From: Leptolyngbyaceae cyanobacterium
GTDB lineage: Bacteria; Cyanobacteriota; Cyanobacteriia; Phormidesmidales; Phormidesmidaceae
Direction of reading: 5' to 3'
Length of the DNA stretch: 58,504 nucleotides
Assembly (NCBI GenBank): GCA_965263355.1
Contig: CBDHHL010000018.1
Location: 1 to 58,504, forward strand
Positions within the stretch are counted from its first letter, which is position 1, and the number at the start of each line of letters is the position of its first letter. The notes beneath the pieces were generated by a model that worked only from the letters and a program-made list of their open reading frames with translations, ran no database searches and had not been told where the DNA came from. This document shows, in pieces, positions 1 to 58,504 of this stretch. Both the position numbers and the translations under genes were made by a program.

Positions 1-15
1 CGTGAACACCCCAAC
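1..15 (+). repeat. Terminal direct repeat, left copy (CGTGAACACCCCAAC)
   Basis: Identical to 58490-58504. Confidence 0.95.
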
Positions 16-91
16 CTCTAACAACATTGGAACCGCCAGAAACTTCAGGCTTTAACATCTCTAAATAGGCTTTTTCTTCTCTGCTCAACAT
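1..91 (-). CDS. 5' part of a 76-aa hypothetical protein spanning the circular junction (continues 58490->58350)
   Basis: ATG at 91 with GGAG upstream; reads MLSREEKAYLEMLKPEVSGGSNVVRGWGVH and continues in frame ASGTIYEDVCK...EGLVS* after joining the ends. Confidence 0.8.
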   Translation of the reverse strand, partial: MLSREEKAYLEMLKPEVSGGSNVVRGWGVH

Positions 92-103
92 TGGTTTAAT
101 CTC

Positions 104-526
104 CTAAATAGCTAAACTTCTTGCCCACACAGACAGGGCATACACCTCAACATCCGTGTGATCTACTTCCTGCACTTCCCAGCTAGGGCACTCACCCCAA
201 CCACCATCTGAGCCCATAGCCAGATTCTCTTCTAGCCATGCAGCGCTTACCTTAACAGCGTAAGCCGCATAGCACACCACACAGCACAGCATCAGCAGCA
301 TAAACAACGCAGCCCTGGCGCAAGACCAGGCAGCATTGGCTATGTCTTGCTTGTTAGCTTCATACCAACGACGGGCTATGATGCCCGACTCCACGGCGCA
401 GACCATGGCACTGTAGGTGAAATTCTGAACATCGCTGACGACGGCATCAGCGTTAAGCGTGGAATCTAGAACTAGTTGCATTTCTTTTCTCCTATGTGTC
501 GAAAGGGGCTTGAAGTGGTGCCCCAT
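104..526 (-). CDS. Hypothetical membrane protein (true start may be ~481)
   Basis: ORF with one hydrophobic segment, in the leftward early cluster. Confidence 0.65.
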   Translation of the reverse strand: MGHHFKPLSTHRRKEMQLVLDSTLNADAVVSDVQNFTYSAMVCAVESGIIARRWYEANKQDIANAAWSCARAALFMLLMLCCVVCYAAYAVKVSAAWLEENLAMGSDGGWGECPSWEVQEVDHTDVEVYALSVWARSLAI

Positions 527-529
527 AAA

Positions 530-799
530 TTAATACCAAACTTTAACGGTAGCGGTTAGACCCTCATGGTCTATCTCGACAATCTCCTGCCGAGATGCCC
601 AAACAATGGGCGTAATCTCAGGATTAGGCTCCTGAGCTGTATCGATCTCACCACCAGCCTCTGCATCGATAGTCGTAACCTCATACATCACACAGCCTTT
701 CTCGGCTGCGGTATTGAAAAGGTCTTCTAGGCTGGGAAGGTCAACATCAAACATGGTCTTATCTCCTTTGTGAATAGCGTCAGGGCCGAAGGCGGCCAA
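530..799 (-). CDS. Hypothetical acidic protein (start probably 754)
   Basis: ORF; AAAGGAG RBS precedes the internal ATG (MFDVD). Confidence 0.65.
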   Translation of the reverse strand: MAAFGPDAIHKGDKTMFDVDLPSLEDLFNTAAEKGCVMYEVTTIDAEAGGEIDTAQEPNPEITPIVWASRQEIVEIDHEGLTATVKVWY

Positions 800-876
800 C
801 TATTTCACTTGCCGGAACCACTCCGGCGGGGATTTAGGGGTTAACCCCCAGGGCGGTGTCCCCCCTCACATTTATA

Positions 877-905
877 GTTATAAACGATCTAATTTTAGGT
901 GTCAA
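877..905 (-). promoter_or_regulatory. Sigma70-type leftward promoter
   Basis: TTGACA (905-900), 17 nt, TATAAC; intergenic, upstream of leftward genes. Confidence 0.55.
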
Positions 906-939
906 CACCATTTTAGAAATTTCTTTTGCTAAACTTCGC

Positions 940-968
940 TTGACACACTAAAAGTACTGATATATAAA
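940..968 (+). promoter_or_regulatory. Sigma70-type rightward promoter
   Basis: TTGACA (940-945), 17 nt, TATAAA (963-968), upstream of ORF 993. Confidence 0.65.
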
Positions 969-992
969 GGGAGAGAAGTTTGAAATCAATCT

Positions 993-1436
993 ATGATTAT
1001 CACGAAGAAGATTGAAGTAGACATACCCGACATGCACAAACGCATCCGGGCATTCCTAGACACAGTTGACGGTGTAACGGCGAAACTCATTAAGTCTGGG
1101 CTGAACCCTCAGACCGTGTACACCTTTACAAAGGAAGGGGTTAACGCTAGTTACTGGCAGTTGGACCGCTACCTAAAGCCGCTGGGTTCGTCTGTTGAGG
1201 CGTTGGGCGTGGTGTTTCCTGCTGAGCCTATAAAGCTTTTGGCAGTAGATAAGGCCCCCGTGGGTGTGCCTGTGTTGGGTGTGTGGGATAAAACTGACTT
1301 TTGTAGCTGCTATCTAAATAGCGATGGCCTATGGTTTGATTCATCCATTGCCGATGAAGACACGGCAGATGATCTTGTGCCGCCTAATGGTTGGCTGCCG
1401 TTGCCGATATTGGCTGAGGAGAAAGACGATGCGTAA
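993..1436 (+). CDS. Hypothetical protein (HTH-like N-terminus, DUF551-like C-terminus)
   Basis: C-terminal PVGVPVL...W.PLP pattern. Confidence 0.6.
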   Translation: MIITKKIEVDIPDMHKRIRAFLDTVDGVTAKLIKSGLNPQTVYTFTKEGVNASYWQLDRYLKPLGSSVEALGVVFPAEPIKLLAVDKAPVGVPVLGVWDKTDFCSCYLNSDGLWFDSSIADEDTADDLVPPNGWLPLPILAEEKDDA

Positions 1437-1650
1437 ACAACGACGCAATGCCGCCTGTCATATAAACAGGACGCATATTTACAGAGACGTAGAAATAACC
1501 TGGGAGTCAAACCCGTTTAGGCAAAGCTCAGTCTGCCATAGCTGCCGATTCCACCACGGCAAAAACGGTGTGGTCTGTGCCGTACATCCTAATGGGCCTG
1601 ATGGGGATACGTGCGGAGACTGGGAAAGTGTACCGGAGGAATTGCATTGA
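1429..1650 (+). CDS. Small Cys/His-rich protein of a type common in cyanobacteria (DUF6464-like)
   Basis: CxxCRF...CAVHPNGP...C.DW motif; ATG overlaps the upstream gene end. Confidence 0.55.
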   Translation: MRKQRRNAACHINRTHIYRDVEITWESNPFRQSSVCHSCRFHHGKNGVVCAVHPNGPDGDTCGDWESVPEELH

Positions 1651-2024
1651 ACCAGCTAACAGAACCGATTTACCCAGAAATCCAAAAGCTTGACACCTGG
1701 CTAAGCGAGAAAAACTGGAAACGCTATCCCGTTGGTGCTGCAGGAACCCATGTGTTTTTCTGGCAGCTTAAAACGGATTGCAAAACACTTTGCCTGACCA
1801 ATGATGTCATACGCATAAACCTCAAGGCATTTGACATGTCCATGGGCCAAAAAGTTAGTCGGCATCATGGCCGATGGGCATTCAGTATTGAACTAACCGC
1901 ACAACCCCCTGATGGGATATGGGTTGAGTATCGCTGCCCTACTGTGTGGCTGGATGACCTAGAAGACTGCCTAGATTCTCAGGTAAAAAAGTTAATCAGA
2001 GCTTGGGAAGCGACTTGTATTTAG
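1611..2024 (+). CDS. Hypothetical protein (start probably TTG 1647)
   Basis: ORF coupled to the upstream gene; GGAGG RBS. Confidence 0.6.
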   Translation: MRRLGKCTGGIALNQLTEPIYPEIQKLDTWLSEKNWKRYPVGAAGTHVFFWQLKTDCKTLCLTNDVIRINLKAFDMSMGQKVSRHHGRWAFSIELTAQPPDGIWVEYRCPTVWLDDLEDCLDSQVKKLIRAWEATCI

Positions 2025-2244
2025 CCCTACTCTTCCTACTTCGCAGTGTCCCTGGCGCTGGGGTATCAGTTTGGGGCCTGCCTGCTGTCTTAGGCTTTTC
2101 CGTGAATCGCCTAGAGACACCCTCAGGATGCCCGACACGATTACAGCGCCACACCTGGGAGCCACCACGGTTAGTCCCGGCTTTTGCCATGGATGTTTTG
2201 CAGTGAGGGCATTGCGGGCGGCTGTCTGGTTTTTTGGTTTTCAT
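1996..2244 (-). CDS. Small basic zinc-ribbon protein (IS1 InsA-like N-terminus, GRP tail)
   Basis: CPHC...KAG...GSQVWRC motif; Arg/Lys-rich tail. Confidence 0.6.
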   Translation of the reverse strand: MKTKKPDSRPQCPHCKTSMAKAGTNRGGSQVWRCNRVGHPEGVSRRFTEKPKTAGRPQTDTPAPGTLRSRKSRAKYKSLPKL

Positions 2245-2258
2245 GATTAGGTGTAGTT

Positions 2259-2296
2259 AAAAAAATACCCCGCTCACCGGGGTTGATGGCGGGGGT
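2259..2296 (-). terminator. Rho-independent terminator
   Basis: CCCCGC/GCGGGG stem followed by a T-run on the minus strand, downstream of ORF 2296-2598. Confidence 0.55.
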
Positions 2297-2598
2297 TAGG
2301 CAACCTTGGTGCTCTGACGGCTGCAATACAGCTCATCAAAAGAGACCTCTATGGTTTCAGCGACATTAGCAAAAGAACCGTTTTCGTCAGCGACGATAGG
2401 GGCTACCTTTGTCCAGTCTCTATTACTATCGACAATCACAAAGATTGAATTAGCAATAGGGCCATAGAAGAAAGAAGCGTCATCAACATCCTTGAATTGA
2501 TACTGCTTTAAGCTGTATCCATCGGAGTTAACAAGAGGCTTCCGCGCATAAGCAGTCTCAACAGCAGAGCAAAAGTCAGTACCAGATAAAACAGTCAT
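2296..2598 (-). CDS. Hypothetical protein
   Basis: ORF with AAAGGAG RBS, its own promoter and terminator. Confidence 0.7.
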   Translation of the reverse strand: MTVLSGTDFCSAVETAYARKPLVNSDGYSLKQYQFKDVDDASFFYGPIANSIFVIVDSNRDWTKVAPIVADENGSFANVAETIEVSFDELYCSRQSTKVA

Positions 2599-2695
2599 GG
2601 GATTCTCCTTTAGGTTATAAGTGCTAGCGGTTGGCGGTTAAGTTCCGGAGCCCGGTACTACGCTTAACAGTTGCCCGTTTCGCTTTGTTATCCAT

Positions 2696-2725
2696 ATACT
2701 AGCCTGCAATTTGCAACACATGCAA
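2696..2725 (-). promoter_or_regulatory. Leftward promoter
   Basis: TTGCAT, 18 nt, TAGTAT upstream of ORF 2598. Confidence 0.5.
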
Positions 2726-2744
2726 CCCCCCGTCATGCATACGT

Positions 2745-3000
2745 ACATTTTAGTTACTAGGATTTTAGTACTGCTAATCGCACTAAAATTTAGCTACCTT
2801 ACCCCATAAGCGTTCTGGCCTTAGGAGTGTATCTATGGTAGTAACACCCTCTTTTTAGGAAAGATGCTATGCTGCAAAGGGTTTCAGCCTCAATCCGGTG
2901 AAATCACCGTTATGAATATGATGGGTTTGAGTGCCGTATTCGTCAGAATCGCCAGATGATTTAGTGCAAGAATTAGTGCAGAAATTAGTGTGATTGAAAT
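2745..3000. other. Candidate attP region with integrase arm-type repeats
   Basis: Non-coding, near the integrase; TTAGTG at 2961, 2973 and 2985 (12-bp period), with related TTAGT/CACTAA copies at ~2749-2786. Confidence 0.5.
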
Positions 3001-3033
3001 ACAGTAAAAATTGGCACATTAGGAAGTGAAAGC

Positions 3034-3342
3034 ATGATTAAGCAGGACGTTGCAGAAAGGGTATTTAATTTTTTGTTTCTACTGGAGACGGATGCAGATA
3101 ACTTGATCGACTCCGTTGTGGAAAAAGAGGAATATTTAGAGTTAGCCTGCAGTATGGCTAACGACGAATTGATCTATATCACTTGGTTTGAGCACGACAA
3201 TCCAAGCATAGATATTGCTCCCAAGGGAGAAGAAATAATGAAGGAATTAAAAGCTAAGATTCATTCTTTATTTATTCCTTCTATCCCTAAAAGCATCGAG
3301 TTTGCCGAACAGTGGGACTTAGTAGAGCCTCCTAGTTACTAA
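3034..3342 (+). CDS. Hypothetical acidic protein, coupled to the integrase
   Basis: ORF whose stop overlaps the integrase start; AT-rich. Confidence 0.65.
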   Translation: MIKQDVAERVFNFLFLLETDADNLIDSVVEKEEYLELACSMANDELIYITWFEHDNPSIDIAPKGEEIMKELKAKIHSLFIPSIPKSIEFAEQWDLVEPPSY

Positions 3343-4436
3343 TGCCCGATAAACTCACGGCCCATCTAGCGAAACTCAACTCAAGGCTGGACAGAGTAAA
3401 AATCATCCAGCCCAAAGAAGCCAATAAGCTAAGCCTCCGTGCAACGCTACCCCCTAAGCCAGGTGAGGCTAAGGCAAAACAGCGAACATTATCAACGGGT
3501 GCCCCTGCTAATCTTGCTGGGGCCAAAGTCGCATTCGCTCGAGCAAAACGCCTGGATGCTGAGCTGATAGAAGGTAGTTTCGACTGGAAGACCTGGGACC
3601 CAAAGATTGCAGAAAGGTATAAGCCCAAAACTATTGGTGAATTATCAGAGCGGATACTAGAACTAAAACGTCCTCAATTAAAACCTCGGGGACTCCGGCA
3701 TAAGTACCAAGTGCCATTGGGCAAACTGCCTCAAGATACTCACCCTACTGAGGAGCTCCTGAGGAACACGATCATTGAGCAATGCACAGGCTACCCCACC
3801 AAATGGGCAGCGTACAAAATCGCCTACGGTATGCTGGCAGACCTCGCAGGCCTAAACCATGATCTGCATGGCTTAGGCCCTAAAAATGCTAATGCAGTAA
3901 AACCGATAACGCCTCGTGACTTGCCCAGTGATGAGCAGATTCTAGAGGTGTGGTCTGGTATAGATAATCAACTATATAAAATCCTATATGCTCGGATGGC
4001 CTGCTATGGACTGAGACCCCATGAAGCTTGGAAATGTGAGGTAGCGCCACAGACAGCAGATGAGCCTATTTGTAGAGTGCAGGCAGATACAAAAACGGGC
4101 AAGCGTACCGGTGGGCGGTTAATCCTGCCATTGCCTATAGAGTGGTACACCAATATGCGTCCCTGGCTAGACTTTGAGCCATTTAATCGGGTTGATTGGC
4201 AGGGCAAGGATAATGAGTACTTAGGCCACAGGATAAGCCAGTTTTTTGAGCGTCGTGAGCTCCCTTTTAATCCGTATATGCTGCGTCATGCTTGGGCAGT
4301 GAGATCGGCCCGGAGTAACTTAAGTACGGTGGTTGCTGCGAAAATGATGGGACACAGCCAAGCGATCCATGAGCGGACGTATCAGCAGGCTCTAGGGGAA
4401 GAAGGTATGTTGGATGCGTGGAAAAAGATAATCTAA
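3342..4436 (+). CDS. int: Tyrosine recombinase/integrase, cyanobacterial type
   Basis: Catalytic motifs YGLRPHE, TKTG, PYMLRHAWAVR, MMGHS...HERTY; N-terminal LSLRATLPPKPG typical of cyanobacterial integrases. Confidence 0.92.
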   Translation: MPDKLTAHLAKLNSRLDRVKIIQPKEANKLSLRATLPPKPGEAKAKQRTLSTGAPANLAGAKVAFARAKRLDAELIEGSFDWKTWDPKIAERYKPKTIGELSERILELKRPQLKPRGLRHKYQVPLGKLPQDTHPTEELLRNTIIEQCTGYPTKWAAYKIAYGMLADLAGLNHDLHGLGPKNANAVKPITPRDLPSDEQILEVWSGIDNQLYKILYARMACYGLRPHEAWKCEVAPQTADEPICRVQADTKTGKRTGGRLILPLPIEWYTNMRPWLDFEPFNRVDWQGKDNEYLGHRISQFFERRELPFNPYMLRHAWAVRSARSNLSTVVAAKMMGHSQAIHERTYQQALGEEGMLDAWKKII

Positions 4437-5590
4437 GACGCAAGTGCATCCCATATATCAAGTTGCCTTTTATTCTGCGTGACTTCTGAGCCTGTTTGTT
4501 GCTCCAGCCAATCAGCCCTAGCATTAGCACTTACAAAGTCTTGGTTTTTACCTAGTCGGCCCTTGGCGACATCTACCCAGTGAGGATCTATATCTATTCC
4601 TATAAACTGCCGTCCGTTATTTTTAGCGGCTAGTAATGTATTACCCGACCCACAAAAGCAGTCGAGGACAACCGCATCGAGCTTGGAGCTAGCTAAAATA
4701 ATATGCTCCATCATGGCCAATGGTTTCTCGCAAGGATGCTTGCCCTGGTAGCTTTGCACCGTTGGGAAGTCCCATACATCCGTGTAGGGCACTTCTGGAG
4801 ATACTGAGAAAGGCCGCCTTAGTTCTTCGTATTGTTGCCTTAGTTCTTCGTATTGTTGCCTTAGTTCTTCGTATGGACGCTTAAAGTAGTCGGGGAATGA
4901 GGTTTGAAGTTTGGTGTACTTATCTTTTGTCGGCATACAAAATTGAGAAGCATTAAACCAATGCCTGCCAGCCATCCCACCCTTTTCCCTGTAGCCACAA
5001 AGAACATTAACTTGATTCGGTGATAAACCTGCCTTAGCCCTTTCCCCATCCAGATAAGCCCGCAATGGCTCAAAGACAAAACCCCTTAATTCATCACATT
5101 TTGCCTGATAGCCTGCCTCACCTTTAGCCGCATTATCAGCGTTGAAGTGTTCACAAAAAATAATTGATTCCCACGGTTCTTTGAACTTTCTAGCCTCTTC
5201 TTTATTAGCTTTTTGATGCCATCCTGCCTGCTTAACCCATCTAATATTATTCAACACATTAAACCGCTGACTTAATAAAACCTCTACTCTGGCAGACATT
5301 TTAGGTGAAGCACAACAATATAAACTGCCATTAGGTTTTAAAATTCGCTGCCATTGCTCAGCTAATTTATCAATCCATTCTAAAAACTTAGTTGGGTTAT
5401 CCCATTGGCGATCCCACCATTCGAAACAGCCCTTAGAGCCCCCGCCTTTAACGCCAAAATAGGGTGGATCGGTGGCGATTAAATCAATGCTATTGTCTGG
5501 CATTGTTGCCATTGTTTCTAAACAGTTGCCGGTAATTACTTCGTTTTTCACCGCACTAACCCCCATACCCCTTTGGCATCTTCGGCACAT
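4433..5590 (-). CDS. DNA methyltransferase, N4/N6 beta class, with inserted HTH-like segment
   Basis: DPPY, HPCEKP, VLDCFCGSG motifs. Confidence 0.93.
   Translation of the reverse strand: MCRRCQRGMGVSAVKNEVITGNCLETMATMPDNSIDLIATDPPYFGVKGGGSKGCFEWWDRQWDNPTKFLEWIDKLAEQWQRILKPNGSLYCCASPKMSARVEVLLSQRFNVLNNIRWVKQAGWHQKANKEEARKFKEPWESIIFCEHFNADNAAKGEAGYQAKCDELRGFVFEPLRAYLDGERAKAGLSPNQVNVLCGYREKGGMAGRHWFNASQFCMPTKDKYTKLQTSFPDYFKRPYEELRQQYEELRQQYEELRRPFSVSPEVPYTDVWDFPTVQSYQGKHPCEKPLAMMEHIILASSKLDAVVLDCFCGSGNTLLAAKNNGRQFIGIDIDPHWVDVAKGRLGKNQDFVSANARADWLEQQTGSEVTQNKRQLDIWDALAS
4816..4874. repeat. 21-bp tandem repeat (~2.8 copies) encoding YEELRQQ heptads
   Basis: GCCTTAGTTCTTCGTATTGTT x2 plus a partial third copy. 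Confidence 0.9.
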
Positions 5591-5891
5591 TCAAATTGCC
5601 ACTAAGCAACAACGGCTCAATGGTGGCAACATTCGCAAGCCAGGAACCGTCCATAAATGTGTAATGCACTCCTTTTATAAGGTTGCAAGGCTGATCCGTA
5701 TCATGGGCGTATTCGGCACGCTTCATAAGGTCTTTCAACCATGTAGCACTTTTACCAAGGCTCATGGCTTTCACTGCTCTCTCAGGCGATCTCCAGTCGT
5801 TATCTGATAGATCAACCTCTTTCTTTAGCCGTGCAACGTCGGCTTTTAATGACTCAATTTCTTTAGTCAAGGCTGCAATGTCAGACATCAC
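5556..5891 (-). CDS. Putative excisionase-like/HTH DNA-binding protein
   Basis: Coiled coil then W.SPE.A...G...L.KGVHY pattern; last early gene before MTase and integrase. Confidence 0.45.
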   Translation of the reverse strand: MMSDIAALTKEIESLKADVARLKKEVDLSDNDWRSPERAVKAMSLGKSATWLKDLMKRAEYAHDTDQPCNLIKGVHYTFMDGSWLANVATIEPLLLSGNLNVPKMPKGYGG

Positions 5892-6520
5892 GCCGCTAAC
5901 TCCTTCATGCCGTATGCCAAAGCATTCTCCATGTATCTCTGTGCCACGGCGTTGAACTGTTCAACTGTTTGATTACGCCATTGCGTAAACCGCCAAACTT
6001 GATCCTTATGCCCTGGATGACGTAGCCGAGCGAATAATCTCTGATTGGCTTCGCTCAAATCTTGCAAGGTAACGTTTGTTGGTGTAGATATCTTGGCCCT
6101 GAAGATAAACAAGCAATTAAGCCGATCCTTGTTCTGCTCAATCCATTGCGGCCATGACTTTGCGATTATTGGAGCCAACTGGTAGCCGGAGTCTGTCTTC
6201 CTTACGGCTCCCTTTTTGATTAATAGCCCCCTGTGCCCTCCATGAAAATCGCCAATGTCCCCCTGAGCTATCAGGAATACCCCCTGTAACTGAGGATCGG
6301 TGAGACTGTCGAGTAAGACCGAACCTGGGTCAACTTTGGGGCCAATTTCGTGTGAATTGACCCAGTAGTCTCGTAGTTCTGGGCAAAGCTGGCCACCAAT
6401 AACCACTTTTTTCCTCTTGAGGGCTGCTAATGTCTGAGAGCGGATAGCCCCTAGGGGATAGCCTCGAATTATGTTTGTGATTGCTTTTTCCTGATCCTCA
6501 GTTAGTTTTGGTAGTTTCAT
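5888..6520 (-). CDS. Hypothetical protein (repeated winged-helix-like segments)
   Basis: ORF; ATG at 6520 overlaps the upstream stop. Confidence 0.6.
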   Translation of the reverse strand: MKLPKLTEDQEKAITNIIRGYPLGAIRSQTLAALKRKKVVIGGQLCPELRDYWVNSHEIGPKVDPGSVLLDSLTDPQLQGVFLIAQGDIGDFHGGHRGLLIKKGAVRKTDSGYQLAPIIAKSWPQWIEQNKDRLNCLFIFRAKISTPTNVTLQDLSEANQRLFARLRHPGHKDQVWRFTQWRNQTVEQFNAVAQRYMENALAYGMKELAA

Positions 6521-7518
6521 TATGCTGCTATCTCCAATAAACTCTTCTGCTCGTATTTCCCCGCCATTCGGTTCCCGCCAAATTCCCAAAAACCTTCAAT
6601 CGGGCAATCGTCTCTAGTACTGCCGTTATTCATCGTGGCTAGTGTCCCTAGAGGCGTGAACCACCATTGACGCTTCCTCTTTTCAAGCAACCGATCCACC
6701 TCAAAACACAGCTCGCTTGATACGTAATTAGTGGCCACGACACGGCTTACTCTCGGCTCATCCAAAAGCATGGCCAGACAGTTCATGAAGAGATCTAGGG
6801 TCTCTTCCCCTTCTGGATTGCCATGGTGCGTATAAGCCGGAGTCATTGCCCCAGTGCCACGTCTGCCAGGTCGGGATTTAGACGGTAGCCAATAAGGTGG
6901 GTCCACGAACGCGATCGCATGCTGGAAATTGCTTTCTCTAAACCGCTGGATGCAAGCTTGCCAACTATCAGAAACAGACAACCGCCAAGATTCATCAAAG
7001 TGTGGCCATTCAAAACGCCAGCTTGAGAATTGATCAAATTTGTCTTGGCTGAGAGCAACATTTAATCTGCCCTGAGCATTGCAACGGAGCACACCACCAA
7101 AAACCAACTTACGGAGAATGATTGAAGCCGCTGCTAACTGCTGCGGATCAGACTCGTATCCAGCCTCCAACCACTCTTTCAATTCTTGAAAATAAATATC
7201 GTCGCAAGCCGCCCTGATTTTGTCGGAATATTTGTTTATGAACTGCTCGATATAATCCCGTCCGCATTCTCCATCAAAAAAGCCAAACTCATCAGGTTCT
7301 GTGTCCATCCATGATCTCCACACAGTAGATACAGCCGGATCGATATCAGCAACAAATGCATTTTTTACTCTGCCATTCGCCAGTATCCTATGGGTGAAAT
7401 GGCCAGCGCCTACAAACGGTTCAATCACCGCGTCATAGGGACGCTCATCCCAGATTGGGTATTTATGCCAGTCTTTTTTAGAACCTGGGTATGGGTGAAG
7501 CAATCCTGTTTTCATCAC
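6520..7518 (-). CDS. Dam/D12-class N6-adenine DNA methyltransferase
   Basis: YPGSK, EPFVGAG and VDPPY motifs in alpha-class order. Confidence 0.88.
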   Translation of the reverse strand: MMKTGLLHPYPGSKKDWHKYPIWDERPYDAVIEPFVGAGHFTHRILANGRVKNAFVADIDPAVSTVWRSWMDTEPDEFGFFDGECGRDYIEQFINKYSDKIRAACDDIYFQELKEWLEAGYESDPQQLAAASIILRKLVFGGVLRCNAQGRLNVALSQDKFDQFSSWRFEWPHFDESWRLSVSDSWQACIQRFRESNFQHAIAFVDPPYWLPSKSRPGRRGTGAMTPAYTHHGNPEGEETLDLFMNCLAMLLDEPRVSRVVATNYVSSELCFEVDRLLEKRKRQWWFTPLGTLATMNNGSTRDDCPIEGFWEFGGNRMAGKYEQKSLLEIAA

Positions 7519-7958
7519 TCTCCAGCCTCCCGACCACTAAAAAAATTACCGTCCCTAACCTCAGCCAACAAATCACTTAACACTCGTAACGCATACCCCT
7601 GGCATTCTTCATCATCCACTAAATACTCAATTAGCTCAGCTCGTGTCTTAATAACCGGGATGTTGTTTTTATCAGCATGTTCACATTCACGATCCGCGAC
7701 TTCACTTTTACCGGGCAATCGCAGGACAGCATCACACTGTTCTAGCCATGCAAAATCCCACTTAAGCCAATCCTCATAACCAACAGGATGAATGATTTGC
7801 TGGTAGTGACTGAACAATGGGGCAAAGGGTACATGGCCGAGGTCCATAATTGCTCTAAATGCATCATGCTGGCGACGAACATTTTCAGCTGTATCACCCA
7901 GCGTGTATGGGCTACTAATAAAAACTTTTGCACCTAAATTTAGGTTTGCCATGATCAC
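7515..7958 (-). CDS. DUF4406/DUF1937-like (nucleoside deoxyribosyltransferase-fold) protein
   Basis: VFISSPYT...PFAP...WL..CDAVLRLPG.S.GA..E-type motif. Confidence 0.7.
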   Translation of the reverse strand: MIMANLNLGAKVFISSPYTLGDTAENVRRQHDAFRAIMDLGHVPFAPLFSHYQQIIHPVGYEDWLKWDFAWLEQCDAVLRLPGKSEVADRECEHADKNNIPVIKTRAELIEYLVDDEECQGYALRVLSDLLAEVRDGNFFSGREAGE

Positions 7959-8461
7959 ATCTCCTCACTTAATCCGCTAATCTCCACATTCGCTTGCTGA
8001 ATGTCGCTTGATTCGAATAAATCACCCTGCTCTGGCAAAGAAGCGACGTACTCCAAAATCTCTTTCTGCAACGAATCCACATCCGATGATTCTTGCTGTG
8101 TCAGCTCAGTGGACTTGATGCAAGGCGTATTAAACACAATCGCCTTAGTCCCCTCACCATAATCACGGCGTAACTGAGCAGTGACGACAACGCCTAGACC
8201 ATTGTCATCAGGGACAAAAGTCACCCCCGATACATAGGCCAGTTCTTTCTCGATTTCATCTAGCCAATCATCGCCAAGACGCCCTACCTCAACGCACAAA
8301 GGCATAAATGCATTAAGGGCATCTTTCAGGGGCTGCGAAGCTGGTTTACAGCCGTCTAGCTTCCCGCCTTTGAGCTGGGCAGAAGAGTTTAAGTGAGCAT
8401 CACCGTGCAACTCGACGTAGTCACCTTTGAGTAGTTTGATTTTTCTGTAAGTGGTTAACAT
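7955..8461 (-). CDS. Hypothetical phage protein
   Basis: ORF with AGGAGG RBS; QGDLF tail. Confidence 0.7.
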   Translation of the reverse strand: MLTTYRKIKLLKGDYVELHGDAHLNSSAQLKGGKLDGCKPASQPLKDALNAFMPLCVEVGRLGDDWLDEIEKELAYVSGVTFVPDDNGLGVVVTAQLRRDYGEGTKAIVFNTPCIKSTELTQQESSDVDSLQKEILEYVASLPEQGDLFESSDIQQANVEISGLSEEM

Positions 8462-8485
8462 GGTTCCTCCTTTTGGGCCAACGCC

Positions 8486-8677
8486 CTAGTTTTGTTTGTA
8501 ATCAGTGCGAAGCTTCACCCAAGTCACACTCATCGTCGGCAGCGCCATAGCCCACTCAGTAGGCGTATTAAGTACTCGAAAGAAACCCCAGCGCCATAGC
8601 CTCAGCTCAAAAAAGCTGAGCTTTAGTCGGCCTATCCAGATTTCATCGAACGTTTCTCGTCGGAATGTTTTGATCAT
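8486..8677 (-). CDS. Hypothetical protein
   Basis: Coupled ORF in the leftward operon. Confidence 0.5.
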   Translation of the reverse strand: MIKTFRRETFDEIWIGRLKLSFFELRLWRWGFFRVLNTPTEWAMALPTMSVTWVKLRTDYKQN

Positions 8678-8910
8678 TGGTTTTTGTCCTTCAACCTAAA
8701 CAACTGCAGTCTCAACTTCATCCCCAGGCGTTTCACTCTCTCGTCATCAAGCATCGTCAAAACGGTGTTAGTGTCCCAGTCAGGCTCAAACTTGAATCCG
8801 TTGCGATCGCACCAATCCAATAAACGAAAGTGAAAGTCATCAGGGCTGGTCTTTCGGAACAGAGAGATGACGGCGAGGTGTTGGCCTAAATCCTCAGCCT
8901 GCATGCTCAC
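8674..8910 (-). CDS. Hypothetical protein
   Basis: Coupled ORF with GGAGG RBS. Confidence 0.6.
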   Translation of the reverse strand: MSMQAEDLGQHLAVISLFRKTSPDDFHFRLLDWCDRNGFKFEPDWDTNTVLTMLDDERVKRLGMKLRLQLFRLKDKNQ

Positions 8911-9364
8911 CTCCCACCGGGATATTGACGCCCATTACTTGAATTCTTTGGTCCGAATACTGCCGATCTTCGTCAGTTAGCTCACGCCTCCAAACCTGCT
9001 TGAATTCAAGCTTTTCAGAAGGGTAACTTTCCCCCTGACTGAGCGCATGACGCAACTCACGACAGAAGCGCTGAAAGCGGATAAACTCATCACTTTGCCG
9101 GTCAGAATTTACTTGAACAGGCGACAAAAGCTTTTGCCGTGCATTCTCGACGTGTTGCTGTTTGAAGTGTTTGATAATGTCATTCGGCTGGCATCGCTCA
9201 GCATCCAGTATCTTGGCGCAATAGTCGCCAAATTCCTGAGCACTAGGCTTGTACTTGTTCAGCTGGTCTAAAAACACATCCCTAGACTGATCACTCATCT
9301 TTTGCCATCCACGAGCAGGGATGAGCATATCTAGCCATAAATCGAAGTCTTCTCTGCCTAACAT
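8894..9364 (-). CDS. Putative replication accessory (helicase loader/inhibitor-like) protein
   Basis: Directly downstream of the initiator, in the lambda P/G39P position; function from synteny only. Confidence 0.4.
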   Translation of the reverse strand: MLGREDFDLWLDMLIPARGWQKMSDQSRDVFLDQLNKYKPSAQEFGDYCAKILDAERCQPNDIIKHFKQQHVENARQKLLSPVQVNSDRQSDEFIRFQRFCRELRHALSQGESYPSEKLEFKQVWRRELTDEDRQYSDQRIQVMGVNIPVGGEHAG

Positions 9365-10530
9365 GCCTCTAACTCCCTTCTTTTAGCTTCATTGGCTGCT
9401 TTTTCGGCTTTATATCTTTCATACGCTGAGGCTTGGGGGGTAGAGCCTTTTTGTTGACGCTTCTGGTACTGGATGTGGGCCTCCTGCAGCTCCAAGTCAG
9501 TCATGCCACTGTCAAGCATCTTGTCGGGATTAAGCCCCTTAGTCGAGAGCATCTCAGCCCACTTGATGTACATACTGTTGCGAAACGTTGACTCGAAGCA
9601 TCCCCCCTGATAGCAATCGCCATCTTTTGTCCCACTCCACCAAGGATCAAGCCTAGCCATTGAAAGACCTCGGATCATGCGATCAATAACCAAGTCCCAA
9701 TCACCGTCAGCAACCTTTAGCGCCTTTCGGAGCATGGTCTCTCTTTCTTCGCCAATATTTTCAGCAACCGCCCAAAGGTTAGGTTTTCGTTCGTTGTAAA
9801 TATGGCGGGCTTGCTGTTTCTGATGAACAGTAACTTCAGGCAGTTCTCGCTTTTTTGATTTTTTGCGCTTGCCGGAGCTTTTACTTTTTTGCTGACTATC
9901 AGAACCTTTAGGCTCTTCGCTTTGCTGATCAGAGATAACTGGCTGTTCGGGTTGCTGACTCGGCTCACCTCTCAAAACCGTCTGAGAAGAAGAGTCCCCT
10001 TGGGGGACTATAGGGGGATCTTGATCATTGGATAGTTCTTCTAAGTAGTTCTTACTGGATAGATCCCCGGAAACTGTTTCCGGTAGGGTTTGTCGTGATT
10101 TTCCGGTAGGACTGTCGTGATTTTCCGGTAGGACTGTCGTGATTTTCCGGTGGAACGATTTTCCAGTGGAAACTGTTTCCGGTAGGACCGTGTCACTAAC
10201 TTTCACCACCCGCCTACCGGAAACAGTTTCCGGTAGGCTTTGTTTTTTGTCGGCTATGGAGTCAAACAAAATGCTAAACCTATCGGACGTTCTGAAGCCC
10301 TGGTTATTGAATCGCCTATGCCGCTGGATTATGGATTTTGCTTCCAATTGCTTGCATAAATTTCTGATTGTGCGGTCTGTGAAGCTACACATTCTGGCTA
10401 ACAGCTCTTGCCCTGGCCAGCATTCGCCGTTAGCGTCAACGAAGCTATTAAGCGACAAAAGCAAAAGCTTTTCGTTGCCCGTAAGGTTTGACTCCCAAAT
10501 TATTTGCTCTCGTTGGTAGTGCTTCAGCAT
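9358..10530 (-). CDS. Phage replication initiator (N-terminal HTH, O-like)
   Basis: L.GNEKLLLL.L..F.D..GECWPGQ..LA...RTI....KQLE HTH_36-type motif; internal iterons; low-complexity linker. Confidence 0.85.
   Translation of the reverse strand: MLKHYQREQIIWESNLTGNEKLLLLSLNSFVDANGECWPGQELLARMCSFTDRTIRNLCKQLEAKSIIQRHRRFNNQGFRTSDRFSILFDSIADKKQSLPETVSGRRVVKVSDTVLPETVSTGKSFHRKITTVLPENHDSPTGKSRQTLPETVSGDLSSKNYLEELSNDQDPPIVPQGDSSSQTVLRGEPSQQPEQPVISDQQSEEPKGSDSQQKSKSSGKRKKSKKRELPEVTVHQKQQARHIYNERKPNLWAVAENIGEERETMLRKALKVADGDWDLVIDRMIRGLSMARLDPWWSGTKDGDCYQGGCFESTFRNSMYIKWAEMLSTKGLNPDKMLDSGMTDLELQEAHIQYQKRQQKGSTPQASAYERYKAEKAANEAKRRELEAC
10067..10237. repeat. Iteron cluster / putative replication origin
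   Basis: 22-bp unit TGTCGTGATTTTCCGGTAGGAC (10091, 10113, partial 10135) plus GGAAAC(T/A)GTTTCC palindromes at ~10067, ~10168 and ~10217 inside the initiator gene. Confidence 0.8.
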
Positions 10531-10653
10531 TAGAGGGCATTCCCGGGCACAAAAACCCGCCCCCCGCTCTCGGTGGTTCTCAACATGTTCGTTTTTCAGG
10601 AATGGGTAACTAATCTAGATGCACCAAGGAATAAGGAATAACGCTCACCACGG

Positions 10654-10947
10654 CTACGGGCTTGCTCTCTCCCGTAAACCTCGCGCCACCCGCTTCAATG
10701 CCCAGTAGACATAAGCGACGGCTTGAGGATGACTAAGCCTGCTTGAGTGATACGCTGGCAGTGTTTGGGTGTCGAATAATTCCAGCCAGTTATCTTTGTA
10801 AGTAACGCCGCTAATGGTTTTCCCAGGGAGGAAGATCTTGAGCCGCTCTCGGTGGTTCTCGTACCATGAGACAGCCTTTTGAATATCTCCGTCTGTGATC
10901 ACCTTTAGTTTTAGTTCTTCGTCGCAGGTAGTGGGTGGGTGGTTCAT
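10654..10947 (-). CDS. Hypothetical protein
   Basis: Coupled ORF in the leftward operon. Confidence 0.6.
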   Translation of the reverse strand: MNHPPTTCDEELKLKVITDGDIQKAVSWYENHRERLKIFLPGKTISGVTYKDNWLELFDTQTLPAYHSSRLSHPQAVAYVYWALKRVARGLRERASP

Positions 10948-11174
10948 GCGGCTTTACCTCCGCTAGCTCTTTGAGATTTTGAGTCGATATAGTCGGCCAC
11001 CTCAATGCAAGCTGCTGCAATCTCTCTAAGGTCATTTGCTGAGAGGTAGCTGCCATAAGTACAGGCGTCTTCGCTGTCCCAGACTTGGCCTTTAACAGCC
11101 CGCCCATCGCTAGTGAGGCAAAAGTCACCGTATTCTTGCATCACTTTTTCTGTTTGCTGTGAAAAGCTTTTCAC
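10944..11174 (-). CDS. Hypothetical protein
   Basis: Coupled ORF. Confidence 0.55.
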   Translation of the reverse strand: MKSFSQQTEKVMQEYGDFCLTSDGRAVKGQVWDSEDACTYGSYLSANDLREIAAACIEVADYIDSKSQRASGGKAA

Positions 11175-11584
11175 GCTACTTTCCTCCCCGCACTCTCAGT
11201 TATCCGCTCTCTCACTACAGTGCAAAACCCCTCAATTGTCAGACTTGCGGCGTACTGCAGCTCATAACAATCCCAGGCAAAGCTAGGGCTGATTAACTCC
11301 AGTGGTGTCACAAACACCCATTGCTGTCGGTCAATCCGGTAGGCCAGCACAGGGACCTTTTTGGAATCAAAAGCTTGCTTTACCGCTTGCTCCCACCATC
11401 CCTTTAACTCAGGTTTCTTGGCTCGCTTAATCTCTAGGGCAATACCAGAGATACCCATGCAGTCAGCACCACCATTCCGGGTTTGCTGAAGGTTGCGGCT
11501 TAGATCTATGCCAAGCCGTTCTTGGAGTAGTGAAAGGCATTCCCTTTCACCAGAGGCCCCCTTGTTTCGCTGCATCTTACCCAT
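11171..11584 (-). CDS. PD-(D/E)XK nuclease, Holliday-junction-resolvase-like
   Basis: RNKGASGERE...GGAD....IALEIKR...WWEQA..QA motif. Confidence 0.8.
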   Translation of the reverse strand: MGKMQRNKGASGERECLSLLQERLGIDLSRNLQQTRNGGADCMGISGIALEIKRAKKPELKGWWEQAVKQAFDSKKVPVLAYRIDRQQWVFVTPLELISPSFAWDCYELQYAASLTIEGFCTVVRERITESAGRKVA

Positions 11585-12000
11585 CACTCCACCCCCACAA
11601 CTGTGCTGATCATCTCCAGCCATTCTTTGTTTTCTAGAAACCTGTCCCACGGTGTTGGATACTCAGGCAGATCAGCGGGAGTGCCTAACGTGTCAAACAA
11701 AGGGTTGACCGCTAAAATCCTAAAGGCTTCAAAATCCTTGGGCTCGTCCAGCTTCTCTTGGACCATTCGCCACCAATCTACAGCGGCTTCACGGCAGTCA
11801 ACCCATCCGTAGTAAACGTGTTTTATGTCACAAGAGGGTGACAGCCTTATACGCAAGGCGGCTTTAAGTGCGTATACTACAGACGTATCTTCTTGAGGTG
11901 CTATCATGGGCAATAAATATTGTGTGACTACAGCCCTAGCCGATGTGCAGGGCTGTTTTTGTTTATGCGGCAGTAACACTCTCTGCTTCTGCGGCTTCAA
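11584..12000 (-). CDS. Hypothetical protein (start likely 11907)
   Basis: ORF in the leftward operon. Confidence 0.55.
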   Translation of the reverse strand: MKPQKQRVLLPHKQKQPCTSARAVVTQYLLPMIAPQEDTSVVYALKAALRIRLSPSCDIKHVYYGWVDCREAAVDWWRMVQEKLDEPKDFEAFRILAVNPLFDTLGTPADLPEYPTPWDRFLENKEWLEMISTVVGVE

Positions 12001-12151
12001 TCCCAGCGCTTAGCAGGCGGTTAACAGCAGCCTGATCTGACTCTGTTTTCTCCGCCAACTGCTGAGCACGTTCTAAAAGATCCACAAACACGCGGATCGT
12101 CCTCAGCTCCTGATTATTTCGTTTCCTGATTCGTCGCTTTGCGTATTTCAT
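11963..12151 (-). CDS. Cro-position small ribbon-helix-helix-like regulator
   Basis: RTIRVFVDLLERA...AVNRLLSAGI pattern; divergent from the repressor. Confidence 0.6.
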   Translation of the reverse strand: MKYAKRRIRKRNNQELRTIRVFVDLLERAQQLAEKTESDQAAVNRLLSAGIEAAEAESVTAA

Positions 12152-12230
12152 TAGTTAACTCGCAGTTAGCTACAAGTTGCGTATACATAATGTACACGAT
12201 TTCAAGTTAACTTGCAACCAACTGGTAGGT
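12152..12230. promoter_or_regulatory. Divergent promoter/operator region between Cro-like and repressor genes
   Basis: Contains TAGCTAC, CAAGTTGC, ACTTGCAA, GTATAC and TGTACA elements that recur at 14435-14495. Confidence 0.55.
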
Positions 12231-12912
12231 GAAAATGATAAGTTCTGTGACTGTAAAGTCAAAGTCAGTGAGCGATATGAACAAGCAAGCCCTAAGTGAT
12301 TGGGTTAAAGGGAAGCTTGAAGAGGGGTACACCCTCCGTGGGCTAGCTTCAGATCTTGGGTTTGCGGATACCTCAGTTGCTGCTTGGTTAGACCAAAAAA
12401 TCAAAAGGACACTAAAACCCCGCGCTGTGGAAGCTATCGCACGGCACGACGATGCACCCATAGCAGATACGTACAAATGGCTAGGCATACCTATGCCCTC
12501 AGATGCCTCTGTAGGGTCTGAAGTAGAACAGCTGCGGCTTTCTGTGACTCGTCTAGAGCAGCAGCTAGCAGCCTTGTCTGATGTGGTTTATAGCCGAGGC
12601 TTTAGACCTAGTAAGTTCGCATTGTGGGTACAGGATCAGCTGCATCAGGGTGGCTATGACTTGTGCCGAGATGACCTAGCTTATAAAGCATTCCTCAGGG
12701 AAGCTGAAGCAGCTATGGAGGGAAATAAAATAAGAACACGTAGAGCCATAGGTCAGATCATGGGAGCGATCGCCATGGAAAAGCAAATTGACTTCACAAA
12801 CCTGGCTTTAATAATGCGTCGTACACTGGGCAATCCAAATCTAACTACCGGCTATCTGCAAGACCAAGAAGCCGTTCTCAACTCAAATTCTAGGGACGCC
12901 ACGACCATTTAA
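12229..12912 (+). CDS. CI-like XRE-family HTH repressor (start probably 12277)
   Basis: GYTLRGLASDLGFADTSVAAWL helix-turn-helix followed by a coiled coil; divergent arrangement. Confidence 0.7.
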   Translation: MKMISSVTVKSKSVSDMNKQALSDWVKGKLEEGYTLRGLASDLGFADTSVAAWLDQKIKRTLKPRAVEAIARHDDAPIADTYKWLGIPMPSDASVGSEVEQLRLSVTRLEQQLAALSDVVYSRGFRPSKFALWVQDQLHQGGYDLCRDDLAYKAFLREAEAAMEGNKIRTRRAIGQIMGAIAMEKQIDFTNLALIMRRTLGNPNLTTGYLQDQEAVLNSNSRDATTI

Positions 12913-13057
12913 CATCAGACTCACCTTTTAGATAGAGGTTGATCGGTCTGCTCGGCTTTGATGCCTCTATCTTGGCCGCTCTGTCGTTGATAGCCGACAC
13001 AGAATTAAGCACCTCACTCTTTGGCAGGGTGGGCACGGCTATTGCTCGTTTTTTCAT
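12890..13057 (-). CDS. Small hypothetical protein (55 aa, MKKRAIAVP...WSWRP)
   Basis: Manual translation; fills the gap divergent from the PAS gene. Confidence 0.35.
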   Translation of the reverse strand: MKKRAIAVPTLPKSEVLNSVSAINDRAAKIEASKPSRPINLYLKGESDVKWSWRP

Positions 13058-13141
13058 CTAATTACTGACTCATCTTCAGGGTTTTAACTGTTGCTTGATT
13101 GATTTGTTCGCTATATTTCAATATTGATTGGTTCATACGGC

Positions 13142-13178
13142 TTTTGGTCAATCAAAAGATTCTTTTGATTGACCAAAA
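13142..13178. promoter_or_regulatory. Perfect 18-1-18 inverted repeat, putative operator
   Basis: TTTTGGTCAATCAAAAGA-T-TCTTTTGATTGACCAAAA, 30 nt upstream of the PAS gene. Confidence 0.7.
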
Positions 13179-13208
13179 ACATAGTTAAAGCTGACGTAAA
13201 GTGACCCC

Positions 13209-13823
13209 ATGCCCCTACTGCAGAAATATATCAATGAACTAATACATTCGGCGGAAATTCCGGCCCACAGTATTGACAAAGAAGGGAAATTGCTAGCCGT
13301 TTCTTACGGGTGGTTAACTCTTTTAGGCTACACAAAAGATCAAGTGATTGGCCGTAAATCTACTGAGTTTCTGACTGAAGAATCCAAAAAGTTAGCCGCT
13401 AAAGTTTTACCTGAATATTACGAAACCGGGAAATGCCACGACATTCCTTATACCTTTGTCGATAGTGACGGACGTGGGGTGTCCGTGCTTTTGTCAGCGG
13501 ATAGCGTCTGGCGTGATGGCGAATTCCTTAGGTCAATCGCTGTGTTGAGACCTACCGATCCTCAAGCAGTGCGAGCCAGGGCCGACAAGATAACCGCATG
13601 GAAGCTTGGCCAGCAAACTGATGTGCAGGTGCTACTTGAAAACCTCGAAGTACTAGAACTCAACTGTGAGGTTACATTGAGATGCAAAAATGAAGCCTGG
13701 TTTACGTATGTCGTTTCGGCAGCTTCGTACTTTCAGGGAGTTGATGCAATTCGCTTGAAACTTGAAGGCTCTCAACGGGAAGTTTTAATAAACCTGGGCT
13801 TAGGGCAACGTCAAACCCCCTAG
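13209..13823 (+). CDS. PAS-domain sensor protein with small C-terminal domain
   Basis: HSIDKEGKLLAVS..WL.LLGY...VIGRKSTEFLTEES...TG....Y.FV..DG...VLLSA, a typical PAS/PAC S-box. Confidence 0.85.
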   Translation: MPLLQKYINELIHSAEIPAHSIDKEGKLLAVSYGWLTLLGYTKDQVIGRKSTEFLTEESKKLAAKVLPEYYETGKCHDIPYTFVDSDGRGVSVLLSADSVWRDGEFLRSIAVLRPTDPQAVRARADKITAWKLGQQTDVQVLLENLEVLELNCEVTLRCKNEAWFTYVVSAASYFQGVDAIRLKLEGSQREVLINLGLGQRQTP

Positions 13824-14367
13824 CCCAGGACACTAGCCAATCACACTCCTCTTCGGTCGCAACTGCCCCTAGTCGGATTTCGTTTAAACGGATTTCAGTT
13901 AGGGGCGTAGTCTTGTATAGCTTTTCGTAAGCGCCTGGGTGTTCCTGCTCTACTGCATCTAATAGCGTGCCAGCCGACGCCACAGTGGGAAGCAATAGCG
14001 ATCTCAACCTGGCTACAGCTTCGATATCAGCAATATCCACCAAGCCCAATAAGTGCATCCGCATCAGAGACAGGGCGAACCGTGGGTCAGGATCTAGCCC
14101 TAACCCTATAGCTACTCTGGCAATCTTCCGGCTACTCCAATGCTTCTGGCTCTTAGGTGGATTCTGCATTGTATAGAGCTGGGATTCTGTTAGGGCCTCC
14201 AGTCCCTGCGCTGCTAGTCGCGTGTTTGCAGCTGATAGCCAAGCCCCAGCACTGCCAGCTCTATCTATAGATTTCTTTATAAGTGCAGCCAGCCTAGGGG
14301 CCTCACTTTCAATAAATAAGCTCTGTAGTAAATCCATATATAAAAATATTCTCTCCCTCAAATTCAT
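13702..14367 (-). CDS. Putative second HTH-type regulator
   Basis: Helical protein with ...LTESQLYTMQNP...KIARVA.GLG pattern, in the immunity region. Confidence 0.45.
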   Translation of the reverse strand: MNLRERIFLYMDLLQSLFIESEAPRLAALIKKSIDRAGSAGAWLSAANTRLAAQGLEALTESQLYTMQNPPKSQKHWSSRKIARVAIGLGLDPDPRFALSLMRMHLLGLVDIADIEAVARLRSLLLPTVASAGTLLDAVEQEHPGAYEKLYKTTPLTEIRLNEIRLGAVATEEECDWLVSWARGFDVALSPGLLKLPVESLQVSSELHQLPESTKLPKRHT

Positions 14368-14429
14368 CAGAGAAAGGAGCAGAACCCCTTGATTCCAAGG
14401 GACCTACACACAATCTTTATCAAAATTCA

Positions 14430-14500
14430 CTACTTTTCAAGTGCTAGCTACTTGCAAGTTGCCTTGTGATTGTGTACAGTGTGTATACAAGTCACACAGC
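14430..14500. promoter_or_regulatory. Second operator/promoter region (PL-like)
   Basis: TAGCTACTTGCAAGTTGC, TGTACA, GTATAC; shares elements with 12152-12230. Confidence 0.5.
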
Positions 14501-14513
14501 ACTTAAATCTTTT

Positions 14514-14894
14514 ATGACTAATTCAACCGCAACCGCTACAGCGGAATTGATTGCACCGCTGGGAGTAAGCACAAGCTGCCCATTGCCTTATTCTGTCAAC
14601 CAAGGTGAACCCGTGTTCATCACAGAAGGGGCGATGCGTGCTCTTTCTGTTGATGTGTACTTTCTGACGCTGCATCGTCCTAGCGATGATCGGAACAACC
14701 CTGAGGGTGCCTGGCAGGATGAATGGAAGGTGACGCTGAAGATTGAGCGCAAATCACAGCCCGCATTTGGCCGAATTGTCCAATGGTTAGAAGAGAATCT
14801 ATCAGGTTGGACGCTCCATGAGTGGGAGTATGACGATCCCACTCGCCCATACAACGGTGTTGTTGGGTTGATGACCATGCGTAGCGTGGCTTAA
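14514..14894 (+). CDS. Hypothetical protein, first gene of the rightward early operon
   Basis: ORF (ATG 14514 within track ORF 14466-14894). Confidence 0.6.
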   Translation: MTNSTATATAELIAPLGVSTSCPLPYSVNQGEPVFITEGAMRALSVDVYFLTLHRPSDDRNNPEGAWQDEWKVTLKIERKSQPAFGRIVQWLEENLSGWTLHEWEYDDPTRPYNGVVGLMTMRSVA

Positions 14895-15054
14895 CCATGG
14901 AGTCAGCAGTATTCACGGTCAAGGCTAGGCAGGGGGTAGAGCTAACAATTACGGCTCCCTCTGGGACTAGCAAAAGAGATGTAGCTAGGGTGCTAAGTCA
15001 TCGAACTGAGTTAAAGCAGGTAGAAGTAGAAGTTAATTCTAAGGAGTCCTGAAT

Positions 15055-16416
15055 ATGCCAATTGCAGGCGTTACGGATAAATTAAGCACCCGCACGGAGA
15101 CCAACCGATTGGGGTCATGCTGGAAGGGTGAGAAAAAACAGAAGAATCGTGCTGGCAAGGATCTAATTGATAGATTCCGTCTTGAGTTACCCCATCCATA
15201 CGATTCAGCGATCCAGGCGGCTTATGGTTCAAATATGCCAAAAGAGGTCAGAGTTTTCTTCCCTCATCACACTACTGATGAAGTGTTCGAGAGCTGGAAT
15301 GATGCATTTACCGCCAAGGGTTTAGCTCACCGTTGCAATGGTGAGAATATTGTTCGAGAGGTGGGTTTGGTCAACTCATACCGTGGTGGGAAGAAATACA
15401 AAAAGCGTTCTGCTGAGAATGTTTCTAAACCATGCCTTAAGCAGCCTGGTGAGGCTATCTGCAGTAAGTGTGTGAGCACTGGCTATCTGAAGTTTGTAGT
15501 CCGAGAGTTATTCCCCTATGCGGGCATGTCTCAGGTGATTGTGCAGTCGCTGACAGGTATTACTGATGTTATCGGTGTGACCAAGCAATTGCGGGCACTA
15601 GAAGAAAGATACGGCAGCCTTCGACAATCGCCCGTGCCATCACCTTCAACATGGAACCACATCCCATTTGTCTTGAAGCGTGTTCCTCGTGAGATTTCAC
15701 GCCCAATGATGGACACCGATGGTGGATATTCAAAGACCACGGCTTACCCCATTGTCATCACTGAGGATCCTAAATGGCTCAAGTTCTGGCAAGAAGCCAC
15801 ACAGAAAGCCATGATTCTGGAAATGGTTCAGAGTGGCCAAGCTGGCCTATTGCAAGAAAGCGATCGCGCAATTCTTCAAGAGATGCAATCGCTAGAGCTA
15901 CCCATGGCAAAGGTTTCAGGGCAGTTGCCTGGTGTTGAGGTTGAACAAAAAGCAATCTCGGCAGCTGATGATCCAATTCTTCAAGAAATGGAGGTTTTAG
16001 AACAGAAAGCAATTGCTGCTGAGTCAACTGTTGATACGGCTGCGATCGCTGATGAAGATGCGGCGGCAGAGTACCGAGAAAGGCTACTGAGTAGAGCACC
16101 AAAAGAACGCTGTGGCGCTGTCAATGTCCACTTAAAGCTGGCTGTTGAAGAGCTAGACGATATCTGGGCACAGGTGGACCAGGGCAAGGAAGGCATTGAA
16201 CGGACTACGGACTTTATAGAGCTGATGCTATTGCATTATGCCGAGCAACACATGGTAAAACAGCGTGATGCTACGAAGCTGATTGTTCGATTGCAGGATG
16301 ACTTGGGGTTAGTAGATGAAGACTTAGCGGCAATGTTTGTCTCTGAGTTGCCTAACCATGTATCTCCAGCAGCGAAAGAGCAACCTACGACGTTTGAAGG
16401 GAAGGGAATTGATTAA
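15055..16416 (+). CDS. Phage recombination protein (phiC31 gp3/RDF-like family)
   Basis: KGEKK...GKDL.DRFR...YG..P..V.V.FP and CxxC motifs; upstream of an SSB-like gene. Confidence 0.6.
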   Translation: MPIAGVTDKLSTRTETNRLGSCWKGEKKQKNRAGKDLIDRFRLELPHPYDSAIQAAYGSNMPKEVRVFFPHHTTDEVFESWNDAFTAKGLAHRCNGENIVREVGLVNSYRGGKKYKKRSAENVSKPCLKQPGEAICSKCVSTGYLKFVVRELFPYAGMSQVIVQSLTGITDVIGVTKQLRALEERYGSLRQSPVPSPSTWNHIPFVLKRVPREISRPMMDTDGGYSKTTAYPIVITEDPKWLKFWQEATQKAMILEMVQSGQAGLLQESDRAILQEMQSLELPMAKVSGQLPGVEVEQKAISAADDPILQEMEVLEQKAIAAESTVDTAAIADEDAAAEYRERLLSRAPKERCGAVNVHLKLAVEELDDIWAQVDQGKEGIERTTDFIELMLLHYAEQHMVKQRDATKLIVRLQDDLGLVDEDLAAMFVSELPNHVSPAAKEQPTTFEGKGID

Positions 16417-16763
16417 TGAGTGAAACTAGCAAGTATGGCCCACAAGGGAAAATGGCTTTGTGGCGGGCAGATCCAGGCAAAAAGCAGGTATTTCAAGGAA
16501 ATATCGAGCTGTCCCCCGATTTGATTAAAGAGATAATCAATCGCTTTGATGGGGAGCCTATGAAGCTGAATCTGATTGGGTTTAAGAGTAGCTCTGATAA
16601 TCCAAAGGCCCCCGCTTATAGTGGCTTTGCTTCTCTGCCAACGTACACCGGGAATGAGTCAGCACCACAACAGCAATCAGCTGAGCAGTCAGCGGGTGGC
16701 ACCCCTGATTTTGATGAAATTCCATTTAACCGCTTTGGGGATGAACTGAATTGGGGGGCTTAA
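16416..16763 (+). CDS. Single-stranded DNA-binding-like protein
   Basis: NPKAP.YSG motif, Q/S-rich linker and acidic DFDEIPF tail. Confidence 0.65.
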   Translation: MSETSKYGPQGKMALWRADPGKKQVFQGNIELSPDLIKEIINRFDGEPMKLNLIGFKSSSDNPKAPAYSGFASLPTYTGNESAPQQQSAEQSAGGTPDFDEIPFNRFGDELNWGA

Positions 16764-16765
16764 CC

Positions 16766-16846
16766 ATGCTCTACACAATAGCCCTCGGTCTCGCCTTGGC
16801 AGCCTTCTGCCTTGGTGTGGTGTGGTTAGCGGCGACGAGTAAATGA
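16766..16846 (+). CDS. 26-aa single-TM micropeptide MLYTIALGLALAAFCLGVVWLAATSK
   Basis: Manual translation; starts 2 nt after the SSB stop. Confidence 0.55.
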   Translation: MLYTIALGLALAAFCLGVVWLAATSK

Positions 16847-16864
16847 TGTAACGGAGTGAATGAG

Positions 16865-16975
16865 ATGTTTGTTTTAATTGCAGCCTGCGCTTCCCCTCTG
16901 ATCGTCTTGGCATCCCTGGCTATCTTCTGGCCACGGATAGAAGCGGATAGCTTCAGTGAGAGAGAGCGGTGGTGA
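16865..16975 (+). CDS. 36-aa single-TM micropeptide MFVLIAACASPLIVLASLAIFWPRIEADSFSERERW
   Basis: Manual translation; GGAG RBS. Confidence 0.55.
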   Translation: MFVLIAACASPLIVLASLAIFWPRIEADSFSERERW

Positions 16976-17064
16976 GCCTAGCTGACTTGTTAGAAGTTGG
17001 CCGCTTGGTACTGGCGATTGCGTGCTGTGTTGCGGTCATGGTGATTATTGAAGTAACGGAGTAG
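16972..17064 (+). CDS. 30-aa single-TM micropeptide MSLADLLEVGRLVLAIACCVAVMVIIEVTE
   Basis: GTGA overlap with the preceding stop. Confidence 0.5.
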   Translation: MSLADLLEVGRLVLAIACCVAVMVIIEVTE

Positions 17065-17069
17065 AGAAG

Positions 17070-17324
17070 ATGTTCAAAAACAAGGGAATCCCACTAAGCA
17101 AACCAAAACTTGAATGGGTGCTAGGTATTCCTAAAAAAAGTATTCCAGATTGGCCAGTTAAATGTTCGGGTTGGGTGCCAAAGAGTAGGCTTTTGGTGTT
17201 GCAAGATTGGCCTATTGAATTGTGGGACCCTGAGAATTTGCCATACTGCATCCCTGGGAAGTTGGTCTCTAAAAGAAAAGCTCGACGCGAGCGAGGCCGA
17301 CGCAGACAAAAGTCACAACGCTAA
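17070..17324 (+). CDS. Hypothetical basic protein
   Basis: ORF with GGAG RBS. Confidence 0.55.
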   Translation: MFKNKGIPLSKPKLEWVLGIPKKSIPDWPVKCSGWVPKSRLLVLQDWPIELWDPENLPYCIPGKLVSKRKARRERGRRRQKSQR

Positions 17325-17330
17325 CAAACG

Positions 17331-17390
17331 ACCCCATCCAGTGAAGCCGCAATAAACCAGCGGTAGGCCGTGCAACTCGGCACTGGGGTA
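17331..17390 (+). ncRNA. Candidate structured RNA element (3-way junction with T-loop-like hairpin)
   Basis: CCAGT/ACTGG closing stem, CCGC/GCGG hairpin, GCCG-TGCAACT-CGGC hairpin. Confidence 0.4.
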
Positions 17391-17535
17391 TCAGGGTGTA
17401 TCCCTGTAGTTTAGAAGAAAATAAACCAACTATGAGAAGACCACAACAACGCCCAGAGGTTAAACGCCTCTTGGGTCAGCTTAAGCGTACCGATGGAGTG
17501 CAGTTGCCACGAATCATCGTTAAGAGGGATAAGCC

Positions 17536-17757
17536 ATGTTAGATGCTTATTCAATTGCACTAACTAACGCGGTCAGACGGGTTAGCCTAGATGTCGCTGC
17601 TGGAGATAGTGATTCTAAATTATTGCAAGAAAGCCTGTCTTTGGAAATTGGCAGACAAGAAAGATTGACCAAGATAAAAGACAAGCGGGTGCAACTAGAA
17701 CTACCTGACACATTAGAAGGAAGAACTAAAGCGCTGGAGAATCTAGACAATGGATGA
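17536..17757 (+). CDS. Hypothetical protein
   Basis: ORF in the rightward operon. Confidence 0.55.
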   Translation: MLDAYSIALTNAVRRVSLDVAAGDSDSKLLQESLSLEIGRQERLTKIKDKRVQLELPDTLEGRTKALENLDNG

Positions 17758-17852
17758 AAAACTAGCAGCTGCGTTGGCTCGGTCTGTCCCTGGCAGAAAA
17801 GTGGTCAAGGTGCAAATCCCAAGACAATTTACACCCGCCGTGCAAGAAGCAC

Positions 17853-18047
17853 ATGAAAACGTCACTCAACAAACTTATGGAAACCCCACCAGCAAAAATC
17901 CCTGACATGAGGATAGAACGACGCAAGCGGCAAATCATTTATAGCCTCGTCGGTCGAAATAGGGTGTGCCCAGTTAAAGCCGCACATTTTGCAGATAAAA
18001 GAATCAGAGAAGAGGAAGAGAGCGTTACTAACGATGAAAACAGTTGA
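17853..18047 (+). CDS. Hypothetical protein
   Basis: ORF in the rightward operon. Confidence 0.5.
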   Translation: MKTSLNKLMETPPAKIPDMRIERRKRQIIYSLVGRNRVCPVKAAHFADKRIREEEESVTNDENS

Positions 18048-18189
18048 GATATTAATCAGAACCCCTAGCGGTAACTACCCCGCAACTTATCAGCATCCTA
18101 GTCCCCAGCAATCCGTTCGTGAGGCCAAGGGGGACAACCCGGATGCAGTTGTTCAGCGGCGACGGACACGCACTAAGGGGAAGGCGTAG
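18034..18189 (+). CDS. Hypothetical protein
   Basis: ORF (ATG 18034 within track ORF 17989-18189). Confidence 0.5.
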   Translation: MKTVEILIRTPSGNYPATYQHPSPQQSVREAKGDNPDAVVQRRRTRTKGKA

Positions 18190-18266
18190 TGAAAAAGATT
18201 GATTACGTGATCATCTCCGCAGCGATCGCGCACATCCCCCTATGGATTCTCAGCCTTCTGGGATAA
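18189..18266 (+). CDS. 25-aa hydrophobic micropeptide MKKIDYVIISAAIAHIPLWILSLLG
   Basis: Manual translation; GTG overlaps the preceding stop. Confidence 0.4.
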   Translation: MKKIDYVIISAAIAHIPLWILSLLG

Positions 18267-18491
18267 CTCACCCAATAACCCAGGGCCGACCGGCAAGTCA
18301 AAAGCCCTGGGATGCCCCATCAATGCACACGACACGATAGGACAACTGAATCATGACACAAAAGACAGCAGCACAGATACAAGCAGAAGCCGCCGAGAAA
18401 GAGAAGCAACTAGCTGAGACTTCAGCCCAGGCAACCGAACAGGCGACTAAATACGGCATGTCTGAGGCGATGCGTCGTCACTACTCCTCCG

Positions 18492-19004
18492 ATGAGGCTA
18501 AGCAAAAGAATGGATGGTAACTCTATGCAACTCCATACATTATCCTTGGAAGACTTTACCCAGGCAAAAGCTGAAGCCGTAATCAAGTGGTGTACCGAAA
18601 ACACGGTTGATGGTTATAGCGAGCTTACCCACGGGCATTTGTACTCCCATAAGCTAAAGGGTTTCCCTAACATTCAGTTCATGGAAGGGCTTGCGGTTCC
18701 GTCGCATACAGATAACATCAAGGCACACAGGCCTATCCTGTTTCTGAATAATCCATCGGGGTATATACTTCGGTACGATTTACAGGCCAAAGCAGTCCCT
18801 TGGAAACGTGGCGACCTGGCAGTGCTTAATCTGGATGAGCCGCATCTTATAGATAGTTTAGAGGCTCAGGACGATCAGCAGCCATGGCAGGCTATCTGCT
18901 ACGGCAACCCTGAACGATTCAAAGCGGATACGTGGGGGCCTGAGGAAGTAGGGAAATATGCCATGGCCATGATGAAAGAATTTGTGGAGGCGATTATCAG
19001 ATGA
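18492..19004 (+). CDS. 2OG-Fe(II) oxygenase/cupin-like protein (start probably 18525)
   Basis: VPSHTD (HxD) and distal EPH motif. Confidence 0.55.
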   Translation: MRLSKRMDGNSMQLHTLSLEDFTQAKAEAVIKWCTENTVDGYSELTHGHLYSHKLKGFPNIQFMEGLAVPSHTDNIKAHRPILFLNNPSGYILRYDLQAKAVPWKRGDLAVLNLDEPHLIDSLEAQDDQQPWQAICYGNPERFKADTWGPEEVGKYAMAMMKEFVEAIIR

Positions 19005-19183
19005 TTTACTCTTTAAGAGAATTAGTTGAATCTCAGAACAATCAGGCAAATATAAACGGCAAATGGGTGCCCGCAAGACCTTCGAGGCTTTCAGGGTTTG
19101 AAGGATTCAAAGAACGGCTCAAAGCAGCGTTGTTAGTGCTTCGAGACAAGGCCGACGCAGTGATATGGCCTGAGGATCAGTAA
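19001..19183 (+). CDS. Conserved small phage hypothetical protein
   Basis: NGKWVPARP...RLK.A..VL..KADA..W..Q pattern. Confidence 0.65.
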   Translation: MIYSLRELVESQNNQANINGKWVPARPSRLSGFEGFKERLKAALLVLRDKADAVIWPEDQ

Positions 19184-19203
19184 GCCAAACAACCAGATAA
19201 TGC

Positions 19204-19237
19204 AAAGCCGCTAGCGTTAAGGCGTTGGCGGTTTTTC
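19204..19237. terminator. Bidirectional terminator between convergent genes
   Basis: AAAGCCGCTAGCG...CGTTGGCGGTTTTT. Confidence 0.65.
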
Positions 19238-19658
19238 AGTGCTTAGCAAGCTGCTCATATAGCTCTTGCTTTTCCTCCTCCATCTCTAGATACAGCTTGG
19301 CATCTGCGGCTGATATCTTCTGTGGGTCTGTTTCTACTAGCTTAAATCGGCCATCCATGAACATTTCGAGGGGGCGCAGGTATGTTTTACCGCTATTGTC
19401 CTGGGTGTTGCTGTAACAAACATGCGGCTTTTGGACTGCTGGCCATGCCCAGCTTTTATTGCTGCCATCCAACGCAGGAAGGATATCGTACCATTGGCCA
19501 ATTTCTGTGTGTTCTGAGGTGAAATATCTAGGTGAGTTTTCATCGCCATTGCTGCCAGCTTCAACAAGGCAAATCACCTCATACTCATGCCACTCCCCAT
19601 TACTGGGATCGTGCTTTTTATGGCGATAGATTTGGCCGGGTTTAGGATATAAGCTCAT
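19236..19658 (-). CDS. DUF1653-like protein
   Basis: PKPGQIYRHKK...YEVI...HTE...V.Y......YLRPLEMF...RF. Confidence 0.7.
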   Translation of the reverse strand: MSLYPKPGQIYRHKKHDPSNGEWHEYEVICLVEAGSNGDENSPRYFTSEHTEIGQWYDILPALDGSNKSWAWPAVQKPHVCYSNTQDNSGKTYLRPLEMFMDGRFKLVETDPQKISAADAKLYLEMEEEKQELYEQLAKH

Positions 19659-19697
19659 ACTTCCACACTCCTAAGATTCTTTCACAATCCTCTTTTC

Positions 19698-20642
19698 TCA
19701 TTTCTGTCCTGTATTAATATCGGTTATTGCAATTTTCAGATACCGATTCACTTTAGCTCTTAGTCTCCTCAGCCCAAGTAACTGAATATCACCAGCACCA
19801 TAGATGTTGTGCTTGAGAAGAAAGAACTCATGATTGGTTCCTTTCAAGACTTTATAAACTCGGTTATTCTCCACCAAGTAACCAGAACTACTTTGAGCCA
19901 ATAAAGCCATCGTATTAGGATCGGTCACTTCAGCAGCAACACGTTTCCTAGATAGCGGCTCTAACCCATGGTCTACTCTGCACTTATCAGATAGACGACG
20001 CTGGATTGTGCGATCGCTTCTCCAATCAGTTCGCTTTCTGATACCCGATATTGTTGCACCTGGTACCGTCCAGTCTCCAGACTCAAAAGCATAACGATCA
20101 ATTTGCTTGGTTGCCTTGATATCCGATTCACGCCCAGTCGATTTTACTGAGGCAATCTTTTCCCAAGGTTTCAATACAAAATGCCTAATGCTTTCGGGCA
20201 CTGATTGACTAGCTGCCCACCATGCTTGTCTCTGGCACTGTAGGGCATCTAAATGAGTAGCCAATCCTTTAGTACCAAATCGGGAGGCTATCTCCTTCAA
20301 TGGCACGTCAGCGATCGCACCCAATACATTTTTGTGCAGTCCTAAGTTCAAATTTCTACACACTTGGCGAATGCCGATCAGGCTCAGAACAATGCGGTCC
20401 CTTGCCCGGTCGTCACGATGCCATAACACGCCCTCACCTCTGGACAACCACCGATAAATAGTCGCCTGGCCATTACCAAAGAATGCTCGTAGCTGCTGAG
20501 TGGTCACACAGACCCGCCCAGAGCCACTGAGGTTTATCGCCCTGGCAAAGTACCAAAGACGGATTTCTTCACGGCCACAGTCCAATACACGGCTATGCAC
20601 ACGGGAGTAAATGCTAGGGGTTAGAGTCATACGCCCTCCCAA
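19698..20642 (-). CDS. Hypothetical basic DNA-binding protein
   Basis: Long Arg-rich ORF with HTH-like ATIYRWL and RTIQRRL segments. Confidence 0.65.
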   Translation of the reverse strand: MGGRMTLTPSIYSRVHSRVLDCGREEIRLWYFARAINLSGSGRVCVTTQQLRAFFGNGQATIYRWLSRGEGVLWHRDDRARDRIVLSLIGIRQVCRNLNLGLHKNVLGAIADVPLKEIASRFGTKGLATHLDALQCQRQAWWAASQSVPESIRHFVLKPWEKIASVKSTGRESDIKATKQIDRYAFESGDWTVPGATISGIRKRTDWRSDRTIQRRLSDKCRVDHGLEPLSRKRVAAEVTDPNTMALLAQSSSGYLVENNRVYKVLKGTNHEFFLLKHNIYGAGDIQLLGLRRLRAKVNRYLKIAITDINTGQK

Positions 20643-20915
20643 TCAACCCGTGTAGTGAGGGGCCGACTGGAAAGACACTAAAAAACCATGCATTGCCCAA
20701 AGCAAATACATGGATACTCTTGATCGATTTTTGGTATGATGGCATCATCATCGTTAGTCGATTGAGAGGGGTAAAGGTCTATCAGTCGGCTAGGGGTGAG
20801 GGCCGTTAGGGAAGAACAACGTTGGCGCGTTGCCCTTATAAAGGCTCTCTCCTCCTGCGATGAAACAATACTATCACATCCATTCGGGGATAGTAACAAT
20901 GTCATCTCATCAATA

Positions 20916-20952
20916 AACCGCCCTTAGTTAATAGCTTTGGGCGGTTTTGTTT
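20916..20952. terminator. Terminator-like hairpin
   Basis: AAACCGCCC...GGGCGGTTTTGTTT. Confidence 0.55.
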
Positions 20953-20982
20953 TGAGCGTCTGTTATGGTCCCGAGGGGCAAA

Positions 20983-21471
20983 TTACGGCAATTCGATTAT
21001 TGTTGGCTGTCGCAAGATCTCAATAGTTTTAGTTAGCGTCGTATAGGTCAGTGTGTAAATGGCATTATTCTTGCTAGCTCTGTTACCACCGACGTTAAGG
21101 ATCTCAATACCCCATTCGTCAATCCATGCAGCAACATCTTCAGGCGTGGGCTGTTTGGTAAAACGAGCATGTAGCATTGGCTTTTGCATTAATTTGGCGG
21201 TTTTGATCGCCAGCTTACTACCTGGGCTCTCAGTGTTACCAAACAAGACCGTTCCATCGGAATCTCGTATGTTCCGTATAGTCCGGATTGGATACCCAGG
21301 ATCTAAGCACTCCTTAAGCCCATACTTTTCTTCTAGCCATGGCGCTGGGCCATCTTCAGTAAGCCACTGATTAGAGCACCATCCACCAGTTTCAATTCCC
21401 TGGTCATAGGCAGCCGCCAAAGCCGCTTGGTCGGCTCCGGTTTGGCCACCGGATATTATTCGTTTCAACAT
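20983..21471 (-). CDS. SLOG-superfamily protein (cpYpsA / putative molybdenum carrier type)
   Basis: IISGGQTGADQAAL...GGW...RT..N.RDSDGT...GS...LNVGGNR.S. Confidence 0.85.
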   Translation of the reverse strand: MLKRIISGGQTGADQAALAAAYDQGIETGGWCSNQWLTEDGPAPWLEEKYGLKECLDPGYPIRTIRNIRDSDGTVLFGNTESPGSKLAIKTAKLMQKPMLHARFTKQPTPEDVAAWIDEWGIEILNVGGNRASKNNAIYTLTYTTLTKTIEILRQPTIIELP

Positions 21472-21505
21472 TTTTAGGGTTTTTGTTTTTGGATTGTTGG
21501 CGTAG

Positions 21506-21811
21506 TTAGTCTGTTAAGCCGCGCTCTAGTGCTGCGATCGCTTCTCGCATATCTTCTAAATGTAGGTCTAGATTTTCTGGCATCACTTCATCAACGGACT
21601 GGCGTAGTACTTTAACGGCTTCTAGTATTTTTCTTTTTTCGCCTTCTTTTTTGACCACTGCATCTTTAACTATTGTCTCGACCAAATTAGAAACGGTCCT
21701 ATATTCACTATCTGCCCAAGCTTTTAATTTTGGCAGCAACTCATCGTCTGCAATGAAAGATATACGCGGCTTTTGAGTGGGCACAGGGACGACCTTTAGC
21801 GACTGCATCAT
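21506..21811 (-). CDS. Ribbon-helix-helix (CopG/Arc-like) regulator
   Basis: KPRISFIADDEL..KL..WA..E.RTVSNLVE.IV. Confidence 0.8.
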   Translation of the reverse strand: MMQSLKVVPVPTQKPRISFIADDELLPKLKAWADSEYRTVSNLVETIVKDAVVKKEGEKRKILEAVKVLRQSVDEVMPENLDLHLEDMREAIAALERGLTD

Positions 21812-21854
21812 ATTAGCTCAGTGCATCAGATAAACAAACTTATGCGCAAGAGTG

Positions 21855-21882
21855 TTGCACTTACGTGCACTTATGCTATATT
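21855..21882 (+). promoter_or_regulatory. Rightward promoter overlapped by TGCACTTA direct repeats
   Basis: TTGCAC...TATATT; repeats are plausible RHH operators. Confidence 0.5.
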
Positions 21883-21885
21883 TGC

Positions 21886-21957
21886 GAGTGAAACACGAGT
21901 GAAACATGAGTGAAACGTCCCACCTGTGTACCACTGTGTTCCATCTATGTTTCACTC
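21886..21957. repeat. GAGTGAAAC repeats: three direct at 11-bp period plus an inverted copy
   Basis: 21886, 21897, 21908 direct; GTTTCACTC at 21949-21957 preceded by degenerate inverted copies. Confidence 0.85.
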
Positions 21958-21967
21958 AGGGGCTGAA

Positions 21968-22219
21968 ATGGTTGATCTAGCTGAATCTTTGGTATTGCTC
22001 ACCGCTGAGCAGGCAAGGGCTCATGTAGGGTCAACGCTCGGCGAAAAAATATCACGAACAACTTTTTACAGATGGCGTGATGCGCTCAATTTAAACCCGC
22101 CTTACTCGCTGGATGCTGTTGCTGCACTTTCCGTGTATGGCAAATGTATCAAGGCTTCTAGGCGTTCTAGTTGGGCAAAGACTAAAACAGTTCAATTACT
22201 CAGGGAAAACGGATTATGA
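21968..22219 (+). CDS. Small HTH (excisionase/MerR-like) DNA-binding protein
   Basis: ISRTTFYRWRDAL recognition helix. Confidence 0.65.
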   Translation: MVDLAESLVLLTAEQARAHVGSTLGEKISRTTFYRWRDALNLNPPYSLDAVAALSVYGKCIKASRRSSWAKTKTVQLLRENGL

Positions 22220-22671
22220 AGATTTCCGATCAAATCGAAAGCAACACAGCTGGGCAAGGCCTCAAGTCCCAAGCAACAACAGGAAAAACAGCTCCTGTTG
22301 TTGATGGGCAAGAGTTTGCGCTTACGTTCGCTAGCGAGAAAGAGGCCAACTTAGCTGCTCAATTGAAGGCTAAAACTAACGACTTGGTTGGCATCACAGG
22401 CATGATTGACAGCGCTGTAGACGCCATTGCTCAGGTTGAAGAGGACATTCTTAGCGGCAACTATCTAGAAAGAAAACTAGCCCAACGTCGCTCACAGTAT
22501 GCGTTTGGCTGTGTTCAAGACGTTGCTGTATCCACTGAATTCGAGGCTTTAACCACATTAGAAGCCATGGCTAAACCTGCCGAATTTCCATCCATTGAAT
22601 CGACTATTAAGGCTCTCAAGCCGGCTGATCGTAAGCAGCTAGATCAAGCAGTTCTTGGGCCAGCTAAGTAG
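22216..22671 (+). CDS. Hypothetical coiled-coil protein
   Basis: ATGA-coupled ORF. Confidence 0.7.
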   Translation: MKISDQIESNTAGQGLKSQATTGKTAPVVDGQEFALTFASEKEANLAAQLKAKTNDLVGITGMIDSAVDAIAQVEEDILSGNYLERKLAQRRSQYAFGCVQDVAVSTEFEALTTLEAMAKPAEFPSIESTIKALKPADRKQLDQAVLGPAK

Positions 22672-22700
22672 CAGGAAAGCTTCTAGGGGATGCCCTTAAG

Positions 22701-23288
22701 GTGCCCCCTGTTGTTTCCTGTAGCGTTTCCTGTTCTCCTACTCCTGTAATTCCTGTGAATATCCAAGAAATCTTTGAGGACCATAAACTTGAATGCCTGC
22801 TAGGTGCCATTGCGCTTTCTGCCATTGTTTTGAACCGTGGTGAGCTGCAAAAGCACCTAACTGCCAATGGCCAGCTGCGTGATGTAGTAAGTGCCAGTCA
22901 AATAGAGTTAAACAAACAATTAGCTGAATCAACTACACAGCAAAGTTTTGAAGAGCTGGCTAACCTTCGTTATGACGGTTACTGTGAGCCAGTATTCAAC
23001 CTAAATAAAGACGGCATTTATACAGCCCTAACTCTTGGCCAGCCTGTGATTAAAGGCGATGAGGCCGATAGGTTTAAGGGTAAGGATAATGTTGTCGCAC
23101 TGCTGCAGCCTGGGCATGTATTGCCGGAAGGGACGCCAGTGTGTGACGCATACGGCAATACCTCATCCCTTTCAATGGGGCCTGATGGTTTGCCAGTAGT
23201 TAAGGCGATCGCATCTACCACAGACCCACAGCGGATCCACATGTTTATTCAAAAGCATGGTGGCTCTAAAGAATTGTCAGTTTTTTAA
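22701..23288 (+). CDS. Membrane-anchored hypothetical protein
   Basis: N-terminal hydrophobic helix, coiled coil, paired Cys (RYDGYC...VCDAYGNT). Confidence 0.7.
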   Translation: MPPVVSCSVSCSPTPVIPVNIQEIFEDHKLECLLGAIALSAIVLNRGELQKHLTANGQLRDVVSASQIELNKQLAESTTQQSFEELANLRYDGYCEPVFNLNKDGIYTALTLGQPVIKGDEADRFKGKDNVVALLQPGHVLPEGTPVCDAYGNTSSLSMGPDGLPVVKAIASTTDPQRIHMFIQKHGGSKELSVF

Positions 23289-23300
23289 TGAGGTAGAGCG

Positions 23301-23957
23301 ATGAATGCACGATTAGATGATGTGAAAGATAGCTGGATTTTTAATGCAATTATCTGGGTATCAATGGCAGGTTTGCTGGTTGCGCTGTTAAAGCTGGCCA
23401 GTATGAACGTTGCACCTTACATCTGGTTTATCAAAAACTTTGGGCAAGAAACTAACCAGATGTGGTTGGATTATGTTCCTGTCTTTGGTGCCATCCATAA
23501 AGGGTTTGTTAGCACCATCCAGGGAATAGCGGGCGTTCTTCTGTGGGGCTTAGTCCAAGTTCTTCAAACCCTATGGATCCTGGTTGGCCTTGACCGCAAA
23601 GCCCATAGCAATGCATTGAAAGAGGCTAGGGCTGCTCGTGTTAGCAATCCTGATCAACAGTCATCATATGAGCGCAAGATGACACGCAGGGCTCAATCAA
23701 TCCCATTCTTTTTCGTTAAGTGGTCGGGCATTTTGGCATTAGGTGCCTATGCATTTGATGGTGTTCTAGGGCTATCAATTTTCCCACCTGCTGCGAATTT
23801 TCAAACATTCTTGTTTGCGCTGGGTTCAGGCATGACTAGCCAGATTGATGGCCAGAATGTTTTGAGTCTATTGGTGATGATGTTTAGTTTTGAAGTACTA
23901 CTGATCCCTAGTGTCGTTGTATTTCAGTGGTATTGGCACAGGCAACAGGAGGGGTAA
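23301..23957 (+). CDS. Multi-pass (about 4 TM) membrane protein
   Basis: Four hydrophobic segments. Confidence 0.75.
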   Translation: MNARLDDVKDSWIFNAIIWVSMAGLLVALLKLASMNVAPYIWFIKNFGQETNQMWLDYVPVFGAIHKGFVSTIQGIAGVLLWGLVQVLQTLWILVGLDRKAHSNALKEARAARVSNPDQQSSYERKMTRRAQSIPFFFVKWSGILALGAYAFDGVLGLSIFPPAANFQTFLFALGSGMTSQIDGQNVLSLLVMMFSFEVLLIPSVVVFQWYWHRQQEG

Positions 23958-23962
23958 TCAAA

Positions 23963-25543
23963 ATGGTTTATATCAGACCTACAGACGGTGCAGAGATAAC
24001 GCTAAGTAATAAGCAGTCAAATCTACTTGACGACCTAGAAGGTTCTGCCCTTTCTAGAACGAACGAATCGCCTACAGGTAGATTGCTGCTAGGGATTGGC
24101 GCATTTACATTAATCGTTGCACCGCTAGGGATATCCATAGCGGGTCTAGCCGCTAGTCCGTTTGTAATCAGTGCTGTTCGTAAGGCATTGCAGAACGGGC
24201 GACAAGGCGTTTACCTACGTAGGTCTGGCAACTTTGCCCACTTATTAAAAGAGTCTGAGTTAGTCCAATTAACCCAAGCTATTGGCAAAGAAAGTGTTGC
24301 TCATCAGTTAATGGAAGCCCACCAAGACGGGTTCAAGATGACCGATGCATCTAAAAAGTATTTAAAGTTAGCTGGCCATGAGACTCAAAAGCTAACACTA
24401 GAAAATCTATTTGATGGCAAATTGGAAGAGGTATCAACGATTGACGTTGAAGTGACCCCAACAGATAAGCCTAAGCCCATATCTCCTAACAAGTCATCTA
24501 AGGATGATGTTTCACCTGTAACTGACAAAGAGCTGAAAGATGCTTACAGTAAGCCAAAAAAAGAAACAGCTTTGTCTAGGCTTTTGGATAGCCCCTATCT
24601 TTCTAGGGCCATCTTTGGAGGGCAAAGGACAGGTAAATCTCAACTTGTCTCAACAGCATCGGCAGATTTAGCCGCCAATGGCGTACTAATCTTCCATATC
24701 AATCTGCTTAGCTACACCGGCAAAGGTGATGAAGACGCCCAATATACTAAGCACTGCAAGCGTTCTATTCGTGCTGATTTTTCCCATGAAACAGATTCTA
24801 ATAAGCGCATAGCCGTGGTGTCTGACTGCATCCAAATGGTGCAGGAATGGTGGGACCATGACGGTGAAGCTATCCTCATTTTTGATGAGTTTGCTTATGC
24901 TGCATCTGTGGCAGTGCCTGAGACCGCCGCATTGTTAACTCTAATCGCTGATAAATTAGCTGCTATCGCTAGCAGTGGGATGAAGCGTGAACATGCACTA
25001 TGGGCATTATCGCCTTCCATGATTGCTGGAGAACTCCAAGAGGCAGGCAAGCGAGTTAAATCATTGAAGCCTGTTTTAGTAGGCATTGCCCCTGGTCATT
25101 CTGAAGATTGGCATGGGCAATCGCTGACGTTTGACACAAGCTTGCACACAGATGTTAATCGAAACTTCGGCAACGTTATTCCTTTCCCAACAGCTGCGTT
25201 AGTCCCCGGTGAGTCACGCATTGCTTATATTGATGGCTCATGGTGTGCCCTCGGGACAGCTAAAAAAAAAGAGGAAGAAAGCACGGAGCTAGTTCAACTA
25301 CTAGCAAAAATCGCAAATGAGATAAAGAAGCAAGCATCGACAAAAGACGGTGGCCACATCACTGTGAGATCTGCTGCCCAATGCCTGCCAGGTTCAATAA
25401 GGCAAGAACATTATCCAAAAATGCCTGAGTATTGCCAAGCTTTAGCCGATATGTACCCAGAAGAATTTAAGGTATTTAGCGGCAAAGCAGGAGAACCCAG
25501 GATTGCACATCTAAAAGCGCCAACATTTGTAGAGGCCAAATGA
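23963..25543 (+). CDS. Membrane-anchored P-loop ATPase, FtsK/TraB/HerA-like, with C-terminal wHTH-like domain
   Basis: Two N-terminal TM helices; Walker A GGQRTGKS; Walker B ILIFDE; C-terminal GHITVRSAAQ segment. Confidence 0.7.
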   Translation: MVYIRPTDGAEITLSNKQSNLLDDLEGSALSRTNESPTGRLLLGIGAFTLIVAPLGISIAGLAASPFVISAVRKALQNGRQGVYLRRSGNFAHLLKESELVQLTQAIGKESVAHQLMEAHQDGFKMTDASKKYLKLAGHETQKLTLENLFDGKLEEVSTIDVEVTPTDKPKPISPNKSSKDDVSPVTDKELKDAYSKPKKETALSRLLDSPYLSRAIFGGQRTGKSQLVSTASADLAANGVLIFHINLLSYTGKGDEDAQYTKHCKRSIRADFSHETDSNKRIAVVSDCIQMVQEWWDHDGEAILIFDEFAYAASVAVPETAALLTLIADKLAAIASSGMKREHALWALSPSMIAGELQEAGKRVKSLKPVLVGIAPGHSEDWHGQSLTFDTSLHTDVNRNFGNVIPFPTAALVPGESRIAYIDGSWCALGTAKKKEEESTELVQLLAKIANEIKKQASTKDGGHITVRSAAQCLPGSIRQEHYPKMPEYCQALADMYPEEFKVFSGKAGEPRIAHLKAPTFVEAK

Positions 25544-25701
25544 ACCAAGGCACTATTCGAACAATCATCATTCTGGCCATTGCCATGGTGCTATGGCCCA
25601 CCGGAACTAAAGTTGTTTTAGCGATCGCGCTGTCTTTACTAAGCGAATCACTGAAGCTGGTTGCAGCGTTCCTTGACCAGATTATTGAGTCATTGCTATG
25701 A
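25540..25701 (+). CDS. 53-aa hydrophobic membrane protein MNQGTIRTIIILAIAMVLWP...
   Basis: Manual translation; ATGA overlaps at both ends. Confidence 0.65.
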   Translation: MNQGTIRTIIILAIAMVLWPTGTKVVLAIALSLLSESLKLVAAFLDQIIESLL

Positions 25702-26183
25702 GCCTCTCTCACCCTTCCCGTTGGTCATCGGTTCGCCTTTCCCGTCGCCATCGCTTACTTGAAGTCAGCGGCGTCTATGCGGTTATGAGCGGGGGTGAAA
25801 TCCTCTATATCGGAAGAACTAAAAATTTGAAGTCCCGATGGAAAGGCGCAGGTCATCATCGTTATTGGCTTGCTAGTCTGCGAGGAGCCCACCTGCGATA
25901 CTTCGAAACGCCAGCACACAAGAGAGTAGAAGGTGAGCTGATTAAACAGTATTCACCGCCTTGGAATTACACTAGAGTACCGATGGGAGCCGAGCAGGAT
26001 AATCCTTGGTTTGGGTATCTAGGGGCTATTCTGTGGCTAACTCATCGCTGGATAAAAATAGCTGTAGAGAAGTTGAAAGAACTATCTAAAAAAGAAAGTG
26101 ATTACTGGCTGCAAGTTGGGATGATTACTTGCTGTTTTGTGTTAGTCGGTTTGTGGCTAATGGATGCGCTGGCGTTACTATGA
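25698..26183 (+). CDS. GIY-YIG nuclease-domain protein with C-terminal TM helices
   Basis: SGVYAV...LYIGRTKNL..RW...H...E..LI..Y.PPWN. Confidence 0.8.
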   Translation: MSLSHPSRWSSVRLSRRHRLLEVSGVYAVMSGGEILYIGRTKNLKSRWKGAGHHRYWLASLRGAHLRYFETPAHKRVEGELIKQYSPPWNYTRVPMGAEQDNPWFGYLGAILWLTHRWIKIAVEKLKELSKKESDYWLQVGMITCCFVLVGLWLMDALALL

Positions 26184-26278
26184 AGTACCTCTTAATCTTT
26201 TTGCTCATCACCTACGCTCCCCAGCAGCCCAGCGATAACCCACGCAGGCCACCAACCGGGGCACCGTTAATTAGCTGA
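26180..26278 (+). CDS. 32-aa peptide with signal-like N-terminus MKYLLIFLLITYAPQQPSDNPRRPPTGAPLIS
   Basis: Manual translation; ATGA overlap with the GIY-YIG stop. Confidence 0.45.
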   Translation: MKYLLIFLLITYAPQQPSDNPRRPPTGAPLIS

Positions 26279-26297
26279 AATCGTGATACAGTTTTTC

Positions 26298-26366
26298 CGA
26301 GTGCTTTCGTTGACACTCCCCAAATGCATTAGATCGCTTCCGGAATCCTGGGGGCGATTTTTGTTT
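26298..26366 (+). ncRNA. Candidate sRNA 1
   Basis: Extended -10 TGaTACAGT (26284-26292); GAGTG/CACTC hairpin; terminator ATCGCTTCC/GGGGGCGAT plus T-tract. Confidence 0.45.
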
Positions 26367-26377
26367 TATACTTTATC

Positions 26378-26456
26378 GAGCACTGACGGAGTGCTTTTGG
26401 TAGATGCTCTAATCCTGACTCAAGGCTACATCCGGGAAGGTGTAGCCTTCTTTTTT
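26378..26456 (+). ncRNA. Candidate sRNA 2
   Basis: -10 TATACT (26367-26372); AGCACT/AGTGCT hairpin; terminator AAGGCTACA/TGTAGCCTT plus T6. Confidence 0.55.
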
Positions 26457-26470
26457 GGCTATACTGTTGG

Positions 26471-26561
26471 GGTACAAGATTTTGTAAGGGGTGAGTATAG
26501 GTTTTGGCCTGTGCTCAATCATGGAACAGCCCGCGATCGCTTCGGTGATTGCGGGTTTTTT
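26471..26561 (+). ncRNA. Candidate sRNA 3
   Basis: -10 TATACT (26460-26465); GAGTATAGG/CCTGTGCTC hairpin; terminator CCCGCGATCGC-TTCG-GTGATTGCGGG plus T6. Confidence 0.55.
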
Positions 26562-26569
26562 GTTGGCAT

Positions 26570-26641
26570 AAAGAAACCCCACACCGGAAGAAGTGCAGGG
26601 TGAAAATCGTGTTCGCTCTCTGGTGTCTGAAGCCAAAGAAC
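26570..26641 (-). ncRNA. Candidate sRNA 4, convergent with sRNA 3
   Basis: -10 TATGAT (26653-26648); GTTCTTTGG/CCAGAGAGC hairpin; terminator ACCCTGCAC/GTGTGGGGT plus TTCTTT. Confidence 0.45.
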
Positions 26642-26722
26642 AAGACCATCATAGCCAAGGTGTGTTGGTGCGGATCTCATGTGTGGTGGTTATTATTGAG
26701 GCATCCTGAACGTTGCTGAGTT

Positions 26723-27457
26723 ATGAGCCATTGGATACGGGCAGAGAAAGATACTTGGCTAAAGAAATCAACAGCCCCTGCAGACAAGCTGGAAGCCGAT
26801 CAAAAGCGTAAAGTAGCTGCTGGCACTCACTATCCAGTGGATGGCTACGAAGAACTTAAAAACTTTCACTTTCTTGTCGAGCTAGAAGATGGTAATTGGA
26901 TCATCTTTGACAACGGCACCGAAGGACAATGGAGTCACTGGGTTCTGAGCTGGGAAGAAGATACTGAAGAAAAAGAACCCACACCACCAGCTGCCATCGT
27001 TAGTGCTGTGCCTACAACCAGTGCTACAGGGCCGAATCTGACCCCTGGCATGCCGTTCAGCACCCGAATAACGCCACATATTACGTATGGTGAGTTCGCG
27101 CTATATCAAGAGGCTAGACGGTTTGACTATCAGCACCAATGCAGGACAGCCTATGAGCTGGCAATGTTTTTAGAAAAGTGTCGAGCTCACTTTGGTGGGA
27201 AGCCAGTCCGTCTGCATAGCGGATATCGACCTCCTAAAATCAACAGATCGGTAGGTGGTGCGAGTAAATCAGAGCATCTTTTCTCTAACCCCATGACTGG
27301 CGCTGTAGATTTCTCGATTGTGGGGGTGAATATCTACGATGTTCAGTCTTATTGTTTGGCCCATTGGAGTGCTAGCGTGGGTAAGGGTGCCAATCGTGGA
27401 TTCGTCCATCTGGGAATCAGAGGTTCACGTAACCGTAAGATTGCTTGGCAATATTAA
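26723..27457 (+). CDS. Endolysin, peptidase M15A (Zn D-Ala-D-Ala peptidase family), with N-terminal accessory domain
   Basis: SGYRPP..N..VGGA..SEH......AVD...FVHL motifs. Confidence 0.9.
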   Translation: MSHWIRAEKDTWLKKSTAPADKLEADQKRKVAAGTHYPVDGYEELKNFHFLVELEDGNWIIFDNGTEGQWSHWVLSWEEDTEEKEPTPPAAIVSAVPTTSATGPNLTPGMPFSTRITPHITYGEFALYQEARRFDYQHQCRTAYELAMFLEKCRAHFGGKPVRLHSGYRPPKINRSVGGASKSEHLFSNPMTGAVDFSIVGVNIYDVQSYCLAHWSASVGKGANRGFVHLGIRGSRNRKIAWQY

Positions 27458-27500
27458 GTTACGACAAAGGACGATAAAAGATTTTTAGAGTATTCTTGAG

Positions 27501-27854
27501 GTGATTTCCGCTTTCACCTGCCTCAGAATTATGGACAACACAGCTCTTATTGAAGCACTGATCGGCACAACTGGCATTGCCTCAATTGTTGGTACAGCTT
27601 TGCTGGCTCGGACTCCTTTGTTATCTAAGCTAAGTGAGCTAGCAGAATTAAAGCAAAAAGTTGAAGCATTAATAGACACTAGATTAAGCCAGCTTGAATC
27701 GAAAGTTTCTTACATCCAGGGTAAGTTTGAGACCATTGAGAACATTTTGAGTGATGGCATTGTAACGCCTTCCGAAGCTGGGATGCTTCAGAATGAGTAT
27801 CGCGATATCAAAAGTGAAATTGCTAAGATCGTAAAAGGAGGTGATGCAGCGTGA
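27501..27854 (+). CDS. Holin-like/lysis-associated membrane protein (start probably 27531)
   Basis: N-terminal TM plus coiled coil, immediately after the endolysin. Confidence 0.5.
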   Translation: MISAFTCLRIMDNTALIEALIGTTGIASIVGTALLARTPLLSKLSELAELKQKVEALIDTRLSQLESKVSYIQGKFETIENILSDGIVTPSEAGMLQNEYRDIKSEIAKIVKGGDAA

Positions 27855-28171
27855 GCTTCCTAAAATTCGTTCGAAAGAATTTAGGTGCATTCACAACCGC
27901 ATTTCAGATTGGCAATAAAATTATCAGCCCTGGCTCTCCTGATGAGCTAAGTGTTGATACTCTTCAAGCCATGAATACATGGTTTCTTGGAGAGTCAGCA
28001 GTAAAGGATCAACCCTTCCCTGATTTAGACAATGGTGATCGTGTTCTCAGTGATGCCTTCGAGCTGGATGGTTGGGGATGGGTTTGGAATCAAAGGCAGT
28101 TTGTCTGTCGCCATCGTGAGAGTGGGATAGAATCCCGTTGGCTTGATGGCAGGACAGCCCCAATGATGTAG
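27851..28171 (+). CDS. Hypothetical protein in the lysis module
   Basis: GTGA-coupled ORF with AGGAGG RBS. Confidence 0.6.
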   Translation: MSFLKFVRKNLGAFTTAFQIGNKIISPGSPDELSVDTLQAMNTWFLGESAVKDQPFPDLDNGDRVLSDAFELDGWGWVWNQRQFVCRHRESGIESRWLDGRTAPMM

Positions 28172-28211
28172 CATAGACGCAATCCTGATTTCCTACAGCA
28201 ACAGCACACAC

Positions 28212-28240
28212 AAGGCCATCCTATGGGTGGTCTTTTTTAT
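28212..28240 (+). terminator. Rho-independent terminator
   Basis: AAGGCCATCC-TATG-GGTGGTCTT plus T-run between convergent operons. Confidence 0.65.
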
Positions 28241-29328
28241 TGGTAAGTGACGCTAGCAGCACACGATATAAAAGCAGCGTTAGGATTGGTAGAACTGGTA
28301 GACCTCAGCTGCAATACAAAATTCTTCAATGCCGCGCCTGTTATCGCGACGTCAATTCTTCTGAGGAATGTTTTAACCGTACCTGGCCCGGTACTTGATC
28401 CAGGTACCGGGAATTCTCCTCTACCTGCGTCCAGGATTTCTTCATAGGTAGTGCTTCCCGGTGCTCTAGCCAGAGATGCCCCCGTAGAGCCTGACAATGT
28501 TGTTTCAGGGGCCATAATCCACTGATCTAATGTGGTGCCTGCTGTACTGACGCCGTTCGCAACAGGGGCTGTCTCAATGGCAGCGATCGCTGCCATCTCT
28601 CTACCAGCACCCAATGAGTTAACAATGCTTATCTCAATTACGGATACGGCTGCAGTGTCTGGAACACTGGCAAAGTCCCATTTAAAATAATAGTAATTTG
28701 GGCTAGTGATATTTAGTATCGCGGCAAAGTATGGAGCGATTAGGGCAGACTGAGTATCAACAATATTTGCCTGGCTGTTTGGCCAATCATCAGTATCGGT
28801 ATCTACAACGTAAGCTGCCGAAGGGGACACAGAACCTGTAGAAACAAGACTGCCCCCGCCGCTACTTGTTACTTCCACCCATGTTCCAGGGTTTGTCCCG
28901 TCGCCTGGTCTCCAGTAATAAAGCTGTGCCGTATCAGCTCGTGACAACATTTGATAGGGAAACAGGGGATACGCTGGAGAATCTTCGTCGTTAGGATCTC
29001 CACTGAATTCTTGCAGCCCTCGGTAATTTCGAAGATTACTAACATCGATTATCAAGCCTTCAATGAGCGGGACAAGTGCTTCTTGCGTCGCTGTATTTGG
29101 CAGGCCGCTAACAATCCCCTGGCCAGCTTGAACGGGTTCACCTATCGCGATCGCCCCATTACTTTTTAGGCCACGAACCGGAACACCACCAGCCGCACCT
29201 AAAGTTTTGTAGCGGTCATTGCCTGCCCATAGAGCAGGTTGTTCTATGGCGCGCCTGAGCTGCTCAGACTGAGCGCTTTCTTCAATCCGCCTTGTTTGGG
29301 CTCTTAGTGTGCGATCGCGTGCTGTCAT
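28237..29328 (-). CDS. Minor tail/receptor-binding-like structural protein
   Basis: Last gene of the tail operon; S/T/G-rich, beta-rich. Confidence 0.6.
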   Translation of the reverse strand: MTARDRTLRAQTRRIEESAQSEQLRRAIEQPALWAGNDRYKTLGAAGGVPVRGLKSNGAIAIGEPVQAGQGIVSGLPNTATQEALVPLIEGLIIDVSNLRNYRGLQEFSGDPNDEDSPAYPLFPYQMLSRADTAQLYYWRPGDGTNPGTWVEVTSSGGGSLVSTGSVSPSAAYVVDTDTDDWPNSQANIVDTQSALIAPYFAAILNITSPNYYYFKWDFASVPDTAAVSVIEISIVNSLGAGREMAAIAAIETAPVANGVSTAGTTLDQWIMAPETTLSGSTGASLARAPGSTTYEEILDAGRGEFPVPGSSTGPGTVKTFLRRIDVAITGAALKNFVLQLRSTSSTNPNAAFISCAASVTYQ

Positions 29329-29723
29329 TAGATCGTTGCGGGGAATGTGAGTGTGATTGGGTTGGGTGCTTCAACTGTTTGGCCGGTGGTTAGTGCAGTA
29401 GTCGTTGCATTAATTTGTAGGCTTCCAGTGCCATCGGTCACCGTAGAGATCTCGTTGGCGCCAGTGTAATGAATGGTGCCAGTACTATCTTCTATCGTGT
29501 AATCTGCTGCCGTACCATCGCCTAGACTGTCATCGGTGTAAGGAGTCCCTTGAAACGTGGCAACACCATTTACTTGAGTAAGGGCCGGAGTGGGTAACGT
29601 GTATTCAAGCAACAGAGTAGCCTGAGACGCCGTATAAACCTTGATTTTGCCACCATCAAAAAGAGTAAGGTTGCCACCGGTCCAAGTGTTTGATCTAAAC
29701 GTGTTTGAGAAAGTGATAGTCAC
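29328..29723 (-). CDS. Virion structural protein
   Basis: T/G-rich; G.IKVY....LL...L..PA....NG pattern of tail-associated proteins. Confidence 0.6.
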   Translation of the reverse strand: MTITFSNTFRSNTWTGGNLTLFDGGKIKVYTASQATLLLEYTLPTPALTQVNGVATFQGTPYTDDSLGDGTAADYTIEDSTGTIHYTGANEISTVTDGTGSLQINATTTALTTGQTVEAPNPITLTFPATI

Positions 29724-29725
29724 TA

Positions 29726-30472
29726 TTAAGAATCTCCGGTTACAAGATTGAGTCCATCTTTGGACCAGTAAGTTATTCGATCAGCACCATTATCCTTGCC
29801 CACTTGGGCGTATCGCTTGACAACAGCCCGAGCTGATTGCTCCTGTCCTTCGGCATATGTGCAGACAACCTCTGATAGATGGCAGGCTAGATTAAGGCTT
29901 TTAACTGCATGAATAATCTTGGTAAGTTTTGGCGCAGGTAATGGCTGTAATAATTTCGAAGCTCCATAGTCAAACGCCTTAGGGATCTTCTTTGTAATAT
30001 CAGCCCTGCACTGAATACCAATACCGTCCAGCAATCCCTCTTTTTTAAGTCTAGCCGCCAGCTCTAGTACCCCATCCCAATAGTTAGGATTTTGAATAGC
30101 ATATTCATTGAGATAAAGCTGAGCATTTGGGCAAAGAACGCGCATCTTTTCAAATGCTTTTGCTTGCCAGTAGTCTCCCCACTGCTCTGTCCCGTAGTTA
30201 CTGCACTCATTGATCACGTCCCATGAGTCGATAACATCGTGAAACCCTGAGGTGATGCCTGCTAAAAATGATTCAAGATCTCCCTTTGGATGTTTCCGCA
30301 GATTGATCAACGGATGGCCATGCAGTTTATAGCCATCCGTTCTTAGTTCCTGAGCCCTGTCTAAAAAAGATTGAGAGGCTTGCTGATTCATCCTGAAATT
30401 AGGGAGTGTTAGCCAAGTGCAGGCTGGTGGGACAGCTTCAGTATTGAGATTGTACTTATATCCGATTTCCAT
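29726..30472 (-). CDS. Glycoside hydrolase family 10-like protein
   Basis: HGHPL, WDVINE (acid/base Glu), LYLNEY, DGIGIQ, HLSE (nucleophile Glu). Confidence 0.8.
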   Translation of the reverse strand: MEIGYKYNLNTEAVPPACTWLTLPNFRMNQQASQSFLDRAQELRTDGYKLHGHPLINLRKHPKGDLESFLAGITSGFHDVIDSWDVINECSNYGTEQWGDYWQAKAFEKMRVLCPNAQLYLNEYAIQNPNYWDGVLELAARLKKEGLLDGIGIQCRADITKKIPKAFDYGASKLLQPLPAPKLTKIIHAVKSLNLACHLSEVVCTYAEGQEQSARAVVKRYAQVGKDNGADRITYWSKDGLNLVTGDS

Positions 30473-30813
30473 TAAAAGATTGCCACCGAATCCCAGAAAG
30501 CAGAACCACCAGGGTTGAAATATATCCTATCAACAGAGTTACCGGTGGAGCCGACAACTACCCTTCCATACGATGTGGGTGTATCTGCACCCCCTGACGG
30601 AGTACTAGTCCCATAAATCATGGCCGTTGGTGTCCAATTCCCCCCGCCTGTTGTTGGCTCAATTATCCATTCGCCATTGTCGGTACGAGAGTTACTAGAA
30701 GCATAGGCATACCAAACATTTTTATCGGTGACAAACCTGAGCCGCGTTTCAGTGACTCCGGTCATATCGAGTGCTCTTAGTGCGGTTATATCCGCTACAA
30801 CATATCCAGGCAT
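30472..30813 (-). CDS. Small tail-fibre/spike N-terminal-like protein
   Basis: VADITALRAL...DNG..II.P..G.G.W motif typical of tailspike head-binding regions. Confidence 0.6.
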   Translation of the reverse strand: MPGYVVADITALRALDMTGVTETRLRFVTDKNVWYAYASSNSRTDNGEWIIEPTTGGGNWTPTAMIYGTSTPSGGADTPTSYGRVVVGSTGNSVDRIYFNPGGSAFWDSVAIF

Positions 30814-32781
30814 TTACAATCCATCCCATTCACTATCGGTCAGTCCATCCCATTGAGAATCTGTCAATGTATCCCATTCCAAGCTTGAAGACGACAGCGT
30901 TCCGCTAAACACTACTCCAGGTAATGCAATAGCCCCTGTCAGCGTAGTTGTCGGCTTAACTACCCCACTGAACGTAATCCCAGGTAGCGTAATAGCACCC
31001 ACTAAAACAGGCACCTGAGTGTATCCATCACCCGCTATCCATATGCCAGCACAATGGGCTGTTGCCCTATTGCGGGTAAATTCCATGGCCAGTGAATCAC
31101 CAAGGTATCGGTAATCTAGGCCCCGATCATTTACCCTGATCTCTGGCAATGGTGGAGTTGTTAGCAGTGCGTCATTAATGGCTAGCTCAATTTCATCACC
31201 AAGGTACCGGCCCACTAATAAACCACGGTGAAGTGCTGCCATAGTATTTCCCCATGGGTCAGGAAAGCCAAATTTTAGGGTATAAAGTCGCTCCCGGTTC
31301 CGTCCTGTTGGCCCCCCACGATGGATATAGGCAGCGGTCCCCTCGTAGTGTTTCTCGCTGGAGAATATCCCGGCTTTAAATGTTTTTGTAGCTGGTGGAT
31401 TGTTTCTAGGGCTAGCAGTGCCCCTGGTAATTGTGCGCTTAGTGCTCCAGATATCTACCTCGGTTTTGTCAACCGTGGAATCCTGAGCTATCAGCGCCTC
31501 ATCTAGCTGGATAGTAGTTTTGTAAATGCCATCAGCAACACGCTCCCATACGGTGGTTCTATCTCGTATTTCACGCTGGTTAAAGTAATCATCTGAATCA
31601 GCGTCTAGCGTCCCTTCCGCAACTTCTTCAACAATGCCAATCGAAGCCACCGTATCATCAGTATCGTAAGCATAGGATGTGGTGGTTAACTGCAGAGTTT
31701 TATCATTGCTACTGGGAGCGCCCGGGACAAATCGCTTTTCCTTGACTTCGATCTCTTCTTCAATTTCTAATAGCTTTGCTTCGAGGGGGTTGGCATTAGG
31801 TTCGTAGCGTTCAGTAACTGTGCGAGTCTCAGACGTAACGATACGATCAACTAGCCCAGCGTCCTGGAAAATCTTAGACTCACGTTCTTTTAGTGTCGTC
31901 GTGGTCTGGATTGTTGACTGAGTATTCTCATCCCCTACAACAAAAGAAATTTCTACCCGTTGTTCACTATCATCTCCCGTCGTGATAGTGATATCTGGGT
32001 TAGGTAGGGTTGTTAAGTCGTAGCCAATGGCGGCACACTTGGTTGTCTCTGGCGGCCGATCTGGATTCTGTAGTGGAGCCCAAACGATATCATCAGTGCC
32101 GATAGTGACGGTAGCGATCGCAGAGCCTGAGGTGAAACTCAGTTGTTTATCTGTAACAGCTCCAGCAACATTCTGATACAGGATTCTCCCATCGTTGGAC
32201 CAGGCCAGTTCTCCAGCCAGTTCAGCAAATGAAGCCGTGTCTTTCCCAAAGGGGTAGTTGATTGTATAGGGCCATGTATTAAGGCTGATGCTACCAGCGG
32301 CTATCTCTGAAGCCTGGAGCAATCGAGACCCGATGACTGAGCAATTCTCTGAGGTGCCAAACGATACCCCAGACGCATCATCATCAAACTGGAAGGAATC
32401 AGCCCATAGAAGTTTGCAGCCAAGAGGGATACTGATTCGCCTACCCTGACTGCTGGGCACGGGCTCTTGCGGTTCATCGATAATGATCAACCGAGAGAAC
32501 CATGTGTCTATCCATGCAGTATTGGCAGTATTGCGGGCACGGATGTAAACAGGCTGCCCTGGTCGCCATCGGCTTGGGTTACTGCGTGGGCTGATGCTCT
32601 CAGGGATGGATACGGTTTCTAGGATTTCCAGATCAGCCTCAACAACGATTTTGCCGCGACCACTTTGATCGGCAAGACTGCTGTAGTTGACAGCGAAGTT
32701 AACTACAGAGGCTGACCAGTCTTGCAGGTCAGTGCCGATGAAAACTTGGAGGTTGCGGGCTCTAATATTGGAGGCTACCAA
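30814..32781 (-). CDS. Tail tip/hub protein
   Basis: Large acidic protein, second gene after the tape measure. Confidence 0.6.
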   Translation of the reverse strand: MVASNIRARNLQVFIGTDLQDWSASVVNFAVNYSSLADQSGRGKIVVEADLEILETVSIPESISPRSNPSRWRPGQPVYIRARNTANTAWIDTWFSRLIIIDEPQEPVPSSQGRRISIPLGCKLLWADSFQFDDDASGVSFGTSENCSVIGSRLLQASEIAAGSISLNTWPYTINYPFGKDTASFAELAGELAWSNDGRILYQNVAGAVTDKQLSFTSGSAIATVTIGTDDIVWAPLQNPDRPPETTKCAAIGYDLTTLPNPDITITTGDDSEQRVEISFVVGDENTQSTIQTTTTLKERESKIFQDAGLVDRIVTSETRTVTERYEPNANPLEAKLLEIEEEIEVKEKRFVPGAPSSNDKTLQLTTTSYAYDTDDTVASIGIVEEVAEGTLDADSDDYFNQREIRDRTTVWERVADGIYKTTIQLDEALIAQDSTVDKTEVDIWSTKRTITRGTASPRNNPPATKTFKAGIFSSEKHYEGTAAYIHRGGPTGRNRERLYTLKFGFPDPWGNTMAALHRGLLVGRYLGDEIELAINDALLTTPPLPEIRVNDRGLDYRYLGDSLAMEFTRNRATAHCAGIWIAGDGYTQVPVLVGAITLPGITFSGVVKPTTTLTGAIALPGVVFSGTLSSSSLEWDTLTDSQWDGLTDSEWDGL

Positions 32782-32784
32782 CGG

Positions 32785-33276
32785 TTACACCTCCTGAAAC
32801 TGAAAAGAGACTACATCAGTCTCATCCTTCGGGTCTTCTGTCCACACAAACGCCCTTGTCGGTTCTGCCGTCCAGATAGGGTAGTAAAGCACTGTATCCC
32901 CATCATCGGCTGATGTACTGCTAGGGGCTAGGCTTTTAGTGGCTGGTGATGTTTCGTTGTACGGGTTGGTGTAATCGTATATCGTCCACGCTTGAGGATT
33001 GCTGTGGTGGACAGCTTCCATTCGCTTCAGGGTTTCTTGCTGGGTCAGGTCTAACCTTGCCTCAAATGTCCATACGGATTTGGGCCTGAAGGCAGTACCT
33101 GATCTTGAGATACCCCCCTCAATGCTGTACTCAATGGAATAGTATTCAGGATCTAAACGCGGATATTCGCTGGGCCGTCTACCAAAGTCGCCAGTTATTG
33201 TGAGCGTGTAATTACCTGAACTGGGCTTAGGGATAATTAAAACTATGCCTTTTTCTGTAGTAGTTGGGTATGCCAC
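32785..33276 (-). CDS. Distal tail protein-like
   Basis: Immediately after the tape measure; ends in F.F.EV. Confidence 0.6.
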   Translation of the reverse strand: MAYPTTTEKGIVLIIPKPSSGNYTLTITGDFGRRPSEYPRLDPEYYSIEYSIEGGISRSGTAFRPKSVWTFEARLDLTQQETLKRMEAVHHSNPQAWTIYDYTNPYNETSPATKSLAPSSTSADDGDTVLYYPIWTAEPTRAFVWTEDPKDETDVVSFQFQEV

Positions 33277-36200
33277 TATAGCCTCCTTGCCCGTTCACGG
33301 CTCAAATTAAAGACCACCTCAGCAGCGTCATTTTGAGGGCTTTCAGCTTCTATATTCAGGTTTTGAATTGTGGGAGGCAGGTTGTCTGGCAGTGCGTCAA
33401 TGGAGTCTTTAACATCGGTTAATTTACCGCTCAATTCTTGGATCTGACTATCTGCGATCGCTATCTCTTGTTGGGCATCCAAAAACGATGAAACACCACC
33501 TAGACCAACAGATTCAAGCACGCTACCGGCAAAGGGATTATCGGACTGAGCAAACCTAAATGCCTCATCAATGCTGAACCCGTCACCACTACGGCTAAAC
33601 CGCTGGGCCTGGTCAATCGCACGTTGCAAATCAGTTGCATCCTGGCCCCCAAACCCACCAGACCGACGTGCAGACCTAAGATTTTCCTCTAACTGGTCTA
33701 AGCTGCTCAGTGCATCCTCACCAGCTACATCCGACAGCCCAGACAGAGACGATACGAGACTATCAGCGGCCCTTGCTCTCTGTTCGGTGGCACTGGCCAG
33801 ATCCTTCTCAGTACGTAGCTGTTCATCAGCAAGGTCTTTCTGTTGTTCCTTGAATGACTGAATCGCCTGTTCTCGTCGTTCCTGCAATGCCGTCTGCTCA
33901 GCCAATTCTTCTTGAGCATTTAGCTGATCTAATTGAAGACTCAATATGTCGCGTTTAGAGTCAGCTTGAGATGCTAAAGATTCGGTTTCCTGCTCTCGTA
34001 ATTGAGTGATTTCTTGAAGTGCATTTATTTCCTCAAAGCTAGCCCCTTCAGCCCTTGCCCTTTCTACTGCAATACGAGACTCGGCAGCGGCGATCTGGCC
34101 TAGCTGTAGTTGTCTATCTGCATCCAGTTGAGCCAGTTGCTGTTGAATCCTTAACTGCTCTCGCTGAGCGCTGAAGTTGGCCTGAATAGATTGACGCTGA
34201 TTGAGTAGCAGACGATCTCTGATAGCCTCAACGCCAGCCACATCATCAACTGCTTCAGCTTCGGCTAATTTGCCCTCTAAATTCTGACGGGAAAGTGACA
34301 GGCGGGATTGCTCTAAATCTACCTGGGCACTAATTAAATTAGTCTGGTCTTGCAATGCCGTAGACGCGATGTTGGACTGGATATTGACTTGCTCAGCTTG
34401 GAGGTCATTGAGTCGTTGTTGTGCGTCTAACTGCTCTAATGCTGCTTTTTTAGCTTCCTCGGCCTTATCCTTGGCAGCATCAGCAGCGGCTTCTTGTGCT
34501 GCAATTTCTTTCTCAATGCCGTCCAGTGTCAGGTCTGCTATTTCTTCACGGATGCCCCTAATCTGATCAGCTGCATCCTTTTCTGAGATAGTCTGACGGC
34601 TGGCAAATTCTTCTATCCTGGCTATTTCTTCCTCTCGCAATGCAATGCGATCGCGGATGGCATCTTGCTCAATCGTAGATACCTGAGTGTCTGCCTCATC
34701 TTCCGTAATCAACCCAGTAGATTGATTCTGACGGACTGCTGCGATGCGGTTCTGTTGAGCAATTTCTATATTTGAGATTGCCTCTTTATTTGCTTGCTCA
34801 AATGCTTCAGCAGCCTCCTTATCAGCCTTAGCTCTTTCGGATGCTGCACGTTTGGCTGCACGTTCTGAATCGACTGCAATCCGTTCAGTAGCAGCCCGAG
34901 AAAAGCGAACAGACTTATCTAGCTCATCTTGCTGAGGGACAAACTGAGATGTATCAACTTCACTACCTTGACCACCTAAATTAAAGTTGTCCAATGCTGT
35001 TTTAGCGGTCCCTAGCACTGGCCCAAACTGGGCAAAGTTACTTAATGCGTTTTGTAATCCTGGTACAGCACCCGTGACCCGATCAGTCACATTTGCGATG
35101 GAATCAGCAATGGAACCAAGGGCCTCAATAGTTGTACTAGCGTTTTGAGCTAATTGCCCTAAGACGTTGGCAAACAACGTTAAGGATTCGATGACTGAAT
35201 CCTGATCAGCAATATTTGAGTAAGCGGAACCAAATGCAATCAATATGTCAGACGCAGCAATGCCAGCTCTGACCAACTGTAAGAGCGTCTCACCTGCGTT
35301 CTCAATACCATCAGCAAAGGCTTCAACATTGCCAGGGTTGGACAGGGCCTGAGTGATTCTATCGAGAATCTCAGCGACCGCTTCAGCCCCACTGCCTACA
35401 AAATTAGTCAGTGCTTCGCCAAGTTGTTCGGCTAATTCTGGATTGCCCGACAATGCCTCTCTTAATCGCTCTCCAGCCTCGGTGAGTGGGTCTAATGCAC
35501 TGGGGTCTATTTCTCTGAATATTGCGGCGAATGTTTCGCTGAATGCCGTCTCTAGTGGCTCAAGTCCTGCCCCTAATTCTTGCTGAAATTCTAGTACAGC
35601 ATTCTCTAAGCTTGCGATCGCTTGCTGTGCTGCTGGAGCTGAGCCTTCGATTTGCTGCAATCCCAGGGTGAAGCCTTCAGCAAAGGTAGCCGCATCCAGC
35701 CCAGTGGAAATGAGATCCAATAGCTCTGATGTGGTGCCAGTGGTTAGAATCCCAAGCTCTTGTAATCCATTGGCTGATGCAGTCAGAGCTACGGGCAATT
35801 GCTCTCCTAACTGCTGTCTTAATTCTTCTAAACTTACTTGTCCCTTAGCGAAAATCTGAGTAAGGGCATTAAACGCTAGCCCTGATTCTGCCGAAGATTT
35901 ACCAAAAATACCCAGCACCCTGGATGTCTCAAAAAATAGCTCATTGACAGCTTCTTGAGGTAGTCCGAACTCAGTAGCAGCGGCGGTAATGCCAGCATAG
36001 TTGTCTTGCAGTGCGCTGAATGATTGGCCGGTGCTCTCAGCTGTACGCCTTAAGAACTCAATTGACTCAGCAGCGGCTTCATTGCTGCCCAAGAGGATAG
36101 TTAACGCGTTGTCAGTGTTTCGTAGCTGAGCATTAGCCTGAATACTGGCAGCAACAAAGCCCGTTACGGCATTGGTTAGCGCTCCAAATGCATCAATAAG

Positions 36201-36605
36201 GCGGTCAAGAACAGCGACAGCAGCACCACCGGCCAGTCCAGACAGAACACTATTTAAGTTCCCTGTGTTCCTGCTAGTGTTTTGCGCTGCATCGCCTACG
36301 CCTCTGATTTTGTTTTCTAGCCGGTCTAATTCTTGATCAGCATCACCAGCAGCAAGTCTATTCAGGGAATCTTCAAGCTGGTTTACTTGAGCCTCAGCCC
36401 TCCCAGTATCTAGATCTATCTCGGCAGATCGAATACTGCTTAGCCTCTGCTCAATTCCTCCTAATGCCGATGCAATGTTAGGTGAGTCAATCCTTAAATC
36501 AATATCGCCAACACTAGCCAATCGACGCTCAAGGTCTGCGATCGCGCGGTCAGTGCTCGCCCGATCTATCCCAACCTTAAACAGTACTCTGCCAGCGTCT
36601 ACCAT
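33276..36605 (-). CDS. Tail tape measure protein
   Basis: 1109 aa, Ala/Gln-rich helical; ALTQIFAKGQVSLEELRQQLGEQLP tape-measure motif. Confidence 0.93.
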   Translation of the reverse strand: MVDAGRVLFKVGIDRASTDRAIADLERRLASVGDIDLRIDSPNIASALGGIEQRLSSIRSAEIDLDTGRAEAQVNQLEDSLNRLAAGDADQELDRLENKIRGVGDAAQNTSRNTGNLNSVLSGLAGGAAVAVLDRLIDAFGALTNAVTGFVAASIQANAQLRNTDNALTILLGSNEAAAESIEFLRRTAESTGQSFSALQDNYAGITAAATEFGLPQEAVNELFFETSRVLGIFGKSSAESGLAFNALTQIFAKGQVSLEELRQQLGEQLPVALTASANGLQELGILTTGTTSELLDLISTGLDAATFAEGFTLGLQQIEGSAPAAQQAIASLENAVLEFQQELGAGLEPLETAFSETFAAIFREIDPSALDPLTEAGERLREALSGNPELAEQLGEALTNFVGSGAEAVAEILDRITQALSNPGNVEAFADGIENAGETLLQLVRAGIAASDILIAFGSAYSNIADQDSVIESLTLFANVLGQLAQNASTTIEALGSIADSIANVTDRVTGAVPGLQNALSNFAQFGPVLGTAKTALDNFNLGGQGSEVDTSQFVPQQDELDKSVRFSRAATERIAVDSERAAKRAASERAKADKEAAEAFEQANKEAISNIEIAQQNRIAAVRQNQSTGLITEDEADTQVSTIEQDAIRDRIALREEEIARIEEFASRQTISEKDAADQIRGIREEIADLTLDGIEKEIAAQEAAADAAKDKAEEAKKAALEQLDAQQRLNDLQAEQVNIQSNIASTALQDQTNLISAQVDLEQSRLSLSRQNLEGKLAEAEAVDDVAGVEAIRDRLLLNQRQSIQANFSAQREQLRIQQQLAQLDADRQLQLGQIAAAESRIAVERARAEGASFEEINALQEITQLREQETESLASQADSKRDILSLQLDQLNAQEELAEQTALQERREQAIQSFKEQQKDLADEQLRTEKDLASATEQRARAADSLVSSLSGLSDVAGEDALSSLDQLEENLRSARRSGGFGGQDATDLQRAIDQAQRFSRSGDGFSIDEAFRFAQSDNPFAGSVLESVGLGGVSSFLDAQQEIAIADSQIQELSGKLTDVKDSIDALPDNLPPTIQNLNIEAESPQNDAAEVVFNLSRERARRL

Positions 36606-36893
36606 TTACAATGCCGCTAATTTCATCTTGTCTATATCAGTGATGCAATCTACCCAAGCAGGTACCTTGCCTTGCTTCCATTGCTCTACGTAAAACTGGG
36701 CTACATCCTCAGGGAACAATTCATTAATCTGTCGTTTGCGTTGGATCAGTTCATACTCGTTAAACCATGCGGTATCTGGTTGTTTTACCCCGTGCAATCG
36801 AGCCGTAACAGAGCCTAGGTTTGCTAATGGCCTAGCTTCTAATTCGAGTTGCTTCAGCCGTTCATCTTCATAGACCTTGATAGCCTGGGCCAC
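36606..36893 (-). CDS. Tail assembly chaperone, C-terminal (T) part reached by -1 frameshift
   Basis: In the -1 frame, open from the slippery site: KKETNWGEIYWKLQLYYP...VAQAIKVYE. Confidence 0.8.
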   Translation of the reverse strand: MAQAIKVYEDERLKQLELEARPLANLGSVTARLHGVKQPDTAWFNEYELIQRKRQINELFPEDVAQFYVEQWKQGKVPAWVDCITDIDKMKLAAL

Positions 36894-36898
36894 GATAC

Positions 36899-37333
36899 CT
36901 ACTGGGCAGCGGCCAAAGTTTTCTTGGCTGAAGGCTTGGATGTTGGGGTAGTAGAGCTGGAGCTTCCAGTAGATTTCTCCCCAGTTGGTTTCTTTTTTTC
37001 GGTGGGTTCCTCCTCTAGTGGAATTTCTTCTGGTGGACCATCAGGTCCGTAATAAAGTAGCTCCCACAGTTCAGTGATCATGCTCACTGTGAGCTTGGCT
37101 GATAGCTCTGAATCACTAACCTCCTTGGGGACAACTTCACGAAGCCGAAGAGACTTGATCACAAATGCCCTGGCTTGTTCTACCCTCGTCAATCCTTGGT
37201 TCCTAAGCTCATTCCAGTAGATAGCCTCATCTACTAAAAGAGATCTATACAAGGGCAGCTCAAACACCGAAACCTCATCGATGATGACCTTATGCATGGT
37301 CGGCTGTAGCTGCCAAGGGAGTGACTGTGACAT
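36899..37333 (-). CDS. Tail assembly chaperone (gpG-like)
   Basis: Between major tail and tape measure; ends with a slippery site. Confidence 0.8.
   Translation of the reverse strand: MSQSLPWQLQPTMHKVIIDEVSVFELPLYRSLLVDEAIYWNELRNQGLTRVEQARAFVIKSLRLREVVPKEVSDSELSAKLTVSMITELWELLYYGPDGPPEEIPLEEEPTEKKKPTGEKSTGSSSSTTPTSKPSAKKTLAAAQ
36992..36998 (-). other. Programmed -1 ribosomal frameshift heptamer A AAA AAG
   Basis: In-frame GAA AAA AAG; a -1 shift joins ORF 36899-37333 to ORF 36606-36893. Confidence 0.85.
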
Positions 37334-37535
37334 AGGGGATAAAGATGGATGTGTGAACTTGATCGGTATTTTTAGGGATTGCCACTAGGCCATGAACTAC
37401 GCCCTTTTCTCGATCCCATAACTGTTGGTCAGTCCCCGCGATCGCTTTTTCTTTTAACCAGATAGCGTTGGCAAAAATACCATCAGACGCAATCTGACCA
37501 AATAGATAAACGTCGCGGTTACTGAGAATAATCAT
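37290..37535 (-). CDS. Hypothetical protein in the tail operon
   Basis: Coupled ORF. Confidence 0.5.
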   Translation of the reverse strand: MIILSNRDVYLFGQIASDGIFANAIWLKEKAIAGTDQQLWDREKGVVHGLVAIPKNTDQVHTSIFIPYVTVTPLAATADHA

Positions 37536-38245
37536 TAGGTCTGTGGAGCGATACGGTTAATTGAGTCAAACGCTACGGTGATGTTGCCCTGTACCTCAGA
37601 GCCATCAGCGGCAGGGCTGGCGATGCCCGTGGCGACACAAACACCCCAGATAATTGGGCCAGTTGAGAAGACTGTAGCGTCAGGGCTTTCAAGCTCACGC
37701 TCCACGTAAAGCTTCTGGGTGTTGTCCTTCGCGTACGCCAGAGTCTCATAGAAAGCGTCGTAATAGCTGTAACCACCGTTAAAAGTGCCGTCTGCTGTAC
37801 CTTCACCAATACTCACGGTAGACGTGGAATGGTCGAAACTGGAGAAGCTTGTTGTCCCCACAGATTCGTTGATGTCTGCAGACTGACGGATACGGGCAAC
37901 AGGCGGGAATACAAAGGTGCTGCCATCCGGGATGGATTCATTAGCCGAGACTTCCAGTGAAGTACCAGCACCAGCGTACAAAGTACGGACTCGGGCAATG
38001 ACGCTAGTCCCTGCAGGGGAAATAAACTCAAGTGGCTGACCGACTTGTATTTGAGAGCCAGTCAAGGCAGATGCAAGGGTTACTGTCTCATCTTCTGCTG
38101 TACCTTCGGTAGTGACATTGACAGCACCACTTACTGTCCCTGTGCCAGGCGTGGGACGAGACGTTGATCCGGTCGGGATTAAGGCAGCGCGAACAATCGT
38201 ATTTTTAGCCTGAGGTGGGCTAATGGGCTGGGTGGCTTGTGGCAT
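37535..38245 (-). CDS. Major tail (tube) protein
   Basis: Size, S/T/G-rich composition, position upstream of chaperones; GGAG RBS. Confidence 0.7.
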   Translation of the reverse strand: MPQATQPISPPQAKNTIVRAALIPTGSTSRPTPGTGTVSGAVNVTTEGTAEDETVTLASALTGSQIQVGQPLEFISPAGTSVIARVRTLYAGAGTSLEVSANESIPDGSTFVFPPVARIRQSADINESVGTTSFSSFDHSTSTVSIGEGTADGTFNGGYSYYDAFYETLAYAKDNTQKLYVERELESPDATVFSTGPIIWGVCVATGIASPAADGSEVQGNITVAFDSINRIAPQT

Positions 38246-38258
38246 AGGTCAAAAACTC

Positions 38259-38531
38259 CTATTTGTGGTCAAAACTGGAAAACTTTTGCATCGCCTGAGC
38301 AGCTTGATCTACAGGGTCAGATGCTTGTTGCAGCAAATTATTATTCATTGGCAAATAAGCAACAGAACCCTCAGGAATATCTTTTAATGCAGCAATTCTT
38401 AGCACCCCTGAGGCAGGTAACAGCTCAAGAGTTGCTGTACTTACAAACTCCTGAGTCTGAGGGTTGATAAAACCTAGGACTAGTGTTGAATTGATATTTT
38501 GCTTAGCAGGTTGAGCGGGTTGTGATGGCAT
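38259..38531 (-). CDS. Hypothetical protein in the tail operon
   Basis: ORF. Confidence 0.55.
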   Translation of the reverse strand: MPSQPAQPAKQNINSTLVLGFINPQTQEFVSTATLELLPASGVLRIAALKDIPEGSVAYLPMNNNLLQQASDPVDQAAQAMQKFSSFDHK

Positions 38532-38533
38532 AG

Positions 38534-38974
38534 CTATGAGCTGGCGTATTGATTAATCAAAAAAGTTTGCTGTTCAACAGAGTTAAGGTCAGAGTTTCGG
38601 ACAACACGGGGGCCAATATTGTCAATGATGTTGCCCAGTTCTTTGATCAACAGAGACCGAGCAGTTTTGGTTGTGGCTGTCACATCAAACTGCTTTAGCG
38701 TGATCCGAGTGGTGTGGGTAAGATAGAATTCTTTGTTCAGTAGAGGCGTAATATTGCTATCCACCTCAGGCTCAATGACACACTCAAGGCCCGTGTGCTT
38801 GATGGGCTTTTGCTCCCATCGGAAACCGCCAACAGTCTTTACATTGCCATCATCGATAGTGAGCGCCTGAACAGATTGCTCACTCCCACCACTAACCATG
38901 TACGTTTTGGTCCCAAGCTCAGCAGCTAGGGCTGTGGCAATGCGATCGCGTAGTTGCTGGAGAGTAATACTCAC
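38534..38974 (-). CDS. Tail terminator/completion-like protein
   Basis: Synteny and size. Confidence 0.5.
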   Translation of the reverse strand: MSITLQQLRDRIATALAAELGTKTYMVSGGSEQSVQALTIDDGNVKTVGGFRWEQKPIKHTGLECVIEPEVDSNITPLLNKEFYLTHTTRITLKQFDVTATTKTARSLLIKELGNIIDNIGPRVVRNSDLNSVEQQTFLINQYASS

Positions 38975-39375
38975 GCGGCTATCCTCCGCATATTTTCACC
39001 GAATAGCTCAACCGGGTTAGTAATTTTATGGGCTTCTTCTACTGGGTTCCTAGCAGGAAATTCATTGCCTTTGGTGGTCGTATAGCCAAAGAAAATTTGA
39101 GGGGCATAATTCACACCACCACCGCCCCAGCTGAACTCAGCTAGGAAGGGATTGATGAATTCGAACTCTTGAGAGTCACGAAAAGCACCTTGATCAACAA
39201 TATTTCGAGTCGTTCCAGCGCGTTCCCCAGATCGGCGGATTGTTTCACCTGGCCAGCCATAGCGGGGGGATTCAATAGCAGTCTGATACGCACTATCTAA
39301 ATCACGGACTGTCTCTTGTAGCCCGCTAGTCAGTGCGCTATAGATTGCAGCTGAATTGATCTGAGGTATAGCCAT
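38971..39375 (-). CDS. Neck/tail-completion protein (HK97 gp10-like)
   Basis: RNIVDQGAFRDS...NYA....G......PAR motif. Confidence 0.65.
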   Translation of the reverse strand: MAIPQINSAAIYSALTSGLQETVRDLDSAYQTAIESPRYGWPGETIRRSGERAGTTRNIVDQGAFRDSQEFEFINPFLAEFSWGGGGVNYAPQIFFGYTTTKGNEFPARNPVEEAHKITNPVELFGENMRRIAA

Positions 39376-39384
39376 GGGTACAGC

Positions 39385-39777
39385 ATGGCCGAGAATCTTC
39401 TCTGTAGGCTAAAATGCCTGATATCCTGGCAGCCGTCACCAATGACACACGAAATAAAAGCAACTGGCATCGAGTCTCAAACGTGGGACCGATGGAAGCA
39501 GGTAAAAGATTTAGTTGGTGGAGACACTAACGCCAAAGCAATGACCACGCTGGTTAATCTGGTCTATCTGCTTTATCAGTCCAGCCGATGGTCGGATATC
39601 CAGCGAAAAGCAGCCACACTAGTGACAGCCCAATGGATCGATAGAAGTGGCCAAGTCATTCCTATGCATCCATCAGAGGTGAAGCGGGTATCTATGGATG
39701 AAGGGAAAACGCTGGTTTTCACTCGCAGTCAGGGCGAACCTTACATGATCACTAGAGAGGCTTGGGAGAAGGGCTAA
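39385..39777 (+). CDS. Hypothetical protein, opposite strand within the structural operon (start probably 39442)
   Basis: ORF filling the gap. Confidence 0.5.
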   Translation: MAENLLCRLKCLISWQPSPMTHEIKATGIESQTWDRWKQVKDLVGGDTNAKAMTTLVNLVYLLYQSSRWSDIQRKAATLVTAQWIDRSGQVIPMHPSEVKRVSMDEGKTLVFTRSQGEPYMITREAWEKG

Positions 39778-40115
39778 GTCGCTGTCGCCTCAATAAAAGC
39801 TGCAAGCATCTTAGACATTTTTTCGATAAATAAGCTCACCGTTACCTGCTTCGTTGCAAAATAGGGGATTAATAGCTCAATAGGGTTTTCACCCTGATGC
39901 GGTGGCCTTGTCACCACCGCATAAAACACCCAGGCGAAGCAATCAGTTTGCCATTCCCCCCAAGCGTATATGTCATCCAATGACACATAGGATCGCTTCT
40001 CGGCACGCCACAAAGCTTCAGTGAGCGCATCCACAGACTTTAGGTTCCACCCAAACTCATGCATAAGTTCACGAAGCTTGCTTATACCCTCAAGGTTACT
40101 CATGCCAACGTCCAT
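39774..40115 (-). CDS. Hypothetical protein
   Basis: Coupled ORF. Confidence 0.55.
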   Translation of the reverse strand: MDVGMSNLEGISKLRELMHEFGWNLKSVDALTEALWRAEKRSYVSLDDIYAWGEWQTDCFAWVFYAVVTRPPHQGENPIELLIPYFATKQVTVSLFIEKMSKMLAAFIEATAT

Positions 40116-40498
40116 AGTGCCGTAAACTTTTCACCTATCTCCTTAGCCGCTATCTCAATGGGAAAGTCACCTATTGAGCACTCTAGCCGTCCTATCCCAG
40201 AAGGCAATTCACACTCACCAATAGGTCTTCTTTGCTTTCGTAACTCTGGCGTAAATTTATAGTCTTGAGTGTCATCTACCCAGGCATAAAACACGCTGGT
40301 GTAAGTACTAGTGCCTGGAAACTGATTCTCAACAATTCTTGCAGCCTCTGCTTGCCCTGAAACTGGCACCAATCTAATCGGGATAGCTACAGCACCCGTT
40401 CCACTAGCGTCCCCGCCCTCTCCATCGTCAGTGATGGCTGTGGCTAAACGAAAGGTTACCGTTGTTTGATATGCTCCGGTTCCGTCAAATCGTGCCAT
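40100..40498 (-). CDS. Head closure/stopper-like protein
   Basis: Synteny (first gene of the neck/tail cluster); beta-rich. Confidence 0.45.
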   Translation of the reverse strand: MARFDGTGAYQTTVTFRLATAITDDGEGGDASGTGAVAIPIRLVPVSGQAEAARIVENQFPGTSTYTSVFYAWVDDTQDYKFTPELRKQRRPIGECELPSGIGRLECSIGDFPIEIAAKEIGEKFTALWTLA

Positions 40499-40531
40499 TA
40501 GCTAAGTGATTGCGATCGCCCTAAGTTTAGC

Positions 40532-41002
40532 TTAATCCCAAGAAATTACCCGCACGTCCCATGTTTCAACGGGTACGCTGAAATCAAAATCAAATCTGAT
40601 GTTCTCTGCGGTATTAGGCCCCAGTAATTCTATAGTTTGTTCTTGAGTTTGAGGCAGTCGCCCTGGCGCATAGCCAATTGCTTCAATAACTACATTTTTG
40701 ACTAAGTCATCGCCAGTGTTGTGGATATTCCCTTGGATTTCTGTAGTGTCCACAAGCTCATTGAAAGCATTAAATCGTCTGTTGTTATAGAACGATCCTG
40801 ACCACACCCGAGCATCATTACGAACACTTTCAACTGTGCTAACACCAACCACGCTGGGGGTTGCCTGCCTATTGTCGCCACACATATGGCTCAAGTCTGT
40901 CTGAACCCCACCCATAATGATGTAGCACTGGGGCAAAGCATAAGCAGGGGAAGTAACACCTGCAGTAACGAGTGCAGAAACAAGTAGAAAGCGCTTAATC
41001 AT
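40532..41002 (-). CDS. Secreted protein (signal peptide, CY...DL..MC motif, Ig/FxLYD-like C-terminus)
   Basis: MIKRFLLVSALVTAGVTSPAYA signal; G.I.N.G...V.NV.I pattern. Confidence 0.7.
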   Translation of the reverse strand: MIKRFLLVSALVTAGVTSPAYALPQCYIIMGGVQTDLSHMCGDNRQATPSVVGVSTVESVRNDARVWSGSFYNNRRFNAFNELVDTTEIQGNIHNTGDDLVKNVVIEAIGYAPGRLPQTQEQTIELLGPNTAENIRFDFDFSVPVETWDVRVISWD

Positions 41003-41091
41003 AGAAAACCTAGGAACAGTAGCTAACGATTTCAGTGTGTAGCATTTGCCCTCAGGATAACTCAGACAACGCTAGGCCTTTGGCGAATACC

Positions 41092-41142
41092 TCACCTACC
41101 ACTACCCCGATCCGCACCGAATACCCAGAAAAACCAAAACAT
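41092..41142 (-). CDS. PatS-like RGSGR peptide MFWFFWVFGADRGSGR (16 aa)
   Basis: Manual translation ATG...CGG GGT AGT GGT AGG TGA; AGGAG RBS 7 nt upstream; hydrophobic leader plus C-terminal RGSGR as in Anabaena PatS. Confidence 0.75.
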   Translation of the reverse strand: MFWFFWVFGADRGSGR

Positions 41143-41423
41143 AATCGCACTCCTGTACTAACGTGCGTACTATCTTCTGAGTGACACACGGTTATCAGGG
41201 ATGACCAAGGCTATCTTTGCGTAGGTTTTATGTTTATGAAGGCTGGTTAATCTCGCAGATATCCTCTCTTACCCACCAACAGCCACCCTCAGGTTTCTCT
41301 ACAAACAGGTAACCAGGCATAGACCATGGCGGCTCCCTCAGGATGCCGTAGCGTGGCCTTGGTTTAGAGTTGCGGCGTGGGCCTGGATTGTCGGGCAGGC
41401 GTACTTTGGTCATTGCCTTGGGT

Positions 41424-41457
41424 TCTCATTTAAAGACGATCTGTTCTTTAAATGAGA
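41424..41457. other. 13-8-13 inverted repeat (recombination-site or operator geometry)
   Basis: TCTCATTTAAAGA-CGATCTGT-TCTTTAAATGAGA. Confidence 0.7.
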
Positions 41458-41479
41458 CAGTTTTAAAAGTGTTAAAATT

Positions 41480-41520
41480 AAAGCACCGAGCGGATTCAGA
41501 CCCCTGCTCGGTGCTTAATT
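41480..41520. other. Strong hairpin in the leader of ORF 41542
   Basis: AAGCACCGAGC...GCTCGGTGCTT. Confidence 0.6.
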
Positions 41521-41541
41521 GACACAATGGATTAACACACT

Positions 41542-42621
41542 ATGAATATAGCACAAGAACCCATCGCGTACTTTGACAGGAAGCGATTGATCACACGCTC
41601 CGGGCTAAAGCCGACCGAGAGGTTTGTCTTGCATACGATAAACGACTACTGCTCAGGTGACGGGACAGGGGCGTTCCCGAAGCAGCAGACCATTGCCAAT
41701 GACACTGGGTACAGTCGCCAGACAGTTAACTGCGCAATCAAAAAGCTTGAAGCCAAAAAGATCATTACTCAGATCCATAACTACCGAGAGCACGTTGGTG
41801 GACGCCGAAACAGCAATTATGTAGTTCATTGGCCAGAACTCGAAACCCTTGAAAATAGCAAATGTCAAAAAACCCGACATCGATATGTCAAAAAAACCGA
41901 CAACATATCTACCCATAGTGATCTACCCATAAAAGAAATAAAGTTCATTCAAAATGAACAGAATAAAGCGATTCAAGATGAATCCGCAGTCAGCAATCAA
42001 GAAATTTCTTTTTCTGATTCTTTTGACCAGGGTGCTGTTAACCCTGAACCCAATGGCCAAGATCCAAAAGTACCCTCAAGGGTTGATACGGTTCCGCGAA
42101 GTTCGAAAAAACCGAACAAACGTGGAGCAAGGCCAAACGATTTGGCTTATGACAAAAATGGATGGTTGCAGTTACCCAGTGGTAGGGCTCACAAACTTCC
42201 TCGATGGCTTGCTTATCGATGGATGCAATTAACCTTGGCTGTTGATTATTTAGACTTTGAAGTCGTTGGCATCGCACCAGACGATCAACCGGTGTTGCAG
42301 ACCAGAGATGGGTTAATGACGGCTAACTATGCATTTGGCGATCGCGATAATTCTGGCCAGTATCCTCTAAAGCAGCTGAGAGACTGTGCAGCGGTCGATA
42401 GGGGACAAAGCCATGTATTGAGCCAGGGGTTATATAACGAGGCCCTTGAGGACTATTTTGAGCAGTGCAGTAAGTGGTGCAAGGATGCAGGGGATCAAGC
42501 GTTGGCCATTATTGAACGGCAAACAGCCCTTAGGATGGTTGGGTTCTGGGAGTCTGAGTACGATGACATGCAGTACTCTTGGTCTGAGTTGGATGGATAC
42601 CTCTGGGAGGAAGCCGCATGA
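41542..42621 (+). CDS. Second HTH replication-initiator-like protein
   Basis: LKPTERFVL..I.DY.......FP.Q.TIA.DTGYSRQTV..AIKKLE HTH_36-type motif; internal direct repeats. Confidence 0.75.
   Translation: MNIAQEPIAYFDRKRLITRSGLKPTERFVLHTINDYCSGDGTGAFPKQQTIANDTGYSRQTVNCAIKKLEAKKIITQIHNYREHVGGRRNSNYVVHWPELETLENSKCQKTRHRYVKKTDNISTHSDLPIKEIKFIQNEQNKAIQDESAVSNQEISFSDSFDQGAVNPEPNGQDPKVPSRVDTVPRSSKKPNKRGARPNDLAYDKNGWLQLPSGRAHKLPRWLAYRWMQLTLAVDYLDFEVVGIAPDDQPVLQTRDGLMTANYAFGDRDNSGQYPLKQLRDCAAVDRGQSHVLSQGLYNEALEDYFEQCSKWCKDAGDQALAIIERQTALRMVGFWESEYDDMQYSWSELDGYLWEEAA
41862..41902. repeat. Two 18-bp iteron-like direct repeats
   Basis: ATGTCAAAAAACCCGACA (41862) and ATGTCAAAAAAACCGACA (41885). Confidence 0.7.
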
Positions 42622-42627
42622 CCAGTA

Positions 42628-43119
42628 TTGAGTGACAGGCTATACTTTTCCCATAGCAACCACATTGGAATAGTGGCGAGAAAGTCTAAATACGAGAAAC
42701 ATAAGCCAGGTGTGTTCCGTCATTTTCAGGAAGGCTTTAGTGCTGGCGAGGTTCTGCGCATTCCGGAATACTCAAAAATCCCTTCAAGCACCATCTACGA
42801 TTGGGCTAAAGAGTTTAAACTGATACAGAGTTTAGGTCATGAGTCCGGGTTCATTCCGGAAAAGGAAAGCATTCCGGAAGCCCGATTAAGGCTAAAAAAA
42901 ATAGACCCTGAAGATCCTATTCAGAGAGTCATTAACGCCCTGTGGGATATTGTTGATGACCCCAGTGACAAAGGGGCAAATGTGGCTGTTCAAGCTTGCA
43001 ACACCATCCTTAAGGGTATAGCTATGCAGTACGACATTGCATCTAAACAGGAGTCAGAAGAAGACGAAGCAGCACCAGAACCCGCAGAAATCAACATAGC
43101 TGGGCATGGGGAAGCGTAA
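42628..43119 (+). CDS. terS: Terminase small subunit-like protein
   Basis: N-terminal HTH (IPSSTIYDWAK); directly upstream of the large terminase. Confidence 0.65.
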   Translation: MSDRLYFSHSNHIGIVARKSKYEKHKPGVFRHFQEGFSAGEVLRIPEYSKIPSSTIYDWAKEFKLIQSLGHESGFIPEKESIPEARLRLKKIDPEDPIQRVINALWDIVDDPSDKGANVAVQACNTILKGIAMQYDIASKQESEEDEAAPEPAEINIAGHGEA

Positions 43120-44458
43120 AGGTAGTGTCACGGTAGAAATCCCATCTAAATTAACAAGCGTCTTCGCTGGCCCTGCTAGATACCGCTGCGCCTATGGCGG
43201 GCGTGGTAGTGGGAAGTCATATACGTTTGCAAAGATGGCCGCGATTCGTGGCTATGCTAATCCGTTAAGAATCCTATGTACTCGTGAGCTGCAAAACAGT
43301 ATTAAGGATTCAGTTCATGCAGAGATAAAGCGGGCTATATATTCAGAGCCTTGGTTAGAAAAGTTTTACGACGTGGGAGAGACCTACATACGTGGTCGTA
43401 ATGGGACTGAGTTTTTATTCAAAGGATTGAGGTTGAATTACCAAGAGATTAAGTCAACCGCTGGTGTAGGCATTTGCTGGATAGAAGAAGCGTCAGCGGT
43501 GTCTGATGAAAGCTGGGAGACGCTGATACCTACCATCCGAGAGCCTAACTCTGAAATATGGGTGACATGGAACCCATACGAAGAAATGGATCCGGTTCAT
43601 CAACGGTTTATCGAAAAACAGCCTAGTGCATTGAAAATAGCTGAAGTTAATTGGAGGGATAACCCTTGGTTCCCTGCAGTACTAGAGCAGGAAAGACAAG
43701 ACTGTAAACGCGACTGGCCAGAGGAGATATATGAACACATTTGGGAAGGTAAGGTTAAACGTGAGTCTGACCCATGGCAAGTGATTCCAACGGCATGGGT
43801 AGAAGCAGCAATGAAACGCTGGCAACCTCCCACGGCACCACAAACAGCCCTAGGTGTTGATGTGGCCAGAGGTGGCAAGGATGAGACTATACTGGCACCC
43901 CTCCATGGATGGCACTATGGTGAGCTGATCACGTACCCAGGTAAATCAACCCCAGATGGGGCAAGTGTGGCGGCACAGGTCCAACAGCATTTAACCCCTG
44001 GCAGTGCTGCATATATTGATGTCGTTGGTGTAGGTAGCTCTGTTTATGATCATTGCACTGGGCTAGAGGCTTACCCTGTCAGTGCTGGCACCAAGGCAGA
44101 AGACCCAAGAGGCCAGCGGTATACCGATAAATCAGGTCAGCTTGAGTTTAAAAATCTTCGCTCTTGGATGACATGGAGGTTTAGAGAGTTGTTAGACCCT
44201 GACGGTGGAGTGGATATTGCATTACCGCCGGATAGTCGATTGAAAGCAGATCTTTGTGCGCCTCGATGGAAGATGGAGCCGCCATTGGCAGGTAGTAAAG
44301 CTCAGGGCCGGATCGTTGTAGAGAGCAAGGATAAGGTGAAGGAGAGGATCGGGAGATCACCGGATAGGGGTGATGCTGTGCAGTATGCAGCGATTGGGAG
44401 AGACCATTTTGCACCCGATACTACGCTAATTGACAAACTTTCTGCTATGTACGGTTAA
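43106..44458 (+). CDS. terL: Terminase large subunit (PBSX family)
   Basis: YGGRGSGKS Walker A, WIEEA Walker B, PTIR, WNP; nuclease LGVDVARGGKD and SPDRGDA. Confidence 0.95.
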   Translation: MGKRKGSVTVEIPSKLTSVFAGPARYRCAYGGRGSGKSYTFAKMAAIRGYANPLRILCTRELQNSIKDSVHAEIKRAIYSEPWLEKFYDVGETYIRGRNGTEFLFKGLRLNYQEIKSTAGVGICWIEEASAVSDESWETLIPTIREPNSEIWVTWNPYEEMDPVHQRFIEKQPSALKIAEVNWRDNPWFPAVLEQERQDCKRDWPEEIYEHIWEGKVKRESDPWQVIPTAWVEAAMKRWQPPTAPQTALGVDVARGGKDETILAPLHGWHYGELITYPGKSTPDGASVAAQVQQHLTPGSAAYIDVVGVGSSVYDHCTGLEAYPVSAGTKAEDPRGQRYTDKSGQLEFKNLRSWMTWRFRELLDPDGGVDIALPPDSRLKADLCAPRWKMEPPLAGSKAQGRIVVESKDKVKERIGRSPDRGDAVQYAAIGRDHFAPDTTLIDKLSAMYG

Positions 44459-44486
44459 CATAGGGCTATTCCTGAAATGCTTCACC

Positions 44487-47345
44487 ATGGCCGATCCTGA
44501 AATCATCCACTTAGACGGGGTATTGTCTGCCCTGAACAAATCCATGATGGTCAATCGACAGACCGGCATGGGTACAACGCGAGATTCTTTTACTGAGACC
44601 GAAGTTGGTTATGTCCCACTGTTGGGTGAACAAGAGCTGAGATCTTTGCATCGTGGCAATTGGTGGATTAGAAGGATTGTAGATACTCCACCTCAAGACA
44701 TGGTGAAAGGTGGTGTAACGCTTAAGCATCCCAGCAATGACGCTGAAGCAGTAGCCAAGGTATTGGGACTGTATGAGGCTGGTGGTGAACAATCGCCCTA
44801 TAGCCGCAAGATGGGCGGCGCTCAGGCATTCCAGAAAGCAGAGACCTATGCCCGCTGGTTTGGCCGTGGCTATGTTGTGCTACGGGTTAATGGGGATGAG
44901 AGGCTAGATAAGCCCATTAAAAAAGTACGGTCGTTTGAGGGCTTTTCTGTCCTAGATCGCTACCAACTCAGACCAGACAATGGGTCTCTTAATTATGAAG
45001 ATCCTGAGTACTACCAAATTATTCGCAAATACCAGCGTAATGGCAGCGGGTTAGGGGGAGCAGATTTTGGGCAGAAGATTCATGAGACCAGAGTATTACC
45101 GTTTGATGGTGCATTCATCCATCCTTACGACATTAATTTAGAAGCCTCGGACGGTGGGCACGACTCCGTTATTCAGGCATTGTATGAGTGTTTCTGTCGG
45201 CATTATTCAGTACAGAACGCGATCGCTAAGGGCCTCGATAGTTACTCACTGTTTAAGGTGGCTATTGCTAATCTTGGTGAGCTGATGATGCAGGATGAAG
45301 GTGAGGCTGCACTGGCTAAAACACTAAATGCCATCGCTGAACAAGTCAGCCTGCATCGGATATTAGTCCAGGACTCTGACGCTGCTAACAGTGAATTCCA
45401 AGAGCGCTCATTCACTGGGGTCAAAGAAAATGCTGATAGCTTCAAGGATGAATTAACCGCTGCATCCTGGCCCTTGCCTCATTACAAAATCTGGGGCAGT
45501 GTCGATAAAGCTGGATTGGCCGACAGTGGGGGCGCTGAATCCAGGGCCTATGCTGACGATATCAATACACTTCAGAAATCGAAGTTTTACGATAATCACC
45601 GTAGAGTATTCAATGCCCTGTTTGAGGCTACAACTGGCACGATTCCTGAGGGTTACGGGCTGGAGTATCCCAGCATCTTTAAGAGCACTCCCAAGGAAGA
45701 AGCTGAAATTAAAAAGACCGAGGCAGACACCTATTCTGTTTTGATCACGGCTGAGGTATTGAGCCCCCTTGAGGCAAAACTAGCCTATGCCACCGGGGAG
45801 GATATCAGTAACGTTCTGGATGCTGAAGCGATTGAGGCAGAGTTAGAGCGGGCTAAAAAGACTGAAGTTGAGCAGGTTGGACCAAGAACCGACAATAAAT
45901 ACAGCCACATCAACTTTAAGCCCCCTGAGCCTGTCCAGAACGCATTTAAGCGGGCGTTGAGCGCTACTGAATCGGGCAAGTTAAAGATTGGCTCAGGCAT
46001 GGAGGCAGCAACCAAAGCGTGGGCTAAAAAGCTAGCGAATGGGGAATCCGTTAGCCCTGAAAAGGCTAGACAGGGCTACCGATGGTTTAAACGCAATGCT
46101 CGCTTTGAGGGCTCCCCTAAGGATTCGCCAGCATGGGCTAGTTGGGCTTACTGGGGATACTCTGAGGGTCGTAGCTGGTTTAACCGGCTATGGCGTCAAA
46201 TGGAAGCCGTAGAAAAGACAGATGATTCTACACCAACAAAACGCATTCTTAAATGGAATGACTTTGAGATAGGGCTTCAATATCTACCTTTTGAAAGGCG
46301 TCATGGTCGTATTTTACCTGCTGGCTATGGTCACTTTAGGAAGACTAAAGGCGCTGATGGAATGGCTGTAGACGTTTATGTTGGCACCCAGCTATCTAGC
46401 CCTAAGGTGTTTGTGGTTGATCAACTCATCAATGGTGAATTTGATGAGGAGAAAATGATCATTGGAGTAGGGACCATAAAGGAAGCTGAAACCATTTATA
46501 CCTCAGCGATGCCCAGTGAAATGATGGGCGGCATCCGTGAAATCAGCTTAGAAGACTTGGCGGGATATCGGACTAACACTGAAACCAAGGCAGACGCGGA
46601 ACCATTCACCCCTAGCTCTGGCGATGGCGACTTTCAAAACCTATCGCGGCTACTCTCTAGTTTCGACTGGGCCACGATCCGCAGTATTGCAGAGGAGCAG
46701 GGCTGGCAGTGGGACGATGATTTAGCCCGATACCTGAATATTGAGGGAAACGTTGTCACCCATCAGCAGATCTTAGATGTCACGCAAGCTGAACTCGCTA
46801 GACTCGAAATTGAAGTAGAAGAAGCTACAGCGCTGCTAGTTGAAGGCGATGCCACCGTGCCCGAGTGGGAGGAGTTGATCGCAGAAATTACGATAGGTGC
46901 TGCGTTGCTGTTCCTGCTGTTTGGCCTTGGGAATAAACAGCCCGATGAAATCACTGAGAGCATGGCCAGAACACACCTTGAAAGGCAGTTTGGCTTTTTG
47001 CAAAACTTTGCTAAGTCAGTGCTGGCTGGTGGAATGACCGCTAACGGTATTGCAGCCAGAGCAAAGCTGTACCTGCATGATGCGCAGTTGCTGTATGGGT
47101 TAGCTCAGGAATTTATACACCCTATTGATGTATACCCGTTCTACAGCAACGCGCTGGGGCCTTGCCAAAGCTGCCCGGAATGCCCGCAAATAACAGCTAA
47201 AGGGATTGTCCCTAGAGGTACCTTAAAGCCCATTGGCCAGCGTCAGTGTTTCGTTAATTGCTGCTGTCAGTGGTCTTTCCATAAAACCCAGGATGAGCGG
47301 ATTGATGGGCCAACGGTGCTGACGCTTAAGAACGGATGGCTTTAA
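44487..47345 (+). CDS. Portal protein (DUF1073 type) fused to an unknown domain, an InPase-like domain and a MuF-like head morphogenesis domain
   Basis: TGMGT.RD, W..RRIVD.P..DM portal motifs; YGHFRKTKGADG.AVDVYVG...VDQ...FDEEK; C-terminal C.SCPEC...PIG...C..NC.C. Confidence 0.85.
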   Translation: MADPEIIHLDGVLSALNKSMMVNRQTGMGTTRDSFTETEVGYVPLLGEQELRSLHRGNWWIRRIVDTPPQDMVKGGVTLKHPSNDAEAVAKVLGLYEAGGEQSPYSRKMGGAQAFQKAETYARWFGRGYVVLRVNGDERLDKPIKKVRSFEGFSVLDRYQLRPDNGSLNYEDPEYYQIIRKYQRNGSGLGGADFGQKIHETRVLPFDGAFIHPYDINLEASDGGHDSVIQALYECFCRHYSVQNAIAKGLDSYSLFKVAIANLGELMMQDEGEAALAKTLNAIAEQVSLHRILVQDSDAANSEFQERSFTGVKENADSFKDELTAASWPLPHYKIWGSVDKAGLADSGGAESRAYADDINTLQKSKFYDNHRRVFNALFEATTGTIPEGYGLEYPSIFKSTPKEEAEIKKTEADTYSVLITAEVLSPLEAKLAYATGEDISNVLDAEAIEAELERAKKTEVEQVGPRTDNKYSHINFKPPEPVQNAFKRALSATESGKLKIGSGMEAATKAWAKKLANGESVSPEKARQGYRWFKRNARFEGSPKDSPAWASWAYWGYSEGRSWFNRLWRQMEAVEKTDDSTPTKRILKWNDFEIGLQYLPFERRHGRILPAGYGHFRKTKGADGMAVDVYVGTQLSSPKVFVVDQLINGEFDEEKMIIGVGTIKEAETIYTSAMPSEMMGGIREISLEDLAGYRTNTETKADAEPFTPSSGDGDFQNLSRLLSSFDWATIRSIAEEQGWQWDDDLARYLNIEGNVVTHQQILDVTQAELARLEIEVEEATALLVEGDATVPEWEELIAEITIGAALLFLLFGLGNKQPDEITESMARTHLERQFGFLQNFAKSVLAGGMTANGIAARAKLYLHDAQLLYGLAQEFIHPIDVYPFYSNALGPCQSCPECPQITAKGIVPRGTLKPIGQRQCFVNCCCQWSFHKTQDERIDGPTVLTLKNGWL

Positions 47346-47346
47346 C

Positions 47347-47562
47347 TTAGCTTCTATTCCGTTTGATGCGATTCCAGTCTCTTTCCCCAACGATGCAGCT
47401 CGAACCGTCCGGGAAAACTAGAAACCAAAGATTACCTATCTGACTAGCTCTAACTATTTGAGTGACGTTAAGCCACACTTCGCCCGATCCTATCTGGCTA
47501 TTTTCTAGCGCTGTTACTTTCAAAAACATCTCAGACAATCCCCACTTGATAAGCGCCTGCAA
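47347..47562 (-). CDS. Small hypothetical protein (FlbD-like; start probably 47529)
   Basis: MFLKVT...VWLN..QI.......L...DG...V.E pattern. Confidence 0.5.
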   Translation of the reverse strand: MQALIKWGLSEMFLKVTALENSQIGSGEVWLNVTQIVRASQIGNLWFLVFPDGSSCIVGERDWNRIKRNRS

Positions 47563-47920
47563 CCCGTTTTTTCAGTGCCAGAAACTGTTGGCCATAGATA
47601 GTTGACTCATACTCGCTGTCCTTGCTCTGGCTACTCGACTGCTGCGGATTAGCATAGGTCTTTGAATACTGATTCTCCACATCCAGCCTAGTCAATGGGC
47701 CACTTGCTTTCCCATTGGTGCCAGCAGTCGCGGCTTCATTACCCCTGGCCAGCTGGTGAGCAGTCACGAAATTCACCGCGCTATCGTAAAGAGAGCCCCA
47801 TTTGGTTGCACTCCCTACGATTAGCTGAGCTTCGGTGATTAGTAAAGTAATTCGGGCTGAGTCTTCAGTCGCGAACTCAGGGAAACGCTCAATAAAGCTA
47901 CTAGCGGTTACTGCCATCAA
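47531..47920 (-). CDS. Head-tail adaptor (DUF4054-like)
   Basis: F..RFPEF...W........TAH.L...ST.YGQQFL.L. Confidence 0.85.
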   Translation of the reverse strand: MMAVTASSFIERFPEFATEDSARITLLITEAQLIVGSATKWGSLYDSAVNFVTAHQLARGNEAATAGTNGKASGPLTRLDVENQYSKTYANPQQSSSQSKDSEYESTIYGQQFLALKKRVAGAYQVGIV

Positions 47921-48183
47921 ACCATCATCCTTTCAGGGGGGACTTTGCAAGCCTGAGCTACAGCACCAAGATAACAGCTAGGAATTTCTAGCGTGCATTT
48001 ATTGCTCTCCCACTTGCTAACTGTTTCTTGAGCGATCGCAGGTATGCCAAAATAACGCCCTATTCTGACGCCTAATTCAGCCTGGGTGAGGCTGGCTTCT
48101 GCCCGAACTCCTCTAAGGAGAGCTTTCATTTTTGCCTCAGGAGTAGCCACTGAGGCTGTTATGTAATCGCTAGAATATGTCAT
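47917..48183 (-). CDS. XRE-family HTH protein
   Basis: LR..R.EA.LTQAELG.......QETVSKWE. Confidence 0.85.
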   Translation of the reverse strand: MTYSSDYITASVATPEAKMKALLRGVRAEASLTQAELGVRIGRYFGIPAIAQETVSKWESNKCTLEIPSCYLGAVAQACKVPPERMMV

Positions 48184-48271
48184 CTGTGACTATCTCAGGT
48201 TGATACCGAGTATAGCCAGAATATAAGCGGAATGCACAGTTAGGCTAGCGGGAAAGTATCTCTGGTTAGCT

Positions 48272-49384
48272 GTGCCTGTACGCTTTGATCTCGCACCTAT
48301 CGTAAATAGCGAACAACTAGAAGATGGTCGCCTTCGAGTGAGAGCAACATTTTCTAAAGTTGGCCCATTGGTATATGTCGATGGTGATGGTAATGCTCGC
48401 ACAGAAATTGTAGAAGCGGCTGAGCTATTCCGCGCTGACAGCTTAGAAACTGCTGGCCTAGCACCCGTTACGCTTGGCCATCCAAAGGTGGGAATGGTCA
48501 CACCTGAGAACTACAAAGAATTTGCCGTTGGTGCTAGTGGCTCAACTGTTTTGGCAGATAAACAGAGGGGCTTAGTTGAGGTTGTCTTTTTGGTGGGTGA
48601 TGCCGAAGCCATCGAAGCGGTAAAGCGCGGTGATGCTTCAGAGGTTAGTGCTGGATACTACGCCAATATCGAGGACCGCAACGGGCAGTTATATCAAACA
48701 AACCGCCGCTATAACCATCTTGCTTTAGTACAAAAGGGCCGCGCTGGGCCTCAAGTAAGGGTCCACATGGACTCAGATGACTGGGCTATTCAAACTGATC
48801 AATGTTCTAAAAAGAGGGCTATGAAAAAGTACAAAGGGTTTGAAATCGAGGACGGTCTGTACGAGATTGTCACCGACATGGAAAAGCAGATCAAAGACAT
48901 GAAGTCTAAAAAAGATTCTGCTGACACTACCGCAACTACAGCCATTACCGAGCTACAGGCTAAAAACGATATGCTCACTGCTCGTGTAGATGAGCTAAAA
49001 GCAGAGCGTGACAATCGCCTAGATGCCAAGCAAGTAGACGCACTGGCCACTGCTCGACTAGATGCATTCACCAAGGCTGAGCCTTACTTAAAGGATGCCA
49101 AGTTTGACGCATCTATCGAGGCTATCGAGTGGAAGCGCCAAGCAGTAACAGCGGCACGACCATCACTCAAGTTGGATGGCAAGGATGACGCTTACGTAAA
49201 TGCCGCCTTTGACATGTTGGCAGAGCTAGGTGTTTCTAACCCTGGCCAAGAGAACAAGGGCGCCCTAGACGCAGCAGCAGCTGGTGGTGCTCATGATGGT
49301 GCGGCTGGGTCAAGAGAAGACGAATATGACGCTCGTGCTGATGAAGCCGACATCAACAAACTATTTGAGGGGGCTAGTAACTAA
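48272..49384 (+). CDS. Prohead protease/scaffold (DUF2213)
   Basis: DG.LRV.A....G...Y; PVTLGHP; EVSAGY; YNHLALV..GRAG; DGKDDAYV.AAFD. Confidence 0.9.
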   Translation: MPVRFDLAPIVNSEQLEDGRLRVRATFSKVGPLVYVDGDGNARTEIVEAAELFRADSLETAGLAPVTLGHPKVGMVTPENYKEFAVGASGSTVLADKQRGLVEVVFLVGDAEAIEAVKRGDASEVSAGYYANIEDRNGQLYQTNRRYNHLALVQKGRAGPQVRVHMDSDDWAIQTDQCSKKRAMKKYKGFEIEDGLYEIVTDMEKQIKDMKSKKDSADTTATTAITELQAKNDMLTARVDELKAERDNRLDAKQVDALATARLDAFTKAEPYLKDAKFDASIEAIEWKRQAVTAARPSLKLDGKDDAYVNAAFDMLAELGVSNPGQENKGALDAAAAGGAHDGAAGSREDEYDARADEADINKLFEGASN

Positions 49385-49887
49385 TGGCTATCACTGACTA
49401 CAACGATCTAACGGGCCAGGGCTATATTGCTGGCTCTCTTTATTCCAGCATCGTGGGAGCTACGCCCATTACTTATGTAAATGCTGGCACGGTTGTTTTG
49501 CCCGCTGGTTTTGGCGCGGTTATTTCCGCTGCTGGTGAAGCGACTTTACCGTCTGGTGCTGGCACGTTTGCCGGTGTGGTCGTAATCCCTGAGACCATCG
49601 AGAAACGTACTGGCTACTCCCTGGATGCAAGTGGCTACTTTGGTTATCCAGTAGATTATGAGGCTGCACTAGCTACCCAGGATATGTATGCAGTCTACGT
49701 AGATGACACCGTAGCGGCTGGTGATCCGGTTTACCTCAATCACACCGCTAGCACATCTGTTGTAGGAACATTCCGCAACGATGCCAATAGTTCAAATGCT
49801 CAACTTATCTCAGGCGCACGATTTGAAACGGCTGCAACTGGCACCGATTCTACGCCTGCCATTGCAATCGTAAACTTTAGCGCTTAA
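49384..49887 (+). CDS. Head decoration/cement protein
   Basis: Between DUF2213 and capsid; V.AGDPVY...G.FRN motif. Confidence 0.8.
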   Translation: MAITDYNDLTGQGYIAGSLYSSIVGATPITYVNAGTVVLPAGFGAVISAAGEATLPSGAGTFAGVVVIPETIEKRTGYSLDASGYFGYPVDYEAALATQDMYAVYVDDTVAAGDPVYLNHTASTSVVGTFRNDANSSNAQLISGARFETAATGTDSTPAIAIVNFSA

Positions 49888-49905
49888 GCATAGGAGTTCC
49901 TGAAA

Positions 49906-50877
49906 ATGCCCGGAAGTATTTTATATAGAAGCCTGCAACAGAAAAAGAATCGAGTCCTACGCAAAAAGCGCCGTGGCTTAGATTTTGTTGGATCTACTTG
50001 GATCCCTACCGTGATGGACATTCGCCCTGGTGCTCGTACCATCATCCAAGAGCAGGTAGAAGGCTATGGCGAAGCGATTCTACAGTCACCTGACGCTTCA
50101 GATTTTCGCTTAGTTAATATTGATGCTGGCGAATCTGAATACCGCATCTTTATGGCTGCTGCTGGCTATCCGGTAACCTTTGGTGAGATGAACGCTCAAC
50201 AGTTCGCCCAAGGTAATGGCCAGCAATACGTTGCCTCTGATGAGAAGATGCGCGTCACCCAACGGGCGATCTTTGAGCAGGTCAATGAGCTTACCGCTTT
50301 TGGTAGCACAGCACATGGCGTTACTGGTGCGCTCAACAACGCATCTGTAACGCTGACTGATTCCACTTTTGACCCATTCAATGCTTCGAATTCTTCTGAA
50401 GCGATCGCAGAGTGGTTCTTAGGTGAAGCTGGAGCGATGTTGACAGCATCGAACAACGTTGAATATCCCAGTACAGCAAAAATCAGTACTGACCTGTTTG
50501 TGCTGTTCACGTCCAAGAAAATGACAGACACAGGTGAGACCGTTCTGTCCTACATCCTCCGTACTCAAAGGGAAGCCGCAACTGCTGGCCGCCCTACCAT
50601 TTCAAGCATTGAACTAGCTTACGAATGCCAGTCTGCAGTTCTTGAAGCCAATGGCGCTCAATCAGGTGGCACTAACAAGGATCGGATCTGGTTTTATAGC
50701 CAGGATGAAGAAAACCTAGTCAAGCACATGCTCTCGGGTGCTATCCAACTGTTCCCAGAAGATTGGATTGGCCAGGCCCCAGGCAAAAAGATTTACCCCA
50801 TGTATTGCCTGTGTAGCGAGCTAATCGTCAATTACCCTGGCGCAATGCGTTACTTGGACCACCCTAAAAAGAGCTGA
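49906..50877 (+). CDS. Major capsid protein (DUF2184/encapsulin-like HK97 fold)
   Basis: Position and size; FG....GVTG.LN and IVNYP.AM.Y motifs; AGGAG RBS. Confidence 0.88.
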   Translation: MPGSILYRSLQQKKNRVLRKKRRGLDFVGSTWIPTVMDIRPGARTIIQEQVEGYGEAILQSPDASDFRLVNIDAGESEYRIFMAAAGYPVTFGEMNAQQFAQGNGQQYVASDEKMRVTQRAIFEQVNELTAFGSTAHGVTGALNNASVTLTDSTFDPFNASNSSEAIAEWFLGEAGAMLTASNNVEYPSTAKISTDLFVLFTSKKMTDTGETVLSYILRTQREAATAGRPTISSIELAYECQSAVLEANGAQSGGTNKDRIWFYSQDEENLVKHMLSGAIQLFPEDWIGQAPGKKIYPMYCLCSELIVNYPGAMRYLDHPKKS

Positions 50878-50883
50878 TAACCC

Positions 50884-51276
50884 ATGACTAAAATCGTAGT
50901 TTTTCGGCCCGAGAACTGCTCACCCCCCAGGGCAGCAAAGGCAACGCTAAACCTGGATGCTTACCCCTGGAGAATCGTTTTCTCTCCAGGGAATAACAGC
51001 GTATCTGATGAGAATATAGCCAAGCTTCAAGCGCATTTGGATTTTGAGCGGTATCAAAGTCTAGGGGCTTTGACCATCAAGGACGCTGTTGACCCCGTAG
51101 CCTCTGACTCAACAACAGCCCCTGAAAACCTGAGCCACCTAAACACCGACGAAGCAGAGGATCTGATTGACGCGACCAGCAATGTTGATTTGTTGCAAAA
51201 GTGGCTTAAGGCTGAGACCCGCAAGACTACCCGTGCTGACTTAGACCGCCGGATTGCAGCGCTAACGGAGGCATAA
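50884..51276 (+). CDS. Conserved post-capsid hypothetical protein
   Basis: PG.N...; EA..LI......LL..W...E.RK..R..L..RI pattern. Confidence 0.7.
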   Translation: MTKIVVFRPENCSPPRAAKATLNLDAYPWRIVFSPGNNSVSDENIAKLQAHLDFERYQSLGALTIKDAVDPVASDSTTAPENLSHLNTDEAEDLIDATSNVDLLQKWLKAETRKTTRADLDRRIAALTEA

Positions 51277-51665
51277 TGGCTGAATTTCTTGATATTGGCA
51301 CCACATTAGCCGATCCAACGCAAACCACTAAAGGCCGATTCGAGGTAAATGGCGCTGAAGCCGTCTCCATTGGCGTTTATAACAATCTATCTACGTCCGT
51401 CACCCTAAACGCTTTTAGGGTCGTCTTCTTCCCCAATGGCAATGCTGAAGCGGTGGACGGACCAGACACCGCCGCAGAGTTCACCTCACCGGCAGGTGGG
51501 GGGAATGTGGTCCAGCATGGCAATCCCGTGGACCCGACAACATTAGTTGCAGGGGAGAAAATGTACTTTGTCTTAACTAATGTGCGGGCTTTCCACAGCC
51601 TACAAGTGTTGGCCTCGGTCGCGTCAGGCACGGGTAAGTTGAAGATTGAGTTTGGGAGGGGTTAG
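51276..51665 (+). CDS. Virion-associated beta-rich protein
   Basis: Coupled ORF with GGAGG RBS. Confidence 0.6.
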   Translation: MAEFLDIGTTLADPTQTTKGRFEVNGAEAVSIGVYNNLSTSVTLNAFRVVFFPNGNAEAVDGPDTAAEFTSPAGGGNVVQHGNPVDPTTLVAGEKMYFVLTNVRAFHSLQVLASVASGTGKLKIEFGRG

Positions 51666-51667
51666 GG

Positions 51668-54046
51668 ATGGTTGTTGTTGGTAAGCCGTTGGAGGGTGGA
51701 AGCGGTGACATTCGCTTACTGAGTACCACATTGCAGGATGTGTCTGGGACGCAGACTCTATTCCTTACTTACGAAGAAGCCCTAGACCCTAGCAGTGTTC
51801 CCGCGACTGGCGATTTCTCACTGTCTGGAAGTCGAACAATCACAGGTGTTTCTATCTCTGGCGATTCTGTCGTCATTGATTTCAACCCAGCTTATGGAGA
51901 AAGTGACACTCCTGAAGTGACGTACACAGAAGGGGCTAACCCTATCCAGCGCTTAAGAGCTGTAGAGGCTAGCGAGTTTATTGGTCGTCGGGCAATTATT
52001 ACGGCAGCTAGCGTAGCATCAGCGCTGCAAACCCTCACTACGCAAACCAGCCAAACACCGACCGCTACAGACTTTACATTAAATGGGACCGAAAACTCTT
52101 TTCGGTTATTTTATGAGCCGACAAGCTTCAGAACTAGTGATCCTTGGTTGGATGTATGGGTAAAAATTGGTACTGAAGCGGTTAAACAGATTCGGTTATA
52201 TTATTGGCAATCTCGGTATATTGTTGCTCCAACTGGGGCTCAAATTGGTATTGGTACTACTTCAGGGGTACAAGTCCAATACCATCGAGCAACATTAAAT
52301 CTAGATGTTGTTCCTACACTTCCGGGGAGTACAGTTACAGGTACAGCAAACTGTGATAAGAACTGCCCACCATATTGGAACCCGTCAGCTGCACATATTA
52401 CGTTTGCTCCCACAGTTACAGTAGAGAATAGGGTGTTCTCTGTACCTGCTAGTGCAACTCAAAACCCTTTCTTTGTGTCTGAGTATGACGGATCAACTTG
52501 GACTGCCCCTAGAGCTTACAAACAAGATCCCAATAAAACTACTTTAATTCAATGTGCTTATTCCCAGATTGCACTTTGTACTATAGACGGTTCAACCTTA
52601 GATGCAACCGCTATTACAGGAACCACTATTGGTGGAAGTAGTGATGTAATTACTATCACATTGCCTACACCATCAAATACTTATAATGTTTCGAATGTCG
52701 CAGACCTAGAAACACGATTATTAGCTGCAACCTCGGGAGATCGTATTGTTTTAGCCGATGGGACTTACAGTCTCACTCAGGCTATTGATGAGCGATACGC
52801 AGGAGTACAAATAGTTAGTCAATCGAATAACCCTGACGCTTGTATTATCACTGGAAACACGATGGCTTTTAGAGGTACTTTGCCCGCTCCTGCAAACACT
52901 ACCCCAAACTATATACGAGGCATCCAATTTACTGTGGATGACGGCATTTTGCTGGAAGGTGCCACGTTTCGGGTAGATAACTGTAAATTTGAAAATACTG
53001 TTTCTGGGGACTGCTTCAATTACAGCGAGCCAGAAGAAGGCAACACTTTACTAGTGGTAAACTCTGACGCCTCTAATGCTCATTCAGATTGTTGGAATTT
53101 CGATGGGGGATCTGGTTCTCCACTAGATAGAACAGTACAACTAGTATGCTGTACAGGTTCAAATGCAGGAAATGCGGATAATGCCCAAATCGTAACCACT
53201 CATACAGGACTACCGATTGAGTTACACGGGTGCGTATTTAGCGATGCCCAACTAAACGTAGCGGCAAACGACAGTAGTGATGGGGCAACTACTTATGCAT
53301 ATTTCTCCTCTCTAACTAATGGTACTAGACAAGGAGGAGTAACTAATACGTTTCTATTTGCGTGTCATTGTGAACATGGAACAGTACAAACGAGTACTCA
53401 AGAAGACAGTTATCTTACTTACAGAAGTTCAGATATTTCAGGGACTACTGGTACTGCTTTTGCTCGGAACTTCACAGGTAAAATTGTAGCTAATTACTTA
53501 TCTTTGCCTTCTGGTGCAGGGCGTCTCTTTTTCAACAACAGCGTAGGAGGAGGAGAAGTACGTGATTCTATTTTTGATAATGGAAGTGAAGGTATTCTTC
53601 TTGACTTTATAAGTGGGGGTCCTTTTGTGACTCCATTAGAAGCTATAAATAATACCTTTATTAATAACACTGAAGCTATTCAACAGAATGCGGGATTGCC
53701 TTTGAATTTAGTTAATACAGCCGCAAAAGATAACGGATCTTCTATTGTTACAAGTGCAGGTGGATTTGCAGAGATTACAGGTTCTAGCAATACTTTAGAC
53801 GCTAATGTAGATGCTGATTACACAGGACTTACAGGGGATACTCTAAACGTAGATGCGGCGTTAGACTCAGCCCTACGACCTACGGCAGCAGGTAACTGTG
53901 ATGAGAATGGTACTGTCCCTAGTACTCAAATCTTGGGATTATCTGACCCGTTTGGACTAATCCTTGTGCAAGATAAGGATACTATTCCCCGAGGGGCAAG
54001 AGCTAGGCTGGTAAATACGGCTGATTTGTACCCGGATGCAGTTTAG
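51668..54046 (+). CDS. Fibre/spike protein: SwmB/Ig-like N-terminus plus right-handed beta-helix (pectin lyase-like)
   Basis: LTYEEALD..SVPATGDF; A.SGD.IVLADGTY beta-helix cap; Asn/Thr-rich repeats (NNTFINN). Confidence 0.7.
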   Translation: MVVVGKPLEGGSGDIRLLSTTLQDVSGTQTLFLTYEEALDPSSVPATGDFSLSGSRTITGVSISGDSVVIDFNPAYGESDTPEVTYTEGANPIQRLRAVEASEFIGRRAIITAASVASALQTLTTQTSQTPTATDFTLNGTENSFRLFYEPTSFRTSDPWLDVWVKIGTEAVKQIRLYYWQSRYIVAPTGAQIGIGTTSGVQVQYHRATLNLDVVPTLPGSTVTGTANCDKNCPPYWNPSAAHITFAPTVTVENRVFSVPASATQNPFFVSEYDGSTWTAPRAYKQDPNKTTLIQCAYSQIALCTIDGSTLDATAITGTTIGGSSDVITITLPTPSNTYNVSNVADLETRLLAATSGDRIVLADGTYSLTQAIDERYAGVQIVSQSNNPDACIITGNTMAFRGTLPAPANTTPNYIRGIQFTVDDGILLEGATFRVDNCKFENTVSGDCFNYSEPEEGNTLLVVNSDASNAHSDCWNFDGGSGSPLDRTVQLVCCTGSNAGNADNAQIVTTHTGLPIELHGCVFSDAQLNVAANDSSDGATTYAYFSSLTNGTRQGGVTNTFLFACHCEHGTVQTSTQEDSYLTYRSSDISGTTGTAFARNFTGKIVANYLSLPSGAGRLFFNNSVGGGEVRDSIFDNGSEGILLDFISGGPFVTPLEAINNTFINNTEAIQQNAGLPLNLVNTAAKDNGSSIVTSAGGFAEITGSSNTLDANVDADYTGLTGDTLNVDAALDSALRPTAAGNCDENGTVPSTQILGLSDPFGLILVQDKDTIPRGARARLVNTADLYPDAV

Positions 54047-54053
54047 TTTATAG

Positions 54054-54806
54054 ATGCAACCCATCCCTAACCTTATTTCAGCGCTCGATTATAGCGGTAT
54101 TACGCTATTAGGCTGCTGGGTAGCGTGGCAGGTACGGAGGTTTGTAAGCCATGGTCTGTTATGGGGCCTACTTATAGGCTGTGGCTTGTTTTTGATGAGC
54201 TGTGCAGAACATCATCTAACCCATGCCATAGGCTCTAGTTGGGCAGCAAGGGCAACATGGTTTTGCGCGATCGCTTCAACTGCTGGATTCATGGTGCTTT
54301 GGTGCTTTACACCGCGATTAATCCAAGCAATCACCAAAGTTGCACATCAAGCGACCACTGACGCTCTCACGGGACTGCATAACCGTGGTAGTGGCAACCG
54401 TATACTAGGGTGTCTCCAAGAAACGGCGACAACACCAACAGGGGTTCTATTTATTGACATTGACCACTTCAAGGCCATAAACACTAAGCTTGGTCACGCT
54501 GGTGGGGATAAGGTTCTGCAGTCAACAGCAACTACAATCAGAAACCAAGTACGCAAAGGTGATTCAGTGATCCGATGGGGCGGTGAAGAGTTCTTGATTG
54601 CTCTCCCAGGGTGCTCAATAAAAGAAGCTGCTAAAATCGCTCAAAACATCTTGCTATCAGTGAGGGTTGGTAATCAATGCACAGCATCTATCGGTGTGGC
54701 TAGCCTACTCCCTGGCAACCAATGGGAGGATGCTGTAAACCTCGCTAACAATCGAATGAGAATCGCAAAAGAACGAGGGCGTGATTGCGTTGTTACAAAT
54801 GCATAG
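54054..54806 (+). CDS. Diguanylate cyclase with N-terminal 3-TM ethylene-receptor-like sensor domain
   Basis: DALTGLHNR, FIDIDHFKAIN, GHAGGD, RKGD I-site, RWGGEEF; TM2 has SCAEHH (CxxxH). Confidence 0.9.
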   Translation: MQPIPNLISALDYSGITLLGCWVAWQVRRFVSHGLLWGLLIGCGLFLMSCAEHHLTHAIGSSWAARATWFCAIASTAGFMVLWCFTPRLIQAITKVAHQATTDALTGLHNRGSGNRILGCLQETATTPTGVLFIDIDHFKAINTKLGHAGGDKVLQSTATTIRNQVRKGDSVIRWGGEEFLIALPGCSIKEAAKIAQNILLSVRVGNQCTASIGVASLLPGNQWEDAVNLANNRMRIAKERGRDCVVTNA

Positions 54807-55899
54807 AGTTATGCAATTTTTCGAAAATGAAAATACTCTAAACGGCTACTGTGTCGTGAATGCCGATGGTCGTTTTGTCCGAGTAAATAGCCGTTGTTGT
54901 GAAGTGCTTGGCTACTCAGAAGAACAGCTACTAAATCTTAACTTTCAGGCAATAACGCATCCCCAGGATTTGAACCCTGATGTGAATAGCTATCTGCGAG
55001 TGATGGATCCCGACGATTCACTTACCCATTACACAATGGAGAAAAGATATATCCATGGTCGGACTAATCAAGATATTTGGGCGGTGCTAAACGTCCAGGG
55101 CTACTACGATGAACATGGCCAGTTTGAGTTTTTCCTGTCTGAGATTGCTATAGCAAGCGATCGCAGGCTATCAGCTGAAGACCGTAGGCGATTGCAAGAA
55201 ATAAAACTAGGGCTTGATAACAAAGAATTTATTTTTCACTATCAGCCCATAGTAGAGCTATCCACCGGAAGCACTGTTGGCTATGAGGCGCTTTCCCGAT
55301 GGCAGCACAAAGGGGAAACTCTAAGCCCACTAGAATTTATCCCCCTACTGCAGGTCTCTCACTCCATACATCTGCTCTGCCATAGCGTGATCCAGCTAGC
55401 AGCGACCGTTACCGAGTCCATGGGCGATAAATGGCTAAGCGTCAATGTTTCGCCGCTGACCATCGCTAGAGATGATTGGGGCAAATATGCTGATCTATTC
55501 CCACGTTCTGCCCACATGGAGATCCTAGAAAGCGATGTGATCGGGCAGGTTGTCATTGAGAAACTACGAAGCCTGAGAGATAGAGGCGTAGTTCTGGCCT
55601 TGGATGATTTTGGCAGTGGGTATAGCAATTTTAAGAGGCTTTCGATCTATGGGATTGAAGCGATCAAAATAGACGCCAGCATAGTACAAGGATTGCCCGA
55701 TAAAGAATCTACAGCTATGTGTGGAGCGATTATTGCCATGGCTCAAGTGTTAGAGCTGAAGGTGATAGCCGAAGGCATTGAGACTCAGGAGCAAGCAGAG
55801 AAGCTTTTATCTATGGGTTGCGACATGGGCCAGGGTTATTACTTTGGGAAGCCTGCACCAATAGAAGAGATTAATCGCTGTCCGTTGCCCGTCGCTTAG
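54781..55899 (+). CDS. PAS/PAC-EAL c-di-GMP phosphodiesterase (start probably 54811)
   Basis: PAS (LGYSEE.L...ITHPQD...EKRY); YQPIV, YEALSRW, SVNVS, EILE, LDDFGSGYS, IKID, AEGIET, QGYYFGKP. Confidence 0.93.
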   Translation: MIALLQMHRVMQFFENENTLNGYCVVNADGRFVRVNSRCCEVLGYSEEQLLNLNFQAITHPQDLNPDVNSYLRVMDPDDSLTHYTMEKRYIHGRTNQDIWAVLNVQGYYDEHGQFEFFLSEIAIASDRRLSAEDRRRLQEIKLGLDNKEFIFHYQPIVELSTGSTVGYEALSRWQHKGETLSPLEFIPLLQVSHSIHLLCHSVIQLAATVTESMGDKWLSVNVSPLTIARDDWGKYADLFPRSAHMEILESDVIGQVVIEKLRSLRDRGVVLALDDFGSGYSNFKRLSIYGIEAIKIDASIVQGLPDKESTAMCGAIIAMAQVLELKVIAEGIETQEQAEKLLSMGCDMGQGYYFGKPAPIEEINRCPLPVA

Positions 55900-56446
55900 G
55901 GTGGTCCATTGGCATCCCCACCAAGTCTTTAATGTCTTTCTGGTCATGCTTGCTGAGTCGAGCGTCAAGGCTGTTTCGTTTGTCGTCCAACTTATTGATA
56001 AAACCTTTCAACCACGGGACTGGTCCAGTCGCCCACACGATCAGCTCAATCACATTGTTCAGCCTCTCGATGGTTCGCTGCATGTATCGAGCGTCAGCCT
56101 GAACACTTAACGCCAATTTCTCTGACTCAATACGCTTATGCTCTGCAAGCTTAAGCTGCCCTGATATGTTCTCACAATACTTCTCTAGGCCCTCTATCCT
56201 CAGCAGCGCATCAGCCAATTGCTGTCTAAGTTCTTGGTTAACTTGCCGGTCGTGATTAATGTCAGCTTTTAACTCTTCAAACTCTTTCCTCGTAGGTGTT
56301 CGAACTTTTACCAACTCGTTTGCGTAAGCCTTGATAACGGCAAACTGCAACCCATTGAACGCCTGCTTCCATGTTTTGCGCCAATCAAAGCCACCCGTTG
56401 AAGGCATCCCGACTGAATCCATTGTCTTTTGCTGCTGTTCAGCCAT
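55871..56446 (-). CDS. Coiled-coil protein with C-terminal KRRATD motif
   Basis: Heptad-rich ORF convergent on the EAL gene. Confidence 0.65.
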   Translation of the reverse strand: MAEQQQKTMDSVGMPSTGGFDWRKTWKQAFNGLQFAVIKAYANELVKVRTPTRKEFEELKADINHDRQVNQELRQQLADALLRIEGLEKYCENISGQLKLAEHKRIESEKLALSVQADARYMQRTIERLNNVIELIVWATGPVPWLKGFINKLDDKRNSLDARLSKHDQKDIKDLVGMPMDHPKRRATDSD

Positions 56447-56501
56447 TCTTCTGTGGTAGATAGCAATAACGATAGGTTACCGTATGGGTAATTCCTGAAA
56501 C

Positions 56502-57410
56502 ATGAAAATGAGTCAGATTAAAGGCACCCCAGAAGACCATCTTTTGCTAACAGAACGTGGCACTGGCAAAGTCCGAGAAATCCCCCTAGAAAAACTAAGG
56601 AAAGGTTTTGTCACTTTAGGCCGGAGAGAAGCGACTGAAACCCACTATCAGTTAGCCGCTGGTAGCCCCGTGCAACCTTGGGTCAGTGGCTGTCACGCTA
56701 CACTTTACGCAAAGCCACGAAAAGGTGACTCTACCCAGTGGGATTACTATCTTAGGGATGGGTGCAGAGGAACATCTGAATGGAAAAACTCGGCTCATGG
56801 TGTTTGGGCTGGAGGAGAACGCTTCGCCCCTGACTATGAATTTCAACTACGTCCTGGCTTCGGGGGGTATATTACGCTGTTCCCTAAAATCCACGACTTT
56901 TCCTATGAGGCGATTTTAGAGTGGCCAGTACGAGAAACCCCAGCACCAGACAGCTCTCAGCCAACGCTGCAACAATACCAACGGCTTGTAGTAGAGAAAG
57001 ACAATGCGCTGATGCAGAAAAGAGCAGCATTAGAACAGGCTGAGCTGAATAGGCAAAAGCTGCAAAGTATGGGCTCTCAGTTAATCTCTATCCAACAGGA
57101 CTACGATCAGAAGATTGACAAACAATCTACCCGACTGTTTGAGCTGAGCGGAAAACTTGAAGAAGAGCGAACTCAGTCCCAGCAGACAAAAATAGAGATT
57201 GCAAAAGAGCGGGCTATCAACCGTGCCCAAGATAAGAAGATATCTTGGATCATTAAATTCAGCATCGCTGCGGCGATCGCTCTCTTTACAAACACTCAAG
57301 TAGATGAGGAAAAAGTTAGCGCCATCCTTGATGTAATCGCAATCCTTGGCGTAGGCGGCAGTGTTGGTAGCGCGATCATTAAATCAGAAGGCAGTCATGA
57401 GCCTGGCTGA
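56502..57410 (+). CDS. FHA-domain protein with coiled coil and two C-terminal TM helices
   Basis: TLGR, VSGCHATL, LRDG...SAHGVW FHA motifs. Confidence 0.8.
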   Translation: MKMSQIKGTPEDHLLLTERGTGKVREIPLEKLRKGFVTLGRREATETHYQLAAGSPVQPWVSGCHATLYAKPRKGDSTQWDYYLRDGCRGTSEWKNSAHGVWAGGERFAPDYEFQLRPGFGGYITLFPKIHDFSYEAILEWPVRETPAPDSSQPTLQQYQRLVVEKDNALMQKRAALEQAELNRQKLQSMGSQLISIQQDYDQKIDKQSTRLFELSGKLEEERTQSQQTKIEIAKERAINRAQDKKISWIIKFSIAAAIALFTNTQVDEEKVSAILDVIAILGVGGSVGSAIIKSEGSHEPG

Positions 57411-57541
57411 TCTAAGTTTGCGGGCATGGGCCTAATAAGTAGCTGGCTCATACTTATCCCAATGATCTCGATAAGCCTGTACAGCATCAACGGCATGTTT
57501 AGCATCTTCAGAATTTGATTCTCCCTGGCTTTAACAACAAA

Positions 57542-57775
57542 TCAAGACCATCCTTTACCGGGCACATTTACCATGCAGCCAATCAATCCTCTTTGGTCGG
57601 TGGCTTTTGCTTCACGCTGGTATTTGCTTGCAATTAGGCCAACAATTTCAGACTCAGGACACTTGAACCTATCAAAAGGGTTTCGTCGCTTGTAGCCTGC
57701 AAATTCTTTCTTGGCTAGCTCATACCATGCTTCATCAACTTCAACAACAAGATCCATTCCGATATTTACTTTCAT
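57542..57775 (-). CDS. Hypothetical protein
   Basis: Coupled ORF in the leftward early cluster. Confidence 0.6.
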   Translation of the reverse strand: MKVNIGMDLVVEVDEAWYELAKKEFAGYKRRNPFDRFKCPESEIVGLIASKYQREAKATDQRGLIGCMVNVPGKGWS

Positions 57776-58017
57776 TAACCTTCTGGCTCCTTCAAAATTA
57801 TTCTTGCTTCAACATCTGAGTAATTCAGATCAATACTAGTTGGCTCATCCTCGACAAATGCCCCTGAATCCTCACCCTTAGTGAAAATCTCAGAATCGGT
57901 CATAGCTTTAACTATGGCTTCGGCTTCCTCAGAATTTTCAGCGCCAATAGTTAACTTGTAAGTACCTGAAACAAGCGTCATCCCTGAATAAGGAATCCGT
58001 ACTTCAAAAATCGGCAT
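57775..58017 (-). CDS. Hypothetical acidic protein
   Basis: ORF with GAGG RBS. Confidence 0.65.
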   Translation of the reverse strand: MPIFEVRIPYSGMTLVSGTYKLTIGAENSEEAEAIVKAMTDSEIFTKGEDSGAFVEDEPTSIDLNYSDVEARIILKEPEG

Positions 58018-58028
58018 AACCTCATCTC

Positions 58029-58337
58029 CTAATCAATAAACTTCTTGTAAAACTCTGGGCAATGTTCCTGTAACAGCTCACCCGATACTAAGAAGTACTG
58101 AGCAAAAACAGGCTCACCCTGTGGCTCGTCATCGGGGTATTCAGCCGCATATTCTTTGGCTGTTTCATCGTGGTATTGCTTGCTCAGGACATCCACCCAT
58201 AACCGCTCATCGTCGTCGGTAGGCGTCTTTACAATCGCCTCTGCATCTGATGGCAGAGTGCCAGGAAAATCTTTCTTGGCTTGGCGCAAAGCTGCTTTAC
58301 CTAGAAAAGCATTCCAAATATCTTGGTCCCATCCCAT
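58029..58337 (-). CDS. Hypothetical protein
   Basis: ORF with GAGG RBS. Confidence 0.65.
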   Translation of the reverse strand: MGWDQDIWNAFLGKAALRQAKKDFPGTLPSDAEAIVKTPTDDDERLWVDVLSKQYHDETAKEYAAEYPDDEPQGEPVFAQYFLVSGELLQEHCPEFYKKFID

Positions 58338-58349
58338 AACCTCAATCCC

Positions 58350-58504
58350 CTAACTAACTAATCCCTCAGCCCATGCCACAATGTCATCTCCTGGGGCCTC
58401 AACAAACCTAACGGTAGAGCAGGCATAAGCTTCTATAACACCCTTTTCTACTAAGGACTTGCAAACGTCTTCATAGATAGTGCCAGAAGCGTGAACACCC
58501 CAAC
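58350..58504 (-). CDS. 3' part of the junction-spanning 76-aa protein
   Basis: In-frame continuation from 91->1; TAG at 58352-58350. Confidence 0.8.
   Translation of the reverse strand, partial: WGVHASGTIYEDVCKSLVEKGVIEAYACSTVRFVEAPGDDIVAWAEGLVS
58490..58504 (+). repeat. Terminal direct repeat, right copy
   Basis: Identical to 1-15. Confidence 0.95.

Follow-up and report, generated by a model that had tools for sequence, protein, structure and literature searches.

Peptides ending in RGSGR are the textbook diffusible inhibitor of bacterial Turing-type patterning, and so far they are known only as the products of host genes. Phage-encoded short peptides of another kind, the arbitrium AimP peptides of Bacillus phages, are made as short precursors that yield a 5-6-residue peptide binding a transcription regulator. 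The closest host system is PatS of Nostoc/Anabaena PCC 7120, described in the available parts of two papers as a 17-aa precursor that is processed to RGSGR or ERGSGR (PMC12756182, PMC7761841), and the accessible text of the former adds that PatS is not universal even among heterocyst formers (PMC12756182). In the same parts, ERGSGR and HRGTGR bind Nostoc HetR and its DNA binding is lost (PMC12756182, PMC7761841); HRGTGR (PatX-6) binds HetR at 88 nM, and both PatS-6 and PatX-6 abolish the HetR-DNA interaction (PMC12756182). PatX is further reported there to require export and cleavage by PatP, with no binding of the unprocessed form to HetR (PMC12756182).

The role of HetR in non-heterocystous filamentous cyanobacteria is termed a mystery in the available part of a study on Leptolyngbya BL0902, where deletion of hetR changed 993 genes and the effects of a patX deletion on the transcriptome looked largely independent of HetR (PMC11298460). 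The idea of patterned cell death, attributed to Elhai and Khudyakov (2018), is mentioned in the accessible text of PMC12756182. A literature search, which covered mainly titles and abstracts and left most subscription journals outside its coverage, found no published phage-encoded RGSGR peptide or PatS/PatX mimic, in line with the original prediction that no phage PatS mimic had been described. Here we analysed a 58.5-kb stretch of phage DNA (the window) with a 16-codon open reading frame (the mini-ORF) that ends in RGSGR, and we tentatively read it, from its sequence and surroundings, as a candidate mini-gene that quite possibly encodes a PatS/PatX-type mimic of the HetR inhibitors.

The phage and its genes

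The window is a tailed phage. Terminase, portal, capsid and tape measure genes were identified with Pfam and PHROG (Table 1), so that the phage nature of the contig, already assumed in the original prediction, is borne out, and the structural and packaging genes occur together with the HIP1 signature of cyanobacterial DNA described below. The window also encodes an M15 peptidase and two DNA methylases. Since the head genes run rightward and the tail genes leftward from 41.0-41.5 kb, this region is a divergent control or variable region.

INPHARED contained no close phage, either by DNA or by terminase protein, and in the ESM Atlas the capsid matched only generic phage clusters. NCBIfam gave no match for seven neighbouring proteins, and the 156-aa protein belonged to no family in Pfam, PHROGs or NCBIfam. 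Neither the 156-aa nor the replication protein had a match in IMG/VR; the replication protein also had no plasmid match and a single weak one (8e-6) among 401 cyanobacterial genomes. Comparison of the PAS-EAL protein with plasmids gave no clue to the host.

Two further observations concern the gene content. The portal ORF carries an extra InPase-like domain (PF18823, residues 627-711) and a C-terminal part matching PHROG 24776, and its product is predicted to be a fused portal/minor-head protein. The GGDEF, PAS-EAL and PAS genes make up a c-di-GMP signalling set, whose PAS-EAL member has a homologue in the related contig G001:C10 introduced below, and this set could also affect host motility or aggregation.

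Table 1. Features of the 58.5-kb window, with positions counted from its first nucleotide
Feature	Position	Strand	Evidence or remark
16-codon ORF plus stop, MFWFFWVFGADRGSGR*	41142..41092	minus	read from sequence
AGGAG, Shine-Dalgarno-like	41154..41150	minus	read from sequence; ends 7 nt 5' of the mini-ORF ATG
Hydrophobic leader MFWFFWVFGA, 10 residues	41113..41142	minus	read from sequence
DRGSGR codons, host-type PatX hexapeptide	41095..41112 (RGSGR core 41095-41109)	minus	sequence
Mosaic junction, 4 nt past the mini-ORF stop	41088..41091		homology to X4 record 25 covers 41088-42602
59-aa ORF, conserved, just upstream of the mini-ORF	41413..41234	minus	same strand as the mini-ORF
Two perfect inverted repeats, divergent control region	41424-41457, 41481-41516		13-nt arms, 11-nt arms
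HTH_36/replication-initiator-like gene, divergent	41542..42621	plus	PF13730 2.4e-12, PHROG 270 2.2e-14
156-aa ORF, downstream of the mini-ORF	41002..40532	minus	signal-peptide-like N-terminus
Large terminase	43106-44458		
Portal fused to further domains, 971 aa	44430-47345		
Protease	48272-49384		
Capsid	49906-50877		
Tape measure	33276-36605	minus	
Weak integrase-like ORF	3342-4436		under the Pfam cut-off
GGDEF gene	54054-54806		
PAS-EAL gene	54781-55899		
PAS-only gene	13209-13823		

The mini-ORF and its surroundings

The mini-ORF lies alone in a non-coding gap of ~240 nt, 91 nt after the 59-aa ORF and 89 nt before the 156-aa ORF, and all three are encoded on the minus strand. Its codons read ATG TTT TGG TTT TTC TGG GTA TTC GGT GCG GAT CGG GGT AGT GGT AGG TGA. 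The 16 codons, the AGGAG site 7 nt upstream, the hydrophobic N-terminus and the RGSGR-stop ending were thus confirmed as first described, and the strand, which had been left unstated, is minus. The mini-ORF is the sole RG[ST]GR-stop across the six frames of the window; a second RGSGR, at 18860, is frame-internal and immediately follows stop-rich sequence.

As to its layout, the 16 codons ending in ADRGSGR-stop fall within the pattern of PatS-type genes (~13-17 codons, [D/E]RGSGR and then a stop), and the resemblance to PatS drawn in the original prediction holds in this respect. The placing of RG[ST]GR near the C-terminus after H, Y, D or a similar residue, which marks PatX, is likewise found, as DRGSGR in the window and as HRGSGR in variants. 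An N-terminal Sec signal peptide is absent from the mini-ORF, whose leader has 10 residues and no basic n-region, and there is no linkage to hetR, as a Pfam scan of the 71 window ORFs of at least 90 aa detected no HetR.

The 59-aa ORF next to it has a homologue in G435 (66% identical), a cyanobacterial genome introduced below, and four of its five listed variants are synonymous, the fifth changing R to K; it is therefore a real gene, and it is probably co-transcribed with the mini-ORF. A search of 40400-41700 gave no sigma-70-like promoter, and no DIF1 motif (TCCGGA) lies upstream of the mini-ORF, the nearest TCCGGA being at 42762, although a phage gene need not share the DIF1 regulation of its host. 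The RNA fold of 40990-41235 was not significant (z = -0.51), and Rfam gave no matches. A 15-nt imperfect inverted repeat (80% complementary, 41005-41019 and 41215-41229), which may be due to chance, flanks the mini-ORF cassette.

The probable host and its PatX peptides

We then considered which bacterium the phage infects. The octamer GCGATCGC, which we take to be the HIP1 palindrome typical of many cyanobacterial genomes, occurs 30 times in the window against 0.57 expected from shuffles (largest shuffle value 4), at a density of 0.51 per kb that compares with 0.46-0.52 per kb in the DNA of G435. The best named relatives of the terminase, 78-81% identical over half the protein, come from two MAGs titled 'Cyanobacteria bacterium'. 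Judged from the octamer count and these terminases, the host is almost certainly a cyanobacterium, as had been proposed.

An alignment-based scan located one terminase relative, in the genome G001, on a 63.7-kb contig (G001:C10), and a DNA search of 172 genomes of the order of G001 gave matches in G001:C10 and in G435. The tail module of the window (40400 down to ~29100) has its counterpart on an 8.16-Mb contig of G435, in a stretch with 44-83% protein identity, and G001:C10 matches this module plus several other genes. Both genomes contain hetR, which was found in 165 of the 172 genomes of the order. The order list also includes G005, a MAG titled Trichocoleus, a genus that NCBI places in Leptolyngbyales. 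From these relationships we infer that the host is a thin filamentous, hetR-bearing cyanobacterium. To our knowledge, the likely hosts (Trichocoleus-type, Leptolyngbyales) form no heterocysts, and the original suggestion that the peptide blocks heterocyst differentiation thus finds no support in the order associated with this phage; nor was the accompanying idea of a signal for the lysis/lysogeny decision supported.

The residue before the motif could be compared directly with host usage. In G435, patX (L115:164-583) lies directly upstream of hetR (826-1752), and its product has nine RGSGR units behind a signal peptide, of which seven are DRGSGR, mostly as Q-A-DRGSGR-I, and two are YRGSGR; the units of G001 PatX are two ERGSGR and two YRGSGR. 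An RG[ST]GR ORF with 2-9 motifs was found at 32 of the 34 hetR loci examined in the order. Over these loci the motif is preceded by Y (38), H (38), D (16), F (7), W (7), N (5), E (2) or G (1), so that D ranks third, and it is followed by I (31), L (28), V (26) or, more rarely, another residue. The end of the phage peptide, A-DRGSGR, equals one G435 PatX unit at the protein level. Since DRGSGR is the main unit of G435 PatX, the D in place of E, which the original prediction had rightly recorded, is host-type usage and not the deviation for which it had been taken. At the DNA level the phage unit shares 12-17 of 24 bases with the G435 units, which is no higher than the common residues dictate and speaks neither for nor against capture from host patX.

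Several features of host PatX genes are recorded here in their own right. In the order of G001 and G435, the hetR-linked PatX (L115, L091, L123-L152) is a multi-copy precursor consisting of a signal peptide and 2-9 RG[ST]GR units with short spacers, and the residue before the motif varies by lineage (Y, H, D, F, W, N, E). The NCBIfam model NF047413 misses the multi-motif PatX of both G435 and G001.

Two Nostocales genomes, G003 and G004 (L095, L096, L097, L099), contain several ORFs of 12-22 codons that end in ERGSGR, DRGSGR or GRGSGR and have Shine-Dalgarno-like sites. Each has a 13-codon ORF ending in ERGSGR, and there is also a 12-codon ORF ending in DDRGSGR. The number of PatS-like mini-genes per genome is thus larger than the single patS usually cited.

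Variants of the locus and a mosaic junction

Variant contigs from four sequencing runs (X1-X4) of two studies were compared with the window over 38000-46000; X1 and X2 may be the source sample of the window itself, whereas X4 is a microbial-mat metagenome from another study. The leader shows a single listed change, 41122 T>C (X3, X4), which is synonymous at Val. The residue before the motif changes from D to H by 41112 C>G in the minor contigs of X1, in X3 and in X4, and the stop is replaced by Leu through 41093 C>A in X3 only, extending the frame by 10 codons. The 15 bases of the RGSGR codons carry no listed change in any of the four runs. Host PatX often has H in front of the motif and L behind it, and all three changes, the synonymous one included, fit host usage.

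The mini-ORF shares its DNA with two overlapping ORFs, 41189..41052 (minus) and 41035..41184 (plus). Each of these gains a premature stop in X3, where the former also loses its start, and of the overlapping frames only that of the mini-ORF remains open throughout the variants of the four runs. On the other hand, 3 changes of the X3 contig fall within the 51 nt of the mini-ORF, versus 23 in 1100 nt overall, a density that gives no sign of extra constraint.

The X4 variant is a mosaic. The part of it that is homologous to the window takes in the mini-ORF, the 59-aa gene and the replication-initiator-like gene and is flanked by unlike sequence left and right. Of the two junctions, the first is just past the mini-ORF stop (Table 1), and the second is within the replication gene, 19 nt from its 3' end. 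The 156-aa ORF is thereby replaced by unrelated sequence, while the mini-ORF is kept. Phage mosaics usually have their junctions at gene borders. The position of the first junction thus mildly supports a gene end at 41092, and the extent of the mosaic ties the mini-ORF to the early/replication module and not to the tail operon.

Occurrence in wider relatives and chance expectation

Conservation of the mini-ORF had been set beforehand as a check, and it fails beyond the close variants. The mini-ORF is absent from the entire G001:C10 contig, where the lone RGSGR directly follows a stop, from ~65 kb of G435, and from eight loci with homologues of the 59-aa gene (in 5 of the 172 genomes). No RGSGR ORF was present at seven terminase-related loci (five from IMG/VR, two from metagenomes), which share the terminase only. 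These relatives have other sequence in place of the whole stretch from the terminase to the tail genes.

The homologue of the 59-aa gene in G435 has a separate point of interest on its 3' side. Just beyond it and a terminator-like hairpin, three copies of a 36-nt direct repeat occur at a spacing of 78 nt (L108 1921-2112; G435:C5, ~757.8 kb), resembling a CRISPR array and adjoining a response-regulator gene.

We next estimated how often such an ORF would arise by coincidence. Among 1500 simulated windows (first-order Markov, window composition), RGSGR-stop was present in 19 and RG[ST]GR-stop in 28, and an open in-frame ATG 5-25 codons upstream, together with a Shine-Dalgarno core, was counted for 1.56% of all codon positions. 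The joint chance is therefore ~2 in 10,000 per window (about 1.3% x 1.6%), a figure computed before the hydrophobic leader, the intergenic site and the host-type residue preceding the motif are considered. For a single window this is small, but across a scan of very many it is not, and it is therefore the context that has to decide. As controls, 1.34 Mb of terminase-flanking loci contained a single RG[ST]GR-stop, and a codon-restricted A-D-R-G-S-G-R-stop pattern gave 22 matches in IMG/VR, all of them GC-rich (0.53-0.71). None of the 22 had a Met-started leader, and HIP1 was likewise absent from them. The exact mini-ORF and the pattern F-G-A-[D/H]-RGSGR-stop had no match in IMG/VR.

These figures bear on the main rival reading, that the mini-ORF is a chance frame, in which the ~240-nt gap would be an untranslated spacer or a regulatory region and the RGSGR ending a coincidence in a very large scan. 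We regard this as a live possibility, though not a likely one. With a chance of 2 in 10,000, tens of such events are expected among the some 250,000 windows scanned, and the absence of the mini-ORF from every more distant relative examined, the lack of a promoter-like site, the loss of the stop in X3 and the variant density, which is no lower inside the frame than outside, all agree with it. Against this, the coincidence would have to strike in a phage of the only bacterial group with this peptide and to match the A-DRGSGR unit of that group, and the chance matches in IMG/VR come without start and leader. It would also leave the mosaic junction at the mini-ORF stop as an accident, together with the persistence of its frame through all variants when the two that overlap it are broken.

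Other possible roles for the peptide

A translated small peptide with another role was also considered, namely a Phe/Trp-rich leader tuning the 156-aa gene, or a hydrophobic membrane-active peptide with a basic tail that is like RGSGR only by accident. Phe or Trp occupies six of the first eight residues, which recalls the leader peptides of aromatic amino-acid operons, and the mini-ORF lies 89 nt upstream of the next gene. However, the region shows no terminator or antiterminator signal, its fold is not significant, no terminator-like site precedes the next gene and Rfam matches are lacking. Furthermore, the downstream gene is replaced in X4 with the mini-ORF retained, and ten hydrophobic residues are too few to span a membrane. 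A role of either kind is thus improbable.

It is very improbable that the mini-ORF is a decaying remnant, a piece of a host patX repeat that the phage took up and that no longer functions. The protein-level identity of A-DRGSGR with host units and the stop lost in one variant would fit, but the DNA match to the G435 units is no closer than the common residues dictate, and the mini-ORF has an ATG and a ribosome-binding site of its own and a leader unrelated to host PatX.

Discussion

We return to the reading that the mini-ORF encodes a mimic of the PatS/PatX-type HetR inhibitors, for which the following route can be proposed. Transcription would start in the divergent control region beside the replication gene and take in both the upstream 59-aa gene and the mini-ORF, which would be translated from its own AGGAG site. 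The leader would then be removed, as in the 17-residue PatS, leaving a peptide of 5-6 residues. This peptide may bind the hood domain of the host HetR and stop its DNA binding, by analogy with PatS-6 and PatX-6 in Nostoc. As a result, infected or lysogenic cells, and perhaps their neighbours in the filament, would be held in a HetR-off state. Two points count against this reading: the phage leader is too short and lacks the charge of a standard Sec signal, whereas PatX has to be exported and cut, and in Leptolyngbya BL0902 PatX seemed to act largely without HetR. The match of the motif to the host dialect is striking, but the mini-ORF is confined to one phage lineage.

Since the likely host is without heterocysts, the pay-off for the phage would be the re-setting of a large HetR regulon and not a block on heterocysts. 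Control of patterned cell death is an alternative pay-off. A broader proposal is that phages infecting filamentous cyanobacteria have time and again evolved or captured minimal HetR-inhibitor genes tuned to the dialect of the host (here DRGSGR/HRGSGR), and thereby silence HetR, the master regulator of multicellular behaviour, in infected cells and in neighbours linked by septal junctions, as a morphogen mimic working on the scale of the filament. In non-heterocystous hosts such a mimic might suppress a HetR-dependent cell death or fragmentation that removes infected cells from the filament. This broader proposal is doubtful at present.

If the HetR-inhibitor reading is true, this would be the first case of a virus mimicking a developmental morphogen of bacteria. 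A phage copy would also give a handle on the part that HetR and PatX play in filamentous cyanobacteria without heterocysts, as its effect has presumably been selected by the phage. Independently of this, the multi-copy PatX with its lineage-specific residue before the motif, in up to nine units, is useful for predicting phage-host pairs.

In comparison with known systems, the mini-ORF is like arbitrium AimP in being a phage-encoded short precursor of a putative 5-6-residue peptide acting on a transcription regulator. However, AimP has a phage-encoded receptor and a full secretion signal, whereas the presumed target here is a regulator of the host, with no phage receptor in evidence. With PatS it shares the very short length (16 versus 17 codons), the hydrophobic N-terminal part, the acidic residue before RGSGR and the stop directly after it, a likeness at a length at which sequence homology cannot be demonstrated; unlike PatS, it is encoded by a phage, has D for E, lacks the DIF1 motif and belongs to a phage whose likely hosts are not heterocyst formers. 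Host PatX, for its part, has a Sec signal peptide of 25-30 residues, spacers, 2-9 motifs and a position directly upstream of hetR, whereas the phage ORF has one motif, an uncharged 10-residue leader and no hetR neighbour. In the motif itself, the phage ORF nevertheless resembles PatX (the Asl2332 type, NF047413, and the multi-motif forms), with DRGSGR as the main unit of G435 and the HRGSGR of the variants as the other common form.

Follow-up and report, generated by a model that had tools for sequence, protein, structure and literature searches.

Few c-di-GMP elements are described on phages in a 2023 review, whose accessible part names the short GGDEF-only protein of YuA and the riboswitch of phiCD119 (PMC10333796). 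Bordetella phage LK3 has a GGDEF gene and its lysogens form more biofilm, but in the available portion of that report the gene is not shown to be the cause (PMC8471281). For sargassum viromes, the accessible text of one paper notes viral mucR and yhjH annotations (PMC11295528). Our literature search, which covered openly accessible papers, found no phage-borne cyclase/phosphodiesterase pair, cyanophage EAL study or phage ETR1-like protein. As far as the available text describes them, the Yuavirus-related phages (YuA, LK3) share with the present locus a phage-borne diguanylate cyclase gene; the difference is that YuA is GGDEF-only, with no phosphodiesterase partner mentioned in that text, whereas here a cyanophage carries a predicted membrane sensor-cyclase together with a PAS-EAL protein.

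In this text, the window refers to the whole 58,504-nt stretch of DNA that was analyzed. Its first 15 bases are identical to its last 15, and the contig is therefore circular. Pfam and PHROG profiles identify integrase-like, terminase, portal, protease, cement, capsid, tape measure and endolysin genes, and the window is a circular, integrase-bearing, temperate cyanophage genome. The features of the region around the pair are as follows:

48272 to 51276, plus strand: head operon (maturation protease, cement, major capsid protein and a 130-aa gene, g130), co-oriented and tightly packed with the pair
51276 to 51665, plus strand: 129-aa gene (g129), whose orthologue likewise precedes a variable gene in the G001 prophage
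51668 to 54046, plus strand: 792-aa variable gene (g792), GC3 0.30, no HIP1 site; relatives have other sequence here, up to the GGDEF start codon
54054 to 54806, plus strand: predicted membrane diguanylate cyclase, 250 aa; three-helix ETR1-like sensor (aa 1 to ~85), linker helix, and GGDEF domain with RKGD I-site and GGEEF
54799 to 55899, plus strand: predicted PAS-EAL phosphodiesterase, 366 aa from ATG 54799, with all catalytic motifs; start overlaps the GGDEF stop
55871 to 56446, minus strand: 191-aa convergent gene (g191), overlapping the EAL 3' end
56502 to 57410, plus strand: g302, with an FHA-like domain, a coiled coil and a C-terminal membrane anchor; its orthologue in G034 is above the Pfam FHA cut-off

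The genes from capsid to EAL (capsid, g130, g129, g792, GGDEF, EAL) are separated by 6, -1, 2, 7 and -8 nt. The longest PAS-EAL reading frame opens at GTG 54781, but ATG 54799 is the more likely start: it is used in four of the seven EAL cluster members, and the resulting MHR start is also found in P0024, P0025 and L131. The overlap with the GGDEF stop is then 8 nt. The earlier note had placed the pair directly after capsid and fibre genes; capsid genes do lie upstream, but the fibre label is unproven because the adjacent 792-aa gene matches no Pfam or PHROG family. Downstream, a similar-sized opposite-strand gene occupies the g191 position in both the G001 and G045 prophages, although no homology was detected between g191 and the 171-aa gene of G001. 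A direct profile comparison of g302 with two FHA domains is marginal (P=0.02), and the FHA-like assignment does not depend on it.

The same note had described adjacent, co-oriented GGDEF and PAS-EAL genes with intact motifs, and every motif that it named is present, with correct I-site spacing. The cyclase matches PF00990 over residues 100-244 (E=3.9e-33; 114.9 bits against a cut-off of 23.8), and the second protein contains a PAS domain (19-118) and a PF00563 domain (141-358; E=4.5e-55; 187 bits against a cut-off of 31.3). Each enzyme was also said to have its own sensor, and this agrees with the ETR1-like domain on the cyclase and the PAS domain on the EAL protein. The cyclase motifs are DALTGL at 103, DIDHFK at 135, N143, D152, RKGD at 167-170 and GGEEF at 176-180, so that D135, K140, N143, D152 and GG(D/E)EF are all present; we take the first four to be metal- and guanine-binding residues. 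The I-site lies five residues ahead of GGEEF, and its R167 and D170 are invariant in a five-sequence family alignment; the G001 orthologue has GLGDEF instead of GGEEF. The predicted GGDEF fold matches those of the WspR and PleD cyclases in Foldseek (E about 1e-14). Numbered from ATG 54799, the EAL motifs are EALSRW 163, VNVS 215, EILE 241, DDFGSG 269, IKID 289, AEGIE 324 and GQGY 344. Ten residues that we presume to be the functional EAL-domain positions (E163, R167, N216, E241, E244, D269, D270, K290, E325 and Q345) are all invariant among 14 aligned EAL proteins. By these motifs, both enzymes look intact, although the window's EAL clade is missing a segment between VNVS and EILE that P0034 has. 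The window has no Rfam match, so that no known c-di-GMP riboswitch was found in it, and a complex prediction for the two proteins gave a score of 0.00, which is no answer either way.

That the pair belongs to a phage genome with a cyanobacterial host, as the earlier note held, is borne out by composition and context. The HIP1 word, a cyanobacterial sequence mark, occurs 30 times in the window against ~1 expected, with one site in each gene of the pair. GC3 and the codon index of both genes fall inside the range of the 18 other window genes measured, and phage genes flank the pair on both sides. The possibility that host DNA had been misassembled into the contig did not hold up. Two contigs span the upstream junction with 0 differences (X1, 51602-54128; X2, 53077-54253; possibly from the source sample). 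A 2412-nt contig of a different study, labelled microbial mat (X4), spans 54053-56186 with 235 differences and no gaps (89% identity); a misassembly is therefore rejected.

The X4 copy and the protein clusters also bear on how the pair varies. The cyclase cluster has six members and the EAL cluster seven, on contigs that include two of 56,848 and 58,603 nt, and the motifs are unaltered in all of them wherever covered. Synonymous changes account for 22 of the 26 SNPs listed inside the pair. Relative to X4 there are 36 amino-acid changes and about 203 nucleotide changes, which gives a rough dN/dS of 0.05-0.09 if P0005 and P0010 derive from the 2412-nt contig and differences are evenly spread. 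From these substitution patterns we conclude that the pair is under purifying selection. Going upstream, the variant contigs of all four runs part from the window at 54053/54054, and the GGDEF start codon is where several alternative upstream sequences stop. There is thus no fixed promoter directly upstream of the GGDEF gene, and whereas g792 is exchangeable, the pair is stable.

Other parts of the window contain features of separate interest. The portal gene (44430-47345, plus strand) has an inserted inorganic-pyrophosphatase-like domain (PF18823, aa 627-711); contigs from X3 and X4 lack 46213-46593 and have 7 other letters in its place, so that this domain is lost with the reading frame kept. 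In the early region, 13209-13823 (plus strand) encodes a stand-alone PAS protein (PF13426, E=2.3e-9), the third sensor gene of the window. A perfect 18-nt inverted repeat (13142-13178) lies just 5' of it, and it is also just preceded by a 227-aa gene common to the window and the G001 prophage. A circularly permuted YpsA SLOG-family gene (20983-21471, minus strand; PF12694, E=1.1e-39) is a possible nucleotide-signalling component. Two HTH_36 replication-initiator-like genes are present (9358-10530, minus strand; 41542-42621, plus strand), the first containing short direct and inverted repeats at 10067-10243 with an iteron-like look. At the end of the tail cluster, a glycosyl hydrolase family 10-like gene (29726-30472, minus strand; E=6.4e-15) might encode a sheath degrader.

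We consider the three-helix N-terminus of the cyclase to be a divergent domain of the ETR1 (ethylene-receptor-like) type, a probable distant relative with a putative ligand-binding role. Its hydropathy peaks are at residues 7-25 (weak, 1.31), 30-48 and 64-85, and three helices are seen in both structure models, although the second model is not independent because its alignment included ETR1 rows. The sensor alone has no Pfam match and no significant PDB sequence match. A fold search gave no match at E<=0.001 in PDB or BFVD, and the Atlas gave only leads under 0.9; no solved ETR1 membrane domain turned up in the PDB searches. Among 1.84 billion representatives, residues 1-103 match just three other clusters (38-42% identity), all GGDEF fusions. 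Common to the clusters are N6, A10, Y13, S-C-A-x-H-H-x-x-H, C71 and S75, and the invariant residues of the family are N6, Y13, C50, H53, H54, H57 and C71.

The relationship to ETR1 domains emerges from profiles and from a few residues. The window protein has no match to PF25487 (ETR1_N; gathering score 27 bits), and of seven proteins scanned two match weakly (P0142, 15.9 bits, E 0.016; P0143, 15.6 bits, E 0.02) and the other five not at all. Over 172 genomes, the phage-family sensor profile has six matches at E<=0.01, of which one is the copy in the G001 prophage, two are chromosomal proteins and three are weak matches in short or broken frames. The two chromosomal proteins independently exceed the PF25487 cut-off (37.7 and 35.4 bits against 27). 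A profile comparison with nine canonical ETR1 domains is marginal: its score is 21.0 (P=0.004), and the best of 60 shuffles scores 19.7. Adding two intermediates to the canonical set gives E=1.4e-6, but these intermediates were themselves found by the phage profile. Of 12 domains, L032 is left out of these comparisons. No match at E<=0.001 was found among 91 IMG/VR locus entries with the ETR1-like profile. In a joint alignment of 15 phage and cyanobacterial domains, Y13, C50 and H54 are the sole invariant columns, so the phage sensor retains the Tyr of helix 1 and the Cys-x3-His of helix 2 of the ETR1 type. N6, invariant in the phage family, falls in the Asp25 (Asp/Asn) column, and the helix 3 Lys/Arg found in all nine canonical rows has no conserved basic counterpart in the four phage-family rows. 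Because the profile matches are weak, the invariant residues few and the helix 3 Lys/Arg missing, we use the label ETR1-like and stop short of counting the domain as an ETR1 member.

In ETR1, according to the part of the published study available, the copper ligands are Asp25, Cys65 and His69, Asn being tolerated with lower affinity, and Asp25 pairs with Lys91; Asn in the Asp25 column is a natural variant in 3.67% of sequences, mostly cyanobacterial (PMC10266040). Ethylene alters phototaxis and biofilm in Synechocystis via an ETR1-type receptor, again from a partially available source (PMC6682694). The nearest chromosomal kin of the phage sensor are the ETR1_N-GGDEF-EAL proteins of genomes G007 and G009, which are above the Pfam cut-off. 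The 642-aa G007 protein (L035, 13094-15022) lies between housekeeping genes and consists of an Asn-type ETR1_N domain, a further segment, GGDEF and EAL; G009 (L018) encodes a close homologue.

A synteny survey, which the earlier note had proposed, recovers the cassette in G001 (L009), a distant Leptolyngbyaceae prophage, where the order capsid gene, variable gene, ETR1-like-GGDEF, PAS-EAL and FHA-membrane is as in the window. The full, tightly packed order in G001 is protease, cement, capsid, small genes, g129 orthologue, 555-aa gene, sensor-cyclase, PAS-like EAL gene, Rha-type gene, opposite-strand gene, g302 orthologue, and then host DNA. The 555-aa gene at the variable-gene place differs from g792 and has a DUF1565 match. 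The G001 EAL protein is 25% identical to that of the window and lies outside the window's clade on a long branch, so the EAL partner may have been acquired twice, judging from a quick tree with long branches. A JGI metagenome scan gave one locus (L022), which is not counted as independent because its ORF map is the same as that of L009.

Elsewhere the pair is rare, as the earlier note supposed: among 11 PF09950 capsid loci in the 172 genomes (one family), only that of G001 has it, four of the other ten being on short contigs. Window-type PAS-EAL genes (E<=1e-60) occur in three of these genomes, all in phage-like surroundings: after lysis genes in G044, directly after a variable gene in G045 and at a Mu-like end in G108. 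No cyclase was found within the DNA around each. The FHA-membrane alignment has matches in five of the 172 genomes.

A search of phage databases for GGDEF and EAL genes, likewise suggested in the earlier note, gave a mixed outcome. EAL genes recur in cyanophages and prophages with no separate cyclase (L010, L012, L013, L014, L015, L050, L131 and L134), which makes the phosphodiesterase the apparent core and the sensor-cyclase an apparent add-on. In IMG/VR, the EAL gene has terminase, tail or capsid genes nearby in five HIP1-bearing loci (L010, L012, L014, L048 and L120) and in L013, which has no HIP1. L015 mirrors L012 around the EAL gene, L050 has HIP1 and a PAS-EAL gene whose neighbors show no confirmed phage hallmark, and the EAL frame is split in L116 and L119. 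No relative emerged from IMG/VR when the EAL protein, the capsid protein, the sensor alignment or the FHA alignment served as the query. On the other side, separate neighboring EAL and GGDEF genes in L052, L053, L100 and L066 (among 91 IMG/VR entries, some of them duplicates) have little or no HIP1 and are either further pairs or host flanks; possible host flanks also apply to L041 and L064, where a GGDEF gene lies beside a hybrid gene. Other phage pairs may therefore exist. GenBank phage records gave 93 GGDEF and 70 EAL matches, the best 60 of each being listed, and two of the three records inspected have host-like neighbors. The GGDEF genes of MaAM05 and 683R6 (L006, L008) sit among housekeeping-type genes, and database counts of phage GGDEFs are thus likely inflated. 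Separately, the L010 contig, which also carries tape-measure and tail genes, has three consecutive genes at 9000-11591, for an FHA-membrane protein, a PAS-EAL protein and a sigma-70-type factor; the factor is presumably SigF-like, by eye.

The pair is real, viral and conserved. Superinfection exclusion, dispersal and lysis timing, all suggested in the earlier note, are candidate outcomes. As to its role, we lean, with slightly less than even confidence, toward a pair that sits at the end of the head operon, is co-expressed with it late in infection and resets host c-di-GMP, and so gliding, pili and sheath. Transcription would read through from the head genes into the pair. The PAS-EAL protein, the part that stands alone in most relatives, would lower c-di-GMP, loosening the mat matrix or mobilizing the infected filament so that progeny spread. 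The membrane cyclase, braked by its I-site, would make this control two-way, and it may be gated by a putative metal site (C50/H54 and H53/H57) in the ETR1-type domain, for which ethylene, another small ligand, or the metal/redox state itself are candidate cues. This explanation is supported by the G001 prophage, whose genes are in the same order and likewise closely packed, and by the G045 arrangement of a variable gene followed directly by PAS-EAL without a cyclase. Counting against late co-expression, the G001 and G045 cassettes are at a prophage end, adjoining host genes, which is a frequent moron position. Late expression is also not general, because several phage EAL genes lie outside the head operon: divergent from terminase genes (L012, L014, L015), at a Mu-like prophage end (L134), or after lysis genes (L131).

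Lysogen expression is a close rival, which we rate as possible but on the unlikely side. As a lysogenic-conversion moron, the pair would be expressed from the resident prophage and tune the c-di-GMP of the lysogen, affecting biofilm, gliding and pilus or polysaccharide receptors, with superinfection exclusion as a possible gain. The phage is temperate (integrase), the cassette borders host DNA in two prophages, and environmental sensors would seem to fit a long-lived state best. LK3 offers a parallel in its GGDEF-bearing lysogens with more biofilm, the gene not being shown as causal in the accessible text (PMC8471281). However, the 7-nt gap upstream is too short for a promoter to fit between the genes, and the exchange of upstream DNA reaches exactly to the start codon; each variable gene could nevertheless contain a promoter. 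A sigma-70 scan gave 3 weak sites where chance would give 14.9, and such a scan is uninformative for cyanobacteria. The gene arrangement is more suggestive of a unit co-expressed with the head operon than of an independent lysogen moron.

It is improbable that the pair acts instead to keep c-di-GMP within bounds, so that the infected cell stays alive and normal-sized until lysis, independent of shut-off host enzymes. Anabaena has a c-di-GMP cell-size threshold and a lower lethal threshold, in the available part of that work (PMC13075795), and an I-site-braked cyclase with a phosphodiesterase would make a natural homeostat; but the threshold work comes from a different cyanobacterium, and most related phages have EAL only, so that the level would be lowered, not protected. 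A shade less probable again is a local or counter-defence role, in which the enzymes would work through a partner, such as the FHA-membrane protein or a target in the host, or would clear a cyclic-dinucleotide immune signal, instead of altering the global pool. An FHA or FHA-like membrane gene is found within two genes of EAL in the window, L009, L010, L012, L014, L015 and L132, and one report describes, in its accessible text, phage peptides that act on a cyclase of the host (PMC8085984). Against this, FHA occurs without EAL (L133) and EAL without detected FHA (L013, L048, L050, L134), and a cyclase is hard to reconcile with signal removal. Finally, neutral cargo or an artefact (host genes recently captured or misassembled, with no phage function) is highly improbable and largely refuted: although phage-database GGDEF matches can be host flanks, as in the two GenBank records, here the junction is bridged, phage genes lie on both sides, codon use and GC are phage-like, selection is purifying, no close chromosomal copy was found, and the only close sensor match among 172 and 401 (overlapping) cyanobacterial genomes belongs to a prophage.

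A more ambitious reading is doubtful to us but worth stating: temperate mat cyanophages would have a small-molecule receptor of their own, in which a copper-dependent membrane sensor derived from an ethylene receptor is joined to a cyclase and balanced by a PAS phosphodiesterase, and through which the virus reads a gas or redox cue of the mat and switches the host between moving and sticking. It would then be the fullest form of a wider, undescribed cyanophage EAL habit, often beside an FHA membrane protein. The complete module of two enzymes and two sensors, demonstrably viral and conserved, brings into view a group of EAL-bearing cyanophages and prophages, and with it one can test if phages direct gliding and mat formation in filamentous cyanobacteria. 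The 250-aa minimal sensor-cyclase, whose output is easily read by a c-di-GMP reporter, is a handle on what Asn-type, Lys-less ethylene-receptor domains sense.

Among known systems, the Clostridium perfringens conjugative plasmid resembles the window in having an opposing cyclase/phosphodiesterase pair on one mobile element, and the Vibrio ICEs in having cyclases on one; they differ in that neither is a phage and no capsid operon or ETR1-like sensor is mentioned for them in the accessible part of the review (PMC10333796). The YfiN-interacting peptides (YIP) of PB1-like Pseudomonas phages also interfere with host c-di-GMP, with motility and superinfection effects discussed (PMC8085984); in the text available these are small peptides on a host cyclase, whereas the window encodes enzymes with sensors. 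The record of Citrobacter phage Chris1, a temperate phage, has an EAL-containing gene between tail genes and integrase, and so a c-di-GMP enzyme as in the window, but this is a single gene with no separate cyclase among the 17 features shown, and the host is enterobacterial. Like the ETR1-type domain (PF25487; Arabidopsis ETR1, Synechocystis SynEtr1), the phage sensor has three membrane helices, the Tyr and Cys-x3-His; unlike it, the sensor is below the Pfam cut-off, has no helix 3 Lys/Arg and has the extra conserved residues H53, H57 and C71, and in contrast to ETR1 and SynEtr1 it is fused directly to GGDEF and is phage-borne. Single phage GGDEFs and a plasmid-borne pair were already known; new here are the ETR1-like sensor of a phage cyclase and, as far as our literature search reached, an opposing pair on a phage.
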